DNA of 64,000 bases from Polyangiaceae bacterium (GTDB taxonomy: Bacteria > Myxococcota_A > Polyangia > Polyangiales > Polyangiaceae), in contig CBDCTZ010000009.1 in the NCBI GenBank assembly GCA_965222375.1, positions 1 to 64,000 on the forward strand, in the 5' to 3' direction. The translations under genes were made by a program, and so were the position numbers. Below are positions 1 through 64,000 of the stretch, one piece after another (positions within the stretch are counted from its first letter, which is position 1; each line of letters starts with the position of its first letter). Below the pieces are notes generated by a model that was not told the origin of the DNA, made no database searches, and was given only the letters and a program-made list of their open reading frames with translations.

Positions 1-2036
1 TCACCGGACCCTGCACTCGGTACTCCTGGGTGATCAGCCGCCCCGTCGTTGGATCTTTGCCCGTGCTCGCGATGGTCAGCTCGCCCTCGCTCTGCAGGAG
101 CTTCAGCGCGTAGCTCGCTCGCTCCGCGCCCTCCTCCTCGACGATGGCTAAGATCTTGTGCGCCAGATCACTCTCGCCCATGTAAAACAAGCTCTGCCCC
201 GTCATCGCCGAGTACTGCACGCGCTCTTCGTCGGGCATCAGCGCCAGCACCGCGTCCATCAGCGAGCTCTTGCCCGCGGCGCTCGAGCTTTGGATGATCA
301 CGGCCAGGGGGTCGTCCAGCTTGCGGCTCGTGGCAGCTAAGTAGCCGACGAGTTTGTTCGTTTCTTCGCCCACCACGCCGCAGTGGGCGAAGTCTCTCAG
401 GATCCGGTCGAAGAGTTCTGGGTCTCGAAGCAGCTCCAGCGCCTCGCGGCGCTCTTGCTCTGGGATCTGCTTTGGTTGTTTTGCGTCGGCCTCGGCTTGT
501 TTTGCACGCTCTTGGTGCTCTTCGAGCTGCATCAACACGATCCCGAGCTCGCGTTTGACGACGCGTTCTTCCAGCCCAAGCTCCAGCGACGCCTGCTTCG
601 TGAAAACCGCTCGTTGACGCGCGGAATACAGTTCCAACGCGTCCACGTGGAAGACGCCGCTGTCGCGGCCCACGAAGAAGGTTTACGCGGAGCTGCTCGC
701 CGGGGGTGTTCTTGCCAAGGCCGCGGGCTCGCCAGCGCCGATCTCCAAATCGAAACACCAAGTCCTCGCCCACGAGCTCGGGCTCCACTTTCGGATCAGC
801 AGCTAAGGAGGAAAGTGGTCTGGCCTCCGCTGCCGGTGTTGGCTTCGAGACTTCAACGACTTCCTCCGCGGCGGCGGGCGTGACCGGCTCCGGCTCGACG
901 CTACCTGCCATGCGCTTGCTCCCGCTCATCCACACCGCCTGGCGCACCGCCAGGCCCAGGCTCTGCGACGCTGGCCCCACCTTCAGCGCGTACTCATTGG
1001 CGTCCATGCCTTTCGGAAACACCACCCGGGCGCTGCCCACTCCCAGCTCGGAGAGCTCGCCTGAGAGTTTGTCCGCGGCCCGATCGCCGGCGTCGTCGCG
1101 ATCGTAGGCAATCAGCACGCGCTGCACGCCTTCGGTCACCAACGTTTCCCGCAGCTCGTCCGTGAAGCCCTCCACACCGTACGCCGTGGTCACGTTCCGG
1201 AAGCCTGCGCACCAGAAGGTCAGCGCATCGATCAGGCTCTCGCACAGGATGACCTCTCGAGCGCCTGCAATGCCGGAGAGGTTCCAAACGCCGCGATGCG
1301 GCCCGGGCAAATACAGGTGCTGCGGCGTCCCAGGACGCAGCCGCGCGGTGATCTTGCGACCGTACATCTCCACCACGCGGCCCTCGGCGTCGAAGACTGG
1401 GATCACCAGGGAGCCGTTCAGGTGCTCGTGCCCGCTCTCGCGGAAGATCCCGAGCCGCTCCAGCGCTTGGCGTAGCTCCGCACCGCTGCGTTGATTGCGA
1501 GATGGCAAGCGGTAGGACAGAGTGCGGTTCGCGAAGCCGAGACGGAAGTGTTCGATGGCTTCGTCGTTTCGAAGGCCTCGCTTCTCCAGATACGCAAGTG
1601 CTTCTGGGCTCTCCTGCAGCGTCTGCTGGTAGTACGCCACCACTTCCGCCATCAGCTCGCCGTCCGACGCAGCCGTATCCACGACCGCAGGCAGCTTCGG
1701 CAGCAGCGTCTTCTTCGCCGGCCGCCGCTTCGTCGGCTGTGCGACTAAGGAAGGATGATCTTTGCGCAGCACCTCAACCGCGTGTCGAAAGCTCACGCCC
1801 TCGGCCTTCATCACCCAGTCGATCACCGTGCCGCCCGCCTGGCATGCACCCAGGCAGTGCCAAAGGTTCTTCTCGGGCGTCACCACCAGGCTCGGCTCTC
1901 GGTCATCGTGAAACGGGCACAGCCCGATCAGATCAGATCCGTGCTTCTTCAGCGCCACGCCCCGTGCCTCTGCGAGCCGCTCCACCGAAATCTCTCGCTT
2001 CAACGCCCGGATTTCTTCCTCGCTTACTCTCGCCAT
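1..2036 (-). CDS. DNA primase (CHC2 zinc finger + Toprim) fused to a P-loop helicase-like domain; one frameshift near 675; runs off the window start
   Basis: CPFHDD...WHCLGAC zinc finger, [11 protein letters not shown] and IAYDRDDAG Toprim motifs. After a 1-nt shift near 672-680 another frame continues [11 protein letters not shown]...[15 protein letters not shown] (Walker A) to position 1. Start MARVSEE at 2036 follows GGGAG. Confidence 0.9.
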
Positions 2037-2106
2037 CTCACGCTCCCGCATGAAAATTGCTGTCAAGCACGGAATCGACCGCCTTGTCGTTTTTCATGCT
2101 GTACTC

Positions 2107-2135
2107 GGAATATCGTGTGATACGTTATTCGTCAA
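2107..2135 (-). promoter_or_regulatory. sigma70-type promoter of the primase gene, overlapped by an imperfect palindrome (candidate XRE operator, 2108-2130)
   Basis: Minus strand TTGACG-N17-TATTCC. GAATATCGT-N5-ACGTTATTC inverted repeat with one mismatch, between the divergent primase and XRE genes. Confidence 0.55.
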
Positions 2136-2184
2136 CTCGCAAAGGAGGGTGCAACCAGAAGTGCCGCTTACGATCCCCGCGCAC

Positions 2185-2568
2185 ATGCCGCGGAAGTCCA
2201 CTCTCAAACTCCCTCCCATCAAGCTGGGCAAAGACTCCCTTGGTCAGCGCATCGCACGACTGCGCAAACAGAAGGGGTTCACGCAGGTCGAGCTCGCTTC
2301 AAAGATGGGCATCATCCAGAGCCTCGTCTCCGACTACGAGCGCGACAGGCTCCGCCCCCACCCAGAGATGATCGTGCGCTTCGCCCTCGCCCTGGGCGTT
2401 TCCTCCGACGAGATCTTGGGTCTCACGAAAACCAAGGCGCCCAACGGCACCACCAAGAATCGCCGGCTACTCCGCCGCCTGCAGCAAATCGATAAGTTGC
2501 CCAGGCGCGATCAGGACGCCCTCCTGCGCACCATCGACGCATTCCTCGACCGAGGCGCCACACGATAA
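2185..2568 (+). CDS. XRE-family helix-turn-helix transcriptional regulator
   Basis: LGQRIARLRKQKGFTQVELASKMGIIQSLVSDYERDRLRP is a classic HTH_3 signature. Divergent from the primase. ATG 2185 chosen as the likely start. Confidence 0.9.
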   Translation: MPRKSTLKLPPIKLGKDSLGQRIARLRKQKGFTQVELASKMGIIQSLVSDYERDRLRPHPEMIVRFALALGVSSDEILGLTKTKAPNGTTKNRRLLRRLQQIDKLPRRDQDALLRTIDAFLDRGATR

Positions 2569-2571
2569 ACC

Positions 2572-3420
2572 ATGGGCAGGAAACCTCGTTCACCGAAACG
2601 AGAATCTCGCCAGCTCCGGACCAACCCGATCCGAGTCACACTTCGAGGTGATCCGAGTTCGCGGCAGAATGGGTGCTACGCACGGGACCTCGGTTGCTGC
2701 TCGAGCTCGCTTTCGGGGGAACACCTATTTTCAGCCGCGTTGCTTCGCAAGCTGTGTCAGGACGAGCGCGGAATCTTTCTGCGAGGCTTTCCCTGGACGC
2801 CAGACGGGAAATGGGTCCGCCCAGAAACTGTTGTGAGCCGCATGCTCTGCACCAACCACAACAATATCCTTGGCCCGTTCGATGCATTTGCCAACGTGTT
2901 CGACGACCAACTTCGGCGCATCGCGGGAGCAGGCACCGTCTCGACACACATTCAGTTCAATGGAAACAACCTCGAGCGCTGGATGTTGAAAACCCTTTGT
3001 GGGCTTCTCGCCTCCGGTAGCGCACGGAAGCACAACGCAAAAAAGCTGGCTTCCGACATCCCGGAGTTCTGGGTCAACGTCCTTTTCGGACGTTGCGATC
3101 TCGCTCCACCACTCGGTCTCTACATCAGCGGCACCATCGGAGAGCAGTGGGACATTCCCGACCGTAGCATCGCCATGGCGCCGCTCAGTTTCGGCGACCA
3201 AGTCGTCGGCTTGACACTTCAAATGCAGTGGCTGAGGTGCGCACTGATGATGAGTACATGGAAAGGGCAACCTGCTGGCGCGATCAACGCGCAGAGCATT
3301 CGCCGGCCCGCTCACCTGCGCGTCTTGAGTGGTCCCGCCGAGCACATGATTCAGTTCGTCTGGGACTCCGGTGCCGGGCCTGGCGTCGAGGTCACGTACA
3401 CGGCCGGGGAAGCCACGTAG
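2572..3420 (+). CDS. Hypothetical protein with HNH-like zinc-binding N-terminus
   Basis: CY...CC...SGEHLFS...MLCTNHNNILGPFD resembles HNH_5-type nucleases. Starts 3 nt after the XRE stop. Confidence 0.55.
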   Translation: MGRKPRSPKRESRQLRTNPIRVTLRGDPSSRQNGCYARDLGCCSSSLSGEHLFSAALLRKLCQDERGIFLRGFPWTPDGKWVRPETVVSRMLCTNHNNILGPFDAFANVFDDQLRRIAGAGTVSTHIQFNGNNLERWMLKTLCGLLASGSARKHNAKKLASDIPEFWVNVLFGRCDLAPPLGLYISGTIGEQWDIPDRSIAMAPLSFGDQVVGLTLQMQWLRCALMMSTWKGQPAGAINAQSIRRPAHLRVLSGPAEHMIQFVWDSGAGPGVEVTYTAGEAT

Positions 3421-3701
3421 AGGTACGCCGACGGTCGATGTGACCGCTTGCACCATTCAACTCACTGGCTGGCTAATGCGGCCGTTGGGCCAGACGGCGC
3501 CGGGCGAGTCCAGTTCGGATCGAGTTCAGGGTGAGTGGCCGACCCCGACGCTGTTTGGCGCTGCGCCGCAGGCCAACGAAGCATTAGCCAGTCTCACCCT
3601 GTAGACCCGCGGCCCGCTCGCGCGATCCACGGCTCGCCCCGCGCCGGACTCATGAGCGTCCGCCGCGGGGCCTGGCAGCAAGGACTCCGAGATTGCGGTG
3701 A

Positions 3702-4007
3702 TCAGTCCCGGGACTCCTCGTGCCTGTAGTTCGGCGTTGCACTAACTCCGCACATTGACCCGGTGTAGCGCTCGTCCGAAGCGTATTGAAACCAGACCTG
3801 ACTGCTGTCCGCCTCCTTGATGTCACGGCGATGTGCGACGCGCCTGAGTACCGCGTCCAAGGAGTCTCGGTGCGTACCGCAGTCGCGGTTTGCAACCTCA
3901 CTCCCATCCAACGAGACAGCCAGGTTTATCCACAGCCACGCCAACGTGCCGTTGGCCAGCAGAGAGAGCCCGAGCAACACCCCAAGGACAATCGTTAGGA
4001 TCTTCAT
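3702..4007 (-). CDS. Small membrane-anchored protein, candidate immunity protein of the RHS toxin
   Basis: Starts 8 nt after the RHS stop, same strand. N-terminal hydrophobic helix ILTIVLGVLLGLSLLANGTLAWLWINL. Confidence 0.55.
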   Translation of the reverse strand: MKILTIVLGVLLGLSLLANGTLAWLWINLAVSLDGSEVANRDCGTHRDSLDAVLRRVAHRRDIKEADSSQVWFQYASDERYTGSMCGVSATPNYRHEESRD

Positions 4008-4015
4008 ATGGCTCT

Positions 4016-7000
4016 TCACTGCTTTTCCGTTGCCTTCTCGGGTGTTTTGCTGGTCGGCGCTTTTCCGGAAGGCGTTTGCACAATTGGGGCCTTCGCTCGC
4101 TTGCCAGCACCAGGGTGACTCACACGGAGATCGTACTTTTTCCGGAAACGGTCAAGCACCTCTCGCGGAGACATGGCCTTGTCCGATTCGTGGCCCCACA
4201 GTGCACCGACCCAGCCCATCGCCAGGCCCCCCAGCAACTTCCCAGCTAGGCCAGGGCTACGGTCGATTCCTTTTTCACCACCTGACTTGACGACATCGTC
4301 GCAGAAGCTTGCGCAATTGTGTGTTTGAAGGTCATACGGTTTTCGCTTCGCGTCGCGGTTCTGTGCCTTACGCTTCTCCGCGTACTTGATCATTTCCGCT
4401 GACTTGTCGTTCTTGATGTACACACCCTCCACTCGTCCTCGATCGCCAGAGATCGCGGACACTTGCCGCAACAGCCGATCCATTGAGGCCTGGGTTGGGA
4501 GACGGGTCTTCCTGTCCATCTTCAGGTCGTGGACCTTCTTGCGACGCACCACGCCTCTGTCGTCTCCGTACCGCCCGTACTCGTAGTACCGGGTCTTGCC
4601 AGTCTTGTTGTCGATGATCAGGACACCCGCGTGGCCCAGGCTCATGCGCACGTCCTTGCCGCTAGACTTAGCGCCTGTCCTCACACGGTAGTCCGGAAAG
4701 CTAAGCACCATCGCGTCGAGCCCAAGTGGATCCGTCGCTTTGAGTGTCATTCCTCTCGCATACGCATAAACGTTCAGATCCGCTTCGCCCGGCGAATGGA
4801 TCGCCAACGGATCCGGCGACACCCACCGATTCAGGTGCGTACTGAGAAATCGCTTCCCAAAATAGTGCAACCCAACCGTTACATCCTCTTCCTTCCCCGT
4901 AAACTTGTAGTCCTCCCGAAACGCACTCCACCGTTCAGGTCGGTAGTCACTCTCAGTCGTTCCGTAAGCCTCGTACGTAGTCCGCTCCACGAGCTCGCCC
5001 GTCGCTTGGTCGAGCACCACGCTGCTTGACCCCAGGTTGTCCCCCAGCTCGAAGAACACATGCAGCCGGTCCCCCGCGCCAAACCTCGGCACATTGTGCT
5101 GCGGCGGCTCGTACACGAGGCGAGCCAGGCGCACGCCATTGGCAAACAGGTAGCCGACTTCGGTGGTCTCGCTCAGCTCGTAGTCACCGCCTTGGAAGCG
5201 AGCGCGGCGCAGTTCCAACGACGCAAAGATGTAGACGGTGTGGCGCTCGGCATTGGGGCCGCCGCCGGGGCCGCTCTTGGCGGACTTGATGACGCGTTGG
5301 TCGCCCGCGTCGTAGGCGTTGGTTAGATCGACATCCTCATTTGCTGAGGGCAGGGGGTTGTCGATGCCGGTGACGGCAGACGACGACATGTCCCAGCGCC
5401 GCGCTCGCGTCAGTCTCCCAACTTCGTCCCACTCGTACGCAAACAACTGATTGCAGCTCGAGTCCTCGGGCAAACAGATCCCATTTCGGTCCACCGCCAG
5501 TCGCGTCAGGTTGCCGCAATCGTCGTAGCGAGCTGCCAGGCGTCCGGTGCGCGTGCCTGGTGAAGACAAATTGTCCGCGGACGCGAGTTGATATGGCTTC
5601 GGGTCAGCGCCTGCTAGCGCTCCGTTGCCGATCGTGCCCAGAGAGCGATCGTAGAACCCGTGTGCATCGTCGTCGGTCTGCGAGGTGTTTCCGAGCCAGT
5701 CGTAGGAATACGTCTGCGAGAGCACCCGCTTGTCGAAAGCAACATGCGGCGACGGTTTGGCGCGTCGCGAGTCCTGGAGATTGCCGTCGCCGGAGTTCTC
5801 GGCGGCGAACGGCGACTTCCAAACGTCGTCACCAGCCGCGTATTGGTAGTCGACGCGCTTGACGCGATACAGATCATCGTATTGCGCCTTCTTCGTAACT
5901 GGCCTTGCCCCTTCGGGCCACTCGTCGGGGATGCGCCAGTCATGCACTTCGACCGGATTGGAGACGACATCGTAGGTGATCTCGTCGTCCTGGAGCAGCA
6001 GCTGGAAGCTGGGTTGGTGGTCCGGCCCAAACATGGGCGGCGGCGTGTACGCGGGTGGAATGTCGCTCCACTCGTTTGGAGGGCCGCGATACGTCTGCAC
6101 CGTGCTGACGCGGCGGCGCGTGTCGTAGACGTAGTCGGTGCGCGTGTCGGCCAGGTCTCCGTACTGCACGGAGTCGAGCAATCCATCGGCAGCGCGCACC
6201 ACCTTCTTGACGAGCGTGTTGTAGCTGCCTTGCACGCTCTGCACGGTGCCGCGGCGGGAGTAGGTCGTGGTGACGGCGGTGTTCTTGCCGGAGAGGGGGT
6301 CCAAGACGCCAGCGAGCTCCGTGGTCGTCGTGCCTGTGGTCATAGCGACTTCGCGGTCGGCGGAGTCGAAGAGCATCTCTTGCTGGTACCAGCGTGGTGC
6401 ATAGCGTTGTGCCAATGCGTCGTCGGGCACGCCGGGTTTGGCGACGCGCACCGCGCTGTCCGTGCTGCGGCCACGGCCATCGAAAGTCGTCACCGAGAGC
6501 GATGCGCGATCGTAGACCGCCACCAAGCGACCAACAACGAAGGGAGCCACCTGTCCATATCCGGGAGGCGGATCCGGCGATAGGGAATCGTAGTGATAGA
6601 GCACCTCGAGCCCGGTTCGCGCCGCGACGTTGGGCGTCGAGTAGGCTTGATGTTGCGCCTCGCAAGGTGAGTAGTCTTCACTGAGCAAGCGTCCTAGGCC
6701 GTCGTAGTCGAAGTTGATGCCGCAGCCGCGGGCGTCGCTTGTGCCTACTAGGTCGCCGGCGTCGTTGTAGGCGTAACGCCAGGCTTTGAGCGTCGTCGGG
6801 TTCTGTGTGGGGTCTGCGGTGTAGCCCTTAGTCGTGTTGGGCTCGACGTTGAGCACCATCCGCGCTTGGGAGTCGTAGCGCATCCAGCGGGTCACGCTTT
6901 CGCTCGAGCCCGCCAGCTCTCGCTTGATCACTTGCGGCTCGTTGGTGGGCAAGTAGGTGGTGCGGGTGATGCGCTCCCGCAGCGTGCTGCCTTCGTGGAA

Positions 7001-10000
7001 TCGCTCCGTCGTGAATGCCGTGCGCCCGTGGCCGTCCTTGGTCTCGCTGGCGAAAGTCCCGGCGTGGGGGCCGGCTTCCAGGTCCGCGGCGTCCCACATG
7101 TCCGTCGAAAGGGCGTGGTAGGCCGAGTACAGCGTGATGGTCCCGTCCAAGTCTGTCGTGAACTTCTGCCGCCCGAATGCATCATACCTCTGAGACCCAT
7201 ACGGAGCGCTGGGCACCGCCCCAAACGGAAACACCTTCGGTGTTCCGCTGTAGAAGCTCTCCAAGTGCTTGCGCTCCACGGTGCCCTTGTTGTCGAACGC
7301 GACTTGCCCACTGGCGATCCAGGGTGCACCGTCTTCCGTGTTGTCGGCTTCTTGCAAGGTCACCAATGTGCGGCCGAAGCCGTCGACGTAGCTCCAACTC
7401 TCCAGATACTCCGAGCCGTCGGCGATCGTCTCCGCGTCTTGCGTTTGCGTGTGGATGATCGAGTGGAACACCTGGCCCGGTGCTCCGAGGTCGGGCGGGA
7501 GGAAGTACTCGATGATCACGCTTGGTACGGGCGAGGCGATCCCCGGAGCATCGGGATGGGGCCTCGTCAGCGTCACGAGTCGCCCGAACCCGTCATAGGT
7601 CACCTCCGTGGGCTGCGCCTGCATGTCGCGCACGTCGGTCGCGAGCGCGAGCCCGCGATCATATTCCTCGACCTTTGTGGTGAGCGCCGCTGACGAGCAG
7701 CCATCGGTGCGCATGCGCTCCTCGATCGGAAGCTGCTTGAACGAGGTGTCGTAATCCACCTCCCGACACCGCCCATTCGGCCCGAACTCCTTGATTACGT
7801 TGCCAAATCCGTCGTACTCGGTCTGCCAAACGATGTCCGCTCCCGTCGACGCGTCCGCCGGCGGCGGCGCGACGGTGCCCCCGGTTGCATGGAAGCGATC
7901 GAGCACTTCGAAGCCACTGAGTTTCTGCGTGCTCGTCAGCGGCACGCCTTCGGGCGAGTACGCCGTGAGCGTCTCCTTCAAGATCCCATTGAAGTAGACG
8001 TTGCCGTCAACATAGGTCCGCACCGTCCGCCACAGCCAGCCGGTCGGATCGCCTGCGGGTCGACCGGGCTCGGTCACCGTCGTGATGACTTCGTCAATGC
8101 CGCCGGGGCAACCCTGGGTGCACCCAAACGCCAAGGCCTCTCGGCGATTGCCGTACACGTCCACTTGGCTGGTGCTCTCAATTCGTGCTCGTCCCGCCGT
8201 CGACTTGAGCGTCACTGAGCCGTTTTCGATGGTCCAATCCGCGTTGCTCGCCGCGGGCACAGCGGCGCTGCCATCGTCAACGGGCGCTCGCTCCACTTGC
8301 ACCCGCGGCAGCGTCACCGTTTCGGTTGCAGGGACGAAGTTGTCCGTATCGTACAGATACGACGTTTTCGACGTCTCGAAGGCATGCCGCACCTCGCGCC
8401 CATCGAGGCCGGTGTACAGCTTGCGAAGGCGATACGCCATCGTTTCCGTGGACAGCACGCGCCCGCTCTCGTCACGCTTCTCCGTCACGAACGGCAGCCC
8501 CTTGAGCGCTTCCCGCGGATTATCCCGCCAGCGCTCCGGGACGCTGCAATCAGCGATGCCATTGTCGATCCCGGCGCCAAATGCGGTTTCATCGACGCAC
8601 TCTCCGAGCAGAAACTGCGTTTCCGTGATGTCCGTCGGACTGTTGTCGTCGCCGATGCGCTTGGCGCTCGCGCGAGCGAAACCTCGGAATTCTCGTTGCC
8701 GCCCCTCGAAGACGGGGTCGCGATAGGTGTACTCCGTCACGTAGGTCCCCGCAGGTTTGCCCGCCACCGCGTGATTGTCCGTTTCAGTGACGCGCTTCAC
8801 GACGTGCGCCACCGTAGGCATCTTAGAAGACCACGCATCGCCCGCGGCTTCCGCCGCCAGCATCTCCGCCGTCGACGTCGAGTACTCCAGGTGCGTGCTC
8901 TTGCCGAGCCCGTTGTCGACTCGAGTCAACACGTGCGGCCGCTCGCCACCCTGCAAGTCGAGGTACTGATACTTCCCGCCATTGCCCCACAGAATGTCCC
9001 GGGTCCCGCTGCCGTTGATGTCGACCAGCCGGACCCGATTCGCATAGCTGGGACTCGCGGGCGTCCCTGCAATTACGTGCCGCGCGGTCCAGCCCTCGCC
9101 GTCGATGTTGAGCCACACGTCTACGTCCGTGAAGCGCACCTGCACCAAGTCCGACAGGCCGTCGCCATTGACGTCGTCCAGCCGTAGCGACTCGCCTTGA
9201 ATGTCCGAGTACTGGGGACTCGTGCCCATGATGATGTGCCGCCCCGAGCCGAACGTCCCACCAGGACAATCATCTCGCTTACCCATGCCCCAGAAGCCAT
9301 TGCCGCGCCCGGGCCAGTAGCGAATGTCCCCTTTCCTTATTCTGACGATGTCCTGGATCCCATCGCCATTCATGTCGGCGAGCTTGATGTCCGGATCACT
9401 GAAGCGCACCGGCGTGGCACTCCACGGAACACACGTCCGAACAGGCTCGTTCGATATGGTGGCCGTCGTTGGCCCGGTGCGCACCGCGCTCCCGAATTGC
9501 CCATCCCCACCCGGATAGCGCCCCAGTGCGAAGAATGTCTGCACCTCCGTCCCCGTCGTCACCACGACGTCCACTAGGCCGTCGAAGTTGACGTCCATGA
9601 CTTGGGTATCCAGAACATCCTTACCGAAGTCGATCTTCGGACTCTGCCCATCGGCGGTCGTGACTTCGCGCCCCCGCCAGGTCCAACCCGCCGGCGTCAG
9701 GGCGGGTTCGTAGACGGCGTAGGTTTTCACCTTGGGCATGTGCAGCAGGTTGATGGCCGCGTCGCCATCCACATCCAGCGCGGCGACGTTCAGGTTCTTC
9801 AGGGTGATGACGCTGGGGCCGCCGCCGATCACCCCCGTCACGCTCATCGGCACCACGCCGCCGAAGCGGTTGGCGTTGCCGGAGTCGCCGTTGAAGAACA
9901 CCCCGTGGCCCGAGCCGTACAGACCCGCTGCGGTGACCAGGACATCGGGCAGCGCGTCGCTGTTCACGTCGAAGAGATCGATCAGTTGCTCGTCCACCGA

Positions 10001-11656
10001 GTGATTCGGGCTCTGCGCGACTTGAATCAAGCGCGCGTCGAAGCCTTCGTAGCCGGGCAGGGTGCTGCTCGAAGGCGCTCCGCTCGTGGTGAAGGCCTCT
10101 ACGTGGCTGTAGCCGAAGGTCATCGCGGGCAAGTGCGGACAGTTCGTGGTTTCCGGCAGCGCCTCGCCACCTTCTTGGGGCGCGGCGGTTTCGGCGACGG
10201 CTCCGTGCGTCCCATTGCCGCCGCAGCGTCCCTCCACTTGCACGCTCGCCAGCAGCGAAAGATGCGTCGCCGGGTCGTAGCTCAGGTGAGTGCGCCGCAC
10301 CATGCGCCGCTGCCCGCCGCCAGCAAAGGTGTGGCTCGCTACATCCACCCGCGTCAGCCGCAAGCGCTGCTCGATCAGCCAACCACTGCGATACGAGCGC
10401 GTCGGATCCGGACGCTGCTCGTACGCCAGTCGCGTGTGATGCGCATAGCTGCTGAGCGACGCCCCCGCGCTGGGCGGGGTGTCGTAGATGTCCGACAAGT
10501 ACGCCATCCCGCCGTCCTGCACGTAGCGAAACACCACTGCATTGGCCGGCGCCGGATTGCCCGTCGCAGGATTCGCGCTGCCGAAGGTGTCGTACTGCCT
10601 CACCAGGTGCCAGCGATACACTTCGCTCACCTTGTCGGGATTGCGCTCGAGCCCCAGCGCGTAGCCGCTTCCATCCAGCGGCACCCCGAGCTCCATCGTC
10701 ACGCCGCTCTTGTCTTGCACCCGCCAGGTCTGGTGATCCGGCGACCAGAAGAAGCGCAAGAACGACCCTTCCACCCGCGGCCGAAAGTACTGCCACCCCG
10801 TGGCCCAAGCCGGCATCACCTCTAACGCCAGTGCTCCCGCGCACGAAAGCCCCGCGCCCACCACGCAGATGGGCACCAGCTCCTGCCCCCCATTGAACAC
10901 GAAGCGATCTTGATCCGGATCGAACCCCGCCGAATCGCCGTAGCGCGGAATGCCCCGATCCGTTTGCCGCGCGATGAACGGAACTCCAATGCTCCACCCC
11001 GTCCCCGCAACGCCCACACCGCCACTCGAGCTGTAGGACAGTCCCAAACTCGGCTGCGCTCCCCCTCTCGCCGCCGGCAGCGCGAACGGAACACTGAACG
11101 TCGCAATCCCCGTCGACAGCTGAGCCGAAAAGCTCTCCTCCATCCCCTTGATCGTGCCCGCCCCCTTCGGAACACTGATCGCCTTACTCGTCACCCCGCT
11201 CTTATCCGCCCCACTTGGCAACGCGATCGTATTGGTCGGCCCCCCCGCCTTGGCTGGCCCCCCTGCTGCGTTGTTTTTTATTTGGGCTTTCGTCCCTTTG
11301 TCGCTCCCAAGTACCGCCGTGTTGTTGCTTGCCGCTCCCGCTTTCGCGTCGTCGGCCACCCCGTCACTCGGTGCGACGTCCCAGTCGGGTGAGTGCTCGC
11401 TCACCTCCGGCGCGTCGACCGGAGCGGCGGCTTGCCCCGCAGTGGCCGCGTTCGCAACGCCATCCCCCGCGGAGTTCGCAACTCCCTGCGCGCCCGAGTT
11501 CGCGGCCGCCGCCCCCGGCGCACTACCCGCGGACTCACTCGCGCCTCCGCCAGGCTCCGCCCCTTCAGCATGCGTCCGCCCCACGCCAACAATGAGCACC
11601 GCCAGCGCCACCACGGTACGAAGCCGCGTGGACCCACCACGCAGTCGTGCGCTCAT
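4016..11656 (-). CDS. SpvB/TcB-like N-terminus + FG-GAP repeats + RHS/YD core + C-terminal toxin domain (2546 aa, signal peptide)
   Basis: STGIATFSVPFALPAARGGAQPSLGLSYSS (SpvB). Repeated DVNxDGxxD (FG-GAP). REFRGF, YD repeats, and RHS core YKFTGKEED...GLHYFGKRF...WVSPDP...TDPLGL. Confidence 0.93.
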   Translation of the reverse strand: MSARLRGGSTRLRTVVALAVLIVGVGRTHAEGAEPGGGASESAGSAPGAAAANSGAQGVANSAGDGVANAATAGQAAAPVDAPEVSEHSPDWDVAPSDGVADDAKAGAASNNTAVLGSDKGTKAQIKNNAAGGPAKAGGPTNTIALPSGADKSGVTSKAISVPKGAGTIKGMEESFSAQLSTGIATFSVPFALPAARGGAQPSLGLSYSSSGGVGVAGTGWSIGVPFIARQTDRGIPRYGDSAGFDPDQDRFVFNGGQELVPICVVGAGLSCAGALALEVMPAWATGWQYFRPRVEGSFLRFFWSPDHQTWRVQDKSGVTMELGVPLDGSGYALGLERNPDKVSEVYRWHLVRQYDTFGSANPATGNPAPANAVVFRYVQDGGMAYLSDIYDTPPSAGASLSSYAHHTRLAYEQRPDPTRSYRSGWLIEQRLRLTRVDVASHTFAGGGQRRMVRRTHLSYDPATHLSLLASVQVEGRCGGNGTHGAVAETAAPQEGGEALPETTNCPHLPAMTFGYSHVEAFTTSGAPSSSTLPGYEGFDARLIQVAQSPNHSVDEQLIDLFDVNSDALPDVLVTAAGLYGSGHGVFFNGDSGNANRFGGVVPMSVTGVIGGGPSVITLKNLNVAALDVDGDAAINLLHMPKVKTYAVYEPALTPAGWTWRGREVTTADGQSPKIDFGKDVLDTQVMDVNFDGLVDVVVTTGTEVQTFFALGRYPGGDGQFGSAVRTGPTTATISNEPVRTCVPWSATPVRFSDPDIKLADMNGDGIQDIVRIRKGDIRYWPGRGNGFWGMGKRDDCPGGTFGSGRHIIMGTSPQYSDIQGESLRLDDVNGDGLSDLVQVRFTDVDVWLNIDGEGWTARHVIAGTPASPSYANRVRLVDINGSGTRDILWGNGGKYQYLDLQGGERPHVLTRVDNGLGKSTHLEYSTSTAEMLAAEAAGDAWSSKMPTVAHVVKRVTETDNHAVAGKPAGTYVTEYTYRDPVFEGRQREFRGFARASAKRIGDDNSPTDITETQFLLGECVDETAFGAGIDNGIADCSVPERWRDNPREALKGLPFVTEKRDESGRVLSTETMAYRLRKLYTGLDGREVRHAFETSKTSYLYDTDNFVPATETVTLPRVQVERAPVDDGSAAVPAASNADWTIENGSVTLKSTAGRARIESTSQVDVYGNRREALAFGCTQGCPGGIDEVITTVTEPGRPAGDPTGWLWRTVRTYVDGNVYFNGILKETLTAYSPEGVPLTSTQKLSGFEVLDRFHATGGTVAPPPADASTGADIVWQTEYDGFGNVIKEFGPNGRCREVDYDTSFKQLPIEERMRTDGCSSAALTTKVEEYDRGLALATDVRDMQAQPTEVTYDGFGRLVTLTRPHPDAPGIASPVPSVIIEYFLPPDLGAPGQVFHSIIHTQTQDAETIADGSEYLESWSYVDGFGRTLVTLQEADNTEDGAPWIASGQVAFDNKGTVERKHLESFYSGTPKVFPFGAVPSAPYGSQRYDAFGRQKFTTDLDGTITLYSAYHALSTDMWDAADLEAGPHAGTFASETKDGHGRTAFTTERFHEGSTLRERITRTTYLPTNEPQVIKRELAGSSESVTRWMRYDSQARMVLNVEPNTTKGYTADPTQNPTTLKAWRYAYNDAGDLVGTSDARGCGINFDYDGLGRLLSEDYSPCEAQHQAYSTPNVAARTGLEVLYHYDSLSPDPPPGYGQVAPFVVGRLVAVYDRASLSVTTFDGRGRSTDSAVRVAKPGVPDDALAQRYAPRWYQQEMLFDSADREVAMTTGTTTTELAGVLDPLSGKNTAVTTTYSRRGTVQSVQGSYNTLVKKVVRAADGLLDSVQYGDLADTRTDYVYDTRRRVSTVQTYRGPPNEWSDIPPAYTPPPMFGPDHQPSFQLLLQDDEITYDVVSNPVEVHDWRIPDEWPEGARPVTKKAQYDDLYRVKRVDYQYAAGDDVWKSPFAAENSGDGNLQDSRRAKPSPHVAFDKRVLSQTYSYDWLGNTSQTDDDAHGFYDRSLGTIGNGALAGADPKPYQLASADNLSSPGTRTGRLAARYDDCGNLTRLAVDRNGICLPEDSSCNQLFAYEWDEVGRLTRARRWDMSSSAVTGIDNPLPSANEDVDLTNAYDAGDQRVIKSAKSGPGGGPNAERHTVYIFASLELRRARFQGGDYELSETTEVGYLFANGVRLARLVYEPPQHNVPRFGAGDRLHVFFELGDNLGSSSVVLDQATGELVERTTYEAYGTTESDYRPERWSAFREDYKFTGKEEDVTVGLHYFGKRFLSTHLNRWVSPDPLAIHSPGEADLNVYAYARGMTLKATDPLGLDAMVLSFPDYRVRTGAKSSGKDVRMSLGHAGVLIIDNKTGKTRYYEYGRYGDDRGVVRRKKVHDLKMDRKTRLPTQASMDRLLRQVSAISGDRGRVEGVYIKNDKSAEMIKYAEKRKAQNRDAKRKPYDLQTHNCASFCDDVVKSGGEKGIDRSPGLAGKLLGGLAMGWVGALWGHESDKAMSPREVLDRFRKKYDLRVSHPGAGKRAKAPIVQTPSGKAPTSKTPEKATEKQ

Positions 11657-11859
11657 GCGTCACCTCGCAGCTGCGGCATGTCGTTGGCTGGCATGGCGCG
11701 GACTAGCGCCGAGCGCGCTAACTGCGACTGAAGCGCCTGGAACATGGCTTCAAAGCCAACGACGCAATGACGCAAGAGCGAATCGCCTGCCGCTTCAACG
11801 CCAGCGCATTGCACCGGAGCGGGACAGTTGGGTCGACGAGCAGGCCTCGCTTTCATCAC
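11653..11859 (-). CDS. Small hypothetical protein
   Basis: Fills the gap between two operon genes exactly, with 4-nt stop/start overlaps at both ends. No motif recognised. Confidence 0.3.
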   Translation of the reverse strand: MMKARPARRPNCPAPVQCAGVEAAGDSLLRHCVVGFEAMFQALQSQLARSALVRAMPANDMPQLRGDA

Positions 11860-13613
11860 GACCCCCCGTCGAACTGCGTGCCACCGCCGCGCACGATGGG
11901 AACCGGAATCAACTCCGCCACCACATCGGGCGTCCCCTCGATGCTCCCAAAAACTCGCCCGTAGTCATCCCACGCCGTAGCTAGCGCGCCACCTGGCCAT
12001 AGCGGCGTCGCCGCCAGCGCGACTCGCCGTTGGTCATCCGCGCGATGCGCGCTCTGGCGCGGCAGCGGGACCTCCGGCTTCGAGAGATCCAGCGTGATCC
12101 CAGTGCCCATGGTCCAAGTGATCTCCTTGAGCCACAGCTCTTCGGCATTCGGGTTGGCCGTCACCGCTTCCGAGCGCCAAGCGAGGAACACCCGCGCGCC
12201 AACCCGCGCCAATGCGGGCTCACTCTGCCCCAGGGTCGGATCTGTGGAGTACGGCGCAATCAGCGGATCGATCGCAAACGAAGTCGCCGTTCCCGGCGTC
12301 GCCGTATCCAGCACCGCGCCCCTGAGCGCCGGCGTCCCAAAGGCGCCGCCGCCTTCTGTGAACACCAGCAACAAGCGCGACCCATCAATCGCCACCAGCG
12401 CCGGCTTGTCCAAACTCGGGCCAGGGGAGGCGACCGTCACCGTGAAGCTCCCGCTCCCCGCCTTCGCCTCGATGGTCTCCGTTGTCCCCGTCCGCGCACG
12501 CCAAGCTGCCGCAAAGCTCCCACCAAACGCCGCCAGCGCCACCTGCGACTCATGCGCCTTCGTCCCCGCAAGCACCTGCTCGCTCCCCTGCGGCGTGCCA
12601 CCCGAAGACAGCGCCCGCAACTTGATGTCGAGCCCCGCCGTCGCAATCTTCGACTCATCCACCCAAGCCGCCACCAGCCCACTGCCCGTCCAAATCAGAT
12701 CCACATCCCGCTGATTGAAGCTCGTGGTGGCGTTGAGTCGCTGTTTCGGCCCAAGCGCCCCGGCCGTGCCTACCGTGCGCAGCGCAATCCCCCGCCCATC
12801 CCCATCGGCGCCATTGTCACTCCAAGCCACCACAAACCCAGCGCTCCCAATCCCCGCCACCACCGGATGCGCATTCTCCGTCGTGCTCGCATCGTTCGCG
12901 ACCGTCGCGATGGTGCCCGGAACTCCGTCCTCGTCGAACACCCGCACGCCCACCAACGGCCCTGCATGGGTCTCCACAAACGCGACACCGAAGCCCGCAG
13001 CCCCCGCCCCCACCGGATGCCGCCCCTCCCCAAGCCGCCTCGTCACCTTAGGAACAACGCCACCATCCGACCCCGGCCCCGGCGCGACGAGCACGTCTTG
13101 CACCACACACTGCGCATTGCACGAGTCCGGCGGCGTCACGTCCGTGCCGTCATCACACTCCTCCGTCACCGGATCGCGAACACCGTCGCCGCAGAATTGC
13201 GATACGGGTCCATCCAGCGGGCCATCGGTTGCCGAGTCACCCGCCGCGCCGTCGCTAACCGCTCCATCACCACCTGAACCTGCGCCCCCATCCGGCGCCG
13301 CGTCGCCGCCATCACTTCCGCTGCCGCCCTGCCCACTATCGGTCGGCGAACCCGCTGCCCCCCCAGCTCCGCCCAGCCCAGCGCCACCGTCGGCCCCAGC
13401 TGCACCGCCGGCGCCCGCCGCCGCGACTGTCGTCGTTTCGTCGCTGTTGTCACCACAGGCAGCAGCCGTAGCGAGCGATGCGAGGGCGGCGCCGACCGCC
13501 AGGAGACCGCGCCCCGGCCTCCTCTTCAGCCGACCCGCTAGCATCGACGCCAGGACACCGACTCGTTCGCACGAAGCCCGCGAGCTCTCTCGATTGTGAA
13601 TGCGTGAGCGCAT
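11856..13613 (-). CDS. Lipoprotein with Gly-rich linker, myxobacterial Cys-rich repeat and repeat-rich (propeller-like) C-terminus
   Basis: Lipobox-like TAAAC-GDNS and FCGDGVRDPVTEECDDG...CNAQC. Start 13613 follows GGGAG, just downstream of the upstream stop at 13630. Confidence 0.75.
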   Translation of the reverse strand: MRSRIHNRESSRASCERVGVLASMLAGRLKRRPGRGLLAVGAALASLATAAACGDNSDETTTVAAAGAGGAAGADGGAGLGGAGGAAGSPTDSGQGGSGSDGGDAAPDGGAGSGGDGAVSDGAAGDSATDGPLDGPVSQFCGDGVRDPVTEECDDGTDVTPPDSCNAQCVVQDVLVAPGPGSDGGVVPKVTRRLGEGRHPVGAGAAGFGVAFVETHAGPLVGVRVFDEDGVPGTIATVANDASTTENAHPVVAGIGSAGFVVAWSDNGADGDGRGIALRTVGTAGALGPKQRLNATTSFNQRDVDLIWTGSGLVAAWVDESKIATAGLDIKLRALSSGGTPQGSEQVLAGTKAHESQVALAAFGGSFAAAWRARTGTTETIEAKAGSGSFTVTVASPGPSLDKPALVAIDGSRLLLVFTEGGGAFGTPALRGAVLDTATPGTATSFAIDPLIAPYSTDPTLGQSEPALARVGARVFLAWRSEAVTANPNAEELWLKEITWTMGTGITLDLSKPEVPLPRQSAHRADDQRRVALAATPLWPGGALATAWDDYGRVFGSIEGTPDVVAELIPVPIVRGGGTQFDGGS

Positions 13614-13629
13614 CACGAATCTCCCGAGC

Positions 13630-16600
13630 TCACTGGCCAGCTTGCGGTTGGATGGGCGACCAATACCGGTAACGCAGCACCAGCTGGATGTCCTCGAGTC
13701 GGTTCCAGCGAAGCTGCGGTGAATCCCACACCCGGAACCGGTAGCTCCCATCCAACGGGCGCCCTCGATACTCTGGCTTTTCCACGCCTGCCTGCGACAG
13801 TAGCGCCTGGTCCGCCGAGCCCACCGGCAGCGTGATGTACCGTTCGGCAGCAAGTGCTTTGCCGTGGTTGATCGCGGCCGAGCCGAAGTTGAAGATCTGC
13901 TTGTCCTTCGGCCCCGTCCAGCTCAGCACGCCAACCTGGAAGGCGTCGTGGTTCAAGGTGTAGTCCACGTAGGCCTTGCTGAAACACGATTGGGTCGGAT
14001 TGTTGCTGCAGTCATAGACCCCGGTTCCGACCAGGTTCACCGCAACCGTGATGTGGCGGAAGTTGAAGTTGTCCGCGGCCAGCAATCCGGTGAGCCGCGA
14101 GTCCCCGACTCCCAGGTTGCCCGTATCGAATACCAATGGCGACACCAGCTCGTAGAAGCACTGGTTGTTCGTGTCGCAGGCGTAGCGGAAGGCTCCTTGC
14201 ACATCTTCTTTGGTCAGCCCGCCACAGTTGGAAGATGCGATCAGCCGAGTGGACTTGACGTCGAAGTACGGCCCGGGCAGCGACGCCGGAGGTGCCTCTT
14301 CCAGCTGCACGCTGGCGATGAGCACGCTGCCTAGCTCGTTCGGAAACGCCGCTGCGGCAAAGACGACTTTGTAGTCCCCGCTTTGGCTCGCGGTCAGGCC
14401 GACTGCGCGCCGCTCACTCCAAGCCGACGGAGCTGGTCCTGCATCCGGCGGATTCGGATCCGGCACGAAGGGCGCTCCGGTGAAGGAGCCCGCCACACTG
14501 CCATCCGGCGCCAGAACCGTGACGGAGTATTGAACGCCCGTGCTCGCCGCCGGCAGCAGCGTGCCGTCCGGAGCTCGGGCTTGGTCCCACCACGACAGTA
14601 CGTAGCTCGCGCCAGCCGTCAGCGTCACCGTCTGCGCAACGGTGCGCGGCAGGTCGATGGTTGGGATGCCACCTTCCGGTCCGCTACCGCCATCAGCGCC
14701 GGCATCTACTCCGCCTGGCGCAGCGAAGTCGTGGAGCCAGCTGAAGTCGTTGCCCGCCGTCTCTGGTGGCGTGCCTGCGGCCGGCAGGGTCTGCGGAACT
14801 GCCAGGGCGCTGCTGCGGTCGACTCGCAGGCAGGTCGTTCCGGTCGCATCGCATGGAGTCAGCTCCCAGCCGCGCGTGGTCGGGGTTCCGCCCACGTCGA
14901 TGAAGTCGTATCCTGCCAGATCGCTGGAGTAGTAGAGCATGTTTGGCGCCTCCACTGTGCATGCTTGCGGCGGGCCGAGCAGATCGTCGCGCAGTGAAAG
15001 CACCGTCGTGTCATCGCCATCGTGCGACGGGTACTCGATGTTGTAGTACTCGACGAAGCCCTCGAGCTTCGTCACGTAGTCGCCGATGTATTGGTCGGCG
15101 AATTCAGCGATGATGGCCTGCTCGCCCGCGTCCGTGGGTGTTCCCCCGTCCGGGCCCACGAAGGTCGACAGCTTCGTGTAGTCGACTCCAGTCAGGCTGC
15201 ACACATCGTCTGCCCACTCGGCGGGTGCGTCGATGGGACCGATCGGTTGCGTCAAACCCGCCAAGCGCACGCCCAGACGTTGCTCGATCGCAAGCCGCGC
15301 CACGTAGGACAGATACTTGGCTTCCTTCAGCGCCTGCTGGTACCGGAGGTTCGTGGCGTCGTAGAGGCGCCGCTGAACCGTGTTCACCGGGAACGGCACC
15401 TTCTGTCCGTCGATCTCCACGTAGTCCGCGCCCGAGCCTTTCGCGGCCTCGTACTTCGCTTTGCGCTCGTTCTGACGGATCTGCTCCACGATCGCAAGCA
15501 CCGTTGACGCCGAAGCACGAATGTCTCCGAGCGCGTTCTGAAGATCGGTGTACAGCGGCCCAGAGACGAGCTGAAGTTGGTTGAGCGCAGCGGACACGGC
15601 GTTGCCCTCAGAGGCTGCCGCCAGCTTCTCGCCCTCCTTCACCTTTTCGAGCTGCGCCGCCCCTGTGGCGACTCCGATCCCGGCGTTGGTGAGCCCGGCG
15701 ATGGTGCCGCCACCCAAGCTCCCCACGCTGAACCCACCGATGGCGCCGGAGGCGCTCTGCAGCATCGACGCATGGATGCTTAGCCGCTGCATCGCGAAGG
15801 CCACCATTGCTTGTTTCTGGCTGATCTTGGCGCCTTGAATGCTGATCTGAGCGCTCTTGATGGCCTCATGCAGCTGCGCGAGGTTGCCGGACACCCGATT
15901 CCACCCGCCCGCAAGCCCTTCCAGGGAGCCTCGAAGCTCAAGCAGCTTGACGCCGTGGTCGCCCTTGAACGCCTCGCCGCCAACCTTCTTCTGGTTGAAT
16001 GCTTCCACCACTCGTCGCGGCAGCCCCTCGAGGTAGATATTGCTGGCTTGCCGCGACGCATCCTTCGACAATTGGTCGACCCAACGCGTGAACCCTTCCA
16101 GATCCGACAGCTTCGTGAGCTCCGGTCGACCGCTCACCGCGCCCAGCACACTGCCCGTTCCAATGTTGCACGCCAGCGCCATGGTCTGTGCGAGTTGGGA
16201 GGCAGCACCACAGGGGAAAGGCGGCGGGTACGAATTGACGAACAGCTCGACTCGGTTTTCCTTCGGGCAGCTGCGCGGCATCAGGCTCAATGTCGTGCGC
16301 TGGTAGGCCAGCGTGCGACATTCGTTGGGGTCGTTGCAGGGCGTTGCCTGCTGGCTGGGAGGCTTGCCCAGAATGTAGGGCACGTCCAGCACTTGTCCGT
16401 TGCTGACCGCGCAGCTTTGGGTCACCTCATGAATGCCAGGACTGCCGGCCGCGGATGGAATGCCGAACTTGCCGTACTTCTGATGCCGGCAGGCTAGCTG
16501 AGGGTAGGTATACCCAAGAAAACCGCTATCGGTCGTGTCCGCCGGGAACGTGACCTGACCAGGCAAACCGATTACTATCTGGTAGTCGATCTGCCCTGCC

Positions 16601-19600
16601 CCTGTCCCCTCGATCTGGGGGAATGGCGGCAGAACGCTCCAGTTCGCTGGCGTCGTGCCAACAGAGGCATCGGTCCTCTGGTTGACGACCAGATCTCGAA
16701 ATACCGAATCGTACACGTCTTCGGAAACCCACCGCAGGGCCAAAATGTCGTGTCCTACCGTGGGAGACTTGCAGATTTCTCCCCAGTCTTTCCCAGCACG
16801 CAATGCCGTCAACGCACCAACGGCGTCAAAGTGTGCTGCCGTCGCGGTACCCGGCGCTGCACCGAACTGGCGTGTGCCCCCGGCCGGATCGCCGCAGGAG
16901 ATGCCGTGGAGGTTCCCCAGCGCGCCGGACAGCCAGGTCGCGATGTCCGGCACACCAAACCCGGTTCGGCTCCGGTTTTCTGCGGGGATGCGCAGGTAGG
17001 GCCCGGTGCCATACTTCGCTGACAACTCGACCAACCAGGTTGGGATCCCAGCATTCTGTGGCCATGTCATCCCCGGTGGGATGAACGCAGCCGTTCCAAC
17101 TGCCTCCCGCTCCTCTTCCGGCACGCCGGTGGGCAACTCGAAATTCACGAAAAATCCCGGGCCGTACACCGTGAACAAAGACGCGCGCTGGCCCGACGGA
17201 CCGAAGTTCGATGCGGGGAGTTGAACATCAAACAATCCCTGTTCAATGCTTCCAGACAGGGCGCCCAGGTTCCACACCGCGCCTTGAACGCGCCAGAGGA
17301 TCGCGTTCAGCTCGTCATCCACGTTTCCGTCCGGCCCACCTCCTAGCTGCGTCCCCGGCGGCGTTCTGCGGAAAAGCCGGTCATAGAGCTTCGCATCGTC
17401 CTCGACCGGGCAGGTCTGCCCGGGCCGTCGACAGCCGGGCCAGGCTCCGGTGTCGGTCGAATTCATGATCGTCGTGAGGCTCAGCTCCAGCGCCCAGTAC
17501 GGGGTGAGGCTGGTGTCCACGTCCACCCGCACTTTGAGCCGCTTGGTAAGCTCAGTAAGAGCGGTCTTCGATATCCAAGGCTGAGCCGCGAAAGTCTGAA
17601 GGTTGTGGCCGGCAAAGCTCGTCGACAAGGAAGCGACGGCGTTGTTCACCTCGTCGCATTCCGATGCCCCAGTTGGCGCACCAGCCGGAACATATTCCGC
17701 GAGGTTCAAGCCCACGACGTCATCCGGGCCCAACGTGCTCAACGAGTTGCAAAGCTCACTCGCGTAGCTCGTCCCGCATCCAAGTTTGGAATGCAGGAAC
17801 GCCTCTTTGTCTGACTCGAAATCGAGCGGGTTTTGAGTAATGAAGACCAGTGGGACCTTGTCCTCGCCCAAACACGCCTCGAGCGCTTGGTCCTTGTTGG
17901 GCTTTTTCGCAGAAACCTGCCCCTTTTCGACCTTCACGTTGTCCAGGGCCGCGTAATCACCGCAGATTTGTGCTAGGTTCTCTCCTGCAGCTTCCCGGCG
18001 GAAGTCCTTCTGCAAGCCAAGCTCAATCAGCTCCTTTCCAAGACTGTCCGCACGTTCAGCGGCCTGGCGGGCAAGGCTGAGGTAATGGCGCCAGGAATTT
18101 TCGTACTCGTCGGAATCGCTCGTCAGCTCGTTCTCCAGTGGCACGAACAGGTTCTTCAGCACGCCCCCGATACAATAGGCTGGGCTCGCGCTCAGGGATT
18201 CGGGCCCCAAGTGGGTGTTGCCGATTTTGTTGAACCCGAAGATGTCGTTGAGGTGGCGCCGCTGCTTGTCGCTGACCACGATGTTCGTGCCGCCCGTTGG
18301 GTCGTCATTGATCAAGTCGGGTTGCCGCAGCGCGATCGAGCCGAGCACCTTGCCCTTGCCCGCCGGGCTGTCCGGGTCGTTCTTCAGGATCACGTAGACG
18401 AACTTCGTCGGTAGCGTCGTCGGTGACTCGCCCGGAAAATACGTCGGCGTGAATTGCCCACTCGTCGGGAAGCGCCATAGCCCAACCGTGCCGTCGTGGC
18501 CCGTATACAATCGCTCCGCGTCCGTGAGATCTGCGTTCAACGTGAAGCTGGGCGTCGTCAGCAGGTAGTCGTTGAGGTTGGCGGGGCAATTGTTACGCAG
18601 GCGCGCGGCACAATCAGCCACCCAGGGCTCGCCGTATGCCAAGATCAACTGGCCAGCCATGTCCGTGACGTTCGACACCGCAAAGTCCTTGGGCTGAAAC
18701 CCGAGGGTGTAGAAAACGACCTCTTCGATCCCTCCGACCGACATCGAGGGATCGCTCGTGGCCACGATTCGCCCTTCCCCGCTCCACAGCTGCGCCTCTG
18801 CGGCGGCCTTTTCGCTGGTGTCCAGCAGCTCGTCCATGACTTCGCCGGCTAGCCCAGTCGAAGCCCGCACGGATTCACGAAGAACCACCAGTCGCCGCGC
18901 CAGCGCCTGACCCAATGAGTAGGAATCCTGAAACGACGTGCGCACCGCCCAGTCGGCATTCAGCAGACCATTGGCCCCGAAGTATTCGTCGCACTGAATC
19001 GCATTCTGAATGCCAGCGACCCGCGACATCACGTCGATCTCCATGTCTTGTCGCGGAATCCCGTCCTTCAGCGCAACGCCATTGACCGAGCCGAGCTCTG
19101 GCGCGACGAAGGTATCTGGTACCAAGCCGCCGCCGGGCGCGACGACGCTGGTGACGGCGGGCGCGGTGTTCAACACCCGGTACTGCGTGAACGTGCGCGT
19201 CAGCGCGAAGTTCAGGTCTGCTTCGCTCAAATCGTCGAGCACAAACTGAACCGATCGATCCAGACCGATTTCGGCCACTTGCGGATCCGCTGGCAGCAGG
19301 CCGCTTGCCGCCGCCTCCTTGCCGACGAGCTGCGCTTTCACCGCGGCCCGCACGCTGGCGGTGTTCGCTAGTTGGCTCGTGGGAATCACGATGCCCGCCT
19401 TTTCCACGATCTGCGTGGCGAGTTCCTGCCCCTTGGTTCGGATCGCGATGTCTTCGATCCGAGCATCTCGATCGGCGCCGAATGCCTGCTCGAGCAGGTC
19501 TTCCGTCGCGACCGTGCCGCACTTCGGATCCGTCGTGTACCACTCCACCGATGCGACGGCCGGCGACAGCTCCCAGCGCCCCATCACGACCCGCAGCGCA

Positions 19601-20826
19601 TGCGCCAGCGTGTTGTACGGCCCGTTGTCGTTATTGCGGTCACCCCACGCGATTTGCGCACCCCGCAATGGATCCGTAGCCTTGGCCCGCCGCATCGCGG
19701 CCCCGGCCAAGTCGGCCTCGACGGACGTGTCGATCAGCTCGTCGAGCAGGCGGCTGGCGCTGCGCAGGATCTGGGTCTGGAACTTGAGCCGGTTGGTGGC
19801 CAGGTTGGGGACGGTGGTTGAGTCGATTTGCCTCTCGGGTGGGTCCTTGGGCGGGAAATACGGAGCCTCTTCCCCCGCGGGCTCGCCGAAGATCCACTCC
19901 GAGTTTGGTTCCGCAAAGCCGATGTAATCGTCTATCGCCTTCACGAACACCTTTGAGCAGGAGCCGTCTCCCGTCTCGGTGAACCTCGCTATCGGCCAGG
20001 TGTCGTTGACCGCCAGGGTCGCCAACATGTAGATGGCTAGATCTCTAAATATGAATCTGTCGCGATTCGCCTGGGGTTTCAGCGTCCACGGGCCCGGCGG
20101 AACGCCCGGCAGCGGCGCGGCATCCGCCACTTTCTCCCAGCGCACCGGCGCAATCGCTTGAGAAAGGGCGTTCAACTCAGCGGCGATGCAGAGCAGCGCC
20201 TCGTTTTGTTGCAGCTGCTCCGAGCAGGACTCGGGTCGGCGCTGGAAGATGCTCCACGCCGTGCCGCCTCCTGACAACGCGCTCCAAGGTGGCACCACTG
20301 CCTCGTTGAGCAAGAACGTGTCCGGAATACCACCCATCTCAGGCACCATCCCGCACTCGGCGGCTGCGCCGTACACCAGCGCCCAGCCGCTGGGCATGCT
20401 CAGGTCTTGCTCGACGTTGACGCCTCCATCGTCGCCCTCGATCAAGGCCTTTTGCTTGGAGCTCGGCGCCTTCGACTTCGACACCTTCTGGTCGCCCTTC
20501 GACACGCTCTTGCCTGGCTTGGCGGTTGGCAGGCCCATCCGTTTCGCGGGCGACGCTTTGCCGTCCGCTGACGCCCCGGCTTGCAGCACTGCGTCGGTAG
20601 CACTTCCGAAACTGATCTCTTTCACCGGTGGGAACTTGACCAGCTTTCGATTCGCGCCATCGCCGACGTAGACCTGGATCGCCCACTGGCTCAGCTCGTC
20701 CGGCGGCTCGCTCGCGCCGCCAGACTTCTTCGCCGTGTCGCCGTCACCACACGAGGCGACGGCGGCCATGAGCAGCAGAAGTGCAATTCGGATCCCGTTA
20801 GTCCAATTGACCAATTGCCTTCTCAT
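13630..20826 (-). CDS. Very large lipoprotein (about 2400 aa) with coiled-coil/hydrophobic hairpin region and a C-terminus resembling the TcA TcB-binding domain
   Basis: Lipobox AVASC. Long helical stretch flanking ASGAIGGFSVGSLGGGTIAGLTNAGIGVATG. Ends GRPLDGSYRFRVW...LEDIQLVLRYRY. Start after AGGAG. The TcA resemblance is inference. Confidence 0.65.
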   Translation of the reverse strand: MRRQLVNWTNGIRIALLLLMAAVASCGDGDTAKKSGGASEPPDELSQWAIQVYVGDGANRKLVKFPPVKEISFGSATDAVLQAGASADGKASPAKRMGLPTAKPGKSVSKGDQKVSKSKAPSSKQKALIEGDDGGVNVEQDLSMPSGWALVYGAAAECGMVPEMGGIPDTFLLNEAVVPPWSALSGGGTAWSIFQRRPESCSEQLQQNEALLCIAAELNALSQAIAPVRWEKVADAAPLPGVPPGPWTLKPQANRDRFIFRDLAIYMLATLAVNDTWPIARFTETGDGSCSKVFVKAIDDYIGFAEPNSEWIFGEPAGEEAPYFPPKDPPERQIDSTTVPNLATNRLKFQTQILRSASRLLDELIDTSVEADLAGAAMRRAKATDPLRGAQIAWGDRNNDNGPYNTLAHALRVVMGRWELSPAVASVEWYTTDPKCGTVATEDLLEQAFGADRDARIEDIAIRTKGQELATQIVEKAGIVIPTSQLANTASVRAAVKAQLVGKEAAASGLLPADPQVAEIGLDRSVQFVLDDLSEADLNFALTRTFTQYRVLNTAPAVTSVVAPGGGLVPDTFVAPELGSVNGVALKDGIPRQDMEIDVMSRVAGIQNAIQCDEYFGANGLLNADWAVRTSFQDSYSLGQALARRLVVLRESVRASTGLAGEVMDELLDTSEKAAAEAQLWSGEGRIVATSDPSMSVGGIEEVVFYTLGFQPKDFAVSNVTDMAGQLILAYGEPWVADCAARLRNNCPANLNDYLLTTPSFTLNADLTDAERLYTGHDGTVGLWRFPTSGQFTPTYFPGESPTTLPTKFVYVILKNDPDSPAGKGKVLGSIALRQPDLINDDPTGGTNIVVSDKQRRHLNDIFGFNKIGNTHLGPESLSASPAYCIGGVLKNLFVPLENELTSDSDEYENSWRHYLSLARQAAERADSLGKELIELGLQKDFRREAAGENLAQICGDYAALDNVKVEKGQVSAKKPNKDQALEACLGEDKVPLVFITQNPLDFESDKEAFLHSKLGCGTSYASELCNSLSTLGPDDVVGLNLAEYVPAGAPTGASECDEVNNAVASLSTSFAGHNLQTFAAQPWISKTALTELTKRLKVRVDVDTSLTPYWALELSLTTIMNSTDTGAWPGCRRPGQTCPVEDDAKLYDRLFRRTPPGTQLGGGPDGNVDDELNAILWRVQGAVWNLGALSGSIEQGLFDVQLPASNFGPSGQRASLFTVYGPGFFVNFELPTGVPEEEREAVGTAAFIPPGMTWPQNAGIPTWLVELSAKYGTGPYLRIPAENRSRTGFGVPDIATWLSGALGNLHGISCGDPAGGTRQFGAAPGTATAAHFDAVGALTALRAGKDWGEICKSPTVGHDILALRWVSEDVYDSVFRDLVVNQRTDASVGTTPANWSVLPPFPQIEGTGAGQIDYQIVIGLPGQVTFPADTTDSGFLGYTYPQLACRHQKYGKFGIPSAAGSPGIHEVTQSCAVSNGQVLDVPYILGKPPSQQATPCNDPNECRTLAYQRTTLSLMPRSCPKENRVELFVNSYPPPFPCGAASQLAQTMALACNIGTGSVLGAVSGRPELTKLSDLEGFTRWVDQLSKDASRQASNIYLEGLPRRVVEAFNQKKVGGEAFKGDHGVKLLELRGSLEGLAGGWNRVSGNLAQLHEAIKSAQISIQGAKISQKQAMVAFAMQRLSIHASMLQSASGAIGGFSVGSLGGGTIAGLTNAGIGVATGAAQLEKVKEGEKLAAASEGNAVSAALNQLQLVSGPLYTDLQNALGDIRASASTVLAIVEQIRQNERKAKYEAAKGSGADYVEIDGQKVPFPVNTVQRRLYDATNLRYQQALKEAKYLSYVARLAIEQRLGVRLAGLTQPIGPIDAPAEWADDVCSLTGVDYTKLSTFVGPDGGTPTDAGEQAIIAEFADQYIGDYVTKLEGFVEYYNIEYPSHDGDDTTVLSLRDDLLGPPQACTVEAPNMLYYSSDLAGYDFIDVGGTPTTRGWELTPCDATGTTCLRVDRSSALAVPQTLPAAGTPPETAGNDFSWLHDFAAPGGVDAGADGGSGPEGGIPTIDLPRTVAQTVTLTAGASYVLSWWDQARAPDGTLLPAASTGVQYSVTVLAPDGSVAGSFTGAPFVPDPNPPDAGPAPSAWSERRAVGLTASQSGDYKVVFAAAAFPNELGSVLIASVQLEEAPPASLPGPYFDVKSTRLIASSNCGGLTKEDVQGAFRYACDTNNQCFYELVSPLVFDTGNLGVGDSRLTGLLAADNFNFRHITVAVNLVGTGVYDCSNNPTQSCFSKAYVDYTLNHDAFQVGVLSWTGPKDKQIFNFGSAAINHGKALAAERYITLPVGSADQALLSQAGVEKPEYRGRPLDGSYRFRVWDSPQLRWNRLEDIQLVLRYRYWSPIQPQAGQ

Positions 20827-20837
20827 CTTCCCTCTCC

Positions 20838-21887
20838 TTACGAACAGCACCGGAATCCCGACCAGAGTTTCGGATCGCCCGACCCCGGGGAGCAGTACTC
20901 GCCCTTCACCACTGCGCAGCTCGAATGGTCAGACGAACAAGCGTTCAGCCACTCGCTCTGATTTCCCACCAGGTCGAAGACCTTGTCGAACGGCGCGGTC
21001 GTACCCCGACACCATGGATCGCTCATCACAGGCTTGATTGTCGTGGTGCCCGCAATGCAGATCAGCGTGTTGAGCAGATCACCGTACGGGAACTTCGTCG
21101 TGCCCCCCTGCGTGCACGCATGCATGTGTTGACTGATCTTTGGATCGTACGTGGGCGTGAGCGGGGGTATCGCAATCGACCCGCCCCCGATCTTTCCGCA
21201 CAACCGCTTGCCCGCCCAGGCGCAGAATGCCGTGGCGTCGCACCAATCGACCGCCACGGGGATGTTCCCCGTTCCACTGAACTTCTTGTCGAAGCTGGGG
21301 TTGTCCGCGGCGCACCAGCCGGTTTGCGTCGGCGGGTTCGTTTTCGCTTCGGCGGCGAACACGTCGTACTGCGCGTGGGTCACCTCGGTGCTGTCGATGC
21401 AGAACGTGCCCACGTCGACCATCGTTGGCCCTTTGCCTTGCGGACACCCCGCAACACCGCCGCTGCCACCGGATCCCGAAGCGCCACCAGCGCCCGCGCT
21501 TCCCGATGCACCGCTGCTACCCGAGCTGCCGCCGCTGCCCGACGAGCCACTCGCACCCCCACTGCCCGCACCCGCGCCAACTCCGCCGCTCGCGCCAACT
21601 CCGCCGCTGCCGCTAGCGCCCCCGGTCGCGCCACCACCGTCGTTGTTTGTTCCACCTGTGCCGCCGGAGCATGAACAAATGCCCCACGCCTTCCCATCGG
21701 GGTTACAGATCTGGACTGCCTCCGTTGCGCAGCCTGGGCTCAGGCATGCCTGGGTCGCGCCGGGGTCGCACACTCGGTCGCCCCCACCTTCCGAGTCATC
21801 TCCACCACAGTTTGTGAGCAGCGCCGTGCCCAGTAGGCACACCGCCCAGGTGATACGCCTCAGTGGTGATCGTGTTTTCTGGTTCAT
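20838..21887 (-). CDS. Lipoprotein with formylglycine-generating-enzyme (FGE-sulfatase/SUMF1)-like domain
   Basis: LLTNC lipobox, Gly/Ser linker, FCIDSTEVT...VDWCDATAFCAWAGKRLC...DLVGNQSEW...GFRCC. Confidence 0.85.
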   Translation of the reverse strand: MNQKTRSPLRRITWAVCLLGTALLTNCGGDDSEGGGDRVCDPGATQACLSPGCATEAVQICNPDGKAWGICSCSGGTGGTNNDGGGATGGASGSGGVGASGGVGAGAGSGGASGSSGSGGSSGSSGASGSAGAGGASGSGGSGGVAGCPQGKGPTMVDVGTFCIDSTEVTHAQYDVFAAEAKTNPPTQTGWCAADNPSFDKKFSGTGNIPVAVDWCDATAFCAWAGKRLCGKIGGGSIAIPPLTPTYDPKISQHMHACTQGGTTKFPYGDLLNTLICIAGTTTIKPVMSDPWCRGTTAPFDKVFDLVGNQSEWLNACSSDHSSCAVVKGEYCSPGSGDPKLWSGFRCCS

Positions 21888-21952
21888 CCCTGCGCCCTCA
21901 GTCTCCGTCCCCTTTGGCTTCCGACATTCACCCACGTGCAATACGTGGGTGC

Positions 21953-21968
21953 AGCACGTGTCGTGCCA
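21953..21968 (-). promoter_or_regulatory. sigma54 (-24/-12) promoter upstream of the toxin-associated operon
   Basis: Minus strand TGGCACGACACGTGCT, i.e. GG-N10-GC with a TGGCACG -24 box, about 65 nt before ATG 21887. Confidence 0.65.
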
Positions 21969-22226
21969 TCAACAAAAAGATGTGACCTTGTTGGTTCATC
22001 TGGATCCCGCTCTGTTATCGCCCGCTGACTGCCCCCCCAGTTCGCGCAGCCGCGGCAGAGGTACGATACGCGAACTGGTGCTTCGCTATCCACCGCAATC
22101 TGCCACACCACAGTTCTAAGGTGCGTGTGGGTGTAGGAATCGGAGCAATCAGAGTTATCTGACGCGCGCATTATGCGCCATCACGTATCGCCGCTGGCAC
22201 AAGTGGCACAAAGACCTGGCGTCGCG

Positions 22227-22245
22227 GATGTGTCGTTGACACATC
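22227..22245. promoter_or_regulatory. Perfect 8-3-8 palindrome, candidate transcription-factor site
   Basis: GATGTGTC-GTT-GACACATC. Confidence 0.5.
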
Positions 22246-22265
22246 TTGGCACCGCGGGTGTGTCC

Positions 22266-22302
22266 TTTCAAGAGTTGTGCAAGTCTTGCTCAACTCTTGA
22301 AA
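22266..22302. repeat. 37-bp AT-rich palindrome (18-bp arms, 1 mismatch, 1-nt centre)
   Basis: TTTCAAGAGTTGTGCAAG-T-CTTGCTCAACTCTTGAAA. Confidence 0.85.
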
Positions 22303-22718
22303 AATATGTTTTGAGTCAAGCACCTACGCGATGGGGTCTGGGCGCGCTTGCCTACTGCACGCCAAGGAGCGACGCGAAGAAACCAGCACCCGAACGACAA
22401 TGAAAGGCCCCACCCATGGCCGCAATTGTGACTGCTTGCCGTGGTTCTGCGCAATGTGCGTGCGTGTCGCACCCCGGCGTTCGCGCCCTCGAGCAAGCGA
22501 GGTTTTCCGGGTTCCGGACTTGACGGGAATCAATTGGATCGCATCGCAGACCGGGCCGTATTGACACTCAACCACCCTTTGCAGCTTGGTCAGCTTCACC
22601 GCTCCGTTGCTCGCCGCGGGGCGAGGCGGGAGTCGCGCCCCTGGACAACGCAGCGAAGCGACTCCCGTGAAGCCAGCTCGAGCGAGTCTTCTCCGCTCGA
22701 TCGCGGCGTTGGAGCGCG

Positions 22719-25073
22719 TCACTTCCGCTGACGAGCTCGCCGCTTGGTCTCGGTCCGCTCCGCTCGTAGCTCGCAGACACGTTTGGCGTGGGCGAGCTCG
22801 CCGGTGTCGGGATCGAAGTTCACCCGGGCTCGGTCCCCTCGAGCCTTGATCGCGGCTCGATCATAGGCCTCCGCCGCTTCCTCTTCGACGTCGAAGCTTC
22901 CAAGCCCCACGGTCCGATTGTTGATGCCGATCTGGGCAAACCACCTGCCACCCGACCGGTGCATCGATACCCCGCGATATTGGCTCGACATGGTGCGTTT
23001 CCGTTCGCACAGAGCCTCAGACTGAAGGGTTGCCGCATCTGCCGGCTTTAGCTTTCCTTTCCGGTACTTGAAGTTCAGCTCAGCGTCTTCGCCGAAGTAG
23101 AAGCAGGCTGCGCGATCGTAAGCGCGGGCAGCGGCTTTTTCGGTTTGCCACGAGCCCAGCGACAAGAACTCTCCTGAGAGCTGCATGAATGCCTTCCAGG
23201 GCCGCGAGCCTCCTCCGGACAGCAGCTTGCGGCGCCCGCCCTTGCCCCTGCTCTCGTGCCGAAACCCCTTGCGGCTGCCATGGCGATTGCTCCACGAAAC
23301 ACCGAAATATTCGCTGGTGTTGTGGCGCGTCTTGAATTGCTTGCGAGCCAGACGCTGCAGCTTCTGTGGAGATGCTGGCCCGAGCTTCGCGCTCACGCGC
23401 GGGAAGTTGAGTTCGGCAGGAAGGCCAAGATGCAGAGCGCCACGGTCCCGCGCGATTGCTGCATCTCGCCCGCTTTTCCAACGCCCCAAGAACACGTTGC
23501 GGCCGTTGCAGTTGATCGACGCCGCGAAGCGGTCGGTTCGCGGCTCGTAGAGGACGCCCACCCAGCGCATGGCCATCTCATCAAGGCGGCGGCGGCGCGC
23601 TTGCCGCGCCTTACGACTCGACACGCCACACCGCAGTCTGCCCAGTAGTTCCTCGCCTGTCTCTGGGTCGAAGTTCAAGCGCGCAGCGCGGCCCTGGATC
23701 TGAAGCGTCCGTCGGTCGAACTCACGGGCGGCTTCTTCCTCTGTTTCGAACGGTCCAATGTTCTGCCGTATGCCATCGATCGAGACCGAGCACGACCAGC
23801 TACTACCGGTGAAGACAACACCGCGGTATTTGCTTCGGGGATTTTCCAGACCCGCTTTTCGACACGCGAGTCGAGCTTCCGTCTTGAGGTCGTCCGGTGT
23901 CGCCGGTCCCCTTTTCTTGGCAGCCGCAGGCAGGTTCAGTGCCGCCTCTGGGTATCCTAACCACAGTGCTGCGCGGTCATGGGCGAGGGCTGCCGCTTCC
24001 TCACTTGGCCAGAGCCCGAGGCCTACCGAGCGCGGGGGGCTTGTCGAAGTGGCAATCATTGCTTGCCAGCGCGGGCCGTTTCGCAACACGCCGGCGTAAG
24101 AGCTGCCCCGCTGACCCCTCCTTGCGCGCTCGCGTTGCTCCAGCACAAAACGTTCGAGCTCATCGCTTGTTGTCGGCTCTGAGGTGCCCTTGGCCTCATG
24201 CCGGAGGGCGTGCTTCCGTTTCGCCCCAGGCTTCTTTCGCGTGGACCGCGCCGCTCGGAGTTCGCACACTCGCTTGGCGTTGGTGAAATCGCCTGTGTCC
24301 GGATCGAAATTTACCCGTGCACGGTCTCCAAACGCCTTGATCGCGGCTCGGTCGTACGCCCTCGCGGCGTCCTCTTCGACATCAAAACCTCCCAGAATCT
24401 GCGTTTGACCATCAACGGAGATGCCCGCCATCCAGCCGCCGCCGCTCGCTTTGAGCGAAACACCTCGATAACGACTCGTGGTCGCGCGTTTCACCGCGCC
24501 TAGGGCCTCGGATTGCAAGGTAGCTGCGTCCGCGGGACGCAACTCTCCTTCCTCGTAGTCAAAGTTGAGCTCGGCGCTTTCACCATTGTAGTACCTCGAA
24601 GCGCGGTCATAGGCGCGAGCTGCTGCTTCCTCCGTTTCCCATGAGCCAAGCTGCAAACGCTTGCCAGCACTCCGTAGCGCCGCATTCCAACGTCCCCGGC
24701 TGCTGCTTTTTCTTCCACTGGACTCTTGGGACCCGCGTTCAACCAGCCAAACACCGCGATAGCTGCTCGTTGTGCCATTTCTCGTCCTGAGCTTTTCGCG
24801 TGCAAGCTTCTTCAACACTTGCGGTGATGCCGGCCCGAGCTTCTTGCTCACCCGCGGATGGTTGAGCTTCAAGGCCAGAGCGAAATGCAGCGCCGCGCGG
24901 TCGCGAGCGATCGCCGCGTCACGCGCCTCCGTCCAACGTCCCAGGTAGACGCTACGGCCATTCACATGAACAGTCGCAGCGAATCGACCGGTCTGCCGAT
25001 CGTACCCGACACCGGTGTTACTGCTGTGACCATGGCTGCCGCGCGCTTTGCCCACGAGATCCTCCACAAACAC
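22719..25073 (-). CDS. Protein of eight tandem AP2 DNA-binding domains
   Basis: Eight units of the form S.YRGV...W.A.I...G....[15 protein letters not shown]......A.LNF. Units 1-3 resemble units 6-8. Confidence 0.88.
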
Positions 25074-25254
25074 CGGCTCACTTCGCGTCGGATGTTCGAA
25101 CCGTCAGAACCATCGATTCGTAGGATAGCGCAGCGCCAGCCGCGCGGGCCAGTGCGCCTCCCGCAGCGACCCGTCTCCTCAAGTGGCCCCACTGGAAGCG
25201 TGCGCTGCGCAGCAATGAAGAGGGGGGCCAGGCGTTACGCAGCCGTCAGAATGA

Positions 25255-26625
25255 CTACGCTTTGCGAGGCCGCGCCTTGCGGCGTCGTGTCTTGCTCCGC
25301 CGAGCGGGCTCACGAGTGGCCGGTACATCACTGGCGCGCTTGCCGCAGAGCTCTTCCCCGGTAGTGGGATGAAAGTTGAGGTAAGCGCGCTTGCCCAAGT
25401 GCCGCGAGGCTTGGGCATCGTACCAGCGAGCGGCGGACTCCTCGTCGTCGTGGACGGAGCTGTATCGCTGGCCTTGACGGTTGAAAGCCGCTTTCCAGGT
25501 TGAGCTGCCTGCATTGAAACGAACCCCGCGAAAGCGGCTGGAGGTTCGCGCTTTGGACGGCGCGTTTGCCTCGGCCACCAAAGTCGCCGCGTCGGCGGGG
25601 ACCAGCGCGGATGCCTGCTTCGGAAAATTCAGGCGAAGACGCTCCGGCGGAGCGTCGTAGTAGAACAGCACCGCCCGATCGCGAGCCTGTGCCGCGGCAC
25701 GCTGAGAGGGCCAGCTCCCCAGGTGTTTCGTGGTCGAGCGTCCACGTTCGGTCAGTACTAGCTGCGCCACCCACGGCCGCGTCCTCTCGGAAGCAAGCAG
25801 ACAGACGCCCTCATAGCGACTGCTAGTGCCTTGCTTGAAGGGCTTGCGCGCAATCCGTCGCGCCTCTGGCAACGAAAGCGCCGAGCCGGCCTCCTTCGGG
25901 AAGTTCAAGCGCGCATTTTTGCCGTTGCGCCACTTTTCTACGCGGTCGCGGATCAGCGCCGCTTGTTTCTCGTCGGCAAAGTGCCCGACGTGCCTGAACG
26001 TACCGTCTATACGCACCCTGACTGCCCAAAGCTCCTGGGCCGAGTCCCAGTAAACCCCCCAGAATGGGCTGCTGCCTCCTGTCAGCTCTTGGTGTCGAGC
26101 GTGGGCCAGCCGCCGGAGCTCGGCTACCGACGCGCCGCCCAGCTTCTTGGCTGCTCGTGGCAAGTTGAGCTGTACATCGTCGGCGCCGAAACCAAGCAGG
26201 GCTCGATCACGGGCAAGCGCCGCCTCACGCTCGGTCGGCCAGATCCCCAGTGCAAAGGTCTTTCCCTCGAGCGTCACCCGCGCACTGAACGCTCCCTCCC
26301 GGAAGCCCTCGGTTTGGCGGGTTACGCCTTCGTATCGGACTCTGCCGCTGGCACGCCGGTACTCGAGCCGCGCTAGCTTTCGCAGCTCGGCCTGCGAGGC
26401 GGGGCCCAACTTCTTCGCACGTTTCGGGAAGTTCAGCTCCCGTGAGGCCCCGAGGAACAGCACCATTCGGTCGTGGGCCAGCGCGGCGCCTTTCTCTGTG
26501 AGCCAAACGCCAGCATGGACTATCCGCTCGCCGACCCTGAACTTCGCCTGAAAGCTACCGCTGCGGCCACCGGAACGAACGCGCTGAACGCCGTTGTAGC
26601 GCGAGGTTTTGCGTCTGGCTGCCAC
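25255..26625 (-). CDS. Protein of five tandem AP2 DNA-binding domains
   Basis: SRYNGV, VRYEGV, SPFWGV, SRYEGV and SRFRGV units, each ending AA...D....LNF/L. Confidence 0.85.
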   Translation of the reverse strand: MAARRKTSRYNGVQRVRSGGRSGSFQAKFRVGERIVHAGVWLTEKGAALAHDRMVLFLGASRELNFPKRAKKLGPASQAELRKLARLEYRRASGRVRYEGVTRQTEGFREGAFSARVTLEGKTFALGIWPTEREAALARDRALLGFGADDVQLNLPRAAKKLGGASVAELRRLAHARHQELTGGSSPFWGVYWDSAQELWAVRVRIDGTFRHVGHFADEKQAALIRDRVEKWRNGKNARLNFPKEAGSALSLPEARRIARKPFKQGTSSRYEGVCLLASERTRPWVAQLVLTERGRSTTKHLGSWPSQRAAAQARDRAVLFYYDAPPERLRLNFPKQASALVPADAATLVAEANAPSKARTSSRFRGVRFNAGSSTWKAAFNRQGQRYSSVHDDEESAARWYDAQASRHLGKRAYLNFHPTTGEELCGKRASDVPATREPARRSKTRRRKARPRKA

Positions 26626-26874
26626 GAGCAGGCACTCTACCGTTGGCAGGTAGGAGACGCCAAGGCAGATGGAACCTGTTGCCGTAGCCTAGCCGGCGTG
26701 CGCGGCACTCTCTACTGCAAGGGCACGTGGCAGATACGACCGGCGCCGCTGCCGAAGGTGGGCGCTTCGTAGGCGTCAATTCCCGAGACGCGCGCCCAGT
26801 GGCTCCGCTGTCCGAAGATCGGCAAAGTTCCGCGGCCCGTTGCACCCCATCGCCCCCCGCGCGAAGCTCCGCCC

Positions 26875-27771
26875 GTGGCACCGCGACGCAAGAGTACGCC
26901 GCACCGCTCCTGGACCCTCGCTGATCTGCGCAAAGCGGCCCAGGCGCATAAGGGCCGCTGCCTGAGCCGAGCATATGCGGGCCTAAACGAAGCCCACAAG
27001 TGGCGCTGCGCTAAGGGCCACGTGTTCGAGATGCGCGCCATCGCCGTCGTGAAATCGCGGGCGCAGAGCCCGCAGCAGGGCCGGCGGAAACGCGCTCGGC
27101 GCACCAGGCCAGCTCGCGCGGCGCCATCCGCCGACGCGGACCCAGCGCCAGGGCCAAGACCCGAGCTACCACCCGAAGCGGTTCCGCAGCCCGCGGTCCC
27201 CGCGACAGCGCGCACTGCAGACCCGCCCACACGCGGCCTGCTGACCACGCGTGAGGCCACCGCCTACTGCGGCTTCAAGAGCGATTCCGCTCTGCGAAAA
27301 GCGAAGCACGAGGGCCGAATTGTGGCCGCGGGCCGCCGTGGCGCCCGGGGCACGCTCATGTGGGAGACCCAGGAGCTCGACCGATTCCTGCGCGGCGATT
27401 CACCTGGTACGATCCCCTCGGATCGTCCGGGCGCGCCGCCATTTGGAGGCGTACATGGACAACTGGAAGAAGCGTTGGAAGAGCTGGATCAAGCCGACGA
27501 GGCTACCCGGCGTTTGGAAAAGAAAGGAAGGAGGTCATCTAGTGCGCGCCCGAGTCACCAACCCGACGACGGGGCGCATGGAGGAAATCCGGAAGGTGCT
27601 GCCCGAAGCCGATCAGGCAGCGGCGTTCAAGTGGCTGTCGGACGAGCGGGCACGCGTGCGGGCCGGCCTCGGCTCAGCTCAGCTAGTGAGGACGCGCTTC
27701 GGCGACTTCGCGATTTCCGTGTTGGAGCACAAGGTCCAGCAGGGACATCTGCGAAGCCAAAAAAGCGCTGA
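26875..27771 (+). CDS. Excisionase-like HTH protein with N-terminal partial zinc-ribbon module; tail overlaps the integrase
   Basis: GRCLSRAY...WRCAKGHVF and LLTTREATAYCGFKSDSALRKAKHEGRI...WETQELDRFL (HTH_17-like), directly upstream of the integrase. Confidence 0.6.
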   Translation: MAPRRKSTPHRSWTLADLRKAAQAHKGRCLSRAYAGLNEAHKWRCAKGHVFEMRAIAVVKSRAQSPQQGRRKRARRTRPARAAPSADADPAPGPRPELPPEAVPQPAVPATARTADPPTRGLLTTREATAYCGFKSDSALRKAKHEGRIVAAGRRGARGTLMWETQELDRFLRGDSPGTIPSDRPGAPPFGGVHGQLEEALEELDQADEATRRLEKKGRRSSSARPSHQPDDGAHGGNPEGAARSRSGSGVQVAVGRAGTRAGRPRLSSASEDALRRLRDFRVGAQGPAGTSAKPKKR

Positions 27772-28906
27772 ACGGTGGAAGTACACTCTGGAGCACTTGA
27801 TCGGCGGGACCGTTACCGCTGACGGGGCTCGCCATGTGCCCGGGTTCGGCGACTTCTTTGTCGATCAGATCCGACCCGAGCACGTGGAGCAGTGGCGTGC
27901 TGGGGTCCTGGAGTTGATCGCGTCGGGCCAGTATTCGCCCAACACGACCAACAGCTGGCTTTCGATCTTGCGTGTGATCGCGCGGGAGGCGAAGCGCCGG
28001 CACAAGCTCCGGGATCTGTTCACCGAGGGCGTGCCGGACTTCGACACGTCCGAGCACGTTACGTACACCGAGGAGGCGCCGAACTCGCTGACCAGCGAGC
28101 AAGTGCCGTTGTTCTTGACGAAGCTGCTGGAGCTGCATCCCCGGCACTACGCCATGAGCTATCTCGGGCTGGCCACCGGGCTTCGGCCGTCGTCGCTGCG
28201 TCCATTGCGCCGCTGTGGGGAGACTCCAGACGTCCAGTGGGAGAGCTGCCGCTTGTTCGTACGTCGCTCGCAGACGTCGGGCCAGCGGGTCTTGAACACC
28301 ACCAAGCAGAAGAAGCGCTACTGCATCGAACTGCCAAAGGAGGTCATGGAGGTGCTGCGCTGGCACACGGAAACTCAGCTCGTAACGCCTGAGCAGCAGG
28401 GATCTGAGCTGCTTTTTCCGTCCGTTACGGGCGGTTATCGCTCACCAACGGTGCTCAACAAGCCCTTCGCGGAAGTGTCCGAGGCGATTGGCCTGGGATA
28501 CTCCTTCACCCAAATCGGCATGCGGCGCACGTTCAATGACTTGGCCCGGACTGCCCAGGTCGAAGCCATCGTAACGCGCAGCATCTCGGGGCATCTGACC
28601 GAACGGATGCAGGACCACTACTCGACAGTGCAACCCGAGGAGCAGCGCGAGAGCATCGCGCGCGTCATCGACTTGATGACGGCTCGCCGGGCGAGGGAAG
28701 CGGCTGACTCGCAGTCCGAAAGTGGCGGGGCGACCGACGACCCGCCGCAACAGAACGGCGCGTCAGGTGGTACTCCAAGTGGTACTCCAGATGGCGCTAT
28801 CGACAGCGAAAACGGTACCCGTTCGGGGCCACCTGGAGTCCAAAGTGGTACTCCCGGTGGTACTCCACTGTCTTCAAGTGGTACTCCGAAGGGTCGCGTG
28901 GGGTAG
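27455..28906 (+). CDS. Tyrosine recombinase/phage-type integrase
   Basis: LATGLRPSSL (Arg), TTK (Lys), GMRRTF (Arg), ISGH...MQDHY (His, Tyr). GGAGG RBS before ATG 27455. Adjacent to the tRNA. Confidence 0.92.
   Translation: MDNWKKRWKSWIKPTRLPGVWKRKEGGHLVRARVTNPTTGRMEEIRKVLPEADQAAAFKWLSDERARVRAGLGSAQLVRTRFGDFAISVLEHKVQQGHLRSQKSAERWKYTLEHLIGGTVTADGARHVPGFGDFFVDQIRPEHVEQWRAGVLELIASGQYSPNTTNSWLSILRVIAREAKRRHKLRDLFTEGVPDFDTSEHVTYTEEAPNSLTSEQVPLFLTKLLELHPRHYAMSYLGLATGLRPSSLRPLRRCGETPDVQWESCRLFVRRSQTSGQRVLNTTKQKKRYCIELPKEVMEVLRWHTETQLVTPEQQGSELLFPSVTGGYRSPTVLNKPFAEVSEAIGLGYSFTQIGMRRTFNDLARTAQVEAIVTRSISGHLTERMQDHYSTVQPEEQRESIARVIDLMTARRAREAADSQSESGGATDDPPQQNGASGGTPSGTPDGAIDSENGTRSGPPGVQSGTPGGTPLSSSGTPKGRVG
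28767..28887 (+). repeat. Five direct copies of GTGGTACTCC, putative integrase arm-type binding sites
   Basis: Copies start at 28767, 28779, 28845, 28857 and 28878, about 60-180 bp from the tRNA 3' end. Confidence 0.8.
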
Positions 28907-28945
28907 TGCGCTTGTCTAACTACCGAACTTCACTTTGCTTATTAG

Positions 28946-29017
<72 letters not shown>

Positions 29018-29029
29018 GGAGAGCTGGGA

Positions 29030-29058
29030 GGAGTAGCTGCCCGTCGGAGGTCTGTCAA
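29030..29058 (-). promoter_or_regulatory. sigma70-type promoter of tRNA-Gly
   Basis: TTGACA-N17-TACTCC, ending 12 nt upstream of the tRNA. Confidence 0.6.
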
Positions 29059-29129
29059 GCAAGCTGAAAAGCGCAACGAAGTTCGACGCTTCGGAGCGGT
29101 GGGGGGAGCCCGAACCGGCGAAAAGTGGG

Positions 29130-30143
29130 CTATTTGCGAGCGAAAAAGTGCACGTTTTGGGAGGAACCTTCGCTGACGGTGAAGTAGCCCTGGCTGTCGG
29201 CGGCGAAGCCCACGGACTCGCCTTGCTGTTCGGTCAGGGAGGGGGCAGCGCAGGGCGCGGATTGGAAGGCTTGGGCGAAAGCCTGGCCGGGCGAGCGCCG
29301 CCACAGGAACACACCGACATAGGTGCGAACCGCGAGCATGTCGCCGCCGGGTGAGATGTCGCCGCCGGTTACCAGTGGGCTGCCGGCCAGAGCGCCTTGG
29401 CCAAACATGAGTCGGGTGGCTTCGGTCATCGTCACGTTGCCGCCGCCGGCGGGCAGGGGCCCGGGGCTTTGAAACAGCTGCGAGACCCCAGTGTCTGTCT
29501 TGGTCAGGATGTAGAGCTTTCCGTCCTTGGGATCCACGAACAGGGCCTCGGCGTTGTGGGGACCATCGGCGTAGGTCAGCGTGAAGGTTTCCACATTCCG
29601 CAGGGTTCGGGCCACTGCAGGGCCGGCGGGATTGATGACGGGTTCCGCCACCCGATACACGTTGACGAACGCGCGGGTGGACTTGTTGTCTCCGATGTCG
29701 CCCAAGTACAAGTAGTGCTCGTTCGGGGTAGGACCTGGACCGGTGGCGAGATCTTCCCAGTCCTTGGCCTTGGCGTTCGAGAGTGTGAGCTCAGCCAAGT
29801 GGGTTCCGTCCAAGCCCATGGCGAAGACTCTGGGACCGTCACCGGAGTCGTTGTGCACGAACAGCACGCCCTGGTTCTTTCGGCTCGCGATGATTCCGGA
29901 AGCTTCGGTGACCTCCGCTGACGCGATCTTGCCCAGGGCCTTGCCGGCCTCGAACTGTGGGCAGGCTGAGCCGCTGGCGGTCTCGGCGTCGGAACTGCCT
30001 CCGGCGCTTCCCCTCACTGCCTCCATTTTCGCATGCGCGGAGGCATCCACGGGACTGCCTGCCAGGCCCCGGGTGTCGGGCGAGCGGTTGTTCAGTTCCG
30101 CGCCGCACGCGAGCAGCAGCAGCCCGCAGGAGACCATGCGCAT
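29130..30143 (-). CDS. Secreted lipoprotein, probable beta-propeller
   Basis: LLLAC lipobox. EASG, HNDSGD, DWEDLA, GDIGDN and NAEAL motifs of a conserved secreted family. Confidence 0.7.
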   Translation of the reverse strand: MRMVSCGLLLLACGAELNNRSPDTRGLAGSPVDASAHAKMEAVRGSAGGSSDAETASGSACPQFEAGKALGKIASAEVTEASGIIASRKNQGVLFVHNDSGDGPRVFAMGLDGTHLAELTLSNAKAKDWEDLATGPGPTPNEHYLYLGDIGDNKSTRAFVNVYRVAEPVINPAGPAVARTLRNVETFTLTYADGPHNAEALFVDPKDGKLYILTKTDTGVSQLFQSPGPLPAGGGNVTMTEATRLMFGQGALAGSPLVTGGDISPGGDMLAVRTYVGVFLWRRSPGQAFAQAFQSAPCAAPSLTEQQGESVGFAADSQGYFTVSEGSSQNVHFFARK

Positions 30144-30219
30144 CCGCTACTTCTAGCGACCTTTGGGCCACGCTGCCAGGTGCTTGCGGCCCCCTGCAAA
30201 CTGCGTGCAGAAAGCCAAT

Positions 30220-31377
30220 ATGCCTCGCCCGCCTCAGGTTTCCCGCTTCGTCGCCTCGCTTTCGGATCAGGTTTATAGCCGCTTGGTTCAACGCGCGAAG
30301 GAAATGTCCGGCCCCGTCTACGCGCTTCACGTGGGCGATACATATCTGGAGCCCATGCCCGAGGCGCGAGCCGAAGCCCAGCGCGCGGCGGACCACCCGC
30401 GGCTTCACAACTATGCGGCGGTGCAGGGTGAGGCGGAGCTGCTCGATGCCATCATCGAGCGGGCGGCGAAGGAAAAGGACGCGGTGCTCAAGCGCACCCG
30501 GTTGCAGGTGACGCTGGGTGCGACGGGCGGGCTGAGTACTGTGGCCGCCGCGTTGCTGGAGCCCGGCGATGAAGTTCTGGTCTTGTCGCCGTATTGGCCA
30601 TTGATTCGCGGCATCATCGTCGGACGCGGCGCCAAGGCCGTGGAGGTGCCATTCTACGATCGCTGTACGGCTCCGGACTTTGACGCCGAGCAAGCGCTCG
30701 AGCAAGCCTTGAGCGACAAGACCGTGGCGCTCTACATGTGCAGTCCCAACAACCCCACGGGTCGAGTGCACACGCCCGAGCTGCAGGCTGCGTTGTGTCG
30801 CTTTGCGGAGCGTCACGACCTGTGGATCTTCTCCGATGAGGCCTACGAGGATCTCGCCTTCGCGGCGGCGCCCACCCCGGCCTGGATCAGTCACCCAGAG
30901 CGCACGCTTTCCTGTCACACCGCGTCCAAGAGTTTCGGCCTGGCCGGAGTCCGCGTCGGCTGGGTCTACGGGCCCGAAACGGCCATGGCCGCAGTCCGCG
31001 GCACGCAGACCTTTTTGACCTATTGCGCGCCGAAGCCGCTGCAATACGGCGTGGCTCGGGCGCTTCGCGCCGGAAGGCCGTGGCTAGAGCAGGCCCGCAC
31101 GGCGTATCAAGAGGCGGGAAACGCGGCGGCCCGCAGCCTGGGATTGCCCGAGCCGGAAGGGGGCACGTTCCTGTTTTTCGACGTGGCGCCCTGGTTGAAA
31201 GCTGGGGAGTCGGTGACGGACTTTTTGGAGCGGGCGCTTGCGGCAGGGGTACTGCTCACCCCTGGTGGCGCGTCCGGGGCGGACTACGCGAGCTGGGTGC
31301 GGCTGTGTTTTTCGGCCGTGCCGCCGACGGAACTGGCCCAGGCCACAGAGCGACTGCGGGACCTAATGCCGCGCTAG
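30220..31377 (+). CDS. PLP-dependent aminotransferase class I/II
   Basis: SPNNPTG, DEAY, SKSFGLAGVRVG and VRLCFS motifs. Confidence 0.93.
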   Translation: MPRPPQVSRFVASLSDQVYSRLVQRAKEMSGPVYALHVGDTYLEPMPEARAEAQRAADHPRLHNYAAVQGEAELLDAIIERAAKEKDAVLKRTRLQVTLGATGGLSTVAAALLEPGDEVLVLSPYWPLIRGIIVGRGAKAVEVPFYDRCTAPDFDAEQALEQALSDKTVALYMCSPNNPTGRVHTPELQAALCRFAERHDLWIFSDEAYEDLAFAAAPTPAWISHPERTLSCHTASKSFGLAGVRVGWVYGPETAMAAVRGTQTFLTYCAPKPLQYGVARALRAGRPWLEQARTAYQEAGNAAARSLGLPEPEGGTFLFFDVAPWLKAGESVTDFLERALAAGVLLTPGGASGADYASWVRLCFSAVPPTELAQATERLRDLMPR

Positions 31378-31380
31378 CGG

Positions 31381-32715
31381 TCACTTGTTGCGCTTGCCCT
31401 TGCGTGGGCGCGGAATGCCGAAGGCGTCGAGGCGCGCAACCAGAGTGCGCCGAGGCATGCCCAGCATCTTGGCCGCCTTGGTTTGGTTGCCCCCACAGTC
31501 CTCGAGGGCCTGGATGATCCGTGCACGCAAGACCTCATCCAGCTCGGCCCTGAGGGGCGCGCGGCGGCGACGCTTGTTGGAGAGCGTCGAGCGCAACTTG
31601 CGTGGCAGATCCTTGACCGCGAGCGTTGCTTTGTCCGAGGCGAGCAACACCGTGCGAAGCATCTGAATCAGTTCCCTGAAGTTCCCCGGAAAGTCGTAGC
31701 CGGCGAACAGTGTCAGCACGTCGGGCTGTAGCTCTGGCACGGGCTGTTTGAGTTCCGACGCCGCAGTCTCGAGGGCTTCTTGGACCAGGCTTGGTAGCTC
31801 TGCGCTGCGCTCGCGCAATGCCGGCACTTCCACGATCACGCCTACGATCCGAAGATAGAGTGCGGGGCGCATGGTGCCTCGGGATACCGCGGTCTCGAGT
31901 CGCTCGTTGCTGCTGGCAATGACTCGCGCGTCGATGCCGATGCTCTGACTCGAGCCCAGAGGCTGAAACTCGCGAAGCTCCAGGCAGCGGGCCAAGCGAT
32001 CTTGGATTCGGGGTGCTAGGTCAGTCACCTTGTCCAGATACAACGTGCCGTTCCCGGCGCGTTGGAACGCGCCTTCGTAGGCAGCATCACCGCTTCGCAC
32101 GAAGCCCGCCACGCAGCCGAAAAGCTCGCGCTCGATGGCCTTCTCTGACCAATCTGCACAACCCAGGCGCACGAAGGGGTGTTCGGAGTTCGGCGAATTC
32201 GTGTGCAAAGCATCAGCAAAGCGCCGTTTTCCAGAGCCCGCCTCCCCAACGATGTTCACGGCGATGTGGCTTCGGCCTAAGCGTTCGGCGAGCCCGAGCA
32301 GCTCGTGTTGCGATGGAATACTGCGGTCGACCCTCAAAGCAGGCGGGGTCGTGGACTTGAGCCCAACCGGCGCGCGGACGACCATGACTGCGTCGCCAAG
32401 CTCCACCAGCATCCCAAAGCGCAGGGGCCGTGGTTGGTCGGGGATCATGGGGATACCGTCTACATGCGTGCCGTTGGCACTACCGAGATCGGTGATCGAA
32501 AGGGGCGGGCCTGTTTCGAGTCGTGCGTGAGCTCGGGAAACAGAGGGGTCATCAACCACCACGTCGCAGTCGTTGCCTCGGCCGAAAACCAAACTTGTTT
32601 CTGCGGCCAGGGGGACTTCGGTGAAGCCGCCGTCCCAGTACACGTGTGCGCACAACGCGTCCCGATGAAGCTTCAGCCTCTCAGTGGACTGGTCTTCACC
32701 GGCTTCTGCGCACAT
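31381..32715 (-). CDS. FHA-domain sigma54-interaction (bEBP-type) regulator with Fis HTH; degenerate GAFTGA
   Basis: FGR...SVSRAHA...GSANGT (FHA), GEAGSGK, ELFGCVAGFVRSG, FPGNFREL, GGNQTKAAKMLGMPRRTL. Confidence 0.9.
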   Translation of the reverse strand: MCAEAGEDQSTERLKLHRDALCAHVYWDGGFTEVPLAAETSLVFGRGNDCDVVVDDPSVSRAHARLETGPPLSITDLGSANGTHVDGIPMIPDQPRPLRFGMLVELGDAVMVVRAPVGLKSTTPPALRVDRSIPSQHELLGLAERLGRSHIAVNIVGEAGSGKRRFADALHTNSPNSEHPFVRLGCADWSEKAIERELFGCVAGFVRSGDAAYEGAFQRAGNGTLYLDKVTDLAPRIQDRLARCLELREFQPLGSSQSIGIDARVIASSNERLETAVSRGTMRPALYLRIVGVIVEVPALRERSAELPSLVQEALETAASELKQPVPELQPDVLTLFAGYDFPGNFRELIQMLRTVLLASDKATLAVKDLPRKLRSTLSNKRRRRAPLRAELDEVLRARIIQALEDCGGNQTKAAKMLGMPRRTLVARLDAFGIPRPRKGKRNK

Positions 32716-32837
32716 GCACCGCCAGTCTACCCTGCCCGCCCCCAGGGTGAGAAACTCGCAGTGGAGCGAAGCTGTCCCGTAACAAAAGATGTATCAGTAA
32801 TCATCGCCGCTGGGAATGTGCGTGTGTTGCCCACACA

Positions 32838-32859
32838 AGTTGTGCAAGTTTTGCTCAAC
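32838..32859. promoter_or_regulatory. Palindromic operator-like site, 21/22 identical to 22273-22294
   Basis: AGTTGTGCAAGTTTTGCTCAAC, about 125 bp upstream of the FHA-bEBP start. Confidence 0.7.
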
Positions 32860-32904
32860 GCCAAGAAAAACGCTTTGCGTACGCGGGGTTTGAGTTCATC
32901 GATG

Positions 32905-33000
32905 CTAGCCAGGACTCTTCTTGGCGAGGGCGTGGAGGCACGCATACGCAGCGTATTTGTAGCTTTCAGCGAGCGAAGGATAACTGAAGACGCTGTCGAC
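32905..33000 (-). pseudogene. Remnant resembling the C-terminus of soluble pyridine nucleotide transhydrogenase
   Basis: VDSVFSYPSLAESYKYAAYACL resembles the SthA C-terminal motif VFNYPTLAEAYKxAA. The rest of the gene is absent. Confidence 0.5.
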
Positions 33001-33136
33001 TTTGGCACCCAAGTGCGCCGCGGTCCGCCATTCCAGCGTTGCTCGGGGATGAAGGTGATCCCGCTCCGACCCTTCGCCTCCGTGAGCGTAGCTCACGCCG
33101 GATCGTTCGGGCCGAGTTCGGCGTTGGGTGGCACGC

Positions 33137-33571
33137 TCAAGTCACGGCAAGCAGTCGAACTGCCAGCTTGACGAAATCCGCTTCGGTGATGATGCCGGCG
33201 AGCACGCCGCTATCGTCGGTCACGGGCAAGCAACCCAGCTTGCCTTCGATCATCAGACGTCCGGCTTCCGAGAGGGACATGTCCTCTTTAGCGGTGCGCA
33301 CGTTCTGCTGCATGATGTCCCGGACGAACACGCTTTCGCTCAGCAGCTTGGTTTTCTGAGCGCCGCCACGTTCCAGGGTGCTGGCTTGTGCCCGCAGCAC
33401 GTCTCGATGCGTGACCAGGCCGACGAGTCGGCCTTCGTCCACTACGGGCAGATGCCGAAACCGATAACGCTGCATGCCCTCTTCGATGCGCTCGAGGTTG
33501 TCCTCTTCATAGAGGGTGATGACCTCGCGGGTCATGATGTCGCCTACGGTGCGCGGAAGTACTGTGCTCAT
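33137..33571 (-). CDS. CBS-domain pair protein
   Basis: VGDIMTREV...RHLPVVDEGRLVGLVTHRD and VRDIM...GCLPV...GIITEADF. Confidence 0.92.
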   Translation of the reverse strand: MSTVLPRTVGDIMTREVITLYEEDNLERIEEGMQRYRFRHLPVVDEGRLVGLVTHRDVLRAQASTLERGGAQKTKLLSESVFVRDIMQQNVRTAKEDMSLSEAGRLMIEGKLGCLPVTDDSGVLAGIITEADFVKLAVRLLAVT

Positions 33572-33585
33572 GGCTGCGCAAGCTT

Positions 33586-33601
33586 TGCACGTGTCGTGCC
33601 G
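33586..33601 (-). promoter_or_regulatory. sigma54 (-24/-12) promoter of the CBS gene
   Basis: Minus strand CGGCACGACACGTGCA. The 14-bp core is identical to that at 21954-21967. Confidence 0.55.
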
Positions 33602-33650
33602 CCAAAACAAGATGCAGAAGTCGGGATCTGGTCGAATGAACGCGCAGTTT

Positions 33651-36600
33651 CTACGGATCTTGCGCAGAACTTGCCGAGTCTCCGCCTAGGACTCGGGCGA
33701 GCAGCTTCTCCGCGGCGCGGCGGCTGGGTGCCGCCTCCGCTGCTGGCGAATGGCAGGCCACGCCCCGCACGCAGGCAGCGCAGCCGTCGTGGGCGGCGCA
33801 ACCGTCGGCATGCTGAGCGTGCAGCAGGATCTGTTGGGCCCAGAACAGCGCGTGGTGCAGCACCGAGCTGTTTAAGGCACGGGCGAATCCAGCCTCACCG
33901 GGATGCCGATCGACGAAATAGAGCTGGCTGTGCTCGTCGCTCCAGCTGACATCCAGATCCTCTTCGCGGTGTTGAAGGAACGCGCGCAGGGTTGCCCGGA
34001 CCAAATGAGCCACGCCATGTACAGCTCCAGGATCGGCACTCGGGAGTTGGACCACAGCAACGCGAGTCTTCTGCTCGACCGCGATGGGCTGCGCGTAGAG
34101 CAGCTCGTCTAGGGTGCCTCGAGCCGCGTGGTCGCTGCGAACGCCAAACACCGTCTCGCGCAGAGAGATGACCGGGTGGTGCAGCTGCACTTTGTCGGGA
34201 CCGCCAAAGCTCAATTCGTTGCCAATCCCCTCGACGGCAAAGTCCAAACGGCGGATCGGTGCCGTCCGCGTTCGGCGCCGCTCCGGAACTGCGTACAGCA
34301 CGCCATCCTCTTCGGGCGGTTGCTCTTCGGGCAGCAATACACGGTAGCGCCGCCCCTCAGCCATCAGGACTCGACCTGGATAGGCTGCCGAGCGCAGCCG
34401 CCGCTTGTCCGTTTCCCACACCACGGAGCCGTCGCCGCGATCGATCAGCTGGCCGACATCTCCGCTGGCGGTGAGGGCCGTCGTCGTGTCTTCAGTTTGG
34501 ATGTTGCGGCTGAACAGTACCTCGGTCTCCAGGCTACCGTTGGCAGCCAGACGATCGACGCTACGCCTCGACAGCCCGGCGGCACCCGGCTCTGCGATCC
34601 CCGCCGCCGCTGCGGCAAAGTTCTTCCTCAGCTCGCTGAGGGACAAGGGCGACTCCGCAGCAGCTAGCACCGCGTGCCGCGTGGCCATGCTGGGCAGATC
34701 CAGGGCTGCGACGGGCGCAGAGCCCAGGGCGAGCATGGGGTGGGGGCGTCTGGCGTCGAGCCACCTGGGGTTTTGAGACAAGAGCAGCGAAAAGGGATCG
34801 GATTCCGACAGCCAAATGCTCACGACCCGGTCAGCCTTGATCTCAACTGCTGGCTTTTCGTCCTGCCCCTCGGCGGTCTCGGACTCGCCCTCCTCTTCCG
34901 GTGTCTCGTCTTCTTCTGCTTCTTCGGGTGGCTCCGCGGCGGGCGCAGGTTCTTCCACGTCGAAGCCGCCGAACCGGCTTTGGTCGCCGTCGGTGAGCCT
35001 TCTCTCGCGGACCTCGCGAGCCGACAGGGTTGCCATGTCGATGGCTTTGCGGCCTGCGTGGCGTGTGAAAAAACCAAGCAGCGCGGCTGTCTCTGGACGA
35101 AGCCGGGTTATGACCGCGTCCGCCTTGTCCAGTTTCAGGTGGCCGCCGTCTCCGGTCTGGATGACCGCGTGGCCAAAGTCGAGCAATACGCGGTTGACCT
35201 GTTGTTCCTGTTCGAAGGAGGTCAGAGAGTCGTCGAATCCTGACAGCTCGGCTCGGTAGCCGCAGGCGATGGCGACGCCGCGCGCGCCCACGGCGGGATG
35301 TAGCTCGCCGGCGCGGCGCGGCGTGCCCACCACGATTTGTTGGGGCGGCGCGCCTCGGCTGTCGCTTTCGGGGCCGACGACCTCGAAGGGCACGCCCATC
35401 AGCCGCTCTGCCAGGCCCAGCACATCCGGGCCGAAGGGCGCGATCGTCGAGAGCACGGCTGGGCGGGCGCCGGTGTTTTGGGCCAGGCGCATCAGGCGCC
35501 GCATCGTAAAAGCCAGGGCGCCGCCCCGCACGCCGCCGTAGCGATCGAGGTCGACGGCCACGACGAGGGCGAGCCGCGAGAGGAAGCCCGTCCATTCGGC
35601 GTGGCGCGGGCAGATGTCCTCGTGGACTTCTTTGGGGGTGGCGAACACGATCGCGGGAGGCCGTTTGCGCGGGTGGACGCCCCGGCGACCCTGACTCGAT
35701 AGGTCATGGCTGTGCAGCGCCCACGCCCAATTGCATTGTGCCGACAGATCTCGAAACGCGCTGGCGCGCCGCGCGGACTCGGCTTCGTCCGGCGACAGAT
35801 ACAGTACGGAGCCACCCTGCAGCAGTACGGCTCGCATCGCAAGCAGATCGCCCAAGGTGCGCCGACCACTCAGCGGCGGCGTCTCCATCAGCACGTTCTT
35901 GTCGTCCAAGATGGCTTCCGCCGTTGCTTCTTGGTGCACGTAGAAGCCGGAGATCTCCAGAGCCTCCAGAGCGGAACTCATCAAGGTGCTTTCGCCTGCC
36001 AAGTGGGTGCGCTCGGCGACATGTTCGGATTGACCGCTGACATAGCCGCCATCGCCGACGTCGAGCTCCGGGCCCCGCGGGTCGATGGACAGGGCGCGCA
36101 CGAGTTGGTCGGGGTCTTTATATTGAGTCTCTGGTGGGCCCGTCGGCTCTTTCTTACGCCGCTCTTCCTCGGGGCTCTTGGGTGGGTCGACGAGATTCAG
36201 GGCGAGGCCTTCGACCACGATGGCGCCCAGCACCCACAGAGGAGGGGAGAGCGAGCCGGTGATGGCACCCGCTAGCGCAGCCCATTGCACCCAGCGCAGC
36301 GCGCGGACCAAGGGTCGGTTCCAGTCCGAGTAACGCGTCTCCTGCACGCCGGGCTCCTTGAACCCCGCCAGCTTGTAGAAGCGCTCCGCCCAAGACGTTC
36401 CCAACTCCGCTTCCAACTCCCGCGCTGCGCCGCCATCGCCCTTGAGCAGGCCCAGGAACCAGGCCAGCAACATCGCGAGGGCGACAAAGACGCCGTACAC
36501 GGCGGCGTAGGTGAGCCCCAGGACGAAAGCGTGGCGCAGGGGGCCGAGTTGCTCGATGGGGGCGCCTTGCACTCCGGTGAGCCATTGAATCGCGGCGCTC

Positions 36601-36833
36601 TCGAAGCTGCGACCGGTGGAGGCGATGTAACCGAGAGTGGCGGCGAAGGCGGTCGCGACCACCAAGGCAGAAAGCAGCAGTACCGGTCCGGCAGCGAGGC
36701 GTTTGGAGCTGTTGCGCAATACGCTGAGCATACCGCGTCCCACCAGAGTCGTGACCAGCAAGACGAGCCCGGTCTCGACGAAGATCGCCAGCAGCGGATA
36801 GGACCGGTACAGCGAAAGGAGCGCGTCGATCAC
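33651..36833 (-). CDS. Membrane-anchored, probably inactive DEAD/DEAH (MrfA/DUF1998-like) helicase homolog
   Basis: Several N-terminal TM segments. FYVHQE Q-motif, TPPLSGRR in place of Walker A, VDLDRYGG in place of DEAH, C-terminal GCAAHDGCAAC. GTG start overlaps the upstream TGA. Confidence 0.75.
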   Translation of the reverse strand: MIDALLSLYRSYPLLAIFVETGLVLLVTTLVGRGMLSVLRNSSKRLAAGPVLLLSALVVATAFAATLGYIASTGRSFESAAIQWLTGVQGAPIEQLGPLRHAFVLGLTYAAVYGVFVALAMLLAWFLGLLKGDGGAARELEAELGTSWAERFYKLAGFKEPGVQETRYSDWNRPLVRALRWVQWAALAGAITGSLSPPLWVLGAIVVEGLALNLVDPPKSPEEERRKKEPTGPPETQYKDPDQLVRALSIDPRGPELDVGDGGYVSGQSEHVAERTHLAGESTLMSSALEALEISGFYVHQEATAEAILDDKNVLMETPPLSGRRTLGDLLAMRAVLLQGGSVLYLSPDEAESARRASAFRDLSAQCNWAWALHSHDLSSQGRRGVHPRKRPPAIVFATPKEVHEDICPRHAEWTGFLSRLALVVAVDLDRYGGVRGGALAFTMRRLMRLAQNTGARPAVLSTIAPFGPDVLGLAERLMGVPFEVVGPESDSRGAPPQQIVVGTPRRAGELHPAVGARGVAIACGYRAELSGFDDSLTSFEQEQQVNRVLLDFGHAVIQTGDGGHLKLDKADAVITRLRPETAALLGFFTRHAGRKAIDMATLSAREVRERRLTDGDQSRFGGFDVEEPAPAAEPPEEAEEDETPEEEGESETAEGQDEKPAVEIKADRVVSIWLSESDPFSLLLSQNPRWLDARRPHPMLALGSAPVAALDLPSMATRHAVLAAAESPLSLSELRKNFAAAAAGIAEPGAAGLSRRSVDRLAANGSLETEVLFSRNIQTEDTTTALTASGDVGQLIDRGDGSVVWETDKRRLRSAAYPGRVLMAEGRRYRVLLPEEQPPEEDGVLYAVPERRRTRTAPIRRLDFAVEGIGNELSFGGPDKVQLHHPVISLRETVFGVRSDHAARGTLDELLYAQPIAVEQKTRVAVVQLPSADPGAVHGVAHLVRATLRAFLQHREEDLDVSWSDEHSQLYFVDRHPGEAGFARALNSSVLHHALFWAQQILLHAQHADGCAAHDGCAACVRGVACHSPAAEAAPSRRAAEKLLARVLGGDSASSAQDP

Positions 36834-39130
36834 GGCGCACCCCCGAGCACGGAGATGGCTTGTCGAGGCAGCGCGGTGCGCATCACGAGCACGTGCACCC
36901 GCTCCGGATCTCCGCTCACGATGGGCTCCGGCGCTTTCAATCCCTGGGCTCGCGCTTCCGTCATGACGGGCAGCGCCCACTCCGGACAGAAGATGTAGCT
37001 TCGCTCGGCGCTGCGCTCGTCGAACTCCTGGATCTCGAGGGGCACGCCCAGCGTCTCGAACATCTCGGTGACGAATTCGACCACGGGCCCTGCCAGGTGC
37101 TTGGCGATCACCAGGGACGAAAGTTCCGTTTCCGCTTCCAGGGCGGCCTGCAACTTGGCCGAGTCGAACAAGCTCGGCGCTTCATCTCGGGAGGCGCCCT
37201 CGGGGCGACCCAAGTCCGCGAGCACCCGCTCGAATACGTCGCTGGTCGGCCGCACTTGCGCATACAAATCGCCGAGCACTTCGGACCGCGCGCGGCGCCG
37301 AAACAGCAGGTCCCCTTCTTCCACGGCCCCGGGTGCGGTCAGGGCTTGCAGCTCCGCATCGTAGCGACGCTCCAGGCGCTCGAGCCCGTTGGCTAGCGCC
37401 GTGAGGCGGTGGTGCTCCAAGTCCAGAGTGCGCTCCACCTGTTTGAGGGCGCGCAGCGCCCAGGCGCGCAGCGAGAGCTTGAGCCGGTCTTCGTAGAAGC
37501 CCAGTACACTCGGCGTCAGCGCATCCGACAAGAAGCGATCGACCGAGGCATCCAGGCCGTCGCGCTCTGCAGCCAGCGCGTCGTGGCGCTCTTGGCGGTA
37601 ACGAGAGAGCAGCCACAGGATCAGCGCAAGCGCTGGCACCAGCACGACAAAGAAGCTCCAAGGCGACTCCAAGATGGGCGCCAAGCTGCCGCTGACGGGG
37701 AGCTCGCCACTCGACGGGCTCAGAGATCCCAGTGGCACTCGGCGCTGGATCAGCGCGACGTAGATCCACTTGGGCACATGTTGCAGCAGCAGGGCGGCGA
37801 GCAGAGCAGCCAACACGCCGAAGATGGTCAGGCGAAAGGGGCGGGGTCGCCGCGTGCTCTCTTCTCGCAAGCCCCTCAGGCTACTTTCGACGCTACTGGG
37901 CTCCGGAAACGGTGAGAGTTGGCTGGCGTTGAGGGAGCGCTCCAGATTCTTGCGCTGGCGCTGGGCCACGGCCCGGGCTCGCTCGACCAGGCGCAAGGCT
38001 CGAGACCAGCCGTGGGCGTCTTTGGACTCGCTGGCGTCCACCGCGGCTAGGCTGTCTTTGGAAATATCCGTGGCGAGCTTGTGCCCGCGTTCATCGGCGA
38101 CTCGCGAAAGCTCGTCCATTTCGAGGTCGTCGAGGCGCCGGACTAGCGCGCTGACGGTGTTCTGGAGTGCGTCAAACCAGCCCCAGCCGAACTTGACGTC
38201 TCGGATCGTCTCCGGGCGATCCGAGTAGGCGATGCTGGGCACGTCGATCTTGGGCTTCTGGGTGCGCAACAGATCGATCAAGTCCGCTGCGTCCTGTCCT
38301 TGGGGCGCTCGGATCTGCGCTTCGATTTCCGCGGCGGTGGGGATCAAGCGGTCGGCGGTGGCCTGCGCTTGCTGAGCTGCGTCGCTGGGCACGCTGCGTA
38401 GCCAGGCGATCGTGTCGCGACACAGCCGTGCCATCACGTACTGCTTCGCGGAGAGCTCCAAGGTAGCGCAACCGAAAGACGCGAACACTCGTGCGTCTCG
38501 TTGCTGGTCCGGTAGCTTCTGGAAAAAGCTACGCACGGGTTCCTGCCGGCGCAGGTTGGTCGTCAGTAGCAAGAACAAGAACGAGACGACGGTGCTGACC
38601 AATTCCGATGCCGCGAGTTCGTAGCGCCGGGCTTGGGGTTCGAGCACGAGAACTCGCGCCACGGTGGAGCCCGCTTTGGCGGAGCCGCTGCCGAGGGCGA
38701 GTTGCTCGAACTGCTTGAGCGCCGTGGCTGCCGCCTCGCTGGGCTCGCCCCGTCGCGCTTCCGAAAGCACGACTACGGGAGCGAGGGTGAGTCGGCTTGC
38801 GGGGCCCCGGCCCAAGATGTGGCTGAAGCGGGCTGCCAAGGCGTTGCCGAGAGTCTGGGTCAGTTTGGGTGCGGCGGCGGCCACGCCTTCTTCGTCCAGA
38901 TCCGCGACCACGGTCAGGAACAGCGTTCGGTCTTCGGCGCCGAGGGCGCCTCGCAGTCCGAACAGGCGCGTGGCGTGGGCGATGGCTTTCGCTTCGACGC
39001 CGTCGGTGTCGTCCGCCGCGGCCGACAGCACGACGAGGCCATCCGACGCCAGGGGCTCCAGGCGAGCAGTCACCTTGGCGCCAAATGCACCAAGGCCGAC
39101 CACGAGTGTGGGACTGTCGCCGGAGGTCAA
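36830..39130 (-). CDS. Degenerate tubulin/FtsZ-like (Tubulin_2) domain protein with coiled coil and two TM segments
   Basis: LVVGLGAFGAKV N-terminal loop but no GGTGSG. FASFG motif as in the upstream paralog (YGSFG). Two hydrophobic helices. Confidence 0.65.
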   Translation of the reverse strand: MTSGDSPTLVVGLGAFGAKVTARLEPLASDGLVVLSAAADDTDGVEAKAIAHATRLFGLRGALGAEDRTLFLTVVADLDEEGVAAAAPKLTQTLGNALAARFSHILGRGPASRLTLAPVVVLSEARRGEPSEAAATALKQFEQLALGSGSAKAGSTVARVLVLEPQARRYELAASELVSTVVSFLFLLLTTNLRRQEPVRSFFQKLPDQQRDARVFASFGCATLELSAKQYVMARLCRDTIAWLRSVPSDAAQQAQATADRLIPTAAEIEAQIRAPQGQDAADLIDLLRTQKPKIDVPSIAYSDRPETIRDVKFGWGWFDALQNTVSALVRRLDDLEMDELSRVADERGHKLATDISKDSLAAVDASESKDAHGWSRALRLVERARAVAQRQRKNLERSLNASQLSPFPEPSSVESSLRGLREESTRRPRPFRLTIFGVLAALLAALLLQHVPKWIYVALIQRRVPLGSLSPSSGELPVSGSLAPILESPWSFFVVLVPALALILWLLSRYRQERHDALAAERDGLDASVDRFLSDALTPSVLGFYEDRLKLSLRAWALRALKQVERTLDLEHHRLTALANGLERLERRYDAELQALTAPGAVEEGDLLFRRRARSEVLGDLYAQVRPTSDVFERVLADLGRPEGASRDEAPSLFDSAKLQAALEAETELSSLVIAKHLAGPVVEFVTEMFETLGVPLEIQEFDERSAERSYIFCPEWALPVMTEARAQGLKAPEPIVSGDPERVHVLVMRTALPRQAISVLGGAP

Positions 39131-39134
39131 GGTC

Positions 39135-42100
39135 TCACATCTTCGCGAGCAAGGCCTCTAGGGCTTGGGTTGCGGCCGCAAGCTCCTGTTCCACGAAGGC
39201 GTGCTCCTTGCCTTCGAGTTGCAGTCGGAGCTTTTTCAGATGTTCAGAGTGGGCAGTCACGACAGCCGTGGCGCCGTCGCGGTCCCGGTTGTCGATGAAC
39301 TCCGTGTTCTTGCGGTTGATCTCTTCGATGAACCACTCGCGGATCGCCAACTTGGCTTCGCGAAAGCCTTCGAAAGCTACATCACGAAACTTACCCAACA
39401 CGCGGTCGCGCTCCGGAATGTCTTCGTTGGAGTAGACGATCTCGCCGCTGTCTTTCTGCACCACGAGGCCGTGCACTTGAGCCCAGACGTAGTGAACTAG
39501 CTCCTCTGCGGAGCGTGCCGTGTGCACCCGGGTGCGCTTGTCGAGCCAAGCCTTTCGGCCGTCCCCGGCGACGACGGCCTTGGGCGCTACGTCGGCGAGG
39601 CATTCATGCTCGTCGGGCGCCGCTTCCCAGCGCTTGTCGATGTGCAAGGGGATGTCCGGCACCCGCCGGCCCTCGCAGTGTTCCGCGTGAGCGGCGGCAT
39701 GCTTCGGCTGCAGCGGCAAGTCCGCCCAACGGTACACCTTGCCCCGGGATAGCTCGTCCCGCTTCACGTGGTGGTGGCGATCGTAATAATCGTCCATGGA
39801 CTCGATGCGATACAGAGGCATGCCGAGTTCGCTCCAATAGAAGGTCACTCGCTTGGCGTCGTCACTGCGCAAGACGTCGCCGCCCTTGACTGGAAAGCGC
39901 TCGTTTTCGAGCAGCCAATGTTTGAGCTTCGGATCGTCCAGATAGGTCGGGTTCAGGGAGACGTAGCGCTTGGGCTCGATGGCCGTGGCGTGTTCTTCGC
40001 GCCGCAAGCGCAAGAAGGGCGCGCACTTCTTCGCCGCGTAGTGGATCTTGTGCTGGATGTAGTCGTCGATCTGATCCGGTTTGATGTTCTCTATGGCCAG
40101 ATCCCACTCCTGCTGATGCTCGCGAAAGTGCAGCGTTAGAGGATCAGCGTGATGCTTGCGCAGCTTGGCCCAGCCCAAGGCGAGCTGAGCTTCCTCGGTC
40201 AGGGCGGAGCGCACCTCCAGACCCATTTCGTCCAGCCCCCGGGGCTCGTCGTGGCCCACGATGCGCTGCCGCCAGAGCTGGTGTCCCATCTCGACCAGAG
40301 ACTCGCTGACCGCCGCGCTCATATGCCGGGCATGCTCCACGGAAGCGTAGGCGCTTTGCACCGCGGGGAAGATCTTCGCCGGATCGTAGTCCGTCGACGT
40401 GTTTTCTCGGCGCTCGAAGACCCAGTTCCACATGCGCAGACCCTTGGGGTCTTCGAAGTTCTGGTACAGCTCGACGTCCAAGACGTGATCGTTGGACAGG
40501 CCGCCTTCGTCGCGACGGACGCCATAGCGGATCAGTTCGTCGCAGGTGGCGTTGAGCTTGTCGCGGATGGTGAACAGCTCAGAAAACAGCGTGCCCAGGC
40601 GGGTCTTTCGGTCTTCGATGGCCCGAAGCAGGTCCTCGCACAAGTCGACCATGCCAGCGCTGCTCAGCTTCTCGACCTGGGGCGCCTCCATGTTGGTGCG
40701 GTACCAGCCCATGAATTCGGGCACGACTTCTTGGCCGTAGTCGTTGCCGCGGACATATTCGATGACGGTCTTCGGCGCTGCGTCCGATAGCCGCTCAGCC
40801 CAGGTCATGTAGGTGTTTTTCAGGGGCTTGAGCAAATCGCTGGCGGTGGTCTCCCGTGCCCGGGCCGCCGCCTGGTATTGGCGCAAGGCCGCGGAGACTC
40901 GGATCAGGAAGAGCCGCTCGAAGATGGGTCCGCGATCGCCGAGCACCTTGGCGAAGCTGTGCTCGTGGTCCGAGCCGTTCACCTCCTTGGAGATGAAGGC
41001 GGCTTCCTGGTCGATCTTGACGCGAGCGCCTTCCGCCGCCTTGGTCCACTGCTCCAAGCGTTTCGGCAGTTCGATGCGAACGCTTTCGGGATCCTCGTCG
41101 AACTCGAGCAGCTTCTCTTCGTTCCAACGGGGCAAGTGAACATGGCCCTGAATGCGGGGCGCGAACTCCGTCTCGAAATAGCGTAGAAAGCGATCCACGG
41201 CGCCTTGCTCTTCGGAGCCGCCGTCGCAACCCTCCACGATGCGCCCGTAGAAGGCGCCCGTGTCACCCGGCAGGTTCGCCTGCTCCAACACGTGTCGCAC
41301 GAAGTCCTGCTCGCGGCGTTCGCGATCCGCGTGGCTTTCCGATTCCGGCGGTGGCTCCGCAGGGAGCGCAAAGGTGCGCGTCAGGGCCTCGACGGCGTAG
41401 CGGTTGGCGCAATAGCCCAAGATGTCGTCGTCGGGCACGGTGAGCACGCTCAGACCGAAGCTGCCGTAACGCTTGGTGTACATCTGGTGGTCCGTGACGC
41501 CCATTTCCCGTTCATCGTTGTCGGCGGTGGACGACTGACGGCCCAAGATGTCGCTGAAGATTTGGGAGTACGCGCTGTCGGCAATGGCCTGATACACCTT
41601 GCGGGTATCGGTGATCACCTCTCGGCCCGCGCCGATGTCATCGACCAGGTAGACCTGGTCGAAGGCGCGCCGACTGACTTCTTGCCGGTCTTTTGCCCGG
41701 GGATCGTACTGGAATTCGACCTTGTCGGAGTCGGAGGCGGACTGCATGTGCTCCAGCTCCATCAGCGCCGCGTAGCCATTGGCCATGATCTTGTCGAGCT
41801 GCTGGTTGGGCAGACCCGCGCGCCGAAACACCGCTGGCAGCACGTAGGTGCCCACGGTGATGGGACGCGCGTGCTCGCGAAAGAGGTCGTGGATGATGTA
41901 GGCGAGGGGCAGGAAGGCGCCGCTGCCGGTACCACCCGCCAGGCTGGCGTAGATGTGCACCATGGGAGCTTTGTCGCCATCTCGAAAGCGCGTGTCGATG
42001 GCGAAGCTCCGTCCGACGGCGTGCTCCAATGCGGTAAACACTTCGGGCTTGAACTTCAGAGTGAAGTGCAGGCTCAGCCGCGACTCGATTCGGATCTGGC

Positions 42101-42431
42101 CGGCGCCGGCACCGGCGACGTCCCGGGGCAGGTAGTACTCGGGCCACCAGGCCGTGAGGAGCGGATCCTCGGGTGCACCGCGCTGACCGAAGGCGTGGGC
42201 GACGTAGGCTCGTTTGTCGAAACTCGAGATGGGCACGCGCACGTCGACGCTTTCTGCCTGCTTGAGCTCGTGTTGGTCCGTGTCGAAGGCAAAGAAGTGC
42301 ACGAGGTCGCGGTAGCGCGTGTACTCGTCCGTCCGTCGCTTGAGCTTGCGCGCAATTTCGTTGACGATCTTGCTGCCACAGCCGCCGAGGCCCACGAAGA
42401 CGTGGGGCGGGATCTTCATCCGCTGAATCAT
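39135..42431 (-). CDS. Tubulin/FtsZ-like GTPase (Tubulin_2/FtsZl1 type) with long helical C-terminus
   Basis: VFVGLGGCGSKIV, AFDTD, GAGQIR, ASLAGGTGSG, ANGYAALMEL. Confidence 0.9.
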   Translation of the reverse strand: MIQRMKIPPHVFVGLGGCGSKIVNEIARKLKRRTDEYTRYRDLVHFFAFDTDQHELKQAESVDVRVPISSFDKRAYVAHAFGQRGAPEDPLLTAWWPEYYLPRDVAGAGAGQIRIESRLSLHFTLKFKPEVFTALEHAVGRSFAIDTRFRDGDKAPMVHIYASLAGGTGSGAFLPLAYIIHDLFREHARPITVGTYVLPAVFRRAGLPNQQLDKIMANGYAALMELEHMQSASDSDKVEFQYDPRAKDRQEVSRRAFDQVYLVDDIGAGREVITDTRKVYQAIADSAYSQIFSDILGRQSSTADNDEREMGVTDHQMYTKRYGSFGLSVLTVPDDDILGYCANRYAVEALTRTFALPAEPPPESESHADRERREQDFVRHVLEQANLPGDTGAFYGRIVEGCDGGSEEQGAVDRFLRYFETEFAPRIQGHVHLPRWNEEKLLEFDEDPESVRIELPKRLEQWTKAAEGARVKIDQEAAFISKEVNGSDHEHSFAKVLGDRGPIFERLFLIRVSAALRQYQAAARARETTASDLLKPLKNTYMTWAERLSDAAPKTVIEYVRGNDYGQEVVPEFMGWYRTNMEAPQVEKLSSAGMVDLCEDLLRAIEDRKTRLGTLFSELFTIRDKLNATCDELIRYGVRRDEGGLSNDHVLDVELYQNFEDPKGLRMWNWVFERRENTSTDYDPAKIFPAVQSAYASVEHARHMSAAVSESLVEMGHQLWRQRIVGHDEPRGLDEMGLEVRSALTEEAQLALGWAKLRKHHADPLTLHFREHQQEWDLAIENIKPDQIDDYIQHKIHYAAKKCAPFLRLRREEHATAIEPKRYVSLNPTYLDDPKLKHWLLENERFPVKGGDVLRSDDAKRVTFYWSELGMPLYRIESMDDYYDRHHHVKRDELSRGKVYRWADLPLQPKHAAAHAEHCEGRRVPDIPLHIDKRWEAAPDEHECLADVAPKAVVAGDGRKAWLDKRTRVHTARSAEELVHYVWAQVHGLVVQKDSGEIVYSNEDIPERDRVLGKFRDVAFEGFREAKLAIREWFIEEINRKNTEFIDNRDRDGATAVVTAHSEHLKKLRLQLEGKEHAFVEQELAAATQALEALLAKM

Positions 42432-42556
42432 CGGTTCCCCTTGGAATCTGAAGTGTCGCGGCGAGCATATCCCGCGTCGCCGCTGCGCAACACGCACCCT
42501 CGACCTGGGCGATGAATTTCGGAAAAACTTGCCGATCTTTCGGGGAAAAACCGAGT

Positions 42557-44665
42557 CTAGCTCCGGGTGAGCCACACCTCGTAGCGATCGCCCAGGCGAT
42601 AGCGCTCATCCCATACGCCCTTTTGGGGGCGGCGGGACGCGGGCGAATCCGGTTGGGAAACCCGCGCCACCTCGGTACCGCCCTCGGGGACAACCTCGAA
42701 GCTTCGCCCCTGAGCGACGAAGGTGACCAGCTTCTTTGCCTTTTTGCCGAGGGGAAACGAGAAGCGCGCGCTGCGGTACGCACCGCTCTTGGCGTGACGC
42801 TTGATCAGGGAGTCGTTGTCGAAGGGCGAGTCCAGTTCCACATAGCGGATCCGAGCCTTGGGCGGAAACTTGGATGCCACGGCTCGACCGACCAGCCAAA
42901 GCACGAGCCAGAGAATGAATAGCCCGATGGCGAGCTTGCCCCAATGCTCTTCCAACCATCGCTTCAAGGTCCACGAGCGCAATGTGGCGTCGACAGGTCC
43001 CGCGAAGGATGGGTCGCCGGACAGCAGGGGTCGGGTCGCTTCATCGGCCGTTGCGACCAACTGCCCGCCGTAGCGCTTGTCTTCCCAGCGCAGCGCCTCG
43101 GGGTCGGCGAAGCTGACTTTGAGCTCGGTCTCCCGCTTGTCGGGACCAAAGGTCACCTGCGCTGGTTCGAAGCGTAGGTCCGAGCGCGTGAGGGGGTCGG
43201 TGGCTGAAAGCTGTAGCGTGATGGGCACGGGCAAGCGCGCGGGTGACTTCACCTTCAGCTTGACCGCCGTGAGCTGCCCGGGTTCGGCCATGCTGTCGAA
43301 GCTGACCTTGTCGACCTCGACCTCTAGAGGAATGCGGTGAACGACTCGAAACTCGTGTTTGACTGGGTCGACCGCCAGAAAGCCCTCGTCGTGTTTCGCG
43401 GAGGCTTGCAGGGTGTAGGGTGCGTCCCGCGGGGGCAATGCGGGAAAGTCGAAGCCCTGGTCGCCTGCCGCATCCGCCCGGAGGCTCTTCTTCTTCCCCT
43501 CCACCGACACCGTGAAAGTGACCTTGTTCAGGTAGCTGGCCGGCCAGACAATGGGTTTGCCGTGTCGGCTTCTGAGCGCCACGCGGCCACGCACGGGGGC
43601 TCCGTCGGCAATGCTCTTGGCCAGCTTCTCGATGCGCAGGGCGGTCCCCACATCGTAGAGCGCCCAAACCCGAAGTGGCGCCGCGCCAGTGGTCCTCGAG
43701 AAGGAGTAGCGCCCGGGCTTGGGCTTGTCGACTTGATAGACCGCGTAGCCGCGACGCTTGCGTCCCCTCTCCACGCGGAACTCGGGACCACGCACTGCTG
43801 GCGCGGCCTTGCCAAACGGAAACGCAGCGCCGCCACTATCCGTGAACTTCACGGGCAGCTCGCCGCTGTCCGTGCGCACGATCAGATGCAGGTGTTTCGT
43901 GTCCGGAGGCACCTGGAAGTTGACGGCTTTGGCGGCCGGCGGCTTTTGCACCGGCGAGCCAACCAGTGCGGCGAACACGTCCGTGAACAATTCGGGTACG
44001 CGATCGGCGCTGCCCGCGACGAGAAGGCGCCCCCCAGTGCTCTGCGCCACGCTGGCCAGTAGTCGCCGGGAGCGCTCGGCCTTTTGAAACCCACGGCCCA
44101 GACCCACCACGAACACCTTGGCGCCGCGGCGTGACAGGTCGCCTGCCGCGCGAGTCACTCGTTCGGAGTAGCCCTGACGGTCCGCATCGCTCATACGCTT
44201 GTTCTCGAAGCGTGAGTCCGGCGTGCAGCGGTCTTCGCCCGCGGGCGCCGGGTGGTATTCCCCGTCGGTCAGAAACACGACCAGGCGCCGTTCCCCCGCG
44301 GGCCGTTTGCCCTGAAACGCCTTGGCGGCTGCGGTCAGACCACGGGCGTAGTCGGTGCAGGACTCCGTGGGCGCCAAGGCGTCGAGGGCCGTCATGAACT
44401 TCGCCCGCTCTTTGCCCGAGGCGGTCACGAGTTTTCGTCCCGTGGTCCCGAAGGACACCAGGGTCACTTCGTCGCGTTCGTCCGCCAGATCCGTGACCAG
44501 CCGGGCCGCGAGCCGCGCCAGCAGATCCGGGTCGTTTTGTTTCATGCTGGCGGACGCATCCAGCACCACGGCGACCCGCAGGCGAACCGGTGCCGCGACG
44601 GAAGGAAGCGCCCACAGCGTCGCCGCGAGCACTGCCGCGAAGATGTAGATGCTGCCGCGCGTCAC
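42557..44665 (-). CDS. Secreted/membrane von Willebrand factor A domain protein
   Basis: Signal peptide, MIDAS motif VVLDASASM, VVFLTDG, C-terminal TM helix. Confidence 0.88.
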   Translation of the reverse strand: MTRGSIYIFAAVLAATLWALPSVAAPVRLRVAVVLDASASMKQNDPDLLARLAARLVTDLADERDEVTLVSFGTTGRKLVTASGKERAKFMTALDALAPTESCTDYARGLTAAAKAFQGKRPAGERRLVVFLTDGEYHPAPAGEDRCTPDSRFENKRMSDADRQGYSERVTRAAGDLSRRGAKVFVVGLGRGFQKAERSRRLLASVAQSTGGRLLVAGSADRVPELFTDVFAALVGSPVQKPPAAKAVNFQVPPDTKHLHLIVRTDSGELPVKFTDSGGAAFPFGKAAPAVRGPEFRVERGRKRRGYAVYQVDKPKPGRYSFSRTTGAAPLRVWALYDVGTALRIEKLAKSIADGAPVRGRVALRSRHGKPIVWPASYLNKVTFTVSVEGKKKSLRADAAGDQGFDFPALPPRDAPYTLQASAKHDEGFLAVDPVKHEFRVVHRIPLEVEVDKVSFDSMAEPGQLTAVKLKVKSPARLPVPITLQLSATDPLTRSDLRFEPAQVTFGPDKRETELKVSFADPEALRWEDKRYGGQLVATADEATRPLLSGDPSFAGPVDATLRSWTLKRWLEEHWGKLAIGLFILWLVLWLVGRAVASKFPPKARIRYVELDSPFDNDSLIKRHAKSGAYRSARFSFPLGKKAKKLVTFVAQGRSFEVVPEGGTEVARVSQPDSPASRRPQKGVWDERYRLGDRYEVWLTRS

Positions 44666-44688
44666 GGCTCCGCAGCTTAGCGGATTTC

Positions 44689-47600
44689 CTAGGAGCGCTC
44701 GGACAAAGTCCGGCGGCGCCGCCGCAGCAGGAGCAGAGCGCCCAAGGAGAGCCACAGCGCGGAAGGTCGCTGTTTGCCACCCGGCACTTCGCAGCCACAG
44801 CCGCCGTGGGCGGATAGGCCGCTCGCGCCGCTGGAGCCGCCGGTCACGGCGACATTTGCCTCCAAGCTGTTGTTCGTCGTATCGGCCTCGCAAGGTTTGG
44901 CGTCCTCCGCCACGGCCTTGAGCGTGACGCTGGAGGCCGAGCCACTGGCTTCGATGCCGACGTGCACCTCCGCGCCAGCGCCGGCCAATAGCGTTCCCAG
45001 CTCGCAGCCGACGGAGCTGCCGCTGATGCTGCAGCTACCCTGGCTCGAGGACTGGGAGACGATCTTGGCACTCTTCGCACTGCCGGTCACCATGACGTTG
45101 TCCACGTCGGCGTTGCCCTCGTTGAAGACTTGGAACTTCCACAGGGTGGGCTCCCCGGCTGCGACGGACTCCAAGGGGGTTTCCTTGACGACCAAGTCGC
45201 CGGTGCCCGACAGCGAATCGCTCAGTTTCACGACCTCGAAACGCTCCCCCGCCACGTTCTGGTGGTGCAGCAGCAGCAAGTCCGGTACCGAGCCGCTGCT
45301 CCGTGCCGCGTCGCTGACCTGGACCTGCACTTCGTCGGCCGAGAAAATGGGGCGGCCTTCATCGCCGAAGCGCGCCGTGTCCAGCTCGGGCTCTTCGGGA
45401 TTGAAGGTGATCCACTCGGTCTGATCCGCCTGAGTGGAAAAGTCGAAGGCTTCGGTGACCACTGCGTAGGCGAAACTGGCAGCCCCCGGCGACAGGTCGA
45501 TGTCGGGCAAGTCCACAGGCAAGATCAGTACACTGTTGTGATAGGGATCCGTCGCCGCGGTCTCTACGCTGACCATATTCAAGAAGCGCTTGCCCACGGG
45601 CTGTGAAGTACTGGCGCGGTAGGTGCTGGCCGCCAGCACGTCGGCGTAGGGCCCCTGGGCGGTCAGAGGCTCGGTTCGCACCACGAAGTCGGCCTTGTTG
45701 TCGAAGTTCGTGTCGATGGCCACGTTGATCAACGACAGCGCGCCCCGGGCGGCGGTGGTCCACTCGCCGGCTACGGCGACGGCAATGAACGCGGACGTGT
45801 CCTCGAAGTCGTCGGCCGTGCTGACATCGCTGCCGTGGCCAACGGCCAGGATGTCGATCATGGCCTGTTCGGGATCCGTGTCGCTGGTGGGCATCTTGGG
45901 GCTCGTCGCGCCGAGCTGGAATGCCGTCACCAGGGGCTTCGGATGAGAACTCGTGCCTTCGATGGGGATCGTCACCACGCCCGGGCTGGTCTCGGCACAT
46001 TCGGCAAGTGCCCCGGCCTTGCGACGCGCGGCCGCACGCACGACGCCGTGGAATGGCACCACGGCCGTTTCCGTAGCGGTTGCGAGCTTCACCCAGCCAT
46101 CCGCTTCCGTCAGGTAGTGGCGCGGTTGTTCGAACTGCTGCGCGGGAGTGGCGGGGCCCGCGGCGGGGGCGCCGAGGGCGTCGGGATCCAGGCTCAGGCT
46201 GAGGGTGGCCTTCTCGCTCTGGCCGGCAGCAATCGTCAGCTCGGCCGGGGCAATCGCCAGCGTGACGCCGGGCAGGGAACGCAGACTGTCGACGGAGAGT
46301 TTCACCGTGATCGGTTGTGCGCCGTGATTGGTGACCGATAGCGAGCGGTCCCGGGAAACCTTTTCGTCGCTGATCAACGCGCCGAAGGAAAGGGCGACAC
46401 TGGCCGAGTCTTCATCCGACAGCGCCGTGAAGCTGGCGTCCACCGCTCGCTCCAACGCGACCCGCCCCGCTCCAGCGATGCTGGGTGGGTAGGGGTTGAG
46501 GGTGCCGTCCAAGACGGGCTCCGTGGAGTTCATCAGCGCGGCTTTCACTGCCGACGGCGCCCAAGCGGGTTGGGCTTGGCGCAGCACCGCGGCTGCGCCC
46601 GCGACCACCGGCGAGGCCATGCTCGTGCCCTGAGAGCGCCGCGCGAGAGTTCCCGAACCCACTCGGGCCGAATCGATGGCGAAGCCCGGCGCTGAGATTT
46701 CCGGTTTCAGAATGCCGTCGATGGCGCTCGGCCCGCGGGAGGAGAAGGACGCGATGATCTCGCTGCCGGCTCCGCCGAATTTCACTGCTGGGTCCAGCGT
46801 GACGCTGACACCGGCACTGAGCTGAGCCTTGATCTTGGTACCGTCCACTTTCCGGATCATCACGCCAGGTATCGAGACGCTGCCGGGATCCCCGCCGCCC
46901 ATGGCGAAGGGCAACGTGTCGTCTTCGTTGTCAACGATGATGGCCGCCACGGCGCCAGCCTTGATCGCGTTGCCGAACTTTTGCACGAAGGTGCATTGGC
47001 CTCGATCGACGATGGCGACTTTGCCGTTGACCGCGCTTGCGTTGCTCCAGTTTTGGCATCCGTTGGCGGGCACGCTGGCGACGACGCTGCCGCTGATCGC
47101 GCCCGAGTCGTTCAGGGGAGTGGTGAAGCCACCCTCGGCGGCGGCGTACTCTCCAGCGATTGTACTCGGCGAGGTGACCTGCAAGGCCACGAGATCGGCA
47201 TCTACGCTGGCAGCGACGCTCAGGGCGTCGGGATAGGCACTCGGCGTGCCGGCGGCCCAAAAGGTCTGTCCGTCGTTGCCTGCCGCAACCACCAACAAGC
47301 TGCCAGCTTTGGTCAGATTGCGAACTAGCCCTCCACCAATGGTCGCCCCGACGGCGTAGGCCGTGCCCAAAGATGCGTTGACCACGTCCAAGCGGTCAGA
47401 GAGGTTACCGTCTTGATTGGGGTCGACGGCCCGCTCGAGCGCGGCCGCCAGCTGGGTCGTTCCGCCCTGGCAGCCGAAGATCTTCAGGGCATACAGCTTC
47501 GCCTCGGGCGCAACACCTGGTGCCACCCGGAAGATGCTCGGATCGAAGGTCTGAGAATAGGGACCCGTGAAGGTCGCGCCGCCCTTGAGCACGCCCGCGC

Positions 47601-48369
47601 CGGCCGCGATGCCGGCCACGTGGGTGCCGTGCCCGCCGGCCACCTGGATGCTCTGCGGCTTGAAGCAATCGATGGGATCCGGATCTGGCTTCGGCGTGCC
47701 ATTTCCTTGCCCCTGGCCACTTGGGTTGTAGTCGTCGCCAACGAAATCGAAGCCGCCGATCACCTTTGCGGTCGGGAACGTCCCGGCCTCGATCACGTCC
47801 GGATCATTGGAGTTGAACGTCTGGGCGGTTCCTGGACCCCCGAAGTCCGCGTGCAAGTAGTCCACGCCCGAGTCGATGATGCCGATGGTCATGCCGCTTC
47901 CGGTCAGCGGCGTGGTTCGCGCCCAAACCTCCGGTGCTCCCACCACCGGCAGTGCCGATGCGAGGGTGCGCTTCATGATTGGCACTTCCTCCAGGCCGAC
48001 CACTCCCGGCAAGCCCTTCAGGCGCGCGGCGTTCCTTTTCGGAAGTCTCACTTGCACCAGGTTGGCTAGACGCCGAATGTCGGCGACGACGATGCCGCCC
48101 AGGCCGGCGACCCCCGGGGCGAGCGTCCGCCGCTGATCATCCATGGCACTGATTCGTCGCTGCACGACCAGCGCGGCGGCAGGCGCCGTTGGATCCATCT
48201 TCGGCGGCAGCGCGTCGATGCCGCCGGGGCCTTGTAGAACGACGTAGTACTCCGACCAGGTGTCGCCTTGAGAGAGGGGCGACACGCTGGCGGCGCTTTG
48301 AGAGGTGGGCGGCTCGGGCGTCGTCGAGCACGCGGCCAAGACGACCGCTGGGGCGAGGTATCGGCGCAT
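44689..48369 (-). CDS. Subtilisin-family S8 serine peptidase with PA domain and MYXO-CTERM-like sorting tail
   Basis: IIDSGVD, HGTHVAGI, AAGN, GTSMASP. PA insert GKVAIVDRGQCTF. Tail GGCGC...[16 protein letters not shown]. Confidence 0.95.
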   Translation of the reverse strand: MRRYLAPAVVLAACSTTPEPPTSQSAASVSPLSQGDTWSEYYVVLQGPGGIDALPPKMDPTAPAAALVVQRRISAMDDQRRTLAPGVAGLGGIVVADIRRLANLVQVRLPKRNAARLKGLPGVVGLEEVPIMKRTLASALPVVGAPEVWARTTPLTGSGMTIGIIDSGVDYLHADFGGPGTAQTFNSNDPDVIEAGTFPTAKVIGGFDFVGDDYNPSGQGQGNGTPKPDPDPIDCFKPQSIQVAGGHGTHVAGIAAGAGVLKGGATFTGPYSQTFDPSIFRVAPGVAPEAKLYALKIFGCQGGTTQLAAALERAVDPNQDGNLSDRLDVVNASLGTAYAVGATIGGGLVRNLTKAGSLLVVAAGNDGQTFWAAGTPSAYPDALSVAASVDADLVALQVTSPSTIAGEYAAAEGGFTTPLNDSGAISGSVVASVPANGCQNWSNASAVNGKVAIVDRGQCTFVQKFGNAIKAGAVAAIIVDNEDDTLPFAMGGGDPGSVSIPGVMIRKVDGTKIKAQLSAGVSVTLDPAVKFGGAGSEIIASFSSRGPSAIDGILKPEISAPGFAIDSARVGSGTLARRSQGTSMASPVVAGAAAVLRQAQPAWAPSAVKAALMNSTEPVLDGTLNPYPPSIAGAGRVALERAVDASFTALSDEDSASVALSFGALISDEKVSRDRSLSVTNHGAQPITVKLSVDSLRSLPGVTLAIAPAELTIAAGQSEKATLSLSLDPDALGAPAAGPATPAQQFEQPRHYLTEADGWVKLATATETAVVPFHGVVRAAARRKAGALAECAETSPGVVTIPIEGTSSHPKPLVTAFQLGATSPKMPTSDTDPEQAMIDILAVGHGSDVSTADDFEDTSAFIAVAVAGEWTTAARGALSLINVAIDTNFDNKADFVVRTEPLTAQGPYADVLAASTYRASTSQPVGKRFLNMVSVETAATDPYHNSVLILPVDLPDIDLSPGAASFAYAVVTEAFDFSTQADQTEWITFNPEEPELDTARFGDEGRPIFSADEVQVQVSDAARSSGSVPDLLLLHHQNVAGERFEVVKLSDSLSGTGDLVVKETPLESVAAGEPTLWKFQVFNEGNADVDNVMVTGSAKSAKIVSQSSSQGSCSISGSSVGCELGTLLAGAGAEVHVGIEASGSASSVTLKAVAEDAKPCEADTTNNSLEANVAVTGGSSGASGLSAHGGCGCEVPGGKQRPSALWLSLGALLLLRRRRRTLSERS

Positions 48370-48433
48370 GATCACGGTGTGGTCGCATAGCCCGGCTCGG
48401 GCAGCGCCGCACGTCCTGGGGCGAGGTTTGGGG

Positions 48434-49165
48434 TCATTTTTTTCGGAGCGACACCGAGGCAACGAGGGGCAAATGGTCTGAGGCTCGGCGGCTGAGAGCT
48501 GTACGCACGGGACCGGCACGAAGTGTCCGGATATCGCCACGAAGGAACAATCCGTCCAGGGGCCTCACGGGTAACCAGGCGGGAAACGTTGGCGAGAGTG
48601 GACCGACCCGATGGAAACCGGCGGGAGTGAGGTGTTCGGGCCCGAGGGTGCCCCAGAGGTCGTTCAGGTCGCCTCCCAGGACAATCGGTGTACGGCGGTG
48701 CAGCCCTCGGTAGGGGCGCGACGACAGGAAGCGCTCCAGCTGCTGGCCCCGTTCGGAACCCGCCAGCCCCAAATGCAGATTGGTGATCACGATGCTGCGG
48801 GACCGACTCCCGAAGCGGATTCGAGCTCGGGCTTGCAGCGCTCCCCGTTTCTTTCGAGTGCCCACAGTCAAATCCAGGTGCACGACGTTGGATAGGGGCC
48901 AGCGACTCAGTATGGCGTTGCCGTAGCCGCCAACGCTGAAGCGATGCTCAGGGCCGTAGGCCACGTGGGGCATGGCGAGGGCATGGGAAAGCAGATCCGC
49001 TTGAGTGTCGAACTCCGAGCGGGGCATGTCCTCGGCAACCTCTTGCAGCAAAGCGATGTCGGGCTCGCAGCCCGCCAGGACGTCAATCACGCGCTGCAAG
49101 CGGTAGCGGCGGTCGAAGCCGCCGATGCCTTTGTGAATGTTCCACGTCGCGATGGTCAAGCGCAT
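48434..49165 (-). CDS. Endonuclease/exonuclease/phosphatase family protein
   Basis: TWNIHKG, LLQEV, GNAILSR, GGDLN, ASDHLPL. Confidence 0.93.
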   Translation of the reverse strand: MRLTIATWNIHKGIGGFDRRYRLQRVIDVLAGCEPDIALLQEVAEDMPRSEFDTQADLLSHALAMPHVAYGPEHRFSVGGYGNAILSRWPLSNVVHLDLTVGTRKKRGALQARARIRFGSRSRSIVITNLHLGLAGSERGQQLERFLSSRPYRGLHRRTPIVLGGDLNDLWGTLGPEHLTPAGFHRVGPLSPTFPAWLPVRPLDGLFLRGDIRTLRAGPVRTALSRRASDHLPLVASVSLRKK

Positions 49166-49316
49166 GTCGCCACGAACGAGGTAGCGCGCCCCGCGGCGCC
49201 GCGTCAAAGGCCCTTCTGCCCGGGCTCGGGCAGTGCTCTCGCCGTGGGGGCGACGACGCTCGCGATTCGAGATAGGATCAGCCGCCGAGCCACCGCGCTG
49301 AGTCTTGATTCCGAAA

Positions 49317-50522
49317 ATGAGTGATGCACCCCCGCCGGATCTGGCCGGCCGACTCGTACTGGAGCGTTACCGCGTCGAGCGCCTCATCGGTCGCGGTGGT
49401 ATGGGCACGGTGTGGGCGGGTCGTCACGTCACCCTGGGCCAGCTGGTCGCGATCAAGTTCATTCACGAGAAGCTGACCAGTAGCGCTGAGGCCCTGCGCC
49501 GCTTCGACCTGGAGGCCAAGGCCGCAGCGCGCATCAAGAGCCGCCACGCGGTCCAAGTCTATGACCACGGAGTCACCGATGACGGACGCCCCTTCATCGC
49601 CATGGAGTACCTGGAGGGTGAGTCTTTGGAGCAGCGCCTCAAGGCGCGGGGCGCGCTGCCTCTGGACGAGGTCAAGCGGCTCGTGGCCCAGGCGGCCCTC
49701 GCCCTGGACGCCGCGCATTCCGCCAACGTGGTGCATCGAGATCTCAAGCCAGACAACATCTTCCTCGCCAACGATCCCGAGGCTCCGGACTGGGGCTACA
49801 CGGTCAAGCTCGTGGATTTCGGCATCGCCAAGATCGTTCAGGAAGATGCCGCCGAAGGTGCGCCAGCGACCCAAGCCGGCACGGTTCTGGGTACGCCGCA
49901 CTACATGAGCCCAGAGGCTTTGACGGCGTCGGCCCCGGTGAGCACCGCGAGTGACGTCTGGTCTTTGGGTGCTTGTGCTTTCGCAGCGCTGACCGCGCGC
50001 CCGCCCTTCGAAGGGGACGCGATCGGAGACGTGGTGCTCAAGGTCTGCGCCGCCCCCATGCCAGTGCCATCTCGAGTGCATTCCGGGCTGTCTCGCGCCT
50101 TCGACGACTGGTTTGCCCGCTCTTGCTCCCGGGACCCGACCAAGCGCTTTGCAGCCATTCGGGAGCAAGCGGACGCGCTGCAGGCCTTGGAAGCTTGGGC
50201 GGACGCACGCAAGGCGACCGAGGCCTACGAGCTCAAACGGGCGGACGTTGACTTGGACAAGGAAATCGCCCGGGCCACGGGCTCCGGCGCCAAGGGTTTG
50301 GCCATCGGTCTGGCCATTGCGGCCCTGGCAATTTTCGGCATTGGCCTGTACGCGGCGAAGCTCGCGCGGGAGGCCAATCAGGCGGTGCAGAAGACGGCGC
50401 ACAGTGCCGCCCAGGTCGTGGAGACGGAGAACGAGCGCAAGTTGCGGGAAGCGGACGAGGCGTACTGGAACTCCTTGGACGGCGGCCGGGACGCTGGCGC
50501 CGCAAAGACCTACAAGCCCTGA
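49317..50522 (+). CDS. Serine/threonine protein kinase with C-terminal TM segment
   Basis: IGRGGMGTV, VAIK, HRDLKPDN, DFGIAK, GTPHYMSPE. Confidence 0.95.
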   Translation: MSDAPPPDLAGRLVLERYRVERLIGRGGMGTVWAGRHVTLGQLVAIKFIHEKLTSSAEALRRFDLEAKAAARIKSRHAVQVYDHGVTDDGRPFIAMEYLEGESLEQRLKARGALPLDEVKRLVAQAALALDAAHSANVVHRDLKPDNIFLANDPEAPDWGYTVKLVDFGIAKIVQEDAAEGAPATQAGTVLGTPHYMSPEALTASAPVSTASDVWSLGACAFAALTARPPFEGDAIGDVVLKVCAAPMPVPSRVHSGLSRAFDDWFARSCSRDPTKRFAAIREQADALQALEAWADARKATEAYELKRADVDLDKEIARATGSGAKGLAIGLAIAALAIFGIGLYAAKLAREANQAVQKTAHSAAQVVETENERKLREADEAYWNSLDGGRDAGAAKTYKP

Positions 50523-50543
50523 GGGGTTCAGGGCTTGTAGGTC
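50507..50543. terminator. 16-bp perfect inverted repeat spanning two convergent stop codons (candidate bidirectional terminator)
   Basis: GACCTACAAGCCCTGA-GGGGT-TCAGGGCTTGTAGGTC. No U-tract. Confidence 0.6.
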
Positions 50544-51788
50544 GTGATGGCCACGGCTTGCTGGGCGCTTGCCACCACCGTGACCGCTGGCTTCCAACCC
50601 GATGCATTTAGAGAACTCGCCAAAAGCGTCCCTCCGCTGACCCAAGCCACTTCGGCTCGGCCGTCGAGGCCTCGGGCAACCGCTGGCGCGGCGGCCAGGG
50701 CGCTTGCCGGGAAGGGTGACTGGGGAGCGCTCCAGGTACTTCCGCTGAGGATGGTCGTGCGCAGGCGGTCATCCGAGCCGCGGAACGCGAGCAAGACATC
50801 GCCGCCGCTGAGCGCCGCCAGCGCGGGTGTGCCGACGCTCGCGATGCTGCCGGTGACCAGCGCTGGCGCGGACCAGCTCGTGCCGCTGCCTTGAGTCCAA
50901 TACAGTTGCTTGGTGGTGGCGTGGGTGTAGACGGCGACGAATTGCTGCCCGGCGCCCTGTCGCGCCGTGATTGCCGGCGAGACGGTCTTGTCCGCCGCGG
51001 CCCCACTCGAGTGCCCGAACGCCGCTTGGAAGCTGCTGCCCTGGGAAAGCTGAGTGTACAGATTGCCGTCATCACCGATGTACGCGACGCTTTCCTGGTT
51101 GGGCAAAGCCGCCACGCTCGGCGCACTGGGACCGAAGCTATGCACTCCGCCGCCCAGCACCGGAGCGAACCCCTGCCAACTGCCGCCATATCGATTGACG
51201 TAGTATTTGAAGTCGGAACCCAGGAACGCCAGGGTCGTGCTCGATGCGGTCGCCAGGGCAGGGGGAGCCCAGGGTCAAACCCGCCGTGCCGACCGGCGAT
51301 AGTGCGCTCAGCGCGCCGGTGGATGCGTTCCACGTGGCGAAGCGCAGCTCATTCTGAACGCTGTCCCGTACCACCAACACGGCGCCCGCCGCGGTTTCGG
51401 CCAATGCCGGCCGGTCCAGTATCGACGTTGCAACGGTCTTCGTGGAAAACGGGCCCGCCACGCCGCGAGTCGACAGCACGATGCCCGTGCTGCTCCGGCT
51501 CACGATCACCACCTGACCGGTGGTGCCGCTGTCCCCAGCGGCGTCGGCATCGCCGCTGGCATCCGCAGGCCCATCCGCGCTCACATCCCTGCTCGCGTCC
51601 CCGGAGCTGTCGCTGGCGGCATCGAGCTGGCCACCATTGCCGCCGGTGCCGCTACTTCCGCTGCTTCCCCCGGCAGCATCAGCGAAGCCCCCGGGGGGCC
51701 TACGCTGCGGGTCTTCCTCGCTGGTCGCACACGCGGCGGCTAACAACCCCAGAGAGAGGAGGGCTCGAGTCGTCCTAGAAGCGCTCAT
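50528..51788 (-). CDS. Lipoprotein with repeat (propeller-like) domain; split by one extra base in the G5 run at 51261-51265
   Basis: LAAAC lipobox. Removing one base joins ORFs 51138-51788 and 50528-51160 through PALATASSTTLAFLGSD. Confidence 0.7.
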
Positions 51789-51836
51789 CGCCTCGATAGC
51801 CTAGCGCGAACGCGGGGCGGCGTGCGCGGAGGGGGT

Positions 51837-52710
51837 TCAGCGGTAGAAGTTGTGCACGATCCAGCTGCGCCCGTCCTGAGTCACGTGAATGCCGCAAGCC
51901 ACACTTCGGTAGCCCGGGTCCATCATGTTGCGGTAGTGGCCGTGGGCGGGCCCCCTCGCCGGGCCCCTCGTCGAACATGGCTTTGGCGCAGCTGTCCACG
52001 ACCTGGTCCAGACTGCCTTGCCAGCCCGGGCATTCGTTCTGGGCGGATTCTTGGCACTGGCCGAAGGCGCCGTGGGGCTTGTTGCTGGCGGCGTCGCTGG
52101 CCGCGGCGCTATTCGCGCAGCTCACGCGGTCGGTTCGCGGGCTGAGGGCAGCTGCGCCACGCGTGGCTCGGTATTGGTTGATGCGATCGACGCAGCGCTT
52201 CCGCGCCGCGGCATGGGGATCACCAGCTGGGGGTGGAGGGGTGGTCGCAGGTGGAGGTGCGGTGGTTGGGGGTGGCGCGGTGGCCGGCGGAGGTGTGGGC
52301 GGCGCCGTGGCTTGGCCCCGCGGCATACAAGACGGGCCCATGGGCGTGGTGAAGCAGCCGGCCCCGGCTTTACAGTCGGCGTCTGTCCGGCAACCACCGC
52401 AGCGGCCCCCGAGGCAGCGCCCGAAGGGACACTGCAGGTCGTTGTCGGTCGCACAGGGCAAGCCGCCAATGGGCGGGGGAGGTTGAGCGGCTGTCGGAGC
52501 CGGTGGCGACGCTGTGGGTGGGGGTTGGCCCGTGGTGGGCCCTGGGGCCTGTGGGACCGGTGCCGGAGCCGGTGGGGGAGGCGAAGCCCCAGGCATGGTC
52601 CCGGTGGGTGGCGGGCCGGGGTAGAGGGGCTCTCCGGATTCCTCACGTTTACAGGCCACCGCCAGCAGTATGGCGATGGCAGCTACCCAGCACACCCGTC
52701 GGAAACCCAT
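51837..52710 (-). CDS. Pro-rich lipoprotein with C-terminal CAP (SCP) domain; frameshift in the C-run near 51951-51955
   Basis: LAVAC lipobox, CVDRINQYRA. The shifted frame gives HGHYRNMMDPGYRSVACGI...VHNFYR-stop. Confidence 0.8.
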
Positions 52711-52833
52711 TTTCTTACCGATCCTTCGGATATCGCTCCAGAGCCACGTTGTCGAGGCATTCTTGCCCTCCGCGACCCGAGATCACTCTCCGCGGCCGCA
52801 GTGTTATATGGTCCCCCACCACGGAGGTAGCAG

Positions 52834-53391
52834 ATGATCGACGAGGTGCTCAGTGACCTCGCTTCGGCGGCGGAAAAAGCGAAAGAAGCTCTGAAGCGAG
52901 AACTCAGCAAGCTGCGGACGGGTAGAGCGCACGCGGGCATGCTGGATTCGATTCGCGTCGATTACTACGGCCAGGTGACGCCGATTTCTCAGATGGCCTC
53001 GGTCGGCGTGCCCGAACCCCGCATGTTGACCGTGAAGCCTTGGGACAAGTCTCAGGTCACCCTAATCGAGAAGGCTCTGCGTGAGAGCGATCTTGGAATC
53101 AACCCACAGGTCGATGGGGAGCTCATCCGAGTGCCCGTACCGCCTTTGAGTGAAGAGCGGCGCAAAGACTTGGTGAAAGTCGCGAAGAAGCAGGGGGAAG
53201 AATGCAAGATCGCGATCCGTAAGGCGAGGCACGATTGCCTCGATATGCTCAATGAAATGAAACAGGGCGGCGACGCGAGCGAGGACGAAGTCGACCGCGC
53301 CAAGAAGAAGGCCGAGGAGACCGTCTCCAAGGCGGGGCAGGATGTGGACCAGATCATCTCCGCCAAAGAAAAGGACATCTTGGCGGTTTGA
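52834..53391 (+). CDS. frr: Ribosome recycling factor
   Basis: LRTGRA, VDYYG, PWDKS, PPLSEERRKDLVK. 185 aa with GGAGG RBS. Confidence 0.97.
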   Translation: MIDEVLSDLASAAEKAKEALKRELSKLRTGRAHAGMLDSIRVDYYGQVTPISQMASVGVPEPRMLTVKPWDKSQVTLIEKALRESDLGINPQVDGELIRVPVPPLSEERRKDLVKVAKKQGEECKIAIRKARHDCLDMLNEMKQGGDASEDEVDRAKKKAEETVSKAGQDVDQIISAKEKDILAV

Positions 53392-53512
53392 TGCTGGCAC
53401 GGACGCTTGAAGTGCCCGCCGAATTTGCCTTTGGTTTTGAATGCTTGACAGCGCAGGGGAAGTGCGGAGACATTTTCTTGAGGCAGTCTGCCTAGGAGCG
53501 GCTCGATAACAC

Positions 53513-54376
53513 ATGGCTAAATTGCGTGCAGCGGCGGCCGGCATCAGTGACGTCGGCCTTCAGCGCGATCACAACGAGGATAGTTTTGCGATCCTCAAGG
53601 ATCACGAGCTGTACATCGTTGCTGACGGCATGGGCGGACACCGTGCTGGCGACGTGGCCAGCCGGCTAGCCACGGACGCGATGGTCGACTTCTTCCGCGC
53701 TACCGCCGCCGACGACGTGACCTGGCCTTTTCACTTCGACGCTCGGCTCTCGGAGGAAGAAAACCGCCTGCTGACCGCCATTCGTATCGCCAATCGGCAG
53801 ATCATCGAGCGCAGTCTGCGCTCTCGTGAATGCCACGGCATGGGTACGACCATCGTCGGTGCGCTGTTTGCTCCAGAGAAGCGCACGATGTTCATTGGTC
53901 ACGTGGGCGACAGCCGCGCGTATCGCATCCGGGAGGGCGCCATCAATCAGCTCACCCGAGACCATTCCTTGGTGAACGACTACCTGTTGGCGATGCCGGA
54001 GCTATCGGAAGAGCAGCGTAGCGAGCTGCCCAAGAACGTCATCACTCGCGCATTGGGCATGCAGGACCACGTGACAGTGGACCTACAGAGCGATACGGCA
54101 GAAGAAGGCGATCTCTACGTGCTCTGCTCGGATGGTCTGTCCGGGATGATCGATGACGAAGAGCTGCTGGACGTCGTTGGTGGCGCCGACGACCTAGCCG
54201 ACGCCTGCACGCGACTCGTGGCCATGGCCAACGAACATGGCGGTGAGGACAACATCACCGCGGTGGTGGTGCGCATTGACGAGAGCCCTCTGACCGCGGG
54301 CACGGACCTGCGCGACGCCGCGACCGAGCCCGCCGAAGCCTTCAAGCCCGTTGCCCCGAAGAAGTCGGAAAAGTAG
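53513..54376 (+). CDS. PP2C-type Ser/Thr protein phosphatase
   Basis: RDHNED, VADGMGGH, GMGTT, HVGDSRAY, LCSDGL, GGEDNIT. Confidence 0.95.
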   Translation: MAKLRAAAAGISDVGLQRDHNEDSFAILKDHELYIVADGMGGHRAGDVASRLATDAMVDFFRATAADDVTWPFHFDARLSEEENRLLTAIRIANRQIIERSLRSRECHGMGTTIVGALFAPEKRTMFIGHVGDSRAYRIREGAINQLTRDHSLVNDYLLAMPELSEEQRSELPKNVITRALGMQDHVTVDLQSDTAEEGDLYVLCSDGLSGMIDDEELLDVVGGADDLADACTRLVAMANEHGGEDNITAVVVRIDESPLTAGTDLRDAATEPAEAFKPVAPKKSEK

Positions 54377-54381
54377 CGGGC

Positions 54382-54954
54382 TTACTCTTCGCAGTTCTCG
54401 AAGACGAAGAACCCCTCGCCTTCACAGAAGAGCGTGGGCTGCTGGGAAGCCGTCAGCGCTGGGCAAACGAACTTTGCCCAGATGCGGCCCGATGCGACCT
54501 GCAAGGGCGCATCTTCCACGCTGATCGTGCAGGGCGTGGCTTGGTCGCTCTTGACGGTCTCGAGCACCGTCGGGTTGCGATGCAAGATGGTTGCGGTGCC
54601 GGTGCCAGCGGGCATCACGCTTCCGTTGACGCTGAAGGAGACACCTTTGTGGTTCGCGTTGCCATTGATGGAAAACCCATCGGCCGATTTGCGAACGTTG
54701 CAGCTCACGCTGGCGCCGCCTTCGCCGTCGACGACGCGGCTGCCCGGCTTGCTTGCGTCCGGAGGCGGGGAGCCGATGAACGCTTGGTGACCGCCGACCG
54801 TGCACTTTTTGCCGGCGGGTGTCACCGATGATGGTGCCGAGTGAACACTCATGTTCACTCCGCCCTGGGGCGGTGGCGGAACCGGATCGCTACAACCAAG
54901 TGTTCCCAGCAGGCCCGCGCCCGCCGCTACAGTAAGAATGCCCTTAAGCGTCAT
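54382..54954 (-). CDS. Hypothetical Cys-containing lipoprotein
   Basis: TLGC lipobox after a hydrophobic stretch. Confidence 0.7.
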   Translation of the reverse strand: MTLKGILTVAAGAGLLGTLGCSDPVPPPPQGGVNMSVHSAPSSVTPAGKKCTVGGHQAFIGSPPPDASKPGSRVVDGEGGASVSCNVRKSADGFSINGNANHKGVSFSVNGSVMPAGTGTATILHRNPTVLETVKSDQATPCTISVEDAPLQVASGRIWAKFVCPALTASQQPTLFCEGEGFFVFENCEE

Positions 54955-55130
54955 GCTCCACCGACCTCTCAGCAAACGACTGGGTCTTTCTTAGCTGCAA
55001 ACGCCGAAAAGCGCCACGCCATCCGAAAAAGGCGTAGCTTTTTCCAGTGCATTTCCGGGGGTCTGTAGTCCCCGCGCGTTCGGCTCGCCTGGCGCTGGGC
55101 CGCGCTAGCGGCCGGTCCTACGAGTGAAAA

Positions 55131-55150
55131 TGGGGTGAGTGACGGGAATT
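55131..55150 (-). repeat. Isolated tRNA-His 3'-end fragment, probable att site
   Basis: Minus strand AATTCCCGTCACTCACCCCA matches a T-arm 3' half, acceptor strand, C discriminator and CCA. The rest of the tRNA is absent. Confidence 0.7.
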
Positions 55151-55623
55151 CACCCGATCCTGAATGGCTACGAAGACTTAGCTCAGCAAATTGTCCAGAG
55201 AATGGCTACGAGGCCCTCGCAGCGAGGCTGCTCGAAGCAACAACGGAGGGTGATCCACGAGCGGAAGCCTTGGCCGAGGCTCTCGCAGACGTCGTTCTCA
55301 GCGCTGAGCCTCTGCGACTAGCCCGAGCCGTGCTGGCGGGTGGGCCCCACATGCTCGATCGAGCCCTGGAGCTTGCGGCGCTGGTTCTGCCGTCAGCGCA
55401 GACCGCGACGATCCGTGCTCGGAAGCAACCAAAGGGGGCCAAGTGACTCTCTCCGGCCATCCGAGACACCCCCGCCCCCACGCTGTCGGGTTGGGCTGGT
55501 CGAGGCCTGAGCGCCTTGTCGTCCTTCGCCAGACGCGCGCCCGGGTCGAAACAACCAGTATTCCCGCGTTTTGCACCCAGCTTGGTGTGAGCGTGGTGCT
55601 GGGTTGGTCACGAGTTTTGCGTC

Positions 55624-55673
55624 GTTTGGTGCACCAAACCCGGCACCAAAGCGCGCACCAAACCCTCACCAAG
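55624..55673. repeat. 16-bp palindrome plus GCACCAAA direct repeats at 12-bp period
   Basis: GTTTGGTGCACCAAAC at 55624-55639. GCACCAAA at 55631, 55643 and 55655, with a degenerate TCACCAAG at 55666. Confidence 0.75.
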
Positions 55674-55720
55674 AACACGGCCCGGACCGCACCAAGGCTC
55701 CGAAAGAAAGGCGGAACGCC

Positions 55721-56176
55721 ATGAACCCAGACACGATTCGAAAGCTCCTGACTGCCGTCCTCTCGTTCCGAGAGCCCTGCACCTCCGAGCAACTCGCGCT
55801 CGAGGTGTACGCGCATTCCAAGGCCTGGAAACGGTCCCGGAAGATCGTTGCGTCCGCCGCTGGCGTTGCGGGCCGCCTGCGGGCACGGGGGCTGCTGCGC
55901 CGCACGGGTGATGGGCGCTGGTACGTCTCTGAGGCCGGGCAAGCCTATCTAGCGCAGGTTCCGGACCCGTCCTCAGAAGGCGCCGTTACTCGCTCGCGTG
56001 CGCCGGTGTCTGCCCTGGCGCGGCGCCAGGACCGTGCGTCTGCACCGCAGCTTGCGTCGCCGATGTGGGTTCCGTGGACCGCCGCGCCGGGCGGATTTCT
56101 CTGGTTCGACGGGCAGACCTGGTGGTGGCCGGACGGCTACGGCGGCTGGTGGCCTTGGGCGACTTCGGCGTCATGA
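55721..56176 (+). CDS. Hypothetical protein, possible winged-helix N-terminus and Trp-rich tail
   Basis: AAGAAAGG upstream. TSEQLALEVY...RLRARGLLRRTGDGRWYVSEAG resembles a wHTH. Confidence 0.5.
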   Translation: MNPDTIRKLLTAVLSFREPCTSEQLALEVYAHSKAWKRSRKIVASAAGVAGRLRARGLLRRTGDGRWYVSEAGQAYLAQVPDPSSEGAVTRSRAPVSALARRQDRASAPQLASPMWVPWTAAPGGFLWFDGQTWWWPDGYGGWWPWATSAS

Positions 56177-56227
56177 GCGGCGCGCGCAAGTGGTTTTCGA
56201 GGGGGGAGAAATCAAGGAGATACTGAA

Positions 56228-56638
56228 ATGGAACGACTGAACACGACTTTCGACGATCTACTCAACCACCGTGTTGGCGCGGGCCTCGCGTGCGCTCCGG
56301 AGTGGGGGCCGGATGAGGAGGACGACATCGAAGATGAAGACTGCGACGAAGAGAGCGACGAACTCGGAGACGAGGACGAAGAAGACCTCGAGGAACGGAT
56401 CGGCGACGATCTAGAAGACGATTCCGAAGGCGACGAACAGAGCGATGACGAGGACGAGGACGACGAATACGACGAATACGACGAAGAGATCGACGACGAG
56501 AACGAGGACGACGAATACGACGAAGTGATCGACGAAGACGCACTGGCCACCGACGATGACGACGACCTGGACAGCGATGACCCAGAAGGTGATCGGGGCC
56601 GCGAAGAAAGTAACGGAGAGGAGGTCGAACGCTGCTGA
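56228..56638 (+). CDS. Extremely acidic small protein
   Basis: AAGGAG RBS. About half of the 136 residues are Asp/Glu. Confidence 0.65.
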   Translation: MERLNTTFDDLLNHRVGAGLACAPEWGPDEEDDIEDEDCDEESDELGDEDEEDLEERIGDDLEDDSEGDEQSDDEDEDDEYDEYDEEIDDENEDDEYDEVIDEDALATDDDDDLDSDDPEGDRGREESNGEEVERC

Positions 56639-57056
56639 TGGCGAGCTGAGCGCCTCTGTCGGCGTTCGCTTCGCTCCAACGGCGTCCACCGGGTCTTGAC
56701 GGTGGGCGCCCGAGCGAGCGATACCGCGCCGGGGGAGCGCGGCACCCAGGTGGCGGCGACTCTTCTCCCTGATCGAAACTGCGAAGCTCCTGGTCGTCGA
56801 CCTCTCCGCCTACTCGCACGATGCCGCGCGCGCCCGCGAGCGCGGCGAAGTGCTGCTCCCGCCCGAGTTCGCGCGGGCTCGAGCGGCGGAATAGGCCCAA
56901 TCCCCCGCAACCGAAAGCGCCCCGGCCGTCAACACGGGGCAGGGAGAGCACTCACGCTCGATGACTGGCGAGGGCTTGTCTCTCTGGCAACGTGATCAAA
57001 GCGCGATGTGAATGTCTTTGGGTTTGGGGTCGGTTCGATGTGGCGTACCTGGGGCG

Positions 57057-58073
57057 CTACTCTCGCCCTTCCCCGCGCGGTGCGTCAGCGCAGCGGGCGG
57101 TGCGGCCGCTCGCTGCAATGTCGCTGTTCGCCAGTCCCGCGGCGACGACGCTGCATCGCCGCAGGAGTGCACCATCCAGCAACCGCGGAAGCTCTTGCAC
57201 GCTGGGGCGAGCACGAGGGTCGATTGCCAACATGCGACCGAGCAGCACCGCGAGCGAGCCCGCTGCTGCCAGGTCCAACGTCCGCGTACCGTCGTAGAAG
57301 TGTCCATACACCTCATAGTTCGGGAAGAGCGGGCTGCCCGTGACCAGTTCGTAGAGGATGGCCCCGAGGCCAAACACGACAGCCTTGGAACCCACGGGGT
57401 CCTGCGATCCGATTTCTGGTGCATGATAACGTGGGCGCGCTATCCAAGCCCCGGTCACATACCCCGCTCCAAGGCAGTCTCCCTTGAAGTCCTCCAACTT
57501 GGTCGCGCCGTCTGCGCCGATGAAAACATCGTCGGGTGAGATCCCCCTTGGTGCCAGGCCGTGTTGCTCCAGCACGTCCGTGGCTCTGGCGACGGCTGTG
57601 ATGTGGGCGACGGCACGCGGAACGGGCATTGAGCGCCCCTGCGCAAGCCAGTCGCCCAGCCGTGCCAGCCCGCACCTTCCTCGAGCGACCCAAATCGAGC
57701 GCGGTATTCGCAGCGCACCCGCTGCATGCACTTGCACTAGATTCGGGTGCAGCACGGCTCGTCGCGCGCCAGCGAAGCCTCGGACCCGTTCGTCCGAGGA
57801 CGAACCGAGGCTCAGACCCATGTACGTGAGTATCAACTCGACGAGACGTGTCGAGTCCTTCCGCCGCGCGAGATAGACTTCACTGACGTACACGTCGTCG
57901 AAGCCCACGAACTGCCGGATGATGTACGGTCCCACTTCGGCACCCGGCCCAAAGTGGGGCTCCCGAACGTCCCACCGCAAGCGGGCGAGCGCCTCGTCCA
58001 TGATCTCATCCATCGAGCTCGGTAGATCGGGATCTTTCACTTGCTGCCTGGCCTTCCCAGCCGGCTTGTCCAT
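57057..58073 (-). CDS. Ser/Thr kinase-fold protein, probable pseudokinase
   Basis: HPNLVQV, YHAPE, VFGLGAILYELVTG and MLAIDPRARPS are present, but APRGISPDDV replaces HRDLKPxN. Confidence 0.7.
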   Translation of the reverse strand: MDKPAGKARQQVKDPDLPSSMDEIMDEALARLRWDVREPHFGPGAEVGPYIIRQFVGFDDVYVSEVYLARRKDSTRLVELILTYMGLSLGSSSDERVRGFAGARRAVLHPNLVQVHAAGALRIPRSIWVARGRCGLARLGDWLAQGRSMPVPRAVAHITAVARATDVLEQHGLAPRGISPDDVFIGADGATKLEDFKGDCLGAGYVTGAWIARPRYHAPEIGSQDPVGSKAVVFGLGAILYELVTGSPLFPNYEVYGHFYDGTRTLDLAAAGSLAVLLGRMLAIDPRARPSVQELPRLLDGALLRRCSVVAAGLANSDIAASGRTARCADAPRGEGRE

Positions 58074-58128
58074 CGCGATTTGGCCGCGATGGACAACGCC
58101 AGTCTCTCGTCCCGCGCGCGAGTGTACC

Positions 58129-59190
58129 TCACTTCACCTCCACCACGTCCTGCGCCACGCCATCGATGCCGTCGTTGCTCCCCGCTTTGCCGCCCGCGCC
58201 CTTGGCGCCCAGAGCGCCGAGGGTGACCGCCGTTCCAGTGTCGACCACCGGCGCCATGGCAGCCGCGCCCTTCCACAACACCGCGACGCTCACCCCGCCC
58301 GCGGCGCCTCCGCCTGCTCCGCCGTCGGCCCCGGGGGCGCCAGCCCCACCCGGGCAAGCCGCACCGCCTCCATCAGTCCCCTTGAATCCGAATATCGGCT
58401 GCCCCGCTTGCCCCACCACGCCATCGCCCCCTTTGCCTGCGTCGCTGGTGGTGAGCGTCACGCTGGCGTCCAGCGTCAGCGGTGTGTCGAGCAAGAGCAA
58501 CGCGATGCTCGCGCCTCCGCCTTGGCCTCCGGGGCCACCCGCTCCGCCACAGCCCCCCGCGCCGCCGCCTCCTCCGCCGAAGCTCGCGTCGCTGGCTCCT
58601 CCGCCGCCGCCCTGACCCGGCGAACCCATGGCGCCATCCGCGCCGCTCGCTGGCGCCCAGCCGGTGGAGGACAGCGTGCCTAGCGTGGTCGCGCCTGCGG
58701 CGGCGGGCGTGGCGGGGGGGGAGGCGCCGTCTTCTCCTGTCCCCGTACCAAGACACGAGCCGGGAGTTCCGCCTTTTCCCGCGCTGTGATCGGGTCCACC
58801 CACAGTCCCAGCCTGACCGCTTGGCATGATGCCATCCCCACCCTTGCCCCCAATCGTCGTCATCCCGCCGGGACAGTTCCACGTCTTCAGCTTCCCCCCG
58901 TCGCCCCACTGGCATCATTGCCATTGAGGTCGGCCTGCTTCGGATAGGTAAACGGCGCCAGCGTGCCCTTGGCGCCATCCGCGCCCTTGCCGGCCTTCAA
59001 GTCCACCCGCTTCAGCGTCACCCCCCCCCGAACCCTTCGCAAACAGCGCGATGCTCGAAGCCCCCGCCGTGGTCGCGTCCCGCGCTTCGATGATGACGTC
59101 CTCGGCGTGAAAGCCGATAGCCCCATCCAACGACAGCGCTACGCCCTCCGCACTCGGAGCCAGCCTCGTCTTAGTTCGTCCGTCGGGCTC
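58129..59190 (-). pseudogene. 5'-truncated Gly-rich (PGRS-like) myxobacterial surface protein with two homopolymer frameshifts
   Basis: GGGGGGAGGCGG and GGASIAL motifs. Frames rejoin across C6 (58894-58899) and C9 (59021-59029). No start or signal peptide found. Confidence 0.6.
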
Positions 59191-59449
59191 GAGCGCTCAA
59201 GGGAAACGGGCTCTCGCTGCATCAGCCTGCTCCAAGAGCAAGGCCTGGACCGTGGTCAAGCCAATCGAGATTGCGCGACGTGCGACTAGCCTTGCTCAAC
59301 AGGGGCGTGGGGTTGCCTGACGATCCAAGCCAGCAGTCGTGATCAGCCCTGGGGTCAACGCCGTCCCAAGGCCTCCAGTCAAGCGGGAAGCGTGATCGTC
59401 GACCTGCGCACCCAGGACTGCCTGGTCGGCGTCCCACCGCCCTCCGAGG

Positions 59450-59800
59450 TCAGTTCAGAACCGTCGGCCGAAACACATCCACCGGCACGGGCTCCATCTG
59501 GCCGTGGGCCCAGTCCGTCGCCTGCCAGTTGTCGATCATCGCTTCGTCGCCACGGCACACGGGGCAGTGGGCGTGGATCCGATCGTCAGCCGTCTTGATC
59601 ACCCACACGAGGCCCAAGCAAGGTCTTCGCTTCGGCCGCTTCGAGCACGGCAGCGTCGTCTCCCTCGCGTGCAGCCTGGGCAACGTCCCACCTGCCTCGA
59701 TGAACTGCACGACCCGAAGGATCTGCTTCCGCAGCCGCCGATCTTCGGTTGGGAGCGAACCGTCCTCGTTGAGCCAATGCCACGGATCCACCACGAGCAT
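59450..59800 (-). CDS. Hypothetical protein with four Cys (possible zinc binding)
   Basis: LPC...RPC...HCPVC, plausible ATG start. Confidence 0.6.
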   Translation of the reverse strand: MLVVDPWHWLNEDGSLPTEDRRLRKQILRVVQFIEAGGTLPRLHARETTLPCSKRPKRRPCLGLVWVIKTADDRIHAHCPVCRGDEAMIDNWQATDWAHGQMEPVPVDVFRPTVLN

Positions 59801-59865
59801 GGCGGCGGAGTGTAGCCGAAGACGAGGCGATGATCTCCGCTCGCTGAACGGGTACCTTATCGCCC

Positions 59866-60261
59866 ATGTCCGACCGCGAAATCCCCCGCGAGTACCGGGG
59901 CTGGTGGCGAATCATCGAGACCTCGACTTGGGACGATCGCGGCCTCGACATCATCGGCCCGGCACTGCTCTCGATCACCGGCTACGACGACCGCCTTCGC
60001 ATGCACTGCCTCCTCGCCTACGTGAACTGCCGTGCCACGAAGACTGGGGTATCGTTCAGCTGGGAGGGTGCCTGGGAGTACGACCAGGTGACCGGGAGTG
60101 GCAGTGTGCGACTCCGCAAGGACGGCACCCTGAGCGGCAAGCTCCGCATCAAGAACGGCGACAGCAGCAACTTCATCGCCGAGCGGGCCGAGGAGCCCGA
60201 CGACCCGATCCCGAGTCCTCCGAGCTACCGTGAGAAGTGGGGTGGCCGGCGACGATGGTGA
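59866..60261 (+). CDS. Hypothetical small beta-rich protein
   Basis: Natural-looking composition (GWWRIIETSTWD...FSWEG...LSGKL) and GC-rich third positions. Confidence 0.65.
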   Translation: MSDREIPREYRGWWRIIETSTWDDRGLDIIGPALLSITGYDDRLRMHCLLAYVNCRATKTGVSFSWEGAWEYDQVTGSGSVRLRKDGTLSGKLRIKNGDSSNFIAERAEEPDDPIPSPPSYREKWGGRRRW

Positions 60262-60282
60262 CCGTTGCGAGAGCTGCGAGCC

Positions 60283-60597
60283 CTACCTGAGCAGCTTGGA
60301 CAGCGCCGAGCGGCGCATGGTGATGAAGGGGACCCCACCCGGCTTGGCGGTCGGCATCAGGAAGGTCCCTCGGTCGAGCTTCTTCATGAGCGTCCGATCG
60401 CCATCCTCGTCCACGAGGTAGAGAAGGAGCGTGTCCTGCTTCTTGTTCGTGAACAAGAACGCCGTGTCGGTTTTCGGCTCCGAGCCGAGCATGTCGGTGC
60501 AGAACGACCGGAGCTTCGTTGCCCCCCACCGCATGTTGACCGGCTTCGGGTAGACGAGCACCTTGTTGATTTGCGGGGGGATGAAAAGGTCGAGCAT
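60283..60597 (-). CDS. IS66-family accessory protein TnpB (Orf2), orphan
   Basis: PVNMRWG..KL...AFLFTNKKQDTLLLYL.D.DG..TLMKKLDRGTF matches the IS66 TnpB pattern. No TnpC adjacent. Confidence 0.8.
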   Translation of the reverse strand: MLDLFIPPQINKVLVYPKPVNMRWGATKLRSFCTDMLGSEPKTDTAFLFTNKKQDTLLLYLVDEDGDRTLMKKLDRGTFLMPTAKPGGVPFITMRRSALSKLLR

Positions 60598-60914
60598 GGT
60601 CACTTCGCGGGGCGAGACCAGCGCCGATTCGATCTCGCTTGCCGCTCCGCTCTCGCACGACGAGACACCTGGCTCAACGCCGAAGTTCACCGCCCACCAT
60701 GAACCGTCGCTAAATCGTCGGGGACCACCGCTGGATCGACGATCACCAACAGGATCTCGACGGCATCAGGCCCAGAGGCGCCGGAACCTATTTGAATCAG
60801 GTGCACCGAGCCTGAACGGGCCTCAACGAGCGTGAAACAGGGTATCGGCGACGGCGGTGGGACTCGATGGGCTTCGGTCGGGTTAGTTCCGACGATTCTC
60901 CGACGATTCCACGT

Positions 60915-61199
60915 TCAGCCCGGCAGCTTCTTCTTAGCGGCTTCCGCTAGGTCATCGAGTTCCTCGTAAAGTGCGGTCAAGTCGGCATCGACTCGGGCAA
61001 CTTCTGCGGCCCGCGAGTTGTTCGCCTTGTTGTACTGCAAGAGCTTCCGCATGAAGTTCCAGCCGTCGCCAGTCCGCCTGGCGTTCTCAATGTCGGCCCG
61101 GTGCTGCCCATCGGCCTCAAGCTGCACACCCAGCAGCTTCTCCCGCTCCTTCATCTTCGCAGCCAAGTCGTCGATTACTTGCTCCCGTGTCCTCGCCAT
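60915..61199 (-). CDS. Hypothetical coiled-coil protein
   Basis: Helical, charged sequence with natural codon use. Confidence 0.55.
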   Translation of the reverse strand: MARTREQVIDDLAAKMKEREKLLGVQLEADGQHRADIENARRTGDGWNFMRKLLQYNKANNSRAAEVARVDADLTALYEELDDLAEAAKKKLPG

Positions 61200-61352
61200 C
61201 ACCGAACCCTATCAGGGGTTGCACCACGGTGCGATGCGACGTCGCTGCTCGCGGACGAGGTGCGACTGCGGGCGGCGAGGCCGAGCACCAGAGCCGCATC
61301 ACCGCGGTGTCCTTGGTCATGCGTTTCCCGCCACTTGATCTGGTGCCGGCTT

Positions 61353-61718
61353 TCACCCGTGTCCGAAGGCGACTTCAAGGCCCATCGTGCCCTCGGTGAT
61401 CAGCACGGCCACCTCGTCCAGATCTGGGCTGGGCACCGCATTCGGATAGTTCTCGAACGTTTTTTCGAGCATCGCCAGGGTGAGGGAAAAGACGGCGCGG
61501 AAGTCGTCGTCGCGGCCGGCGCACAGCGGGTGATCGCTCTTGCTCTCGTGCGAATCGCCCTCCACATTGAGCAACGCCTGGACGGACTCGCTCGCCGTGC
61601 CGGCGAAGGGGTGGTTTGCCGCGGGCACAACGATATTGACCCACAGATCCGTCAGCGCTTCCAAGATCAGAGTGCCGTGACCGGGCGGCGTCAAATCCCG
61701 CGCGACCGCATTCATCAT
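61353..61718 (-). CDS. Hypothetical protein, translationally coupled to the upstream gene
   Basis: ATGA overlap at 61715-61718 with GGAGG upstream. Confidence 0.6.
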   Translation of the reverse strand: MMNAVARDLTPPGHGTLILEALTDLWVNIVVPAANHPFAGTASESVQALLNVEGDSHESKSDHPLCAGRDDDFRAVFSLTLAMLEKTFENYPNAVPSPDLDEVAVLITEGTMGLEVAFGHG

Positions 61719-63163
61719 CGCGGCCTCCACGTGGTCGCCCTGGTTGCGATGCCACCGCGCCATCTGCGGCAGGCGGCGATGAGCCTTGCGCGACCGATGT
61801 CCTCCAGCAGGCGACGCTGCAGATCCGACCGCCAGTCCATCGTATCTAGTGCCGACTGGATCATGTTCGCCAGATCCCGAGGACGGTACCAAGCGCGATA
61901 AGCGTTGCTCTCGAGCAACGCCGCGAGCTTCGACGGCGAGCAAACCGCGCCGTCGGGGCGTACCAGCTCCACGCTTCCATTCTCGTCCTGCGCGGGGTGC
62001 GCGCACAGCATTTGCACAGCAGCATTCTCGATGTACAGCGCTGCATCGAATGCGGCGCCGGGCCCACTGCGCGGGTTCAGTGAGTCAGGCGGGTGCTTCT
62101 CAGCCCAGGTGGCGAAGCCGGCGCGGATCAGCGTCAACGCCAGCTGGGCATCGATGCTGGCAAGCGGACGGTCCATGAGTTCGTCTGGCACTGCGCATTC
62201 CGGAACGCTCCGTTCGCACCGGCCAGCGACCACCCCGTCCACACCGAGCAAGACGTATGCATGGGTTCCGCCGGGCCGCGGCGTCGCCATCCAGGCAGCG
62301 AGCACGTAGTCGCCCCAGGTGTCTGCCGGGCTGAACCAGAACTCTGCTGATTGGAACCACTCTTCTCGCACCGTCTCCGCGCTTGGCCCGTCGAAACAGG
62401 CGCGCGCGGCTTCGTCGATGAGCTTGGCCACCTCGGCCGTAACCATCTCTTCGGGGCGCAGTGCCCGCTGCCTTGCGTCACAGTGCGCGAGACGCAGCAG
62501 GTACTCCGTGGTTCTGCAGCCGGTGGCAGAGAGACGCCTCAGAATCTCGCCATGCCAGGGGGCGGAGTCGAGGCTGGCGTGACAGTGCGCGAACGCGTAG
62601 GGCATCCCGGCCCGCTGGCGGATCCGCTCGACGAACGCGTAGCGTGATTCCCCGTCGTCGGGATCCCACATCAGCGAAGCGAGGTAGCTCGAGACGTTCT
62701 CGACACTGCCGTGCTTCGAGAATCCGCAGTCTCCGAAAAAGTCTATTTCGATCGCGCGCATCTCCTCGTCCGCCAAAGCCGGAGCTTCGACGTTGCCCCA
62801 CCAACTCTGCATGACCTGATATGCGAGCGCTCGCGCCCCAGTCGAGTATTCGCGGGAGGCGAAGATCTCCCAGACCCGAGGACGAGCCTTCTCGCGATTT
62901 TCCTCGGGCACTTGCAGGAACACGTCCTCCACCGCGTCACGAAACGAGCCCCGATCTGCGAGATCCCCCCACAGCAGGAACACCTCCTCGATGATCGCGT
63001 CGGGAGTGAGCTCGGGAAACACTTCGAACACGAGCGACCGGTTGTCGTCGTCTTCCGTCATCAACCAGGTCAACGCGCGGATGGCGACGTTCTCAATCGT
63101 CCTGAGCGGCGACGGCGATTCAGTCGTGCTCTTGTCTTTTTGAACCAACAGGAACTTGCGCAT
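61715..63163 (-). CDS. Hypothetical protein (482 aa)
   Basis: Long ORF with strong GGAGGAGG RBS. No motif recognised. Confidence 0.7.
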   Translation of the reverse strand: MRKFLLVQKDKSTTESPSPLRTIENVAIRALTWLMTEDDDNRSLVFEVFPELTPDAIIEEVFLLWGDLADRGSFRDAVEDVFLQVPEENREKARPRVWEIFASREYSTGARALAYQVMQSWWGNVEAPALADEEMRAIEIDFFGDCGFSKHGSVENVSSYLASLMWDPDDGESRYAFVERIRQRAGMPYAFAHCHASLDSAPWHGEILRRLSATGCRTTEYLLRLAHCDARQRALRPEEMVTAEVAKLIDEAARACFDGPSAETVREEWFQSAEFWFSPADTWGDYVLAAWMATPRPGGTHAYVLLGVDGVVAGRCERSVPECAVPDELMDRPLASIDAQLALTLIRAGFATWAEKHPPDSLNPRSGPGAAFDAALYIENAAVQMLCAHPAQDENGSVELVRPDGAVCSPSKLAALLESNAYRAWYRPRDLANMIQSALDTMDWRSDLQRRLLEDIGRARLIAACRRWRGGIATRATTWRPR

Positions 63164-63489
63164 GGTTGGCTTTCCTCCTCCCCGTCTGCCCGTGCGACAG
63201 CAGCCACAGCGGCGACTCTAGCAGCAATTCACTCGCGGCATTTGCCACACTCGCCACGTGCGGCCATCGCCGCACATCGCGCGGCGCGCGTGCGTGCGCG
63301 GCCGGACTATTGCGCGACTGTAGGCAGCCATCCCCGGCACATCGGTCAGTTCAAGCGCCGGAAATGGTCCGGCAGCGCGGCGTTGCCGGCCAGACACGGA
63401 AGCGAGACGCAACTGAGGGCCGCAGCGGCCGAGGATCTGCTCATGCCCCAGGCCGCACGCCCAGATGACGCGCCCTCGAAGGTGGCCGC

Positions 63490-63837
63490 ATGAGGAGGAT
63501 CTTGCTGGTCGACGACAGCACGGAGCTGCTTCGCGGCCTGCAACGCAGTCTCCGTCGCCTCGGTCACCAAGTCGTCGCGGCCTCCAGCGCCGCACAAGCG
63601 CTCTCATTGAGCGAGGTCGTCGACGTCGGCGTGTTCGACTACCACTTGGAAGGGGGACAAACCGGGGATCGCGTCGCGCGCGTCCTTCACGCCAAGAAAC
63701 TGGTGCGTCACGTCGTGTTCTTCTCCAGCGAACACGCCCCGTCGGATCTCGGCCCAACCATCCTCAAACCCAACGTCCCAGAGCTACTCCGCACCGTCAC
63801 TGCGCTGCTCGCGGCAGCGGGGCCGACCGGCCAGTGA
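63490..63837 (+). CDS. Single-domain response regulator (receiver)
   Basis: RILLVDDS, GVFDYHL (phospho-acceptor Asp), ILKP. Confidence 0.85.
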   Translation: MRRILLVDDSTELLRGLQRSLRRLGHQVVAASSAAQALSLSEVVDVGVFDYHLEGGQTGDRVARVLHAKKLVRHVVFFSSEHAPSDLGPTILKPNVPELLRTVTALLAAAGPTGQ

Positions 63838-64000
63838 CCTCCGACCAATTCTTCGTCGACCTCACATGCTTCCAGATCTTCCTCTCACATCGGATCTGGA
63901 ACGAAGACGTATTGTTCCTCACCGATGCCCATCTGTTCCGGGGTGGCGCGCTTGATAGTCCCAGTTAGGCGTATGGACGTTCGGGCGGGGAACGAGCACT

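Follow-up and report, generated by a model that had tools for sequence, protein, structure and literature searches.

A putative operator shared by an island-borne Tc-like toxin operon and the gene of an FHA-domain regulator in a genus of uncultured Polyangiaceae

Two near-identical palindromes, one preceding a toxin operon on a tRNA-associated island and the other preceding a core regulator gene, were found in the window, by which is meant the whole 64,000-nucleotide stretch of Polyangiaceae DNA that was analysed. Comparison with related genomes makes it probable that this near-palindrome of 21–23 bp is the operator of the neighbouring regulator (31381–32715, minus strand), a protein that would act independently of sigma-54, be gated by its FHA domain and control its own gene, a Ser/Thr kinase gene and toxin operons.

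Site 1 (22273–22295, core 22274–22294) is a 23-bp near-palindrome on the island side, upstream of the FGE-sulfatase/toxin operon, and site 2 (32838–32859, core 32839–32859) is the same motif on the core side, upstream of the regulator gene. The original prediction had described two 22-mers, at 22273–22294 and 32838–32859, as 21/22 identical, intergenic and lying on opposite sides of a tRNA boundary, and all three points were confirmed. The sole difference between them is one spacer base, a codon-usage gene caller placed both between genes, and a tRNA-Gly(GCC) gene (28945–29017, minus strand) and a tyrosine integrase gene (27251–28906, plus strand) lie between them. Both sites are imperfect palindromes, their 8-bp arms pairing at 7 of 8 positions around a 5-bp spacer. 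None of 100 dinucleotide-preserving shuffles of the window gave a match within three mismatches of the 22-mer, and in the whole genome of 10,555,502 bases (10.56 Mb) sites 1 and 2 are the only places within two mismatches of it. A weight matrix trained on sites of congeneric genomes scored site 1 at 31.7 bits and site 2 at 34.5 bits and found no third site in the window. Site 1 lies 332 nt from the first start codon of the open reading frame at 20838–21941 (minus strand) and site 2 lies 123 nt from the ATG of the regulator gene, a position that is kept in four congeners. Between site 2 and this ATG, a five-genome alignment revealed a conserved block (32761–32797, minus strand) which may be a promoter or leader.

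Within the genome carrying the window (G000; its congeners are coded G001–G005) the motif, A-GTTGNGCA-N5-TGCNCAAC-T, is a low-copy element of 13–16 copies with one fixed spacing only. The pattern GTTG[AT]GCA-N5-TGC[AT]CAAC has seven exact matches at spacing 5 and none at spacings 2–4 or 6–10; with up to one mismatch there are 13 copies at spacing 5 vs. none at spacings 3, 4, 6, 7 and 8. The reversed-pattern control of the scan across genomes at up to one mismatch gave three matches in G000, which counts against the operator reading, as does the finding that seven of 65 sites lie inside a called open reading frame, mostly within its first bases. Trained solely on the congeners' sites, the weight matrix picked out 12 sites scoring 25 bits or more in G000 vs. 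one in the reversed genome. All but one of the 13 sites with up to one mismatch fall outside called genes, which make up 86% of contig C9, and an additional site at the kinase gene, with two mismatches, is likewise intergenic. Over-representation at one spacing, intergenic placement and conservation upstream of orthologous genes, the features by which operators and regulon motifs are recognised, were all found. The asymmetric arm has no orientation bias relative to the downstream gene (17 vs. 9 of 26 sites), and counting 7-mers in 42 upstream regions revealed no general second shared motif. A ACATCTTTTGTT-like element is common to the regulator leader and the toxin leader; genome-wide it occurs at just three places, which are related.

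The motif is confined to a single genus of uncultured myxobacteria. With its variable positions set to N and no mismatch allowed, it occurs at 25 places in G002, three in G005 and none in G004, G045 and G016, and the reversed pattern gave no match in any of these five. When one mismatch was allowed, the strand matches numbered 13 in G000, 29 in G001, 33 in G002, 28 in G003, 5 in G005 and 0 in G004, with 0–2 in each of 25 genomes from other genera. This distribution follows that of the regulator. In 5/5 genomes with an ortholog the motif lies 124–178 nt upstream of the FHA/AAA+/HTH_8 regulator gene, and G004, which has no ortholog, has no motif. The best hits to the regulator share 63% (G001), 62% (G003), 58% (G002) and 44% (G005) identity, while that of G004, at 39%, is at paralog level. 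As the G005 gene is not syntenic with the other orthologs, its orthology is argued from its 44% identity and its site. When genome and metagenome contigs were scanned for wider orthologs, no hit exceeded 40% identity, and the homologs obtained were used as negative controls. The palindrome was absent from all six regulator-paralog loci and, at up to one mismatch, from all 138 loci around more distant homologs. It had been suggested that the neighbouring FHA regulator could be the protein acting through the site, and the presence of the site at its gene in every genome with an ortholog, together with the siteless congener lacking one, indeed points to it as the best candidate binder.

The regulator, the proposed binder of the motif, is a protein of 444 amino acids with FHA, degenerate AAA+ (sigma-54-interaction) and HTH_8 domains by Pfam (PF00498, E 4e-15; PF00158, E 3.5e-38; HTH_8, 7.7e-13). 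Its FHA assignment is supported by the conserved Gly-Arg, Ser-x-x-His and Asn-Gly residues; G45, R46, S58, S60, H63, N81 and G82 are invariant in nine homologs, and these we take to be the phosphothreonine pocket. Of the features of bacterial enhancer-binding proteins (EBPs), PF00158 and HTH_8 are present and the GAFTGA loop and the Walker B Asp-Glu are not. The GAFTGA position reads AGFVRSG in G000, and the motif is replaced throughout G000–G003; Walker B reads LDK in G000 and LDR in G001–G003, compared with LDE in the paralogs. Both features are kept in four paralogs and in the G005 ortholog (Walker B DE). Among 112 homologs (E ≤ 1e-40), 90 keep a GAFTGA-like motif and only the four closest have both changes. 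Judged by these residues, the protein does not function as a sigma-54 activator; having lost the GAFTGA loop and the Walker B glutamate, it most likely works without sigma-54. The description of the gene as that of an FHA-domain EBP therefore stands for the domain architecture and fails for the function of sigma-54 activator. Loss of GAFTGA and a non-consensus Walker B within an EBP architecture are also what define the atypical EBPs (PMC6158489).

A Ser/Thr kinase gene has the motif upstream of it in four genomes, its orthologs in G003, G001 and G002 (79, 78, and 69% identity) all being preceded by a site. G004 has a kinase ortholog of 57% identity, yet no motif anywhere in its genome. Genes encoding FGE-sulfatase domains lie downstream of the motif at seven places in four genomes. 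Three of these motif-bearing genes lead operons with a protein of 2300–2400 amino acids, and two of the three operons continue into a TcB/TcC-like toxin gene. Counting against the main reading, for 35 of the 54 putative target proteins the remaining targets include no counterpart. Since core genes and island cargo are marked by the motif alike, genome comparison argues for the earlier proposal that the island cargo belongs to a host regulon. The further suggestion of Ser/Thr-kinase signalling holds in so far as membership of the kinase gene in the putative regulon is conserved; control of the regulator by phosphorylation would be a further step. Taken as a whole, the original prediction is partly supported.

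The island is bounded by the tRNA-Gly(GCC) gene. Two features identify it as a tRNA island: an integrase gene beside the tRNA 3′ end (Pfam Phage_integrase, 27.5 bits vs. a curated cut-off of 27.1) and, in a relative, other cargo at that tRNA. In G002 the order tRNA-Gly, 337-aa gene, aminotransferase and regulator is the same and the cargo beyond the tRNA differs, consisting of an integrase, an IS66 fragment, UvrD and an OLD-type ATPase. A search of 1–30000 for a repeat of the tRNA end that could serve as an att site found none; the window begins at a contig end, so the far boundary of the island may be located beyond it. Next to site 1, on its upstream side, the island encodes an AP2-domain protein, identified by domain search (22719–25073, minus strand). 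By eye, an AP2-like coding sequence was also seen to precede a second copy of the toxin locus, on contig C11.

The toxin operon reads along the minus strand. Its first gene (20838–21941), assigned by Pfam and upstream alignments, encodes the FGE-sulfatase-domain protein, and its true start is likely the ATG at 21887, a codon also conserved in G002. Behind it lies the gene of a 2406-aa protein (13630–20850) that belongs to no known family and occupies the position where Tc loci carry TcA; searches of Pfam, NCBIfam, PDB sequences and the Atlas gave no match, the protein shows no sequence similarity to TcA, and its homologs (38–44% identity) follow motif-bearing FGE genes in G002 and G003. The next open reading frame, of 665 aa (11856–13853), is of uncertain start, overlaps the preceding one and matches only, and weakly, a myxobacterial cysteine-rich repeat; its G002 counterpart has 602 aa. 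The last gene (4016–11656) encodes a fused TcB/TcC-like (RHS cocoon) protein of 2546 aa with a TseH-like C-terminal domain, matching SpvB, TcdB_toxin_midN, FG-GAP_3 and TseH in Pfam and Rhs core and YD repeat in NCBIfam. The SpvB, TcdB mid/N and RHS core regions are those of the TcB/TcC cocoon of Tc complexes. The locus resembles known Tc (ABC) loci in its SpvB, TcdB_toxin_midN, FG-GAP, YD-repeat and Rhs-core parts, in its variable C-terminal toxin domain and in having a very large protein encoded just upstream. It differs from them in the leading FGE-sulfatase-domain gene, the TseH-like C-terminal domain, the 2406-aa partner without sequence similarity to TcA, and the host, a soil-type myxobacterium where Tc loci would suggest an insect pathogen.

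Homologous operons in two congeners have the putative operator at a similar distance and lie at other genomic places; the toxin operon is found in the tRNA-Gly island in G000 and beside a serine recombinase in a congener. The operator would thus travel with the operon and, on this comparison, is not something that the island acquired on arrival. The C11 copy of the locus has the same 250-nt promoter module and lacks the palindrome, so the site is not needed by that module, a point against the operator reading.

How the regulator may work can be proposed from these features. It would bind the site as a dimer, or a higher oligomer, through its Fis-type helix-turn-helix, which the 6-N5-6 geometry of the dyad suits, and would probably act through sigma-70-type promoters. 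Its activity would be set by an FHA ligand, the likeliest being a phosphothreonine that a Ser/Thr kinase generates. Site 2 would let it control its own gene; TyrR and NtrX are examples of autoregulation or repression among EBP-type proteins. About a dozen other transcription units would also be under it, including the cytoplasmic Ser/Thr kinase gene and the FGE-sulfatase-led operons, one of which is the island toxin operon, controlled through site 1. In one orthologous pair of sites (L004 and L076) a sigma-70-like −35/−10 pair was seen by eye from 9 nt after the motif, and consensus scans around both window sites gave no sigma-70 promoter and no terminator. Two observations count against the proposed mechanism: distances from site to start range from 14 to more than 300 nt with no common promoter position, and the nearest promoter-like element at the toxin operon is of the −24/−12 type, which a protein without GAFTGA could not activate.

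That element (21953–21968, minus strand), which lies downstream of site 1 by approximately 305 nt and precedes the likely ATG by about 65 nt, would be accounted for if the motif served as a classical upstream activating sequence and an active enhancer-binding protein bound there drove sigma-54 promoters. On a matrix built from the −24/−12 consensus the element scores 19.9 of 20.6, 254 elements scoring at least 19 genome-wide; rpoN is present, and the G005 protein, with both GAFTGA and the Walker B DE, has a −24/−12-like element 51 nt from its gene's own site. The element is near-identical in the C11 paralog, partly kept in G002 and absent in G003. Such an explanation is nevertheless very unlikely, as the regulators of G000–G003 lack the GAFTGA loop and the Walker B glutamate, no sigma-54-like element precedes the regulator gene in these four genomes, and the C11 paralog carries the −24/−12 module without the palindrome. 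Elements scoring at least 18 occur in eight of 132 site-flanking segments vs. about four expected from the genome-wide density, which is no clear enrichment. The motif itself was also considered as a sigma-54 promoter and rejected, its spacing by eye not fitting −24/−12.

The link between motif and FHA regulator is correlative throughout, and the regulator gene could be just a conserved target. The motif might then be the operator of another genus-specific DNA-binding protein, with the FHA regulator, the kinase and the toxin operons merely among its targets. OmpR-type response-regulator genes lie just upstream of three operons (L006:8043–8810, L144:3283–3984, L145:3696–4490), and the AP2-domain genes adjoin site 1. 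However, OmpR-type genes flank a motif-less paralog too (L145) and that family usually binds direct repeats, AP2 genes are absent at other sites, and the target families found repeatedly across genomes include no regulator gene other than that of the FHA protein, so that this explanation appears rather unlikely. Even less probable, and by far, is that the sites are structural or mobile DNA and not a protein operator, forming hairpins in RNA, serving as terminators or marking one end of a small mobile repeat. Their palindromy would fit this, as would the 37-bp extended palindrome around site 1 (22266–22302), with eight extra complementary base pairs per side (no other of 65 sites has a contiguous extension of more than 5 bp) and z-scores for folding of −4.4 on one strand and −6.3 on the other, and the location of several sites near mobile or defence genes (RVT, AbiEii, GmrSD, Mu transposase). 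Site 2, though, folds no better than shuffles (z approximately 0), and no terminator-like feature is seen. The variable arm position is symmetric in only 15 of the 65, so pairing is not being maintained; moreover, the flanks of 14 G000 sites share no similarity and the positions upstream of orthologous core genes are kept across species.

Binding by the FHA regulator thus remains the preferred reading, and a doubtful but possible extension of it concerns how the regulon arose. An EBP lineage may have been uncoupled from sigma-54 with its DNA site and FHA input kept, its regulon growing from about three sites (G005, canonical protein) to 13–27 (G000–G003, degenerate protein) into a kinase-coupled circuit that includes the cognate kinase gene, with mobile Tc-like operons carrying the operator as a ready-made plug-in to this host circuit, be their insertion point a tRNA island or the neighbourhood of a serine recombinase.

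Sigma-54-independent atypical EBPs such as VpsR, TyrR, PhhR, HupR, HsfA, and NtrX are described in the available portion of PMC6158489, and the regulator is like them in its EBP domain order, lost GAFTGA, non-consensus Walker B and C-terminal HTH. It differs in its N-terminal sensor, here FHA and there receiver or ACT/PAS; that portion makes no mention of an FHA domain with these six characterised proteins (PMC6158489), and a literature search for atypical enhancer-binding proteins with FHA found no case. The family described here also differs in being confined to four sequence clusters of uncultured Polyangiaceae, known from sequence, and in a putative regulon of which a Ser/Thr kinase gene and Tc-like toxin operons are part. 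Canonical FHA-domain EBPs of Myxococcota, including the paralogs here, share FHA, AAA+ and HTH_8 at 34–43% identity and differ in mostly retaining the GAFTGA-like motif and in lacking the palindrome at their loci. In the available text of PMC12754779, PexR of Myxococcus xanthus is an EBP that binds as a dimer to interrupted palindromes upstream of its targets and can down-regulate a sigma-A promoter. The regulator is likewise a myxobacterial EBP-type protein with an interrupted palindrome upstream of its targets, its binding being predicted; in contrast, PexR keeps the Walker and GAFTGA determinants, activates sigma-54 promoters, senses peroxide through a GAF domain and recognises the repeat CACCG-n6-CGGTG (PMC12754779).

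The siteless toxin paralog, the congener with a kinase ortholog and neither regulator nor site, and the congener with a canonical regulator are three natural controls with which the rewiring of an EBP regulon can be tested directly. If the regulator binds the site, the small class of EBP-like proteins that work without sigma-54 would gain a member gated by an FHA domain, and the island operon would be a clear case of mobile toxin cargo carrying the operator of a lineage-specific host regulator.

The two copies of the 22-bp site lie where they had originally been placed (22273–22294 and 32838–32859); they differ by a single spacer base, and gene calls bear out that both are intergenic. Both are imperfect palindromes, built of 8-bp arms around a 5-bp spacer. 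Site 1, on the island side, is found 332 nt upstream of an ORF at 20838–21941(-), while site 2, on the core side, precedes the ATG of 31381–32715(-) by 123 nt; this gene encodes a 444-aa regulator with FHA, degenerate AAA+ (sigma-54-interaction) and HTH_8 domains. A tRNA-Gly gene (28945–29017) and a tyrosine integrase gene (27251–28906) separate them. Beside the tRNA, the final 140 nt of the integrase ORF contain an 18-nt repeat (AAGTGGTACTCC..., 28765–28893) in four copies, which could be integrase arm-type sites or could encode a repeated peptide. Shuffles of the window gave no match to the 22-mer at ≤3 mismatches, and besides the two sites no place in the whole genome (10.56 Mb, 64% G+C) is within 2 mismatches of it.

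The genome holds seven exact matches to a looser pattern, GTTG[AT]GCA-N5-TGC[AT]CAAC, every one at spacing 5, with none at spacings of 2–4 or 6–10. Allowing one mismatch gave 13 copies, compared with none at five other spacings and three matches to a reversed-pattern control; a 14th site, with two mismatches, occurs upstream of a kinase gene. Twelve of the 13 are outside called genes, which take up 86% of contig C9, the one that carries the window; the other falls at the very start of an ORF with a low score. A weight matrix trained on 52 congener sites only, with the genome under study excluded, identified 12 sites at ≥25 bits (one in the reversed genome) and 16 at ≥20 bits (four in the reversed genome), and in the window it recovered sites 1 and 2 only. 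Relative to the 21-mer, the matrix consensus is longer by a leading A and a trailing T, in agreement with the extent first described. The flanks of the 14 sites are unrelated to one another, so the sites cannot be put down to a repeat element. Within 400 nt of 13 of the 14 there is a candidate gene start; the remaining one lies between convergent gene ends. Some sites occur in pairs, 24–34 bp apart in congeners (G002:C5:755216/755250, G003:C81:45262/45295 and G001:C147:13882/13906) and 202 bp apart in the genome under study (C15:1520566/1520768), an arrangement that would suit cooperative or higher-order binding. One G003 pair is approximately 500 nt upstream of groES.

Across 30 relatives surveyed at ≤1 mismatch, strand matches were frequent in three congeners (29 in G001, 33 in G002, 28 in G003), rare in a fourth (5 in G005) and absent from G004, a 98% complete genome of the same genus; 25 genomes of other genera had 0–2 each. 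With the variable arm position set to N and no mismatches, 25 places were found in G002, three in G005 and none in G004 or in the comparison genomes G045 and G016, with none in the reversed controls of these five genomes. The best match to the regulator has 63% identity in G001, 62% in G003, 58% in G002 and 44% in G005, and 39%, a paralog-level value, in G004. The motif precedes the gene by 124–178 nt at all four ortholog loci, where it forms a conserved island in the upstream alignment, and it is found at none of six paralog loci; at ≤1 mismatch it is also absent near more distant homologs (0 of 138 loci). The G005 regulator gene is not syntenic with the other orthologs. Judged by this comparison of genomes, the site is a real, conserved element of predicted operator type belonging to a genus-specific regulon, and the host regulon of the original prediction is supported in that form.

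As for what binds it, the strongest candidate is the FHA regulator encoded next to site 2, a view held with somewhat better than even confidence, and most of the remaining probability goes to some other factor. An RNA or structural element is an unlikely alternative reading of the sites. Site 1 is embedded in a 37-bp palindrome (22266–22302) with eight extra complementary base pairs per side and fold z-scores of -4.4 and -6.3, a feature unique among the 65 sites examined. Against such a reading, however, the variable arm position is symmetric in only 15 of 65 sites, the fold of site 2 is no better than that of shuffles, and orientation relative to the downstream gene has no bias.

The regulator had been described as an FHA-bEBP, yet both the GAFTGA motif and the Walker B glutamate are lost. 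The former position reads AGFVRSG in the genome under study and is equally degenerate in G001–G003, and in all four genomes Lys or Arg replaces the glutamate. Both motifs are kept in four paralogs and in the G005 ortholog. Among 112 homologs (E ≤ 1e-40), both changes occur only in the four closest, which are at least 57% identical and bear the source names of Polyangiaceae MAGs. The regulator, as read from these residues, is not a working sigma-54 activator, and its features agree with a published description of atypical EBPs (PMC6158489). In the FHA domain, a set of residues is invariant in the homologs compared; these we take to be the FHA pocket. In metagenome FHA-EBP homologs P0025, P0038, P0067 and P0096 the whole GAFTGA stretch is missing, in another way, and sigma-54 coupling may have been lost more than once among FHA-EBPs. 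The genome does encode rpoN; sigma-54-type elements scoring ≥18 were found in 8 of 132 site-flank segments, compared with approximately 4 expected.

Scanning the flanking genes with Pfam and grouping 54 candidate target proteins into clusters indicated a small conserved core of four members with a variable periphery. The core comprises the regulator itself (five genomes), FGE-sulfatase-domain genes (seven places in four genomes, the site 160–330 nt upstream), a 476-aa cytoplasmic Ser/Thr kinase (encoded at C14:802888–804318) and an unnamed gene common to G003 and the genome under study. Orthologs of the kinase in G003 (79% identity), G001 (78%) and G002 (69%) all have the motif upstream; G004 has a 57% ortholog, yet the motif is nowhere in its genome. 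The 35 singleton targets include S8 peptidase, Kelch, reverse transcriptase, Mu-type transposase and other accessory genes. Close to site 2, the end sequence of a short ORF at 32905–33100(-) is continued as a full gene in G001 and G003, one that resembles the dimerisation end of a pyridine-nucleotide disulfide oxidoreductase, and in the genome under study the ORF seems to be a remnant. Further along, a cluster at 39135–48540(-) encodes a 1146-aa Tubulin_2-domain protein, a VWA protein and a 1283-aa S8 peptidase with PA and DUF11 domains.

Four products are encoded by the operon that follows site 1: an FGE-sulfatase-domain protein, a 2406-aa protein assigned to no known family (PDB-sequence and Atlas searches gave no hit that would tie it to TcA), a 665-aa ORF product and a 2546-aa RHS cocoon of TcB/TcC type whose end is TseH-like. 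The FGE-sulfatase gene contains an exact 18-nt tandem duplication (21573–21608), and a 784-aa AP2-domain gene contains a 153-nt direct repeat whose copies are 78% identical (22752–22904 and 24243–24395). The G002 core has the same order of tRNA-Gly, 337-aa gene, aminotransferase and regulator, with a different island beyond the tRNA (L142, G002:C14:144000–158300) carrying an integrase, an IS66 fragment, a UvrD-type helicase, an OLD/AAA_15 ATPase and an HATPase_c_3 protein; the tRNA is therefore a hot spot for integration, and the toxin operon, in the genome under study, is cargo of the island. The helicase and OLD/AAA_15 ATPase form a Gabija-like pair. In G002 and G003, FGE genes with the motif upstream are followed by homologs of the 2406-aa protein; the G002 operon then runs on through 602-aa and 2555-aa TcB/TcC genes and adjoins a large serine recombinase. 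The operator therefore moves together with the operon. Three FGE/large-protein operons have a gene for an OmpR-type response regulator immediately upstream, both with and without the palindrome (L006:8043–8810, L144:3283–3984, L145:3696–4490).

A paralogous locus on contig C11 shares approximately 250 nt of upstream sequence without the palindrome (best matrix score below 0), and a third paralog (C9:404065) also lacks it. A near-consensus sigma-54-type -24/-12 element (21968–21953, minus strand) follows site 1 by approximately 305 nt and precedes the likely ATG (21887) by approximately 65 nt; its score is one expected by chance about once across the 132 flank segments. It complicates the picture of a regulator that does not activate sigma-54. 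It is set in a nucleotide-conserved leader beginning ATGAACCA, and the same leader and -24/-12 module recur in the C11 paralog near 614445(-); the element is partly kept in G002 and absent from G003. Because the reading frame of the leader differs among paralogs, its conservation is not coding. With this element upstream, the toxin operon may have a sigma-54 promoter, which may be served by another activator, the palindrome being a separate input.

Follow-up and report, generated by a model that had tools for sequence, protein, structure and literature searches.

Two adjacent nuclease-free proteins with eight and five AP2-fold units upstream of a Tc-like toxin operon in a Polyangiaceae bacterium

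The AP2 domain is the DNA-binding hallmark of transcription factors in plants and Apicomplexa, and in bacteria it is mostly known as a single domain on homing nucleases or integrases. In the WRINKLED1 (WRI1) protein of Arabidopsis, two AP2 domains are joined by a V-shaped two-helix linker and their sheets occupy adjacent major grooves of a 24-bp DNA, according to the structural report (PMC9401623). For bacterial AP2 proteins that are not integrases and have plant-like architectures, a role as specific transcription factors had already been predicted (Iyer and Aravind 2012, cited in a passage of a 2014 paper, PMC4117751), and no experimental study of them was found in the literature searched. 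The two proteins described here resemble those of that passage in the absence of integrase and HNH domains, in a plant/alveolate-like architecture and in the predicted transcription factor role.

The window analysed comprises 64,000 nucleotides at the start of contig CBDCTZ010000009.1 (GenBank assembly GCA_965222375.1) of a Polyangiaceae bacterium, and carries two adjacent poly-AP2 genes, P0001 and P0002 (Table 1). Both open reading frames put forward by an earlier sequence-only reading were recovered on the minus strand with exactly the same ends; the database entry for P0001 begins 6 codons further on, at 25055, and has 778 aa. Both proteins are very basic, with net charges of +58 (P0001) and +47 (P0002), and contain no domain besides AP2-fold units according to Pfam, NCBIfam and structural models.

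Table 1 Coordinates of the AP2 gene pair, its units and the neighbouring features in the window.
Feature	Position	Strand	Remarks
SpvB/TcdB_midN protein, 2547 aa	4016..11659	-	In Tc-like cluster; TseH-like C-terminus
Tc-like toxin cluster	4016..20850	-	Three large proteins
688-aa protein	11856..13922	-	In Tc-like cluster
2406-aa protein	13630..20850	-	In Tc-like cluster; no Pfam match
FGE-sulfatase-domain gene	20838..21941	-	First gene downstream of the AP2 pair
Spacer	21942..22718		Between P0001 and the FGE-sulfatase/Tc-like operon
Candidate sigma-54-type promoter-like motif TGGCACGACACGTGCT	21953..21968	-	Directly upstream of the operon
P0001 gene	22719..25073	-	784 aa; eight AP2-fold units; pI 10.5
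P0001 unit 8	22812..22985	-	Pfam AP2 46.5 bits; AtERF1 Z 8.7, rmsd 1.5 Å, 43% identity
P0001 unit 7	23067..23315	-	25-residue basic loop of low model confidence
P0001 unit 6	23400..23570	-	58% identical to unit 1
P0001 unit 5	23667..23834	-	TEM1 AP2 match Z 10.4 (residues 410-495)
P0001 unit 4	23928..24104	-	Motif anchors, Pfam scan, model
P0001 unit 3	24303..24476	-	Pfam AP2 31.2 bits; 69% identical to unit 8
P0001 unit 2	24558..24767	-	Basic loop within the sheet; 56% identical to unit 7
P0001 unit 1	24855..25019	-	58% identical to unit 6
P0002 gene	25255..26625	-	456 aa; five AP2-fold units; pI 11.3
P0002 unit 5	25369..25539	-	Most plant-like; AtERF1 Z 8.8, rmsd 1.7 Å, 34% identity; followed by NFHPTTGE hairpin cap
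P0002 unit 4	25621..25821	-	Modelled as three strands and a helix; lacks a strong PDB match of its own
P0002 unit 3	25897..26070	-	Superposes on WRI1-DNA jointly with unit 2
P0002 unit 2	26158..26340	-	With unit 3 and linker superposes on WRI1-DNA, Z 14.2
P0002 unit 1	26425..26604	-	TEM1 AP2 match Z 8.8 (residues 3-87)
5' remnant of DUF4379 zinc-ribbon gene	26875..27053	+	Divergent; homology stops at 27053
Tyrosine integrase	27455..28906	+	PF00589 27.9 bits (cut-off 27.1)
tRNA-Gly(GCC)	28945..29017	-	3' end faces and adjoins the integrase

The number of units, 13 (8 + 5) as counted earlier from the sequence, was reached independently by helix-motif anchors, a purpose-built unit HMM and AlphaFold secondary structure. 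In P0002 the units span residues 8-67, 96-156, 186-243, 269-335 and 363-419. P0001 is laid out as three sub-arrays (3+2+3), each closed by an NFDPxTGE hairpin cap. The conserved linkers and caps that had been claimed could be mapped in both proteins: KKLGPAS-type linkers follow units 1, 4 and 6 of P0001 and units 1 and 2 of P0002, PADAATL precedes units 3 and 8 of P0001 and unit 5 of P0002, and NFDPxTGE or NFHPTTGE follows units 3, 5 and 8 of P0001 and unit 5 of P0002. The proposed duplication of units 1-3 of P0001 as units 6-8 was borne out, as the corresponding pairs are 58, 56 and 69% identical and all other pairs 19-48%, and DNA repeats at 22752-23160 and 24243-24651 are consistent with it.

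Against the Pfam AP2 family PF00847 (gathering cut-off 33.3 bits) the whole chain of P0001 scored 94.3 bits in four stretches (E 5.6e-27), while that of P0002 scored 20.0 bits, under the cut-off. Scanned unit by unit, one of the 13 exceeded the cut-off (46.5 bits), one reached 31.2 bits, six gave 13-18 bits and five had no match. Most units are thus recognised by their fold and the internal repeat rather than by Pfam, and AP2 membership of P0002 rests on its fold and its homology to P0001-type proteins. The AlphaFold2 model of P0002 (pLDDT 90.9, pTM 0.65) displays five strand-strand-strand-helix units with two helices in three of the four linkers (67-73/78-92, 156-162/167-182 and 335-340/346-360). 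That of P0001 (pLDDT 80.7, pTM 0.43) displays eight units of uncertain inter-unit geometry; in both models confidence is low only in short basic loops and linkers. Foldseek gave as the best PDB match of P0002 WRI1 on double-stranded DNA (7wq5_A, E 3.6e-7, TM 0.65 normalised to the target), and VIA-align superposed residues 88-247 of the model, that is units 2 and 3 with their linker, on the same chain over 149 residues (Z 14.2, rmsd 2.5 Å, 30% identity). P0002 also matched AtERF1 on DNA (1gcc_A, Z 8.8, rmsd 1.7 Å) and the AP2 domain of TEM1 (Z 9.0 and 8.8), and P0001 matched the same families (1gcc_A, Z 8.7, rmsd 1.5 Å; TEM1 within Z 8.7-10.4 over both proteins). Unit 4 of P0002 and several units of P0001 have AP2 secondary structure with no match of their own among the matches listed. 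By BLASTP, P0002 is colinear with a plant APETALA2-like protein over two units and their linker. The AP2 fold, a three-stranded antiparallel sheet on one helix, is present in the five and eight modelled units, as expected earlier from the repeats and their plant-like sequence, and the models place in P0002 the WRI1-type tandem module, in which a two-helix linker clamps a pair of AP2 domains.

The absence of an HNH or other catalytic domain, also noted earlier, held throughout: Pfam and NCBIfam gave nothing beyond AP2, the AlphaFold models contain no extra folded domain, no nuclease fold occurs among the structural matches listed, and PADLOC defence models matched neither P0001, P0002, the DUF4379 protein nor their neighbours. 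PF00589 had no match in either protein, the tyrosine integrase being a separate gene (Table 1). As modelled, the pair corresponds to the nuclease-free array of AP2 DNA-reading modules that had been envisaged. It shares the AP2 domain with phage and bacterial HNH-AP2 homing endonucleases, the phage examples scoring 52-65 bits on the unit HMM, but these carry one AP2 unit behind the HNH domain, and unlike tyrosine integrases with an AP2-like arm-binding N-terminal domain the pair has no C-terminal recombinase domain.

An exhaustive search retrieved 121 protein clusters at E<=1e-30, and the unit HMM counted 3-8 packed units of about 80-90 residues in most of them. Helical linkers and an NF[DH]PxTGE cap are the other family traits, and P0001 and P0002 belong to the family by colinear alignment: ten proteins (alignment A1) are colinear over five units at 29-91% identity, distinct units keeping positional orthology. 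The few named sources are Polyangiaceae/Myxococcota; in the suggested survey of that phylum the family was found in 3 of 401 sampled reference genomes, and is thus rare and patchy. Given a family of this size and the transcription factor prediction standing since 2012 (cited passage of PMC4117751), calling the pair an undescribed system was an overstatement. This sizeable bacterial family repeats the plant tandem-AP2 module, two-helix linker included, up to eight times per chain. The 17 members scanned yielded no nuclease or recombinase domain, nor did the surroundings of most homologs. Neighbourhoods of homologs vary (a PAAR-like toxin operon at locus L045, a serine recombinase, kinases, a DnaB-like helicase, a ParA-like ATPase), and the linkage to integrases proposed for survey proved occasional, not regular, as did that to serine recombinases. 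The only conserved partner is DUF4379, whose zinc-ribbon arrays are fused N-terminally to poly-AP2 in P0113, P0138, P0165 and a 691-aa protein of locus L042.

The genome contains three poly-AP2 cassettes, C9 (that of the window), C11 and C13, rearranged and in part truncated. C9 and C11 lie upstream of paralogous Tc-like toxin operons, and C13 neighbours a type II secretion/pseudopilin operon instead of a toxin operon. The DUF4379 zinc-ribbon gene, a remnant in the window, is complete at the C11 and C14 loci; in C11 it is the divergent neighbour of the AP2 genes. The assignment of the pair to an integrative element was borne out in part: an integrase adjoins tRNA-Gly, and a congener carries the same integrase module at the same tRNA (85.9% identity) with unrelated cargo and without AP2 genes, but no second att copy was found, and the window starts at the contig start. 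An HTH-like ORF also lies next to the AP2 genes.

Between paralogs dN/dS was 0.24-0.26, denoting purifying selection, which persists in copies without a nearby mobility gene. Comparison of the C9 and C13 copies showed changes at 58% of the strand positions versus 24% of the unit-helix positions, so that strands are the fastest class and the scaffold helices the slowest. Exposed strand residues were also poorly conserved across 113 family members, in agreement with the variation of beta-sheet residues first seen between the units.

As to function, we see about an even chance that P0001 and P0002 are cytoplasmic double-stranded-DNA binders, built from an iterated plant AP2-subfamily module, that act as a transcription factor pair for the adjacent FGE-sulfatase/Tc-like operon. 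Each unit would be a three-stranded sheet on a helix, neighbours being mostly held by a two-helix linker as in WRI1. By analogy with the WRI1-DNA crystal structure, each major groove would receive one sheet and successive units would lie in successive grooves, with a predicted footprint of roughly 50 bp for the five-unit protein and roughly 80 bp for the eight-unit protein. The sequence preference would come from the variable strand residues, and the basic linkers and loops would grip the backbone. Carried on the island, the pair would then act on the operon that lies just downstream on the same strand. If one unit does read one groove, sites of 50-80 bp would be unusual for bacterial regulators, and the arrays could provide a scaffold for designed DNA readers.

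The best, though circumstantial, hint of this role comes from the position of the genes. Of five Tc-like loci in the genome, three have an OmpR-family response regulator that immediately precedes the FGE-sulfatase genes on the same strand, and in the other two (window and C11) the AP2 pair occupies that slot. The toxin-operon control proposed earlier is to this extent supported, and the gene pair is a candidate for regulating Tc-like toxin operons in this myxobacterium, but no binding site was found. Within the spacer ahead of the operon, positions 21947-22160 are conserved at about 90% in the C11 paralog, against 75-80% for flanking coding DNA, and are followed by a 280-bp insert (22160-22440) present in the C9 copy only. 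The conserved part includes the motif TGGCACGACACGTGCT, which we take to be a candidate sigma-54-type promoter; its GG-N10-GC is retained in the C11 paralog. Sigma-54-type promoters require an AAA+ activator. As P0001 and P0002 are not such activators, they could at most modulate this apparent promoter.

Two DNA elements had been suggested as AP2 targets, and neither gained support. All five copies of the GTGGTACTCC repeat lie within the tail of the integrase ORF near tRNA-Gly, and the repeat is absent from the other AP2 loci. The 37-bp palindrome at 22227-22302 falls inside the insert that is missing from C11, and further copies of its core stand ahead of a sigma-54 activator gene and in a Tc locus that has no AP2 genes.

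Several points count against the regulator reading. The slot argument concerns paralogous loci of one genome, of which the window and C11 copies are not independent; the contexts of homologs are varied, and the third cassette lies by the type II secretion/pseudopilin operon; and P0002 is under the Pfam cut-off, with 5 of the 13 units unmatched and a pTM of 0.43 for P0001. Moreover, weak conservation of the strand residues would also fit loose, non-specific binding. P0001 and P0002 might be architectural or coating proteins that bind with low specificity and compact, silence or shield the island DNA in the manner of a nucleoid-associated protein or xenogeneic silencer. Their extreme basicity (pI 10.5 and 11.3), the weakly conserved base-facing residues of 113 relatives, the varied and often mobile contexts and the patchy distribution agree with such a role, which we nonetheless consider unlikely: the closest structures are sequence-specific factors, copies per genome are few, and the positional orthology of units in alignment A1 together with a dN/dS of about 0.25 suggests that each unit has a constrained job of its own.

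Less probable still is a selfish or mobile module working with DUF4379 zinc-ribbon arrays, in which the AP2 array would pick the site and a separately encoded catalytic partner would cut or recombine it, as a split descendant of HNH-AP2 homing endonucleases. The DUF4379 fusions in P0113, P0138, P0165 and the L042 protein, the divergent DUF4379 gene of C11 with its remnant in the window, the HNH nucleases that bear the phage AP2 domains found with the same query, and the rearranged, truncated, multi-copy state of the cassettes point this way. Against it stand the 17 scanned members and most homolog neighbourhoods, free of nuclease and recombinase domains, the occasional, not regular, serine recombinase or integrase neighbour, and the purifying selection on copies remote from mobility genes.

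It is very improbable that the proteins are effectors, algal or plant AP2 mimics delivered to a eukaryotic prey or host whose transcription they would reprogramme in the fashion of TAL effectors. Green-algal and plant AP2 proteins are the best matches outside the bacterial family, cassettes lie by Tc-like clusters, a type II secretion-like operon and the PAAR-like toxin operon (L045), and the K/R-rich tails and basic central linker could act as nuclear targeting signals; but such tails are commonplace among bacterial DNA binders, and neither a signal peptide nor a known secretion tag is visible at the N-termini of P0001 and P0002. What a Tc machine delivers is the C-terminal portion of its own TcC component and not separate proteins, which also speaks against cargo of this kind.

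We give scant credence to accessory recombination factors that would set the directionality of island excision and integration through the AP2-like fold of integrase arm-binding domains. The adjoining integrase and HTH-like ORF, and a weak structural match of P0001 to the arm-binding domain of lambda integrase (Z 3.8), are outweighed by the C11 and C13 cassettes, which have no adjacent integrase, by the congener, which has the integrase module but lacks the AP2 genes, and by the confinement of the clustered GTGGTACTCC repeats to the integrase end; the control of island excision suggested earlier is not supported either, given the same cassettes. AP2-fold proteins of the Toxoplasma mitoribosome bind short rRNA pieces, so poly-AP2 arrays might hold structured RNA rather than DNA, and such proteins are indeed among the structural matches (Z 5.3-6.4), with weak matches of P0002 unit 4 to dsRNA-binding domains, but this is equally hard to credit, since DNA-bound plant AP2 structures match far better (Z 8.7-14.2) and the two-helix linker geometry fits the DNA complex.

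The closest counterparts of P0001 and P0002 are the plant tandem-AP2 factors (WRI1, 7WQ5; APETALA2-like), with which they share the AP2-linker-AP2 arrangement with a two-helix linker, colinear sequence and an NFDP-type ending. Plants have two units where P0001 and P0002 iterate eight and five; the bacterial proteins have no activation or other regions, are far more basic, are encoded on a bacterial island and have linker motifs peculiar to their family. Many units per chain also occur in green-algal poly-AP2 proteins (Cymbomonas, 1828 aa with 13 units; Chlamydomonas sp. UWO 241, 8; Mesostigma, 7), which match the bacterial family strongly (e.g. E 2.8e-62 to P0002). The algal units, however, are recent, almost identical copies whose linkers are long or different, whereas the bacterial ones are positionally distinct, old and about 80-90 residues each. 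The functional analogy with TAL effectors and C2H2 zinc-finger arrays lies in tandem modules that presumably read one short stretch each and combine a conserved scaffold with variable contact residues; the fold is unrelated and the units of P0001 and P0002 are not near-identical repeats.

A broader proposal, which we offer as speculative, combines these likenesses: the family would be long-site readers that repeat the WRI1 geometry five to eight times, with a specificity code in the strand residues, a counterpart of TALE and zinc-finger arrays, often teamed with DUF4379, and its bacterial stock would be the source (or recipient) of the tandem module of plant AP2/ANT/WRI1. In any case the family provides a concrete bacterial reference point for how the plant AP2-subfamily double domain arose. 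Last, in an unrooted tree of tandem modules the bacterial ones were more diverse, and those of the green lineage were nested among them as a single cluster with weak support.

Both poly-AP2 genes were found on the minus strand (Table), at the coordinates that a sequence-only reading of this DNA had given; the database version of P0001 starts six codons downstream. That reading, namely two ORFs of eight and five AP2 units with conserved linkers and units 1–3 duplicated as units 6–8, was confirmed by the ORFs, by A..A.DRA helix anchors and a unit HMM built here (eight units in P0001, five in P0002), and by identities of 58, 56 and 69% between units 1–3 and 6–8 of P0001, the remaining pairs sharing 19–48%. 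The linker motifs it quoted all occur in the two proteins, and NF[DH]PxTGE also follows unit 5 of P0001. Against the Pfam AP2 family (PF00847), the entire P0001 scored 94.3 bits (cut-off 33.3) and the entire P0002 20 bits; when units were scanned one at a time, one of the 13 was above the cut-off, one reached 31.2 bits, six scored 13–18 bits and five had no match. Neither protein had a significant match to other families in Pfam or NCBIfam, and PADLOC matched neither these proteins nor the genes next to them. Net charge and pI are +58 and 10.5 for P0001, and +47 and 11.3 for P0002. The short ORF immediately downstream of P0001 was taken as non-coding; it has no Pfam match and its sequence is not protein-like.

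Features of the poly-AP2 island and related loci (window positions unless a contig or locus is named; G000, source genome; C5 to C16, its contigs; window on C9)
Feature	Position	Strand	Remarks
Repeated segment	1-3680		HTH_3 protein gene at 1912-2568
Annotated TTG start	21941		
TGGCACGACACGTGCT	21953-21968	-	
37-bp palindrome	22266-22302		core GTTGTGCAAG-N-CTTGCTCAAC
Downstream ORF	22324-22722	-	132 aa
P0001	22719-25073	-	784 aa, poly-AP2
P0002	25255-26625	-	456 aa, poly-AP2
Segment compared with C11	25335-27053		
Chimeric ORF	26875-27771	+	
End of DUF4379 remnant homology	27053		
Segment shared with congener	27215-29594		integrase, tRNA, flank
GTGGTACTCC	28767-28887		five exact copies, spacings 12, 66, 12, 21 bases; end 58 bases before tRNA-Gly
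FHA-sigma-54 activator gene	31381-32715	-	
Second palindrome core	32838-32860		
Third palindrome core	C14, near 1339821		
Run of five very large genes	33651-48564	-	775-1291 aa
Repeated segment	56961-59172		
Tc-like loci of G000	C9 179-200 kb; C9 394-414 kb; C11 596-620 kb; C13 31-36 kb; C14 1324-1343 kb		
ORF downstream of C13 poly-AP2 gene	L015 (G000 C13), 9784-10257		157 aa

AlphaFold2 models were obtained for P0002 from a family alignment of 113 sequences and for P0001 from 36 sequences. The P0002 model (mean pLDDT 90.9, pTM 0.65) consists of five strand-strand-strand-helix units, and three of its four linkers are made of two helices. That of P0001 (pLDDT 80.7, pTM 0.43) has eight such units, with low confidence only at the N-terminus, in two basic loops within units 2 and 7, and in two inter-array linkers; as modelled, it leaves no room for a hidden extra domain. 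The best PDB match of P0002 in Foldseek was 7wq5_A, Arabidopsis WRINKLED1 (WRI1) on dsDNA (E 3.6e-7), which VIA-align placed on residues 88–247, comprising units 2 and 3 and their linker (Z 14.2, rmsd 2.5 Å, 149 aligned). By the same method the TEM1 AP2 structures 7et5 and 7et4_A were matched to unit 3 (Z 9.0, rmsd 2.4 Å, 74 aligned) and unit 1 (Z 8.8, rmsd 3.2 Å, 76 aligned), and the AtERF1-DNA complex 1gcc_A to unit 5 (Z 8.8, rmsd 1.7 Å, 59 aligned). The structural matches of P0001 belong to the same families (unit 8 against AtERF1: Z 8.7, rmsd 1.5 Å, 43% identity), and no nuclease fold was present among those listed. The report on WRI1 (PMC9401623) describes exactly the arrangement predicted for units 2 and 3 of P0002 and their linker, the two AP2 domains being clamped by a two-helix V; in the WRI1 complex the two sheets occupy neighbouring major grooves of a 24-bp DNA. 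BLASTP also disclosed a plant APETALA2-like protein colinear with P0002 over unit-linker-unit. A short hairpin past NF[DH]PxTGE caps the P0002 model and recurs after units 3 and 8 in that of P0001; since the motif is found after units 3, 5 and 8, P0001 reads as three capped sub-arrays (3+2+3) in one chain.

Downstream of the AP2 pair, on the same strand, an FGE-sulfatase-domain gene is followed successively by genes for proteins of 2406 aa (no Pfam match), 688 aa and 2547 aa, the last being a SpvB/TcdB_midN protein that ends in a TseH-like part. At least six loci of the genome carry Tc-like (SpvB/TcdB-type) genes with 72–94% protein identity to the copy in the window, five of them with FGE-sulfatase genes. 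In three of these five, the FGE-sulfatase genes are immediately preceded, in the same orientation, by a gene for an OmpR-family response regulator, and in the window and on C11 the AP2 pair takes this slot. The main argument for a regulatory role of the pair is this non-orthologous replacement of a response regulator; it is circumstantial, and the two loci with the AP2 pair are themselves paralogous. The most likely reading, to which we give about even chances, is that P0001 and P0002 are DNA-binding proteins which iterate the WRI1 mode and regulate the neighbouring island cargo. An architectural role, with the proteins coating DNA, is the main rival and appears improbable.

The 215 bp ahead of the operon are approximately 90% conserved between C9 and C11, exceeding the coding flanks. 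Within them, directly before the FGE-sulfatase/Tc-like operon, is TGGCACGACACGTGCT, which we take to be a candidate sigma-54-type promoter of near-consensus sequence; its GG-N10-GC is kept in the C11 paralog and was not seen in the three response-regulator loci. The annotated TTG start is probably too far upstream. A sigma-70 promoter scan of 21700–27500 gave no sites, with three terminator-like sites where 5.0 were expected.

The genome contains three poly-AP2 cassettes, the first being that of the window on C9. That on C11 encodes a 448-aa paralog of P0002 (91% identity) and a P0001 paralog reduced to units 5–8, and that on C13 a 460-aa paralog (61% identity) and a one-unit remnant. The ORF downstream of the C13 poly-AP2 gene begins with a single good AP2 unit, which shares 70% identity with unit 1 of P0002, and continues into unrelated sequence; judged from this, it is a decayed second poly-AP2 gene. 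The dN/dS values among the paralogs were 0.24–0.26. Between the C9 and C13 paralogs, change is greatest at the strand positions of the units, 58% of which differ, and smallest in the unit helices (24%). The same holds across the 113 relatives, in which the exposed strand residues are least conserved, and the linkers are retained together with G-V, W, LG, the A..A.DR helix and LNFP. Units 1–3 of P0002 have the same protein sequence in the C9 and C11 copies, but in units 4–5 the two copies disagree at 23 of 124 residues; the shared upstream DNA is 92.8% identical and the remainder of the island 75–82%. Such a pattern resembles that of a recent gene conversion or recombination event involving both islands.

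As binding targets the sequence-only reading had suggested the GTGGTACTCC repeats and the palindrome; the repeats were rejected, and the palindrome found no support. The GTGGTACTCC copies are part of the integrase ORF, whose C-terminal tail they supply with S/G-G-T-P repeats; no copies occur near the C11 or C13 AP2 loci, and the motif is not enriched genome-wide (18 copies, with approximately 24 expected). More probably they represent either a coding repeat or arm-type sites of the integrase that may overlap the end of its ORF. The palindrome is within a 280-bp insert that the C11 copy lacks, and its core recurs on C14 in the response-regulator/FGE-sulfatase spacer of a Tc-like locus devoid of AP2 genes, as well as approximately 120–145 bp upstream of the FHA-sigma-54 activator gene. 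Allowing up to four mismatches, this core was found at six loci genome-wide. The two-fold symmetry of the palindrome suits a dimeric regulator and does not suit unlike units arranged in tandem, and the core is a candidate operator common to toxin loci and the activator gene. A role of the AP2 pair in island excision, also put forward in that reading, was likewise unsupported.

HMMER, run in full over 1.84 billion representatives, returned 2701 matches at E<=1e-3, of which 519 reached 1e-10 and 121 reached 1e-30; the top ones mostly have 3–8 units, packed at approximately 80–90 residues per unit, and are colinear with P0002. In the few cases where a source is named, it is a metagenome-derived Polyangiaceae or Myxococcales genome, and the closest ESM Atlas cluster is for the most part Myxococcota. 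Among reference genomes the family is rare: of 401 sampled across the phylum, three, all of one family and including the source genome, match at E<=1e-10. With a single protein as query, seven of 41 relatives match at E<=1e-3 and a genome-contig search gave no relative; the colinear alignment of 10 family proteins over five units found two loci. In viral contigs the same query retrieved only phage relatives of the classical architecture, HNH plus a single AP2. The long matches come from green algae (Cymbomonas with 13 units, Mesostigma, Chlamydomonas sp.), and in these proteins the units are near-copies of recent origin with different linkers between them. No non-repeat stretch of at least 100 residues was present in 141 of the 159 matches examined. 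A Pfam scan covered 17 proteins: four other long relatives and, from the 18 that do have such a stretch, 13 (the five omitted look eukaryotic); N-terminal DUF4379 zinc-ribbon arrays were found in three, DUF433 in one and a chromo domain in one, and a nuclease domain in none of the 17. The DUF4379-poly-AP2 fusion also occurs in the metagenome locus L042. Homolog contexts varied, from the end of a PAAR-like toxin operon to the vicinity of a serine recombinase, kinases and a DnaB-like helicase.

The assignment to AP2 modules stood, while the novelty claimed for the system was overstated. According to PMC4117751, Iyer and Aravind (2012) reported non-integrase bacterial AP2 proteins with plant- and alveolate-like architectures and predicted them to be specific transcription factors. 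A further source (PMC4501334) describes the AP2 domains of bacteria as numerous and varied, with plant-like ones among them. Full-text literature searches found no experimental work on bacterial or myxobacterial AP2 proteins or on DUF4379. In a single-unit tree (170 units, 58 columns) 106 of 164 branches stayed open. In a tree of unit-linker-unit modules, all 34 green-lineage and four of 68 bacterial modules formed one cluster (SH-aLRT 85) surrounded by more diverse bacterial modules; this tree is weakly supported and unrooted, and hence no direction of transfer is claimed.

Upstream of the AP2 pair lie in order a divergently transcribed DUF4379 5' remnant, an HTH-like stretch, a tyrosine integrase gene and tRNA-Gly. 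The first approximately 180 bases of the chimeric ORF match the start of the intact 748/868-aa DUF4379 genes on C11 and C14; an excisionase-like HTH stretch follows the end of this homology, and the homology to the integrase module of a congener begins further on. Together these features mark a recombination joint between cargo and integrase module. The congener shares integrase, tRNA and flank at 85.9% identity and has unrelated DNA at the position of the AP2/Tc cargo, which places this cargo at a tRNA-Gly island hot spot. No significant AP2 relative was found in congeners. The genome showed no further att copy derived from the 3' end of tRNA-Gly, and the far end of the island was not found, the window starting at the contig start. 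The first repeated segment of the window recurs at no fewer than eight places on C5, C9 and C13 with 77–90% identity, some copies in tandem 7.5–9.7 kb apart, which suggests a multi-copy element adjoining Tc-like genes. Three to four copies of the segment near the other end were found on C16 (79–90% identity). In the run of very large genes, an MrfA zinc-binding domain occurs in one gene, and another gave a subtilase-like match in PADLOC.
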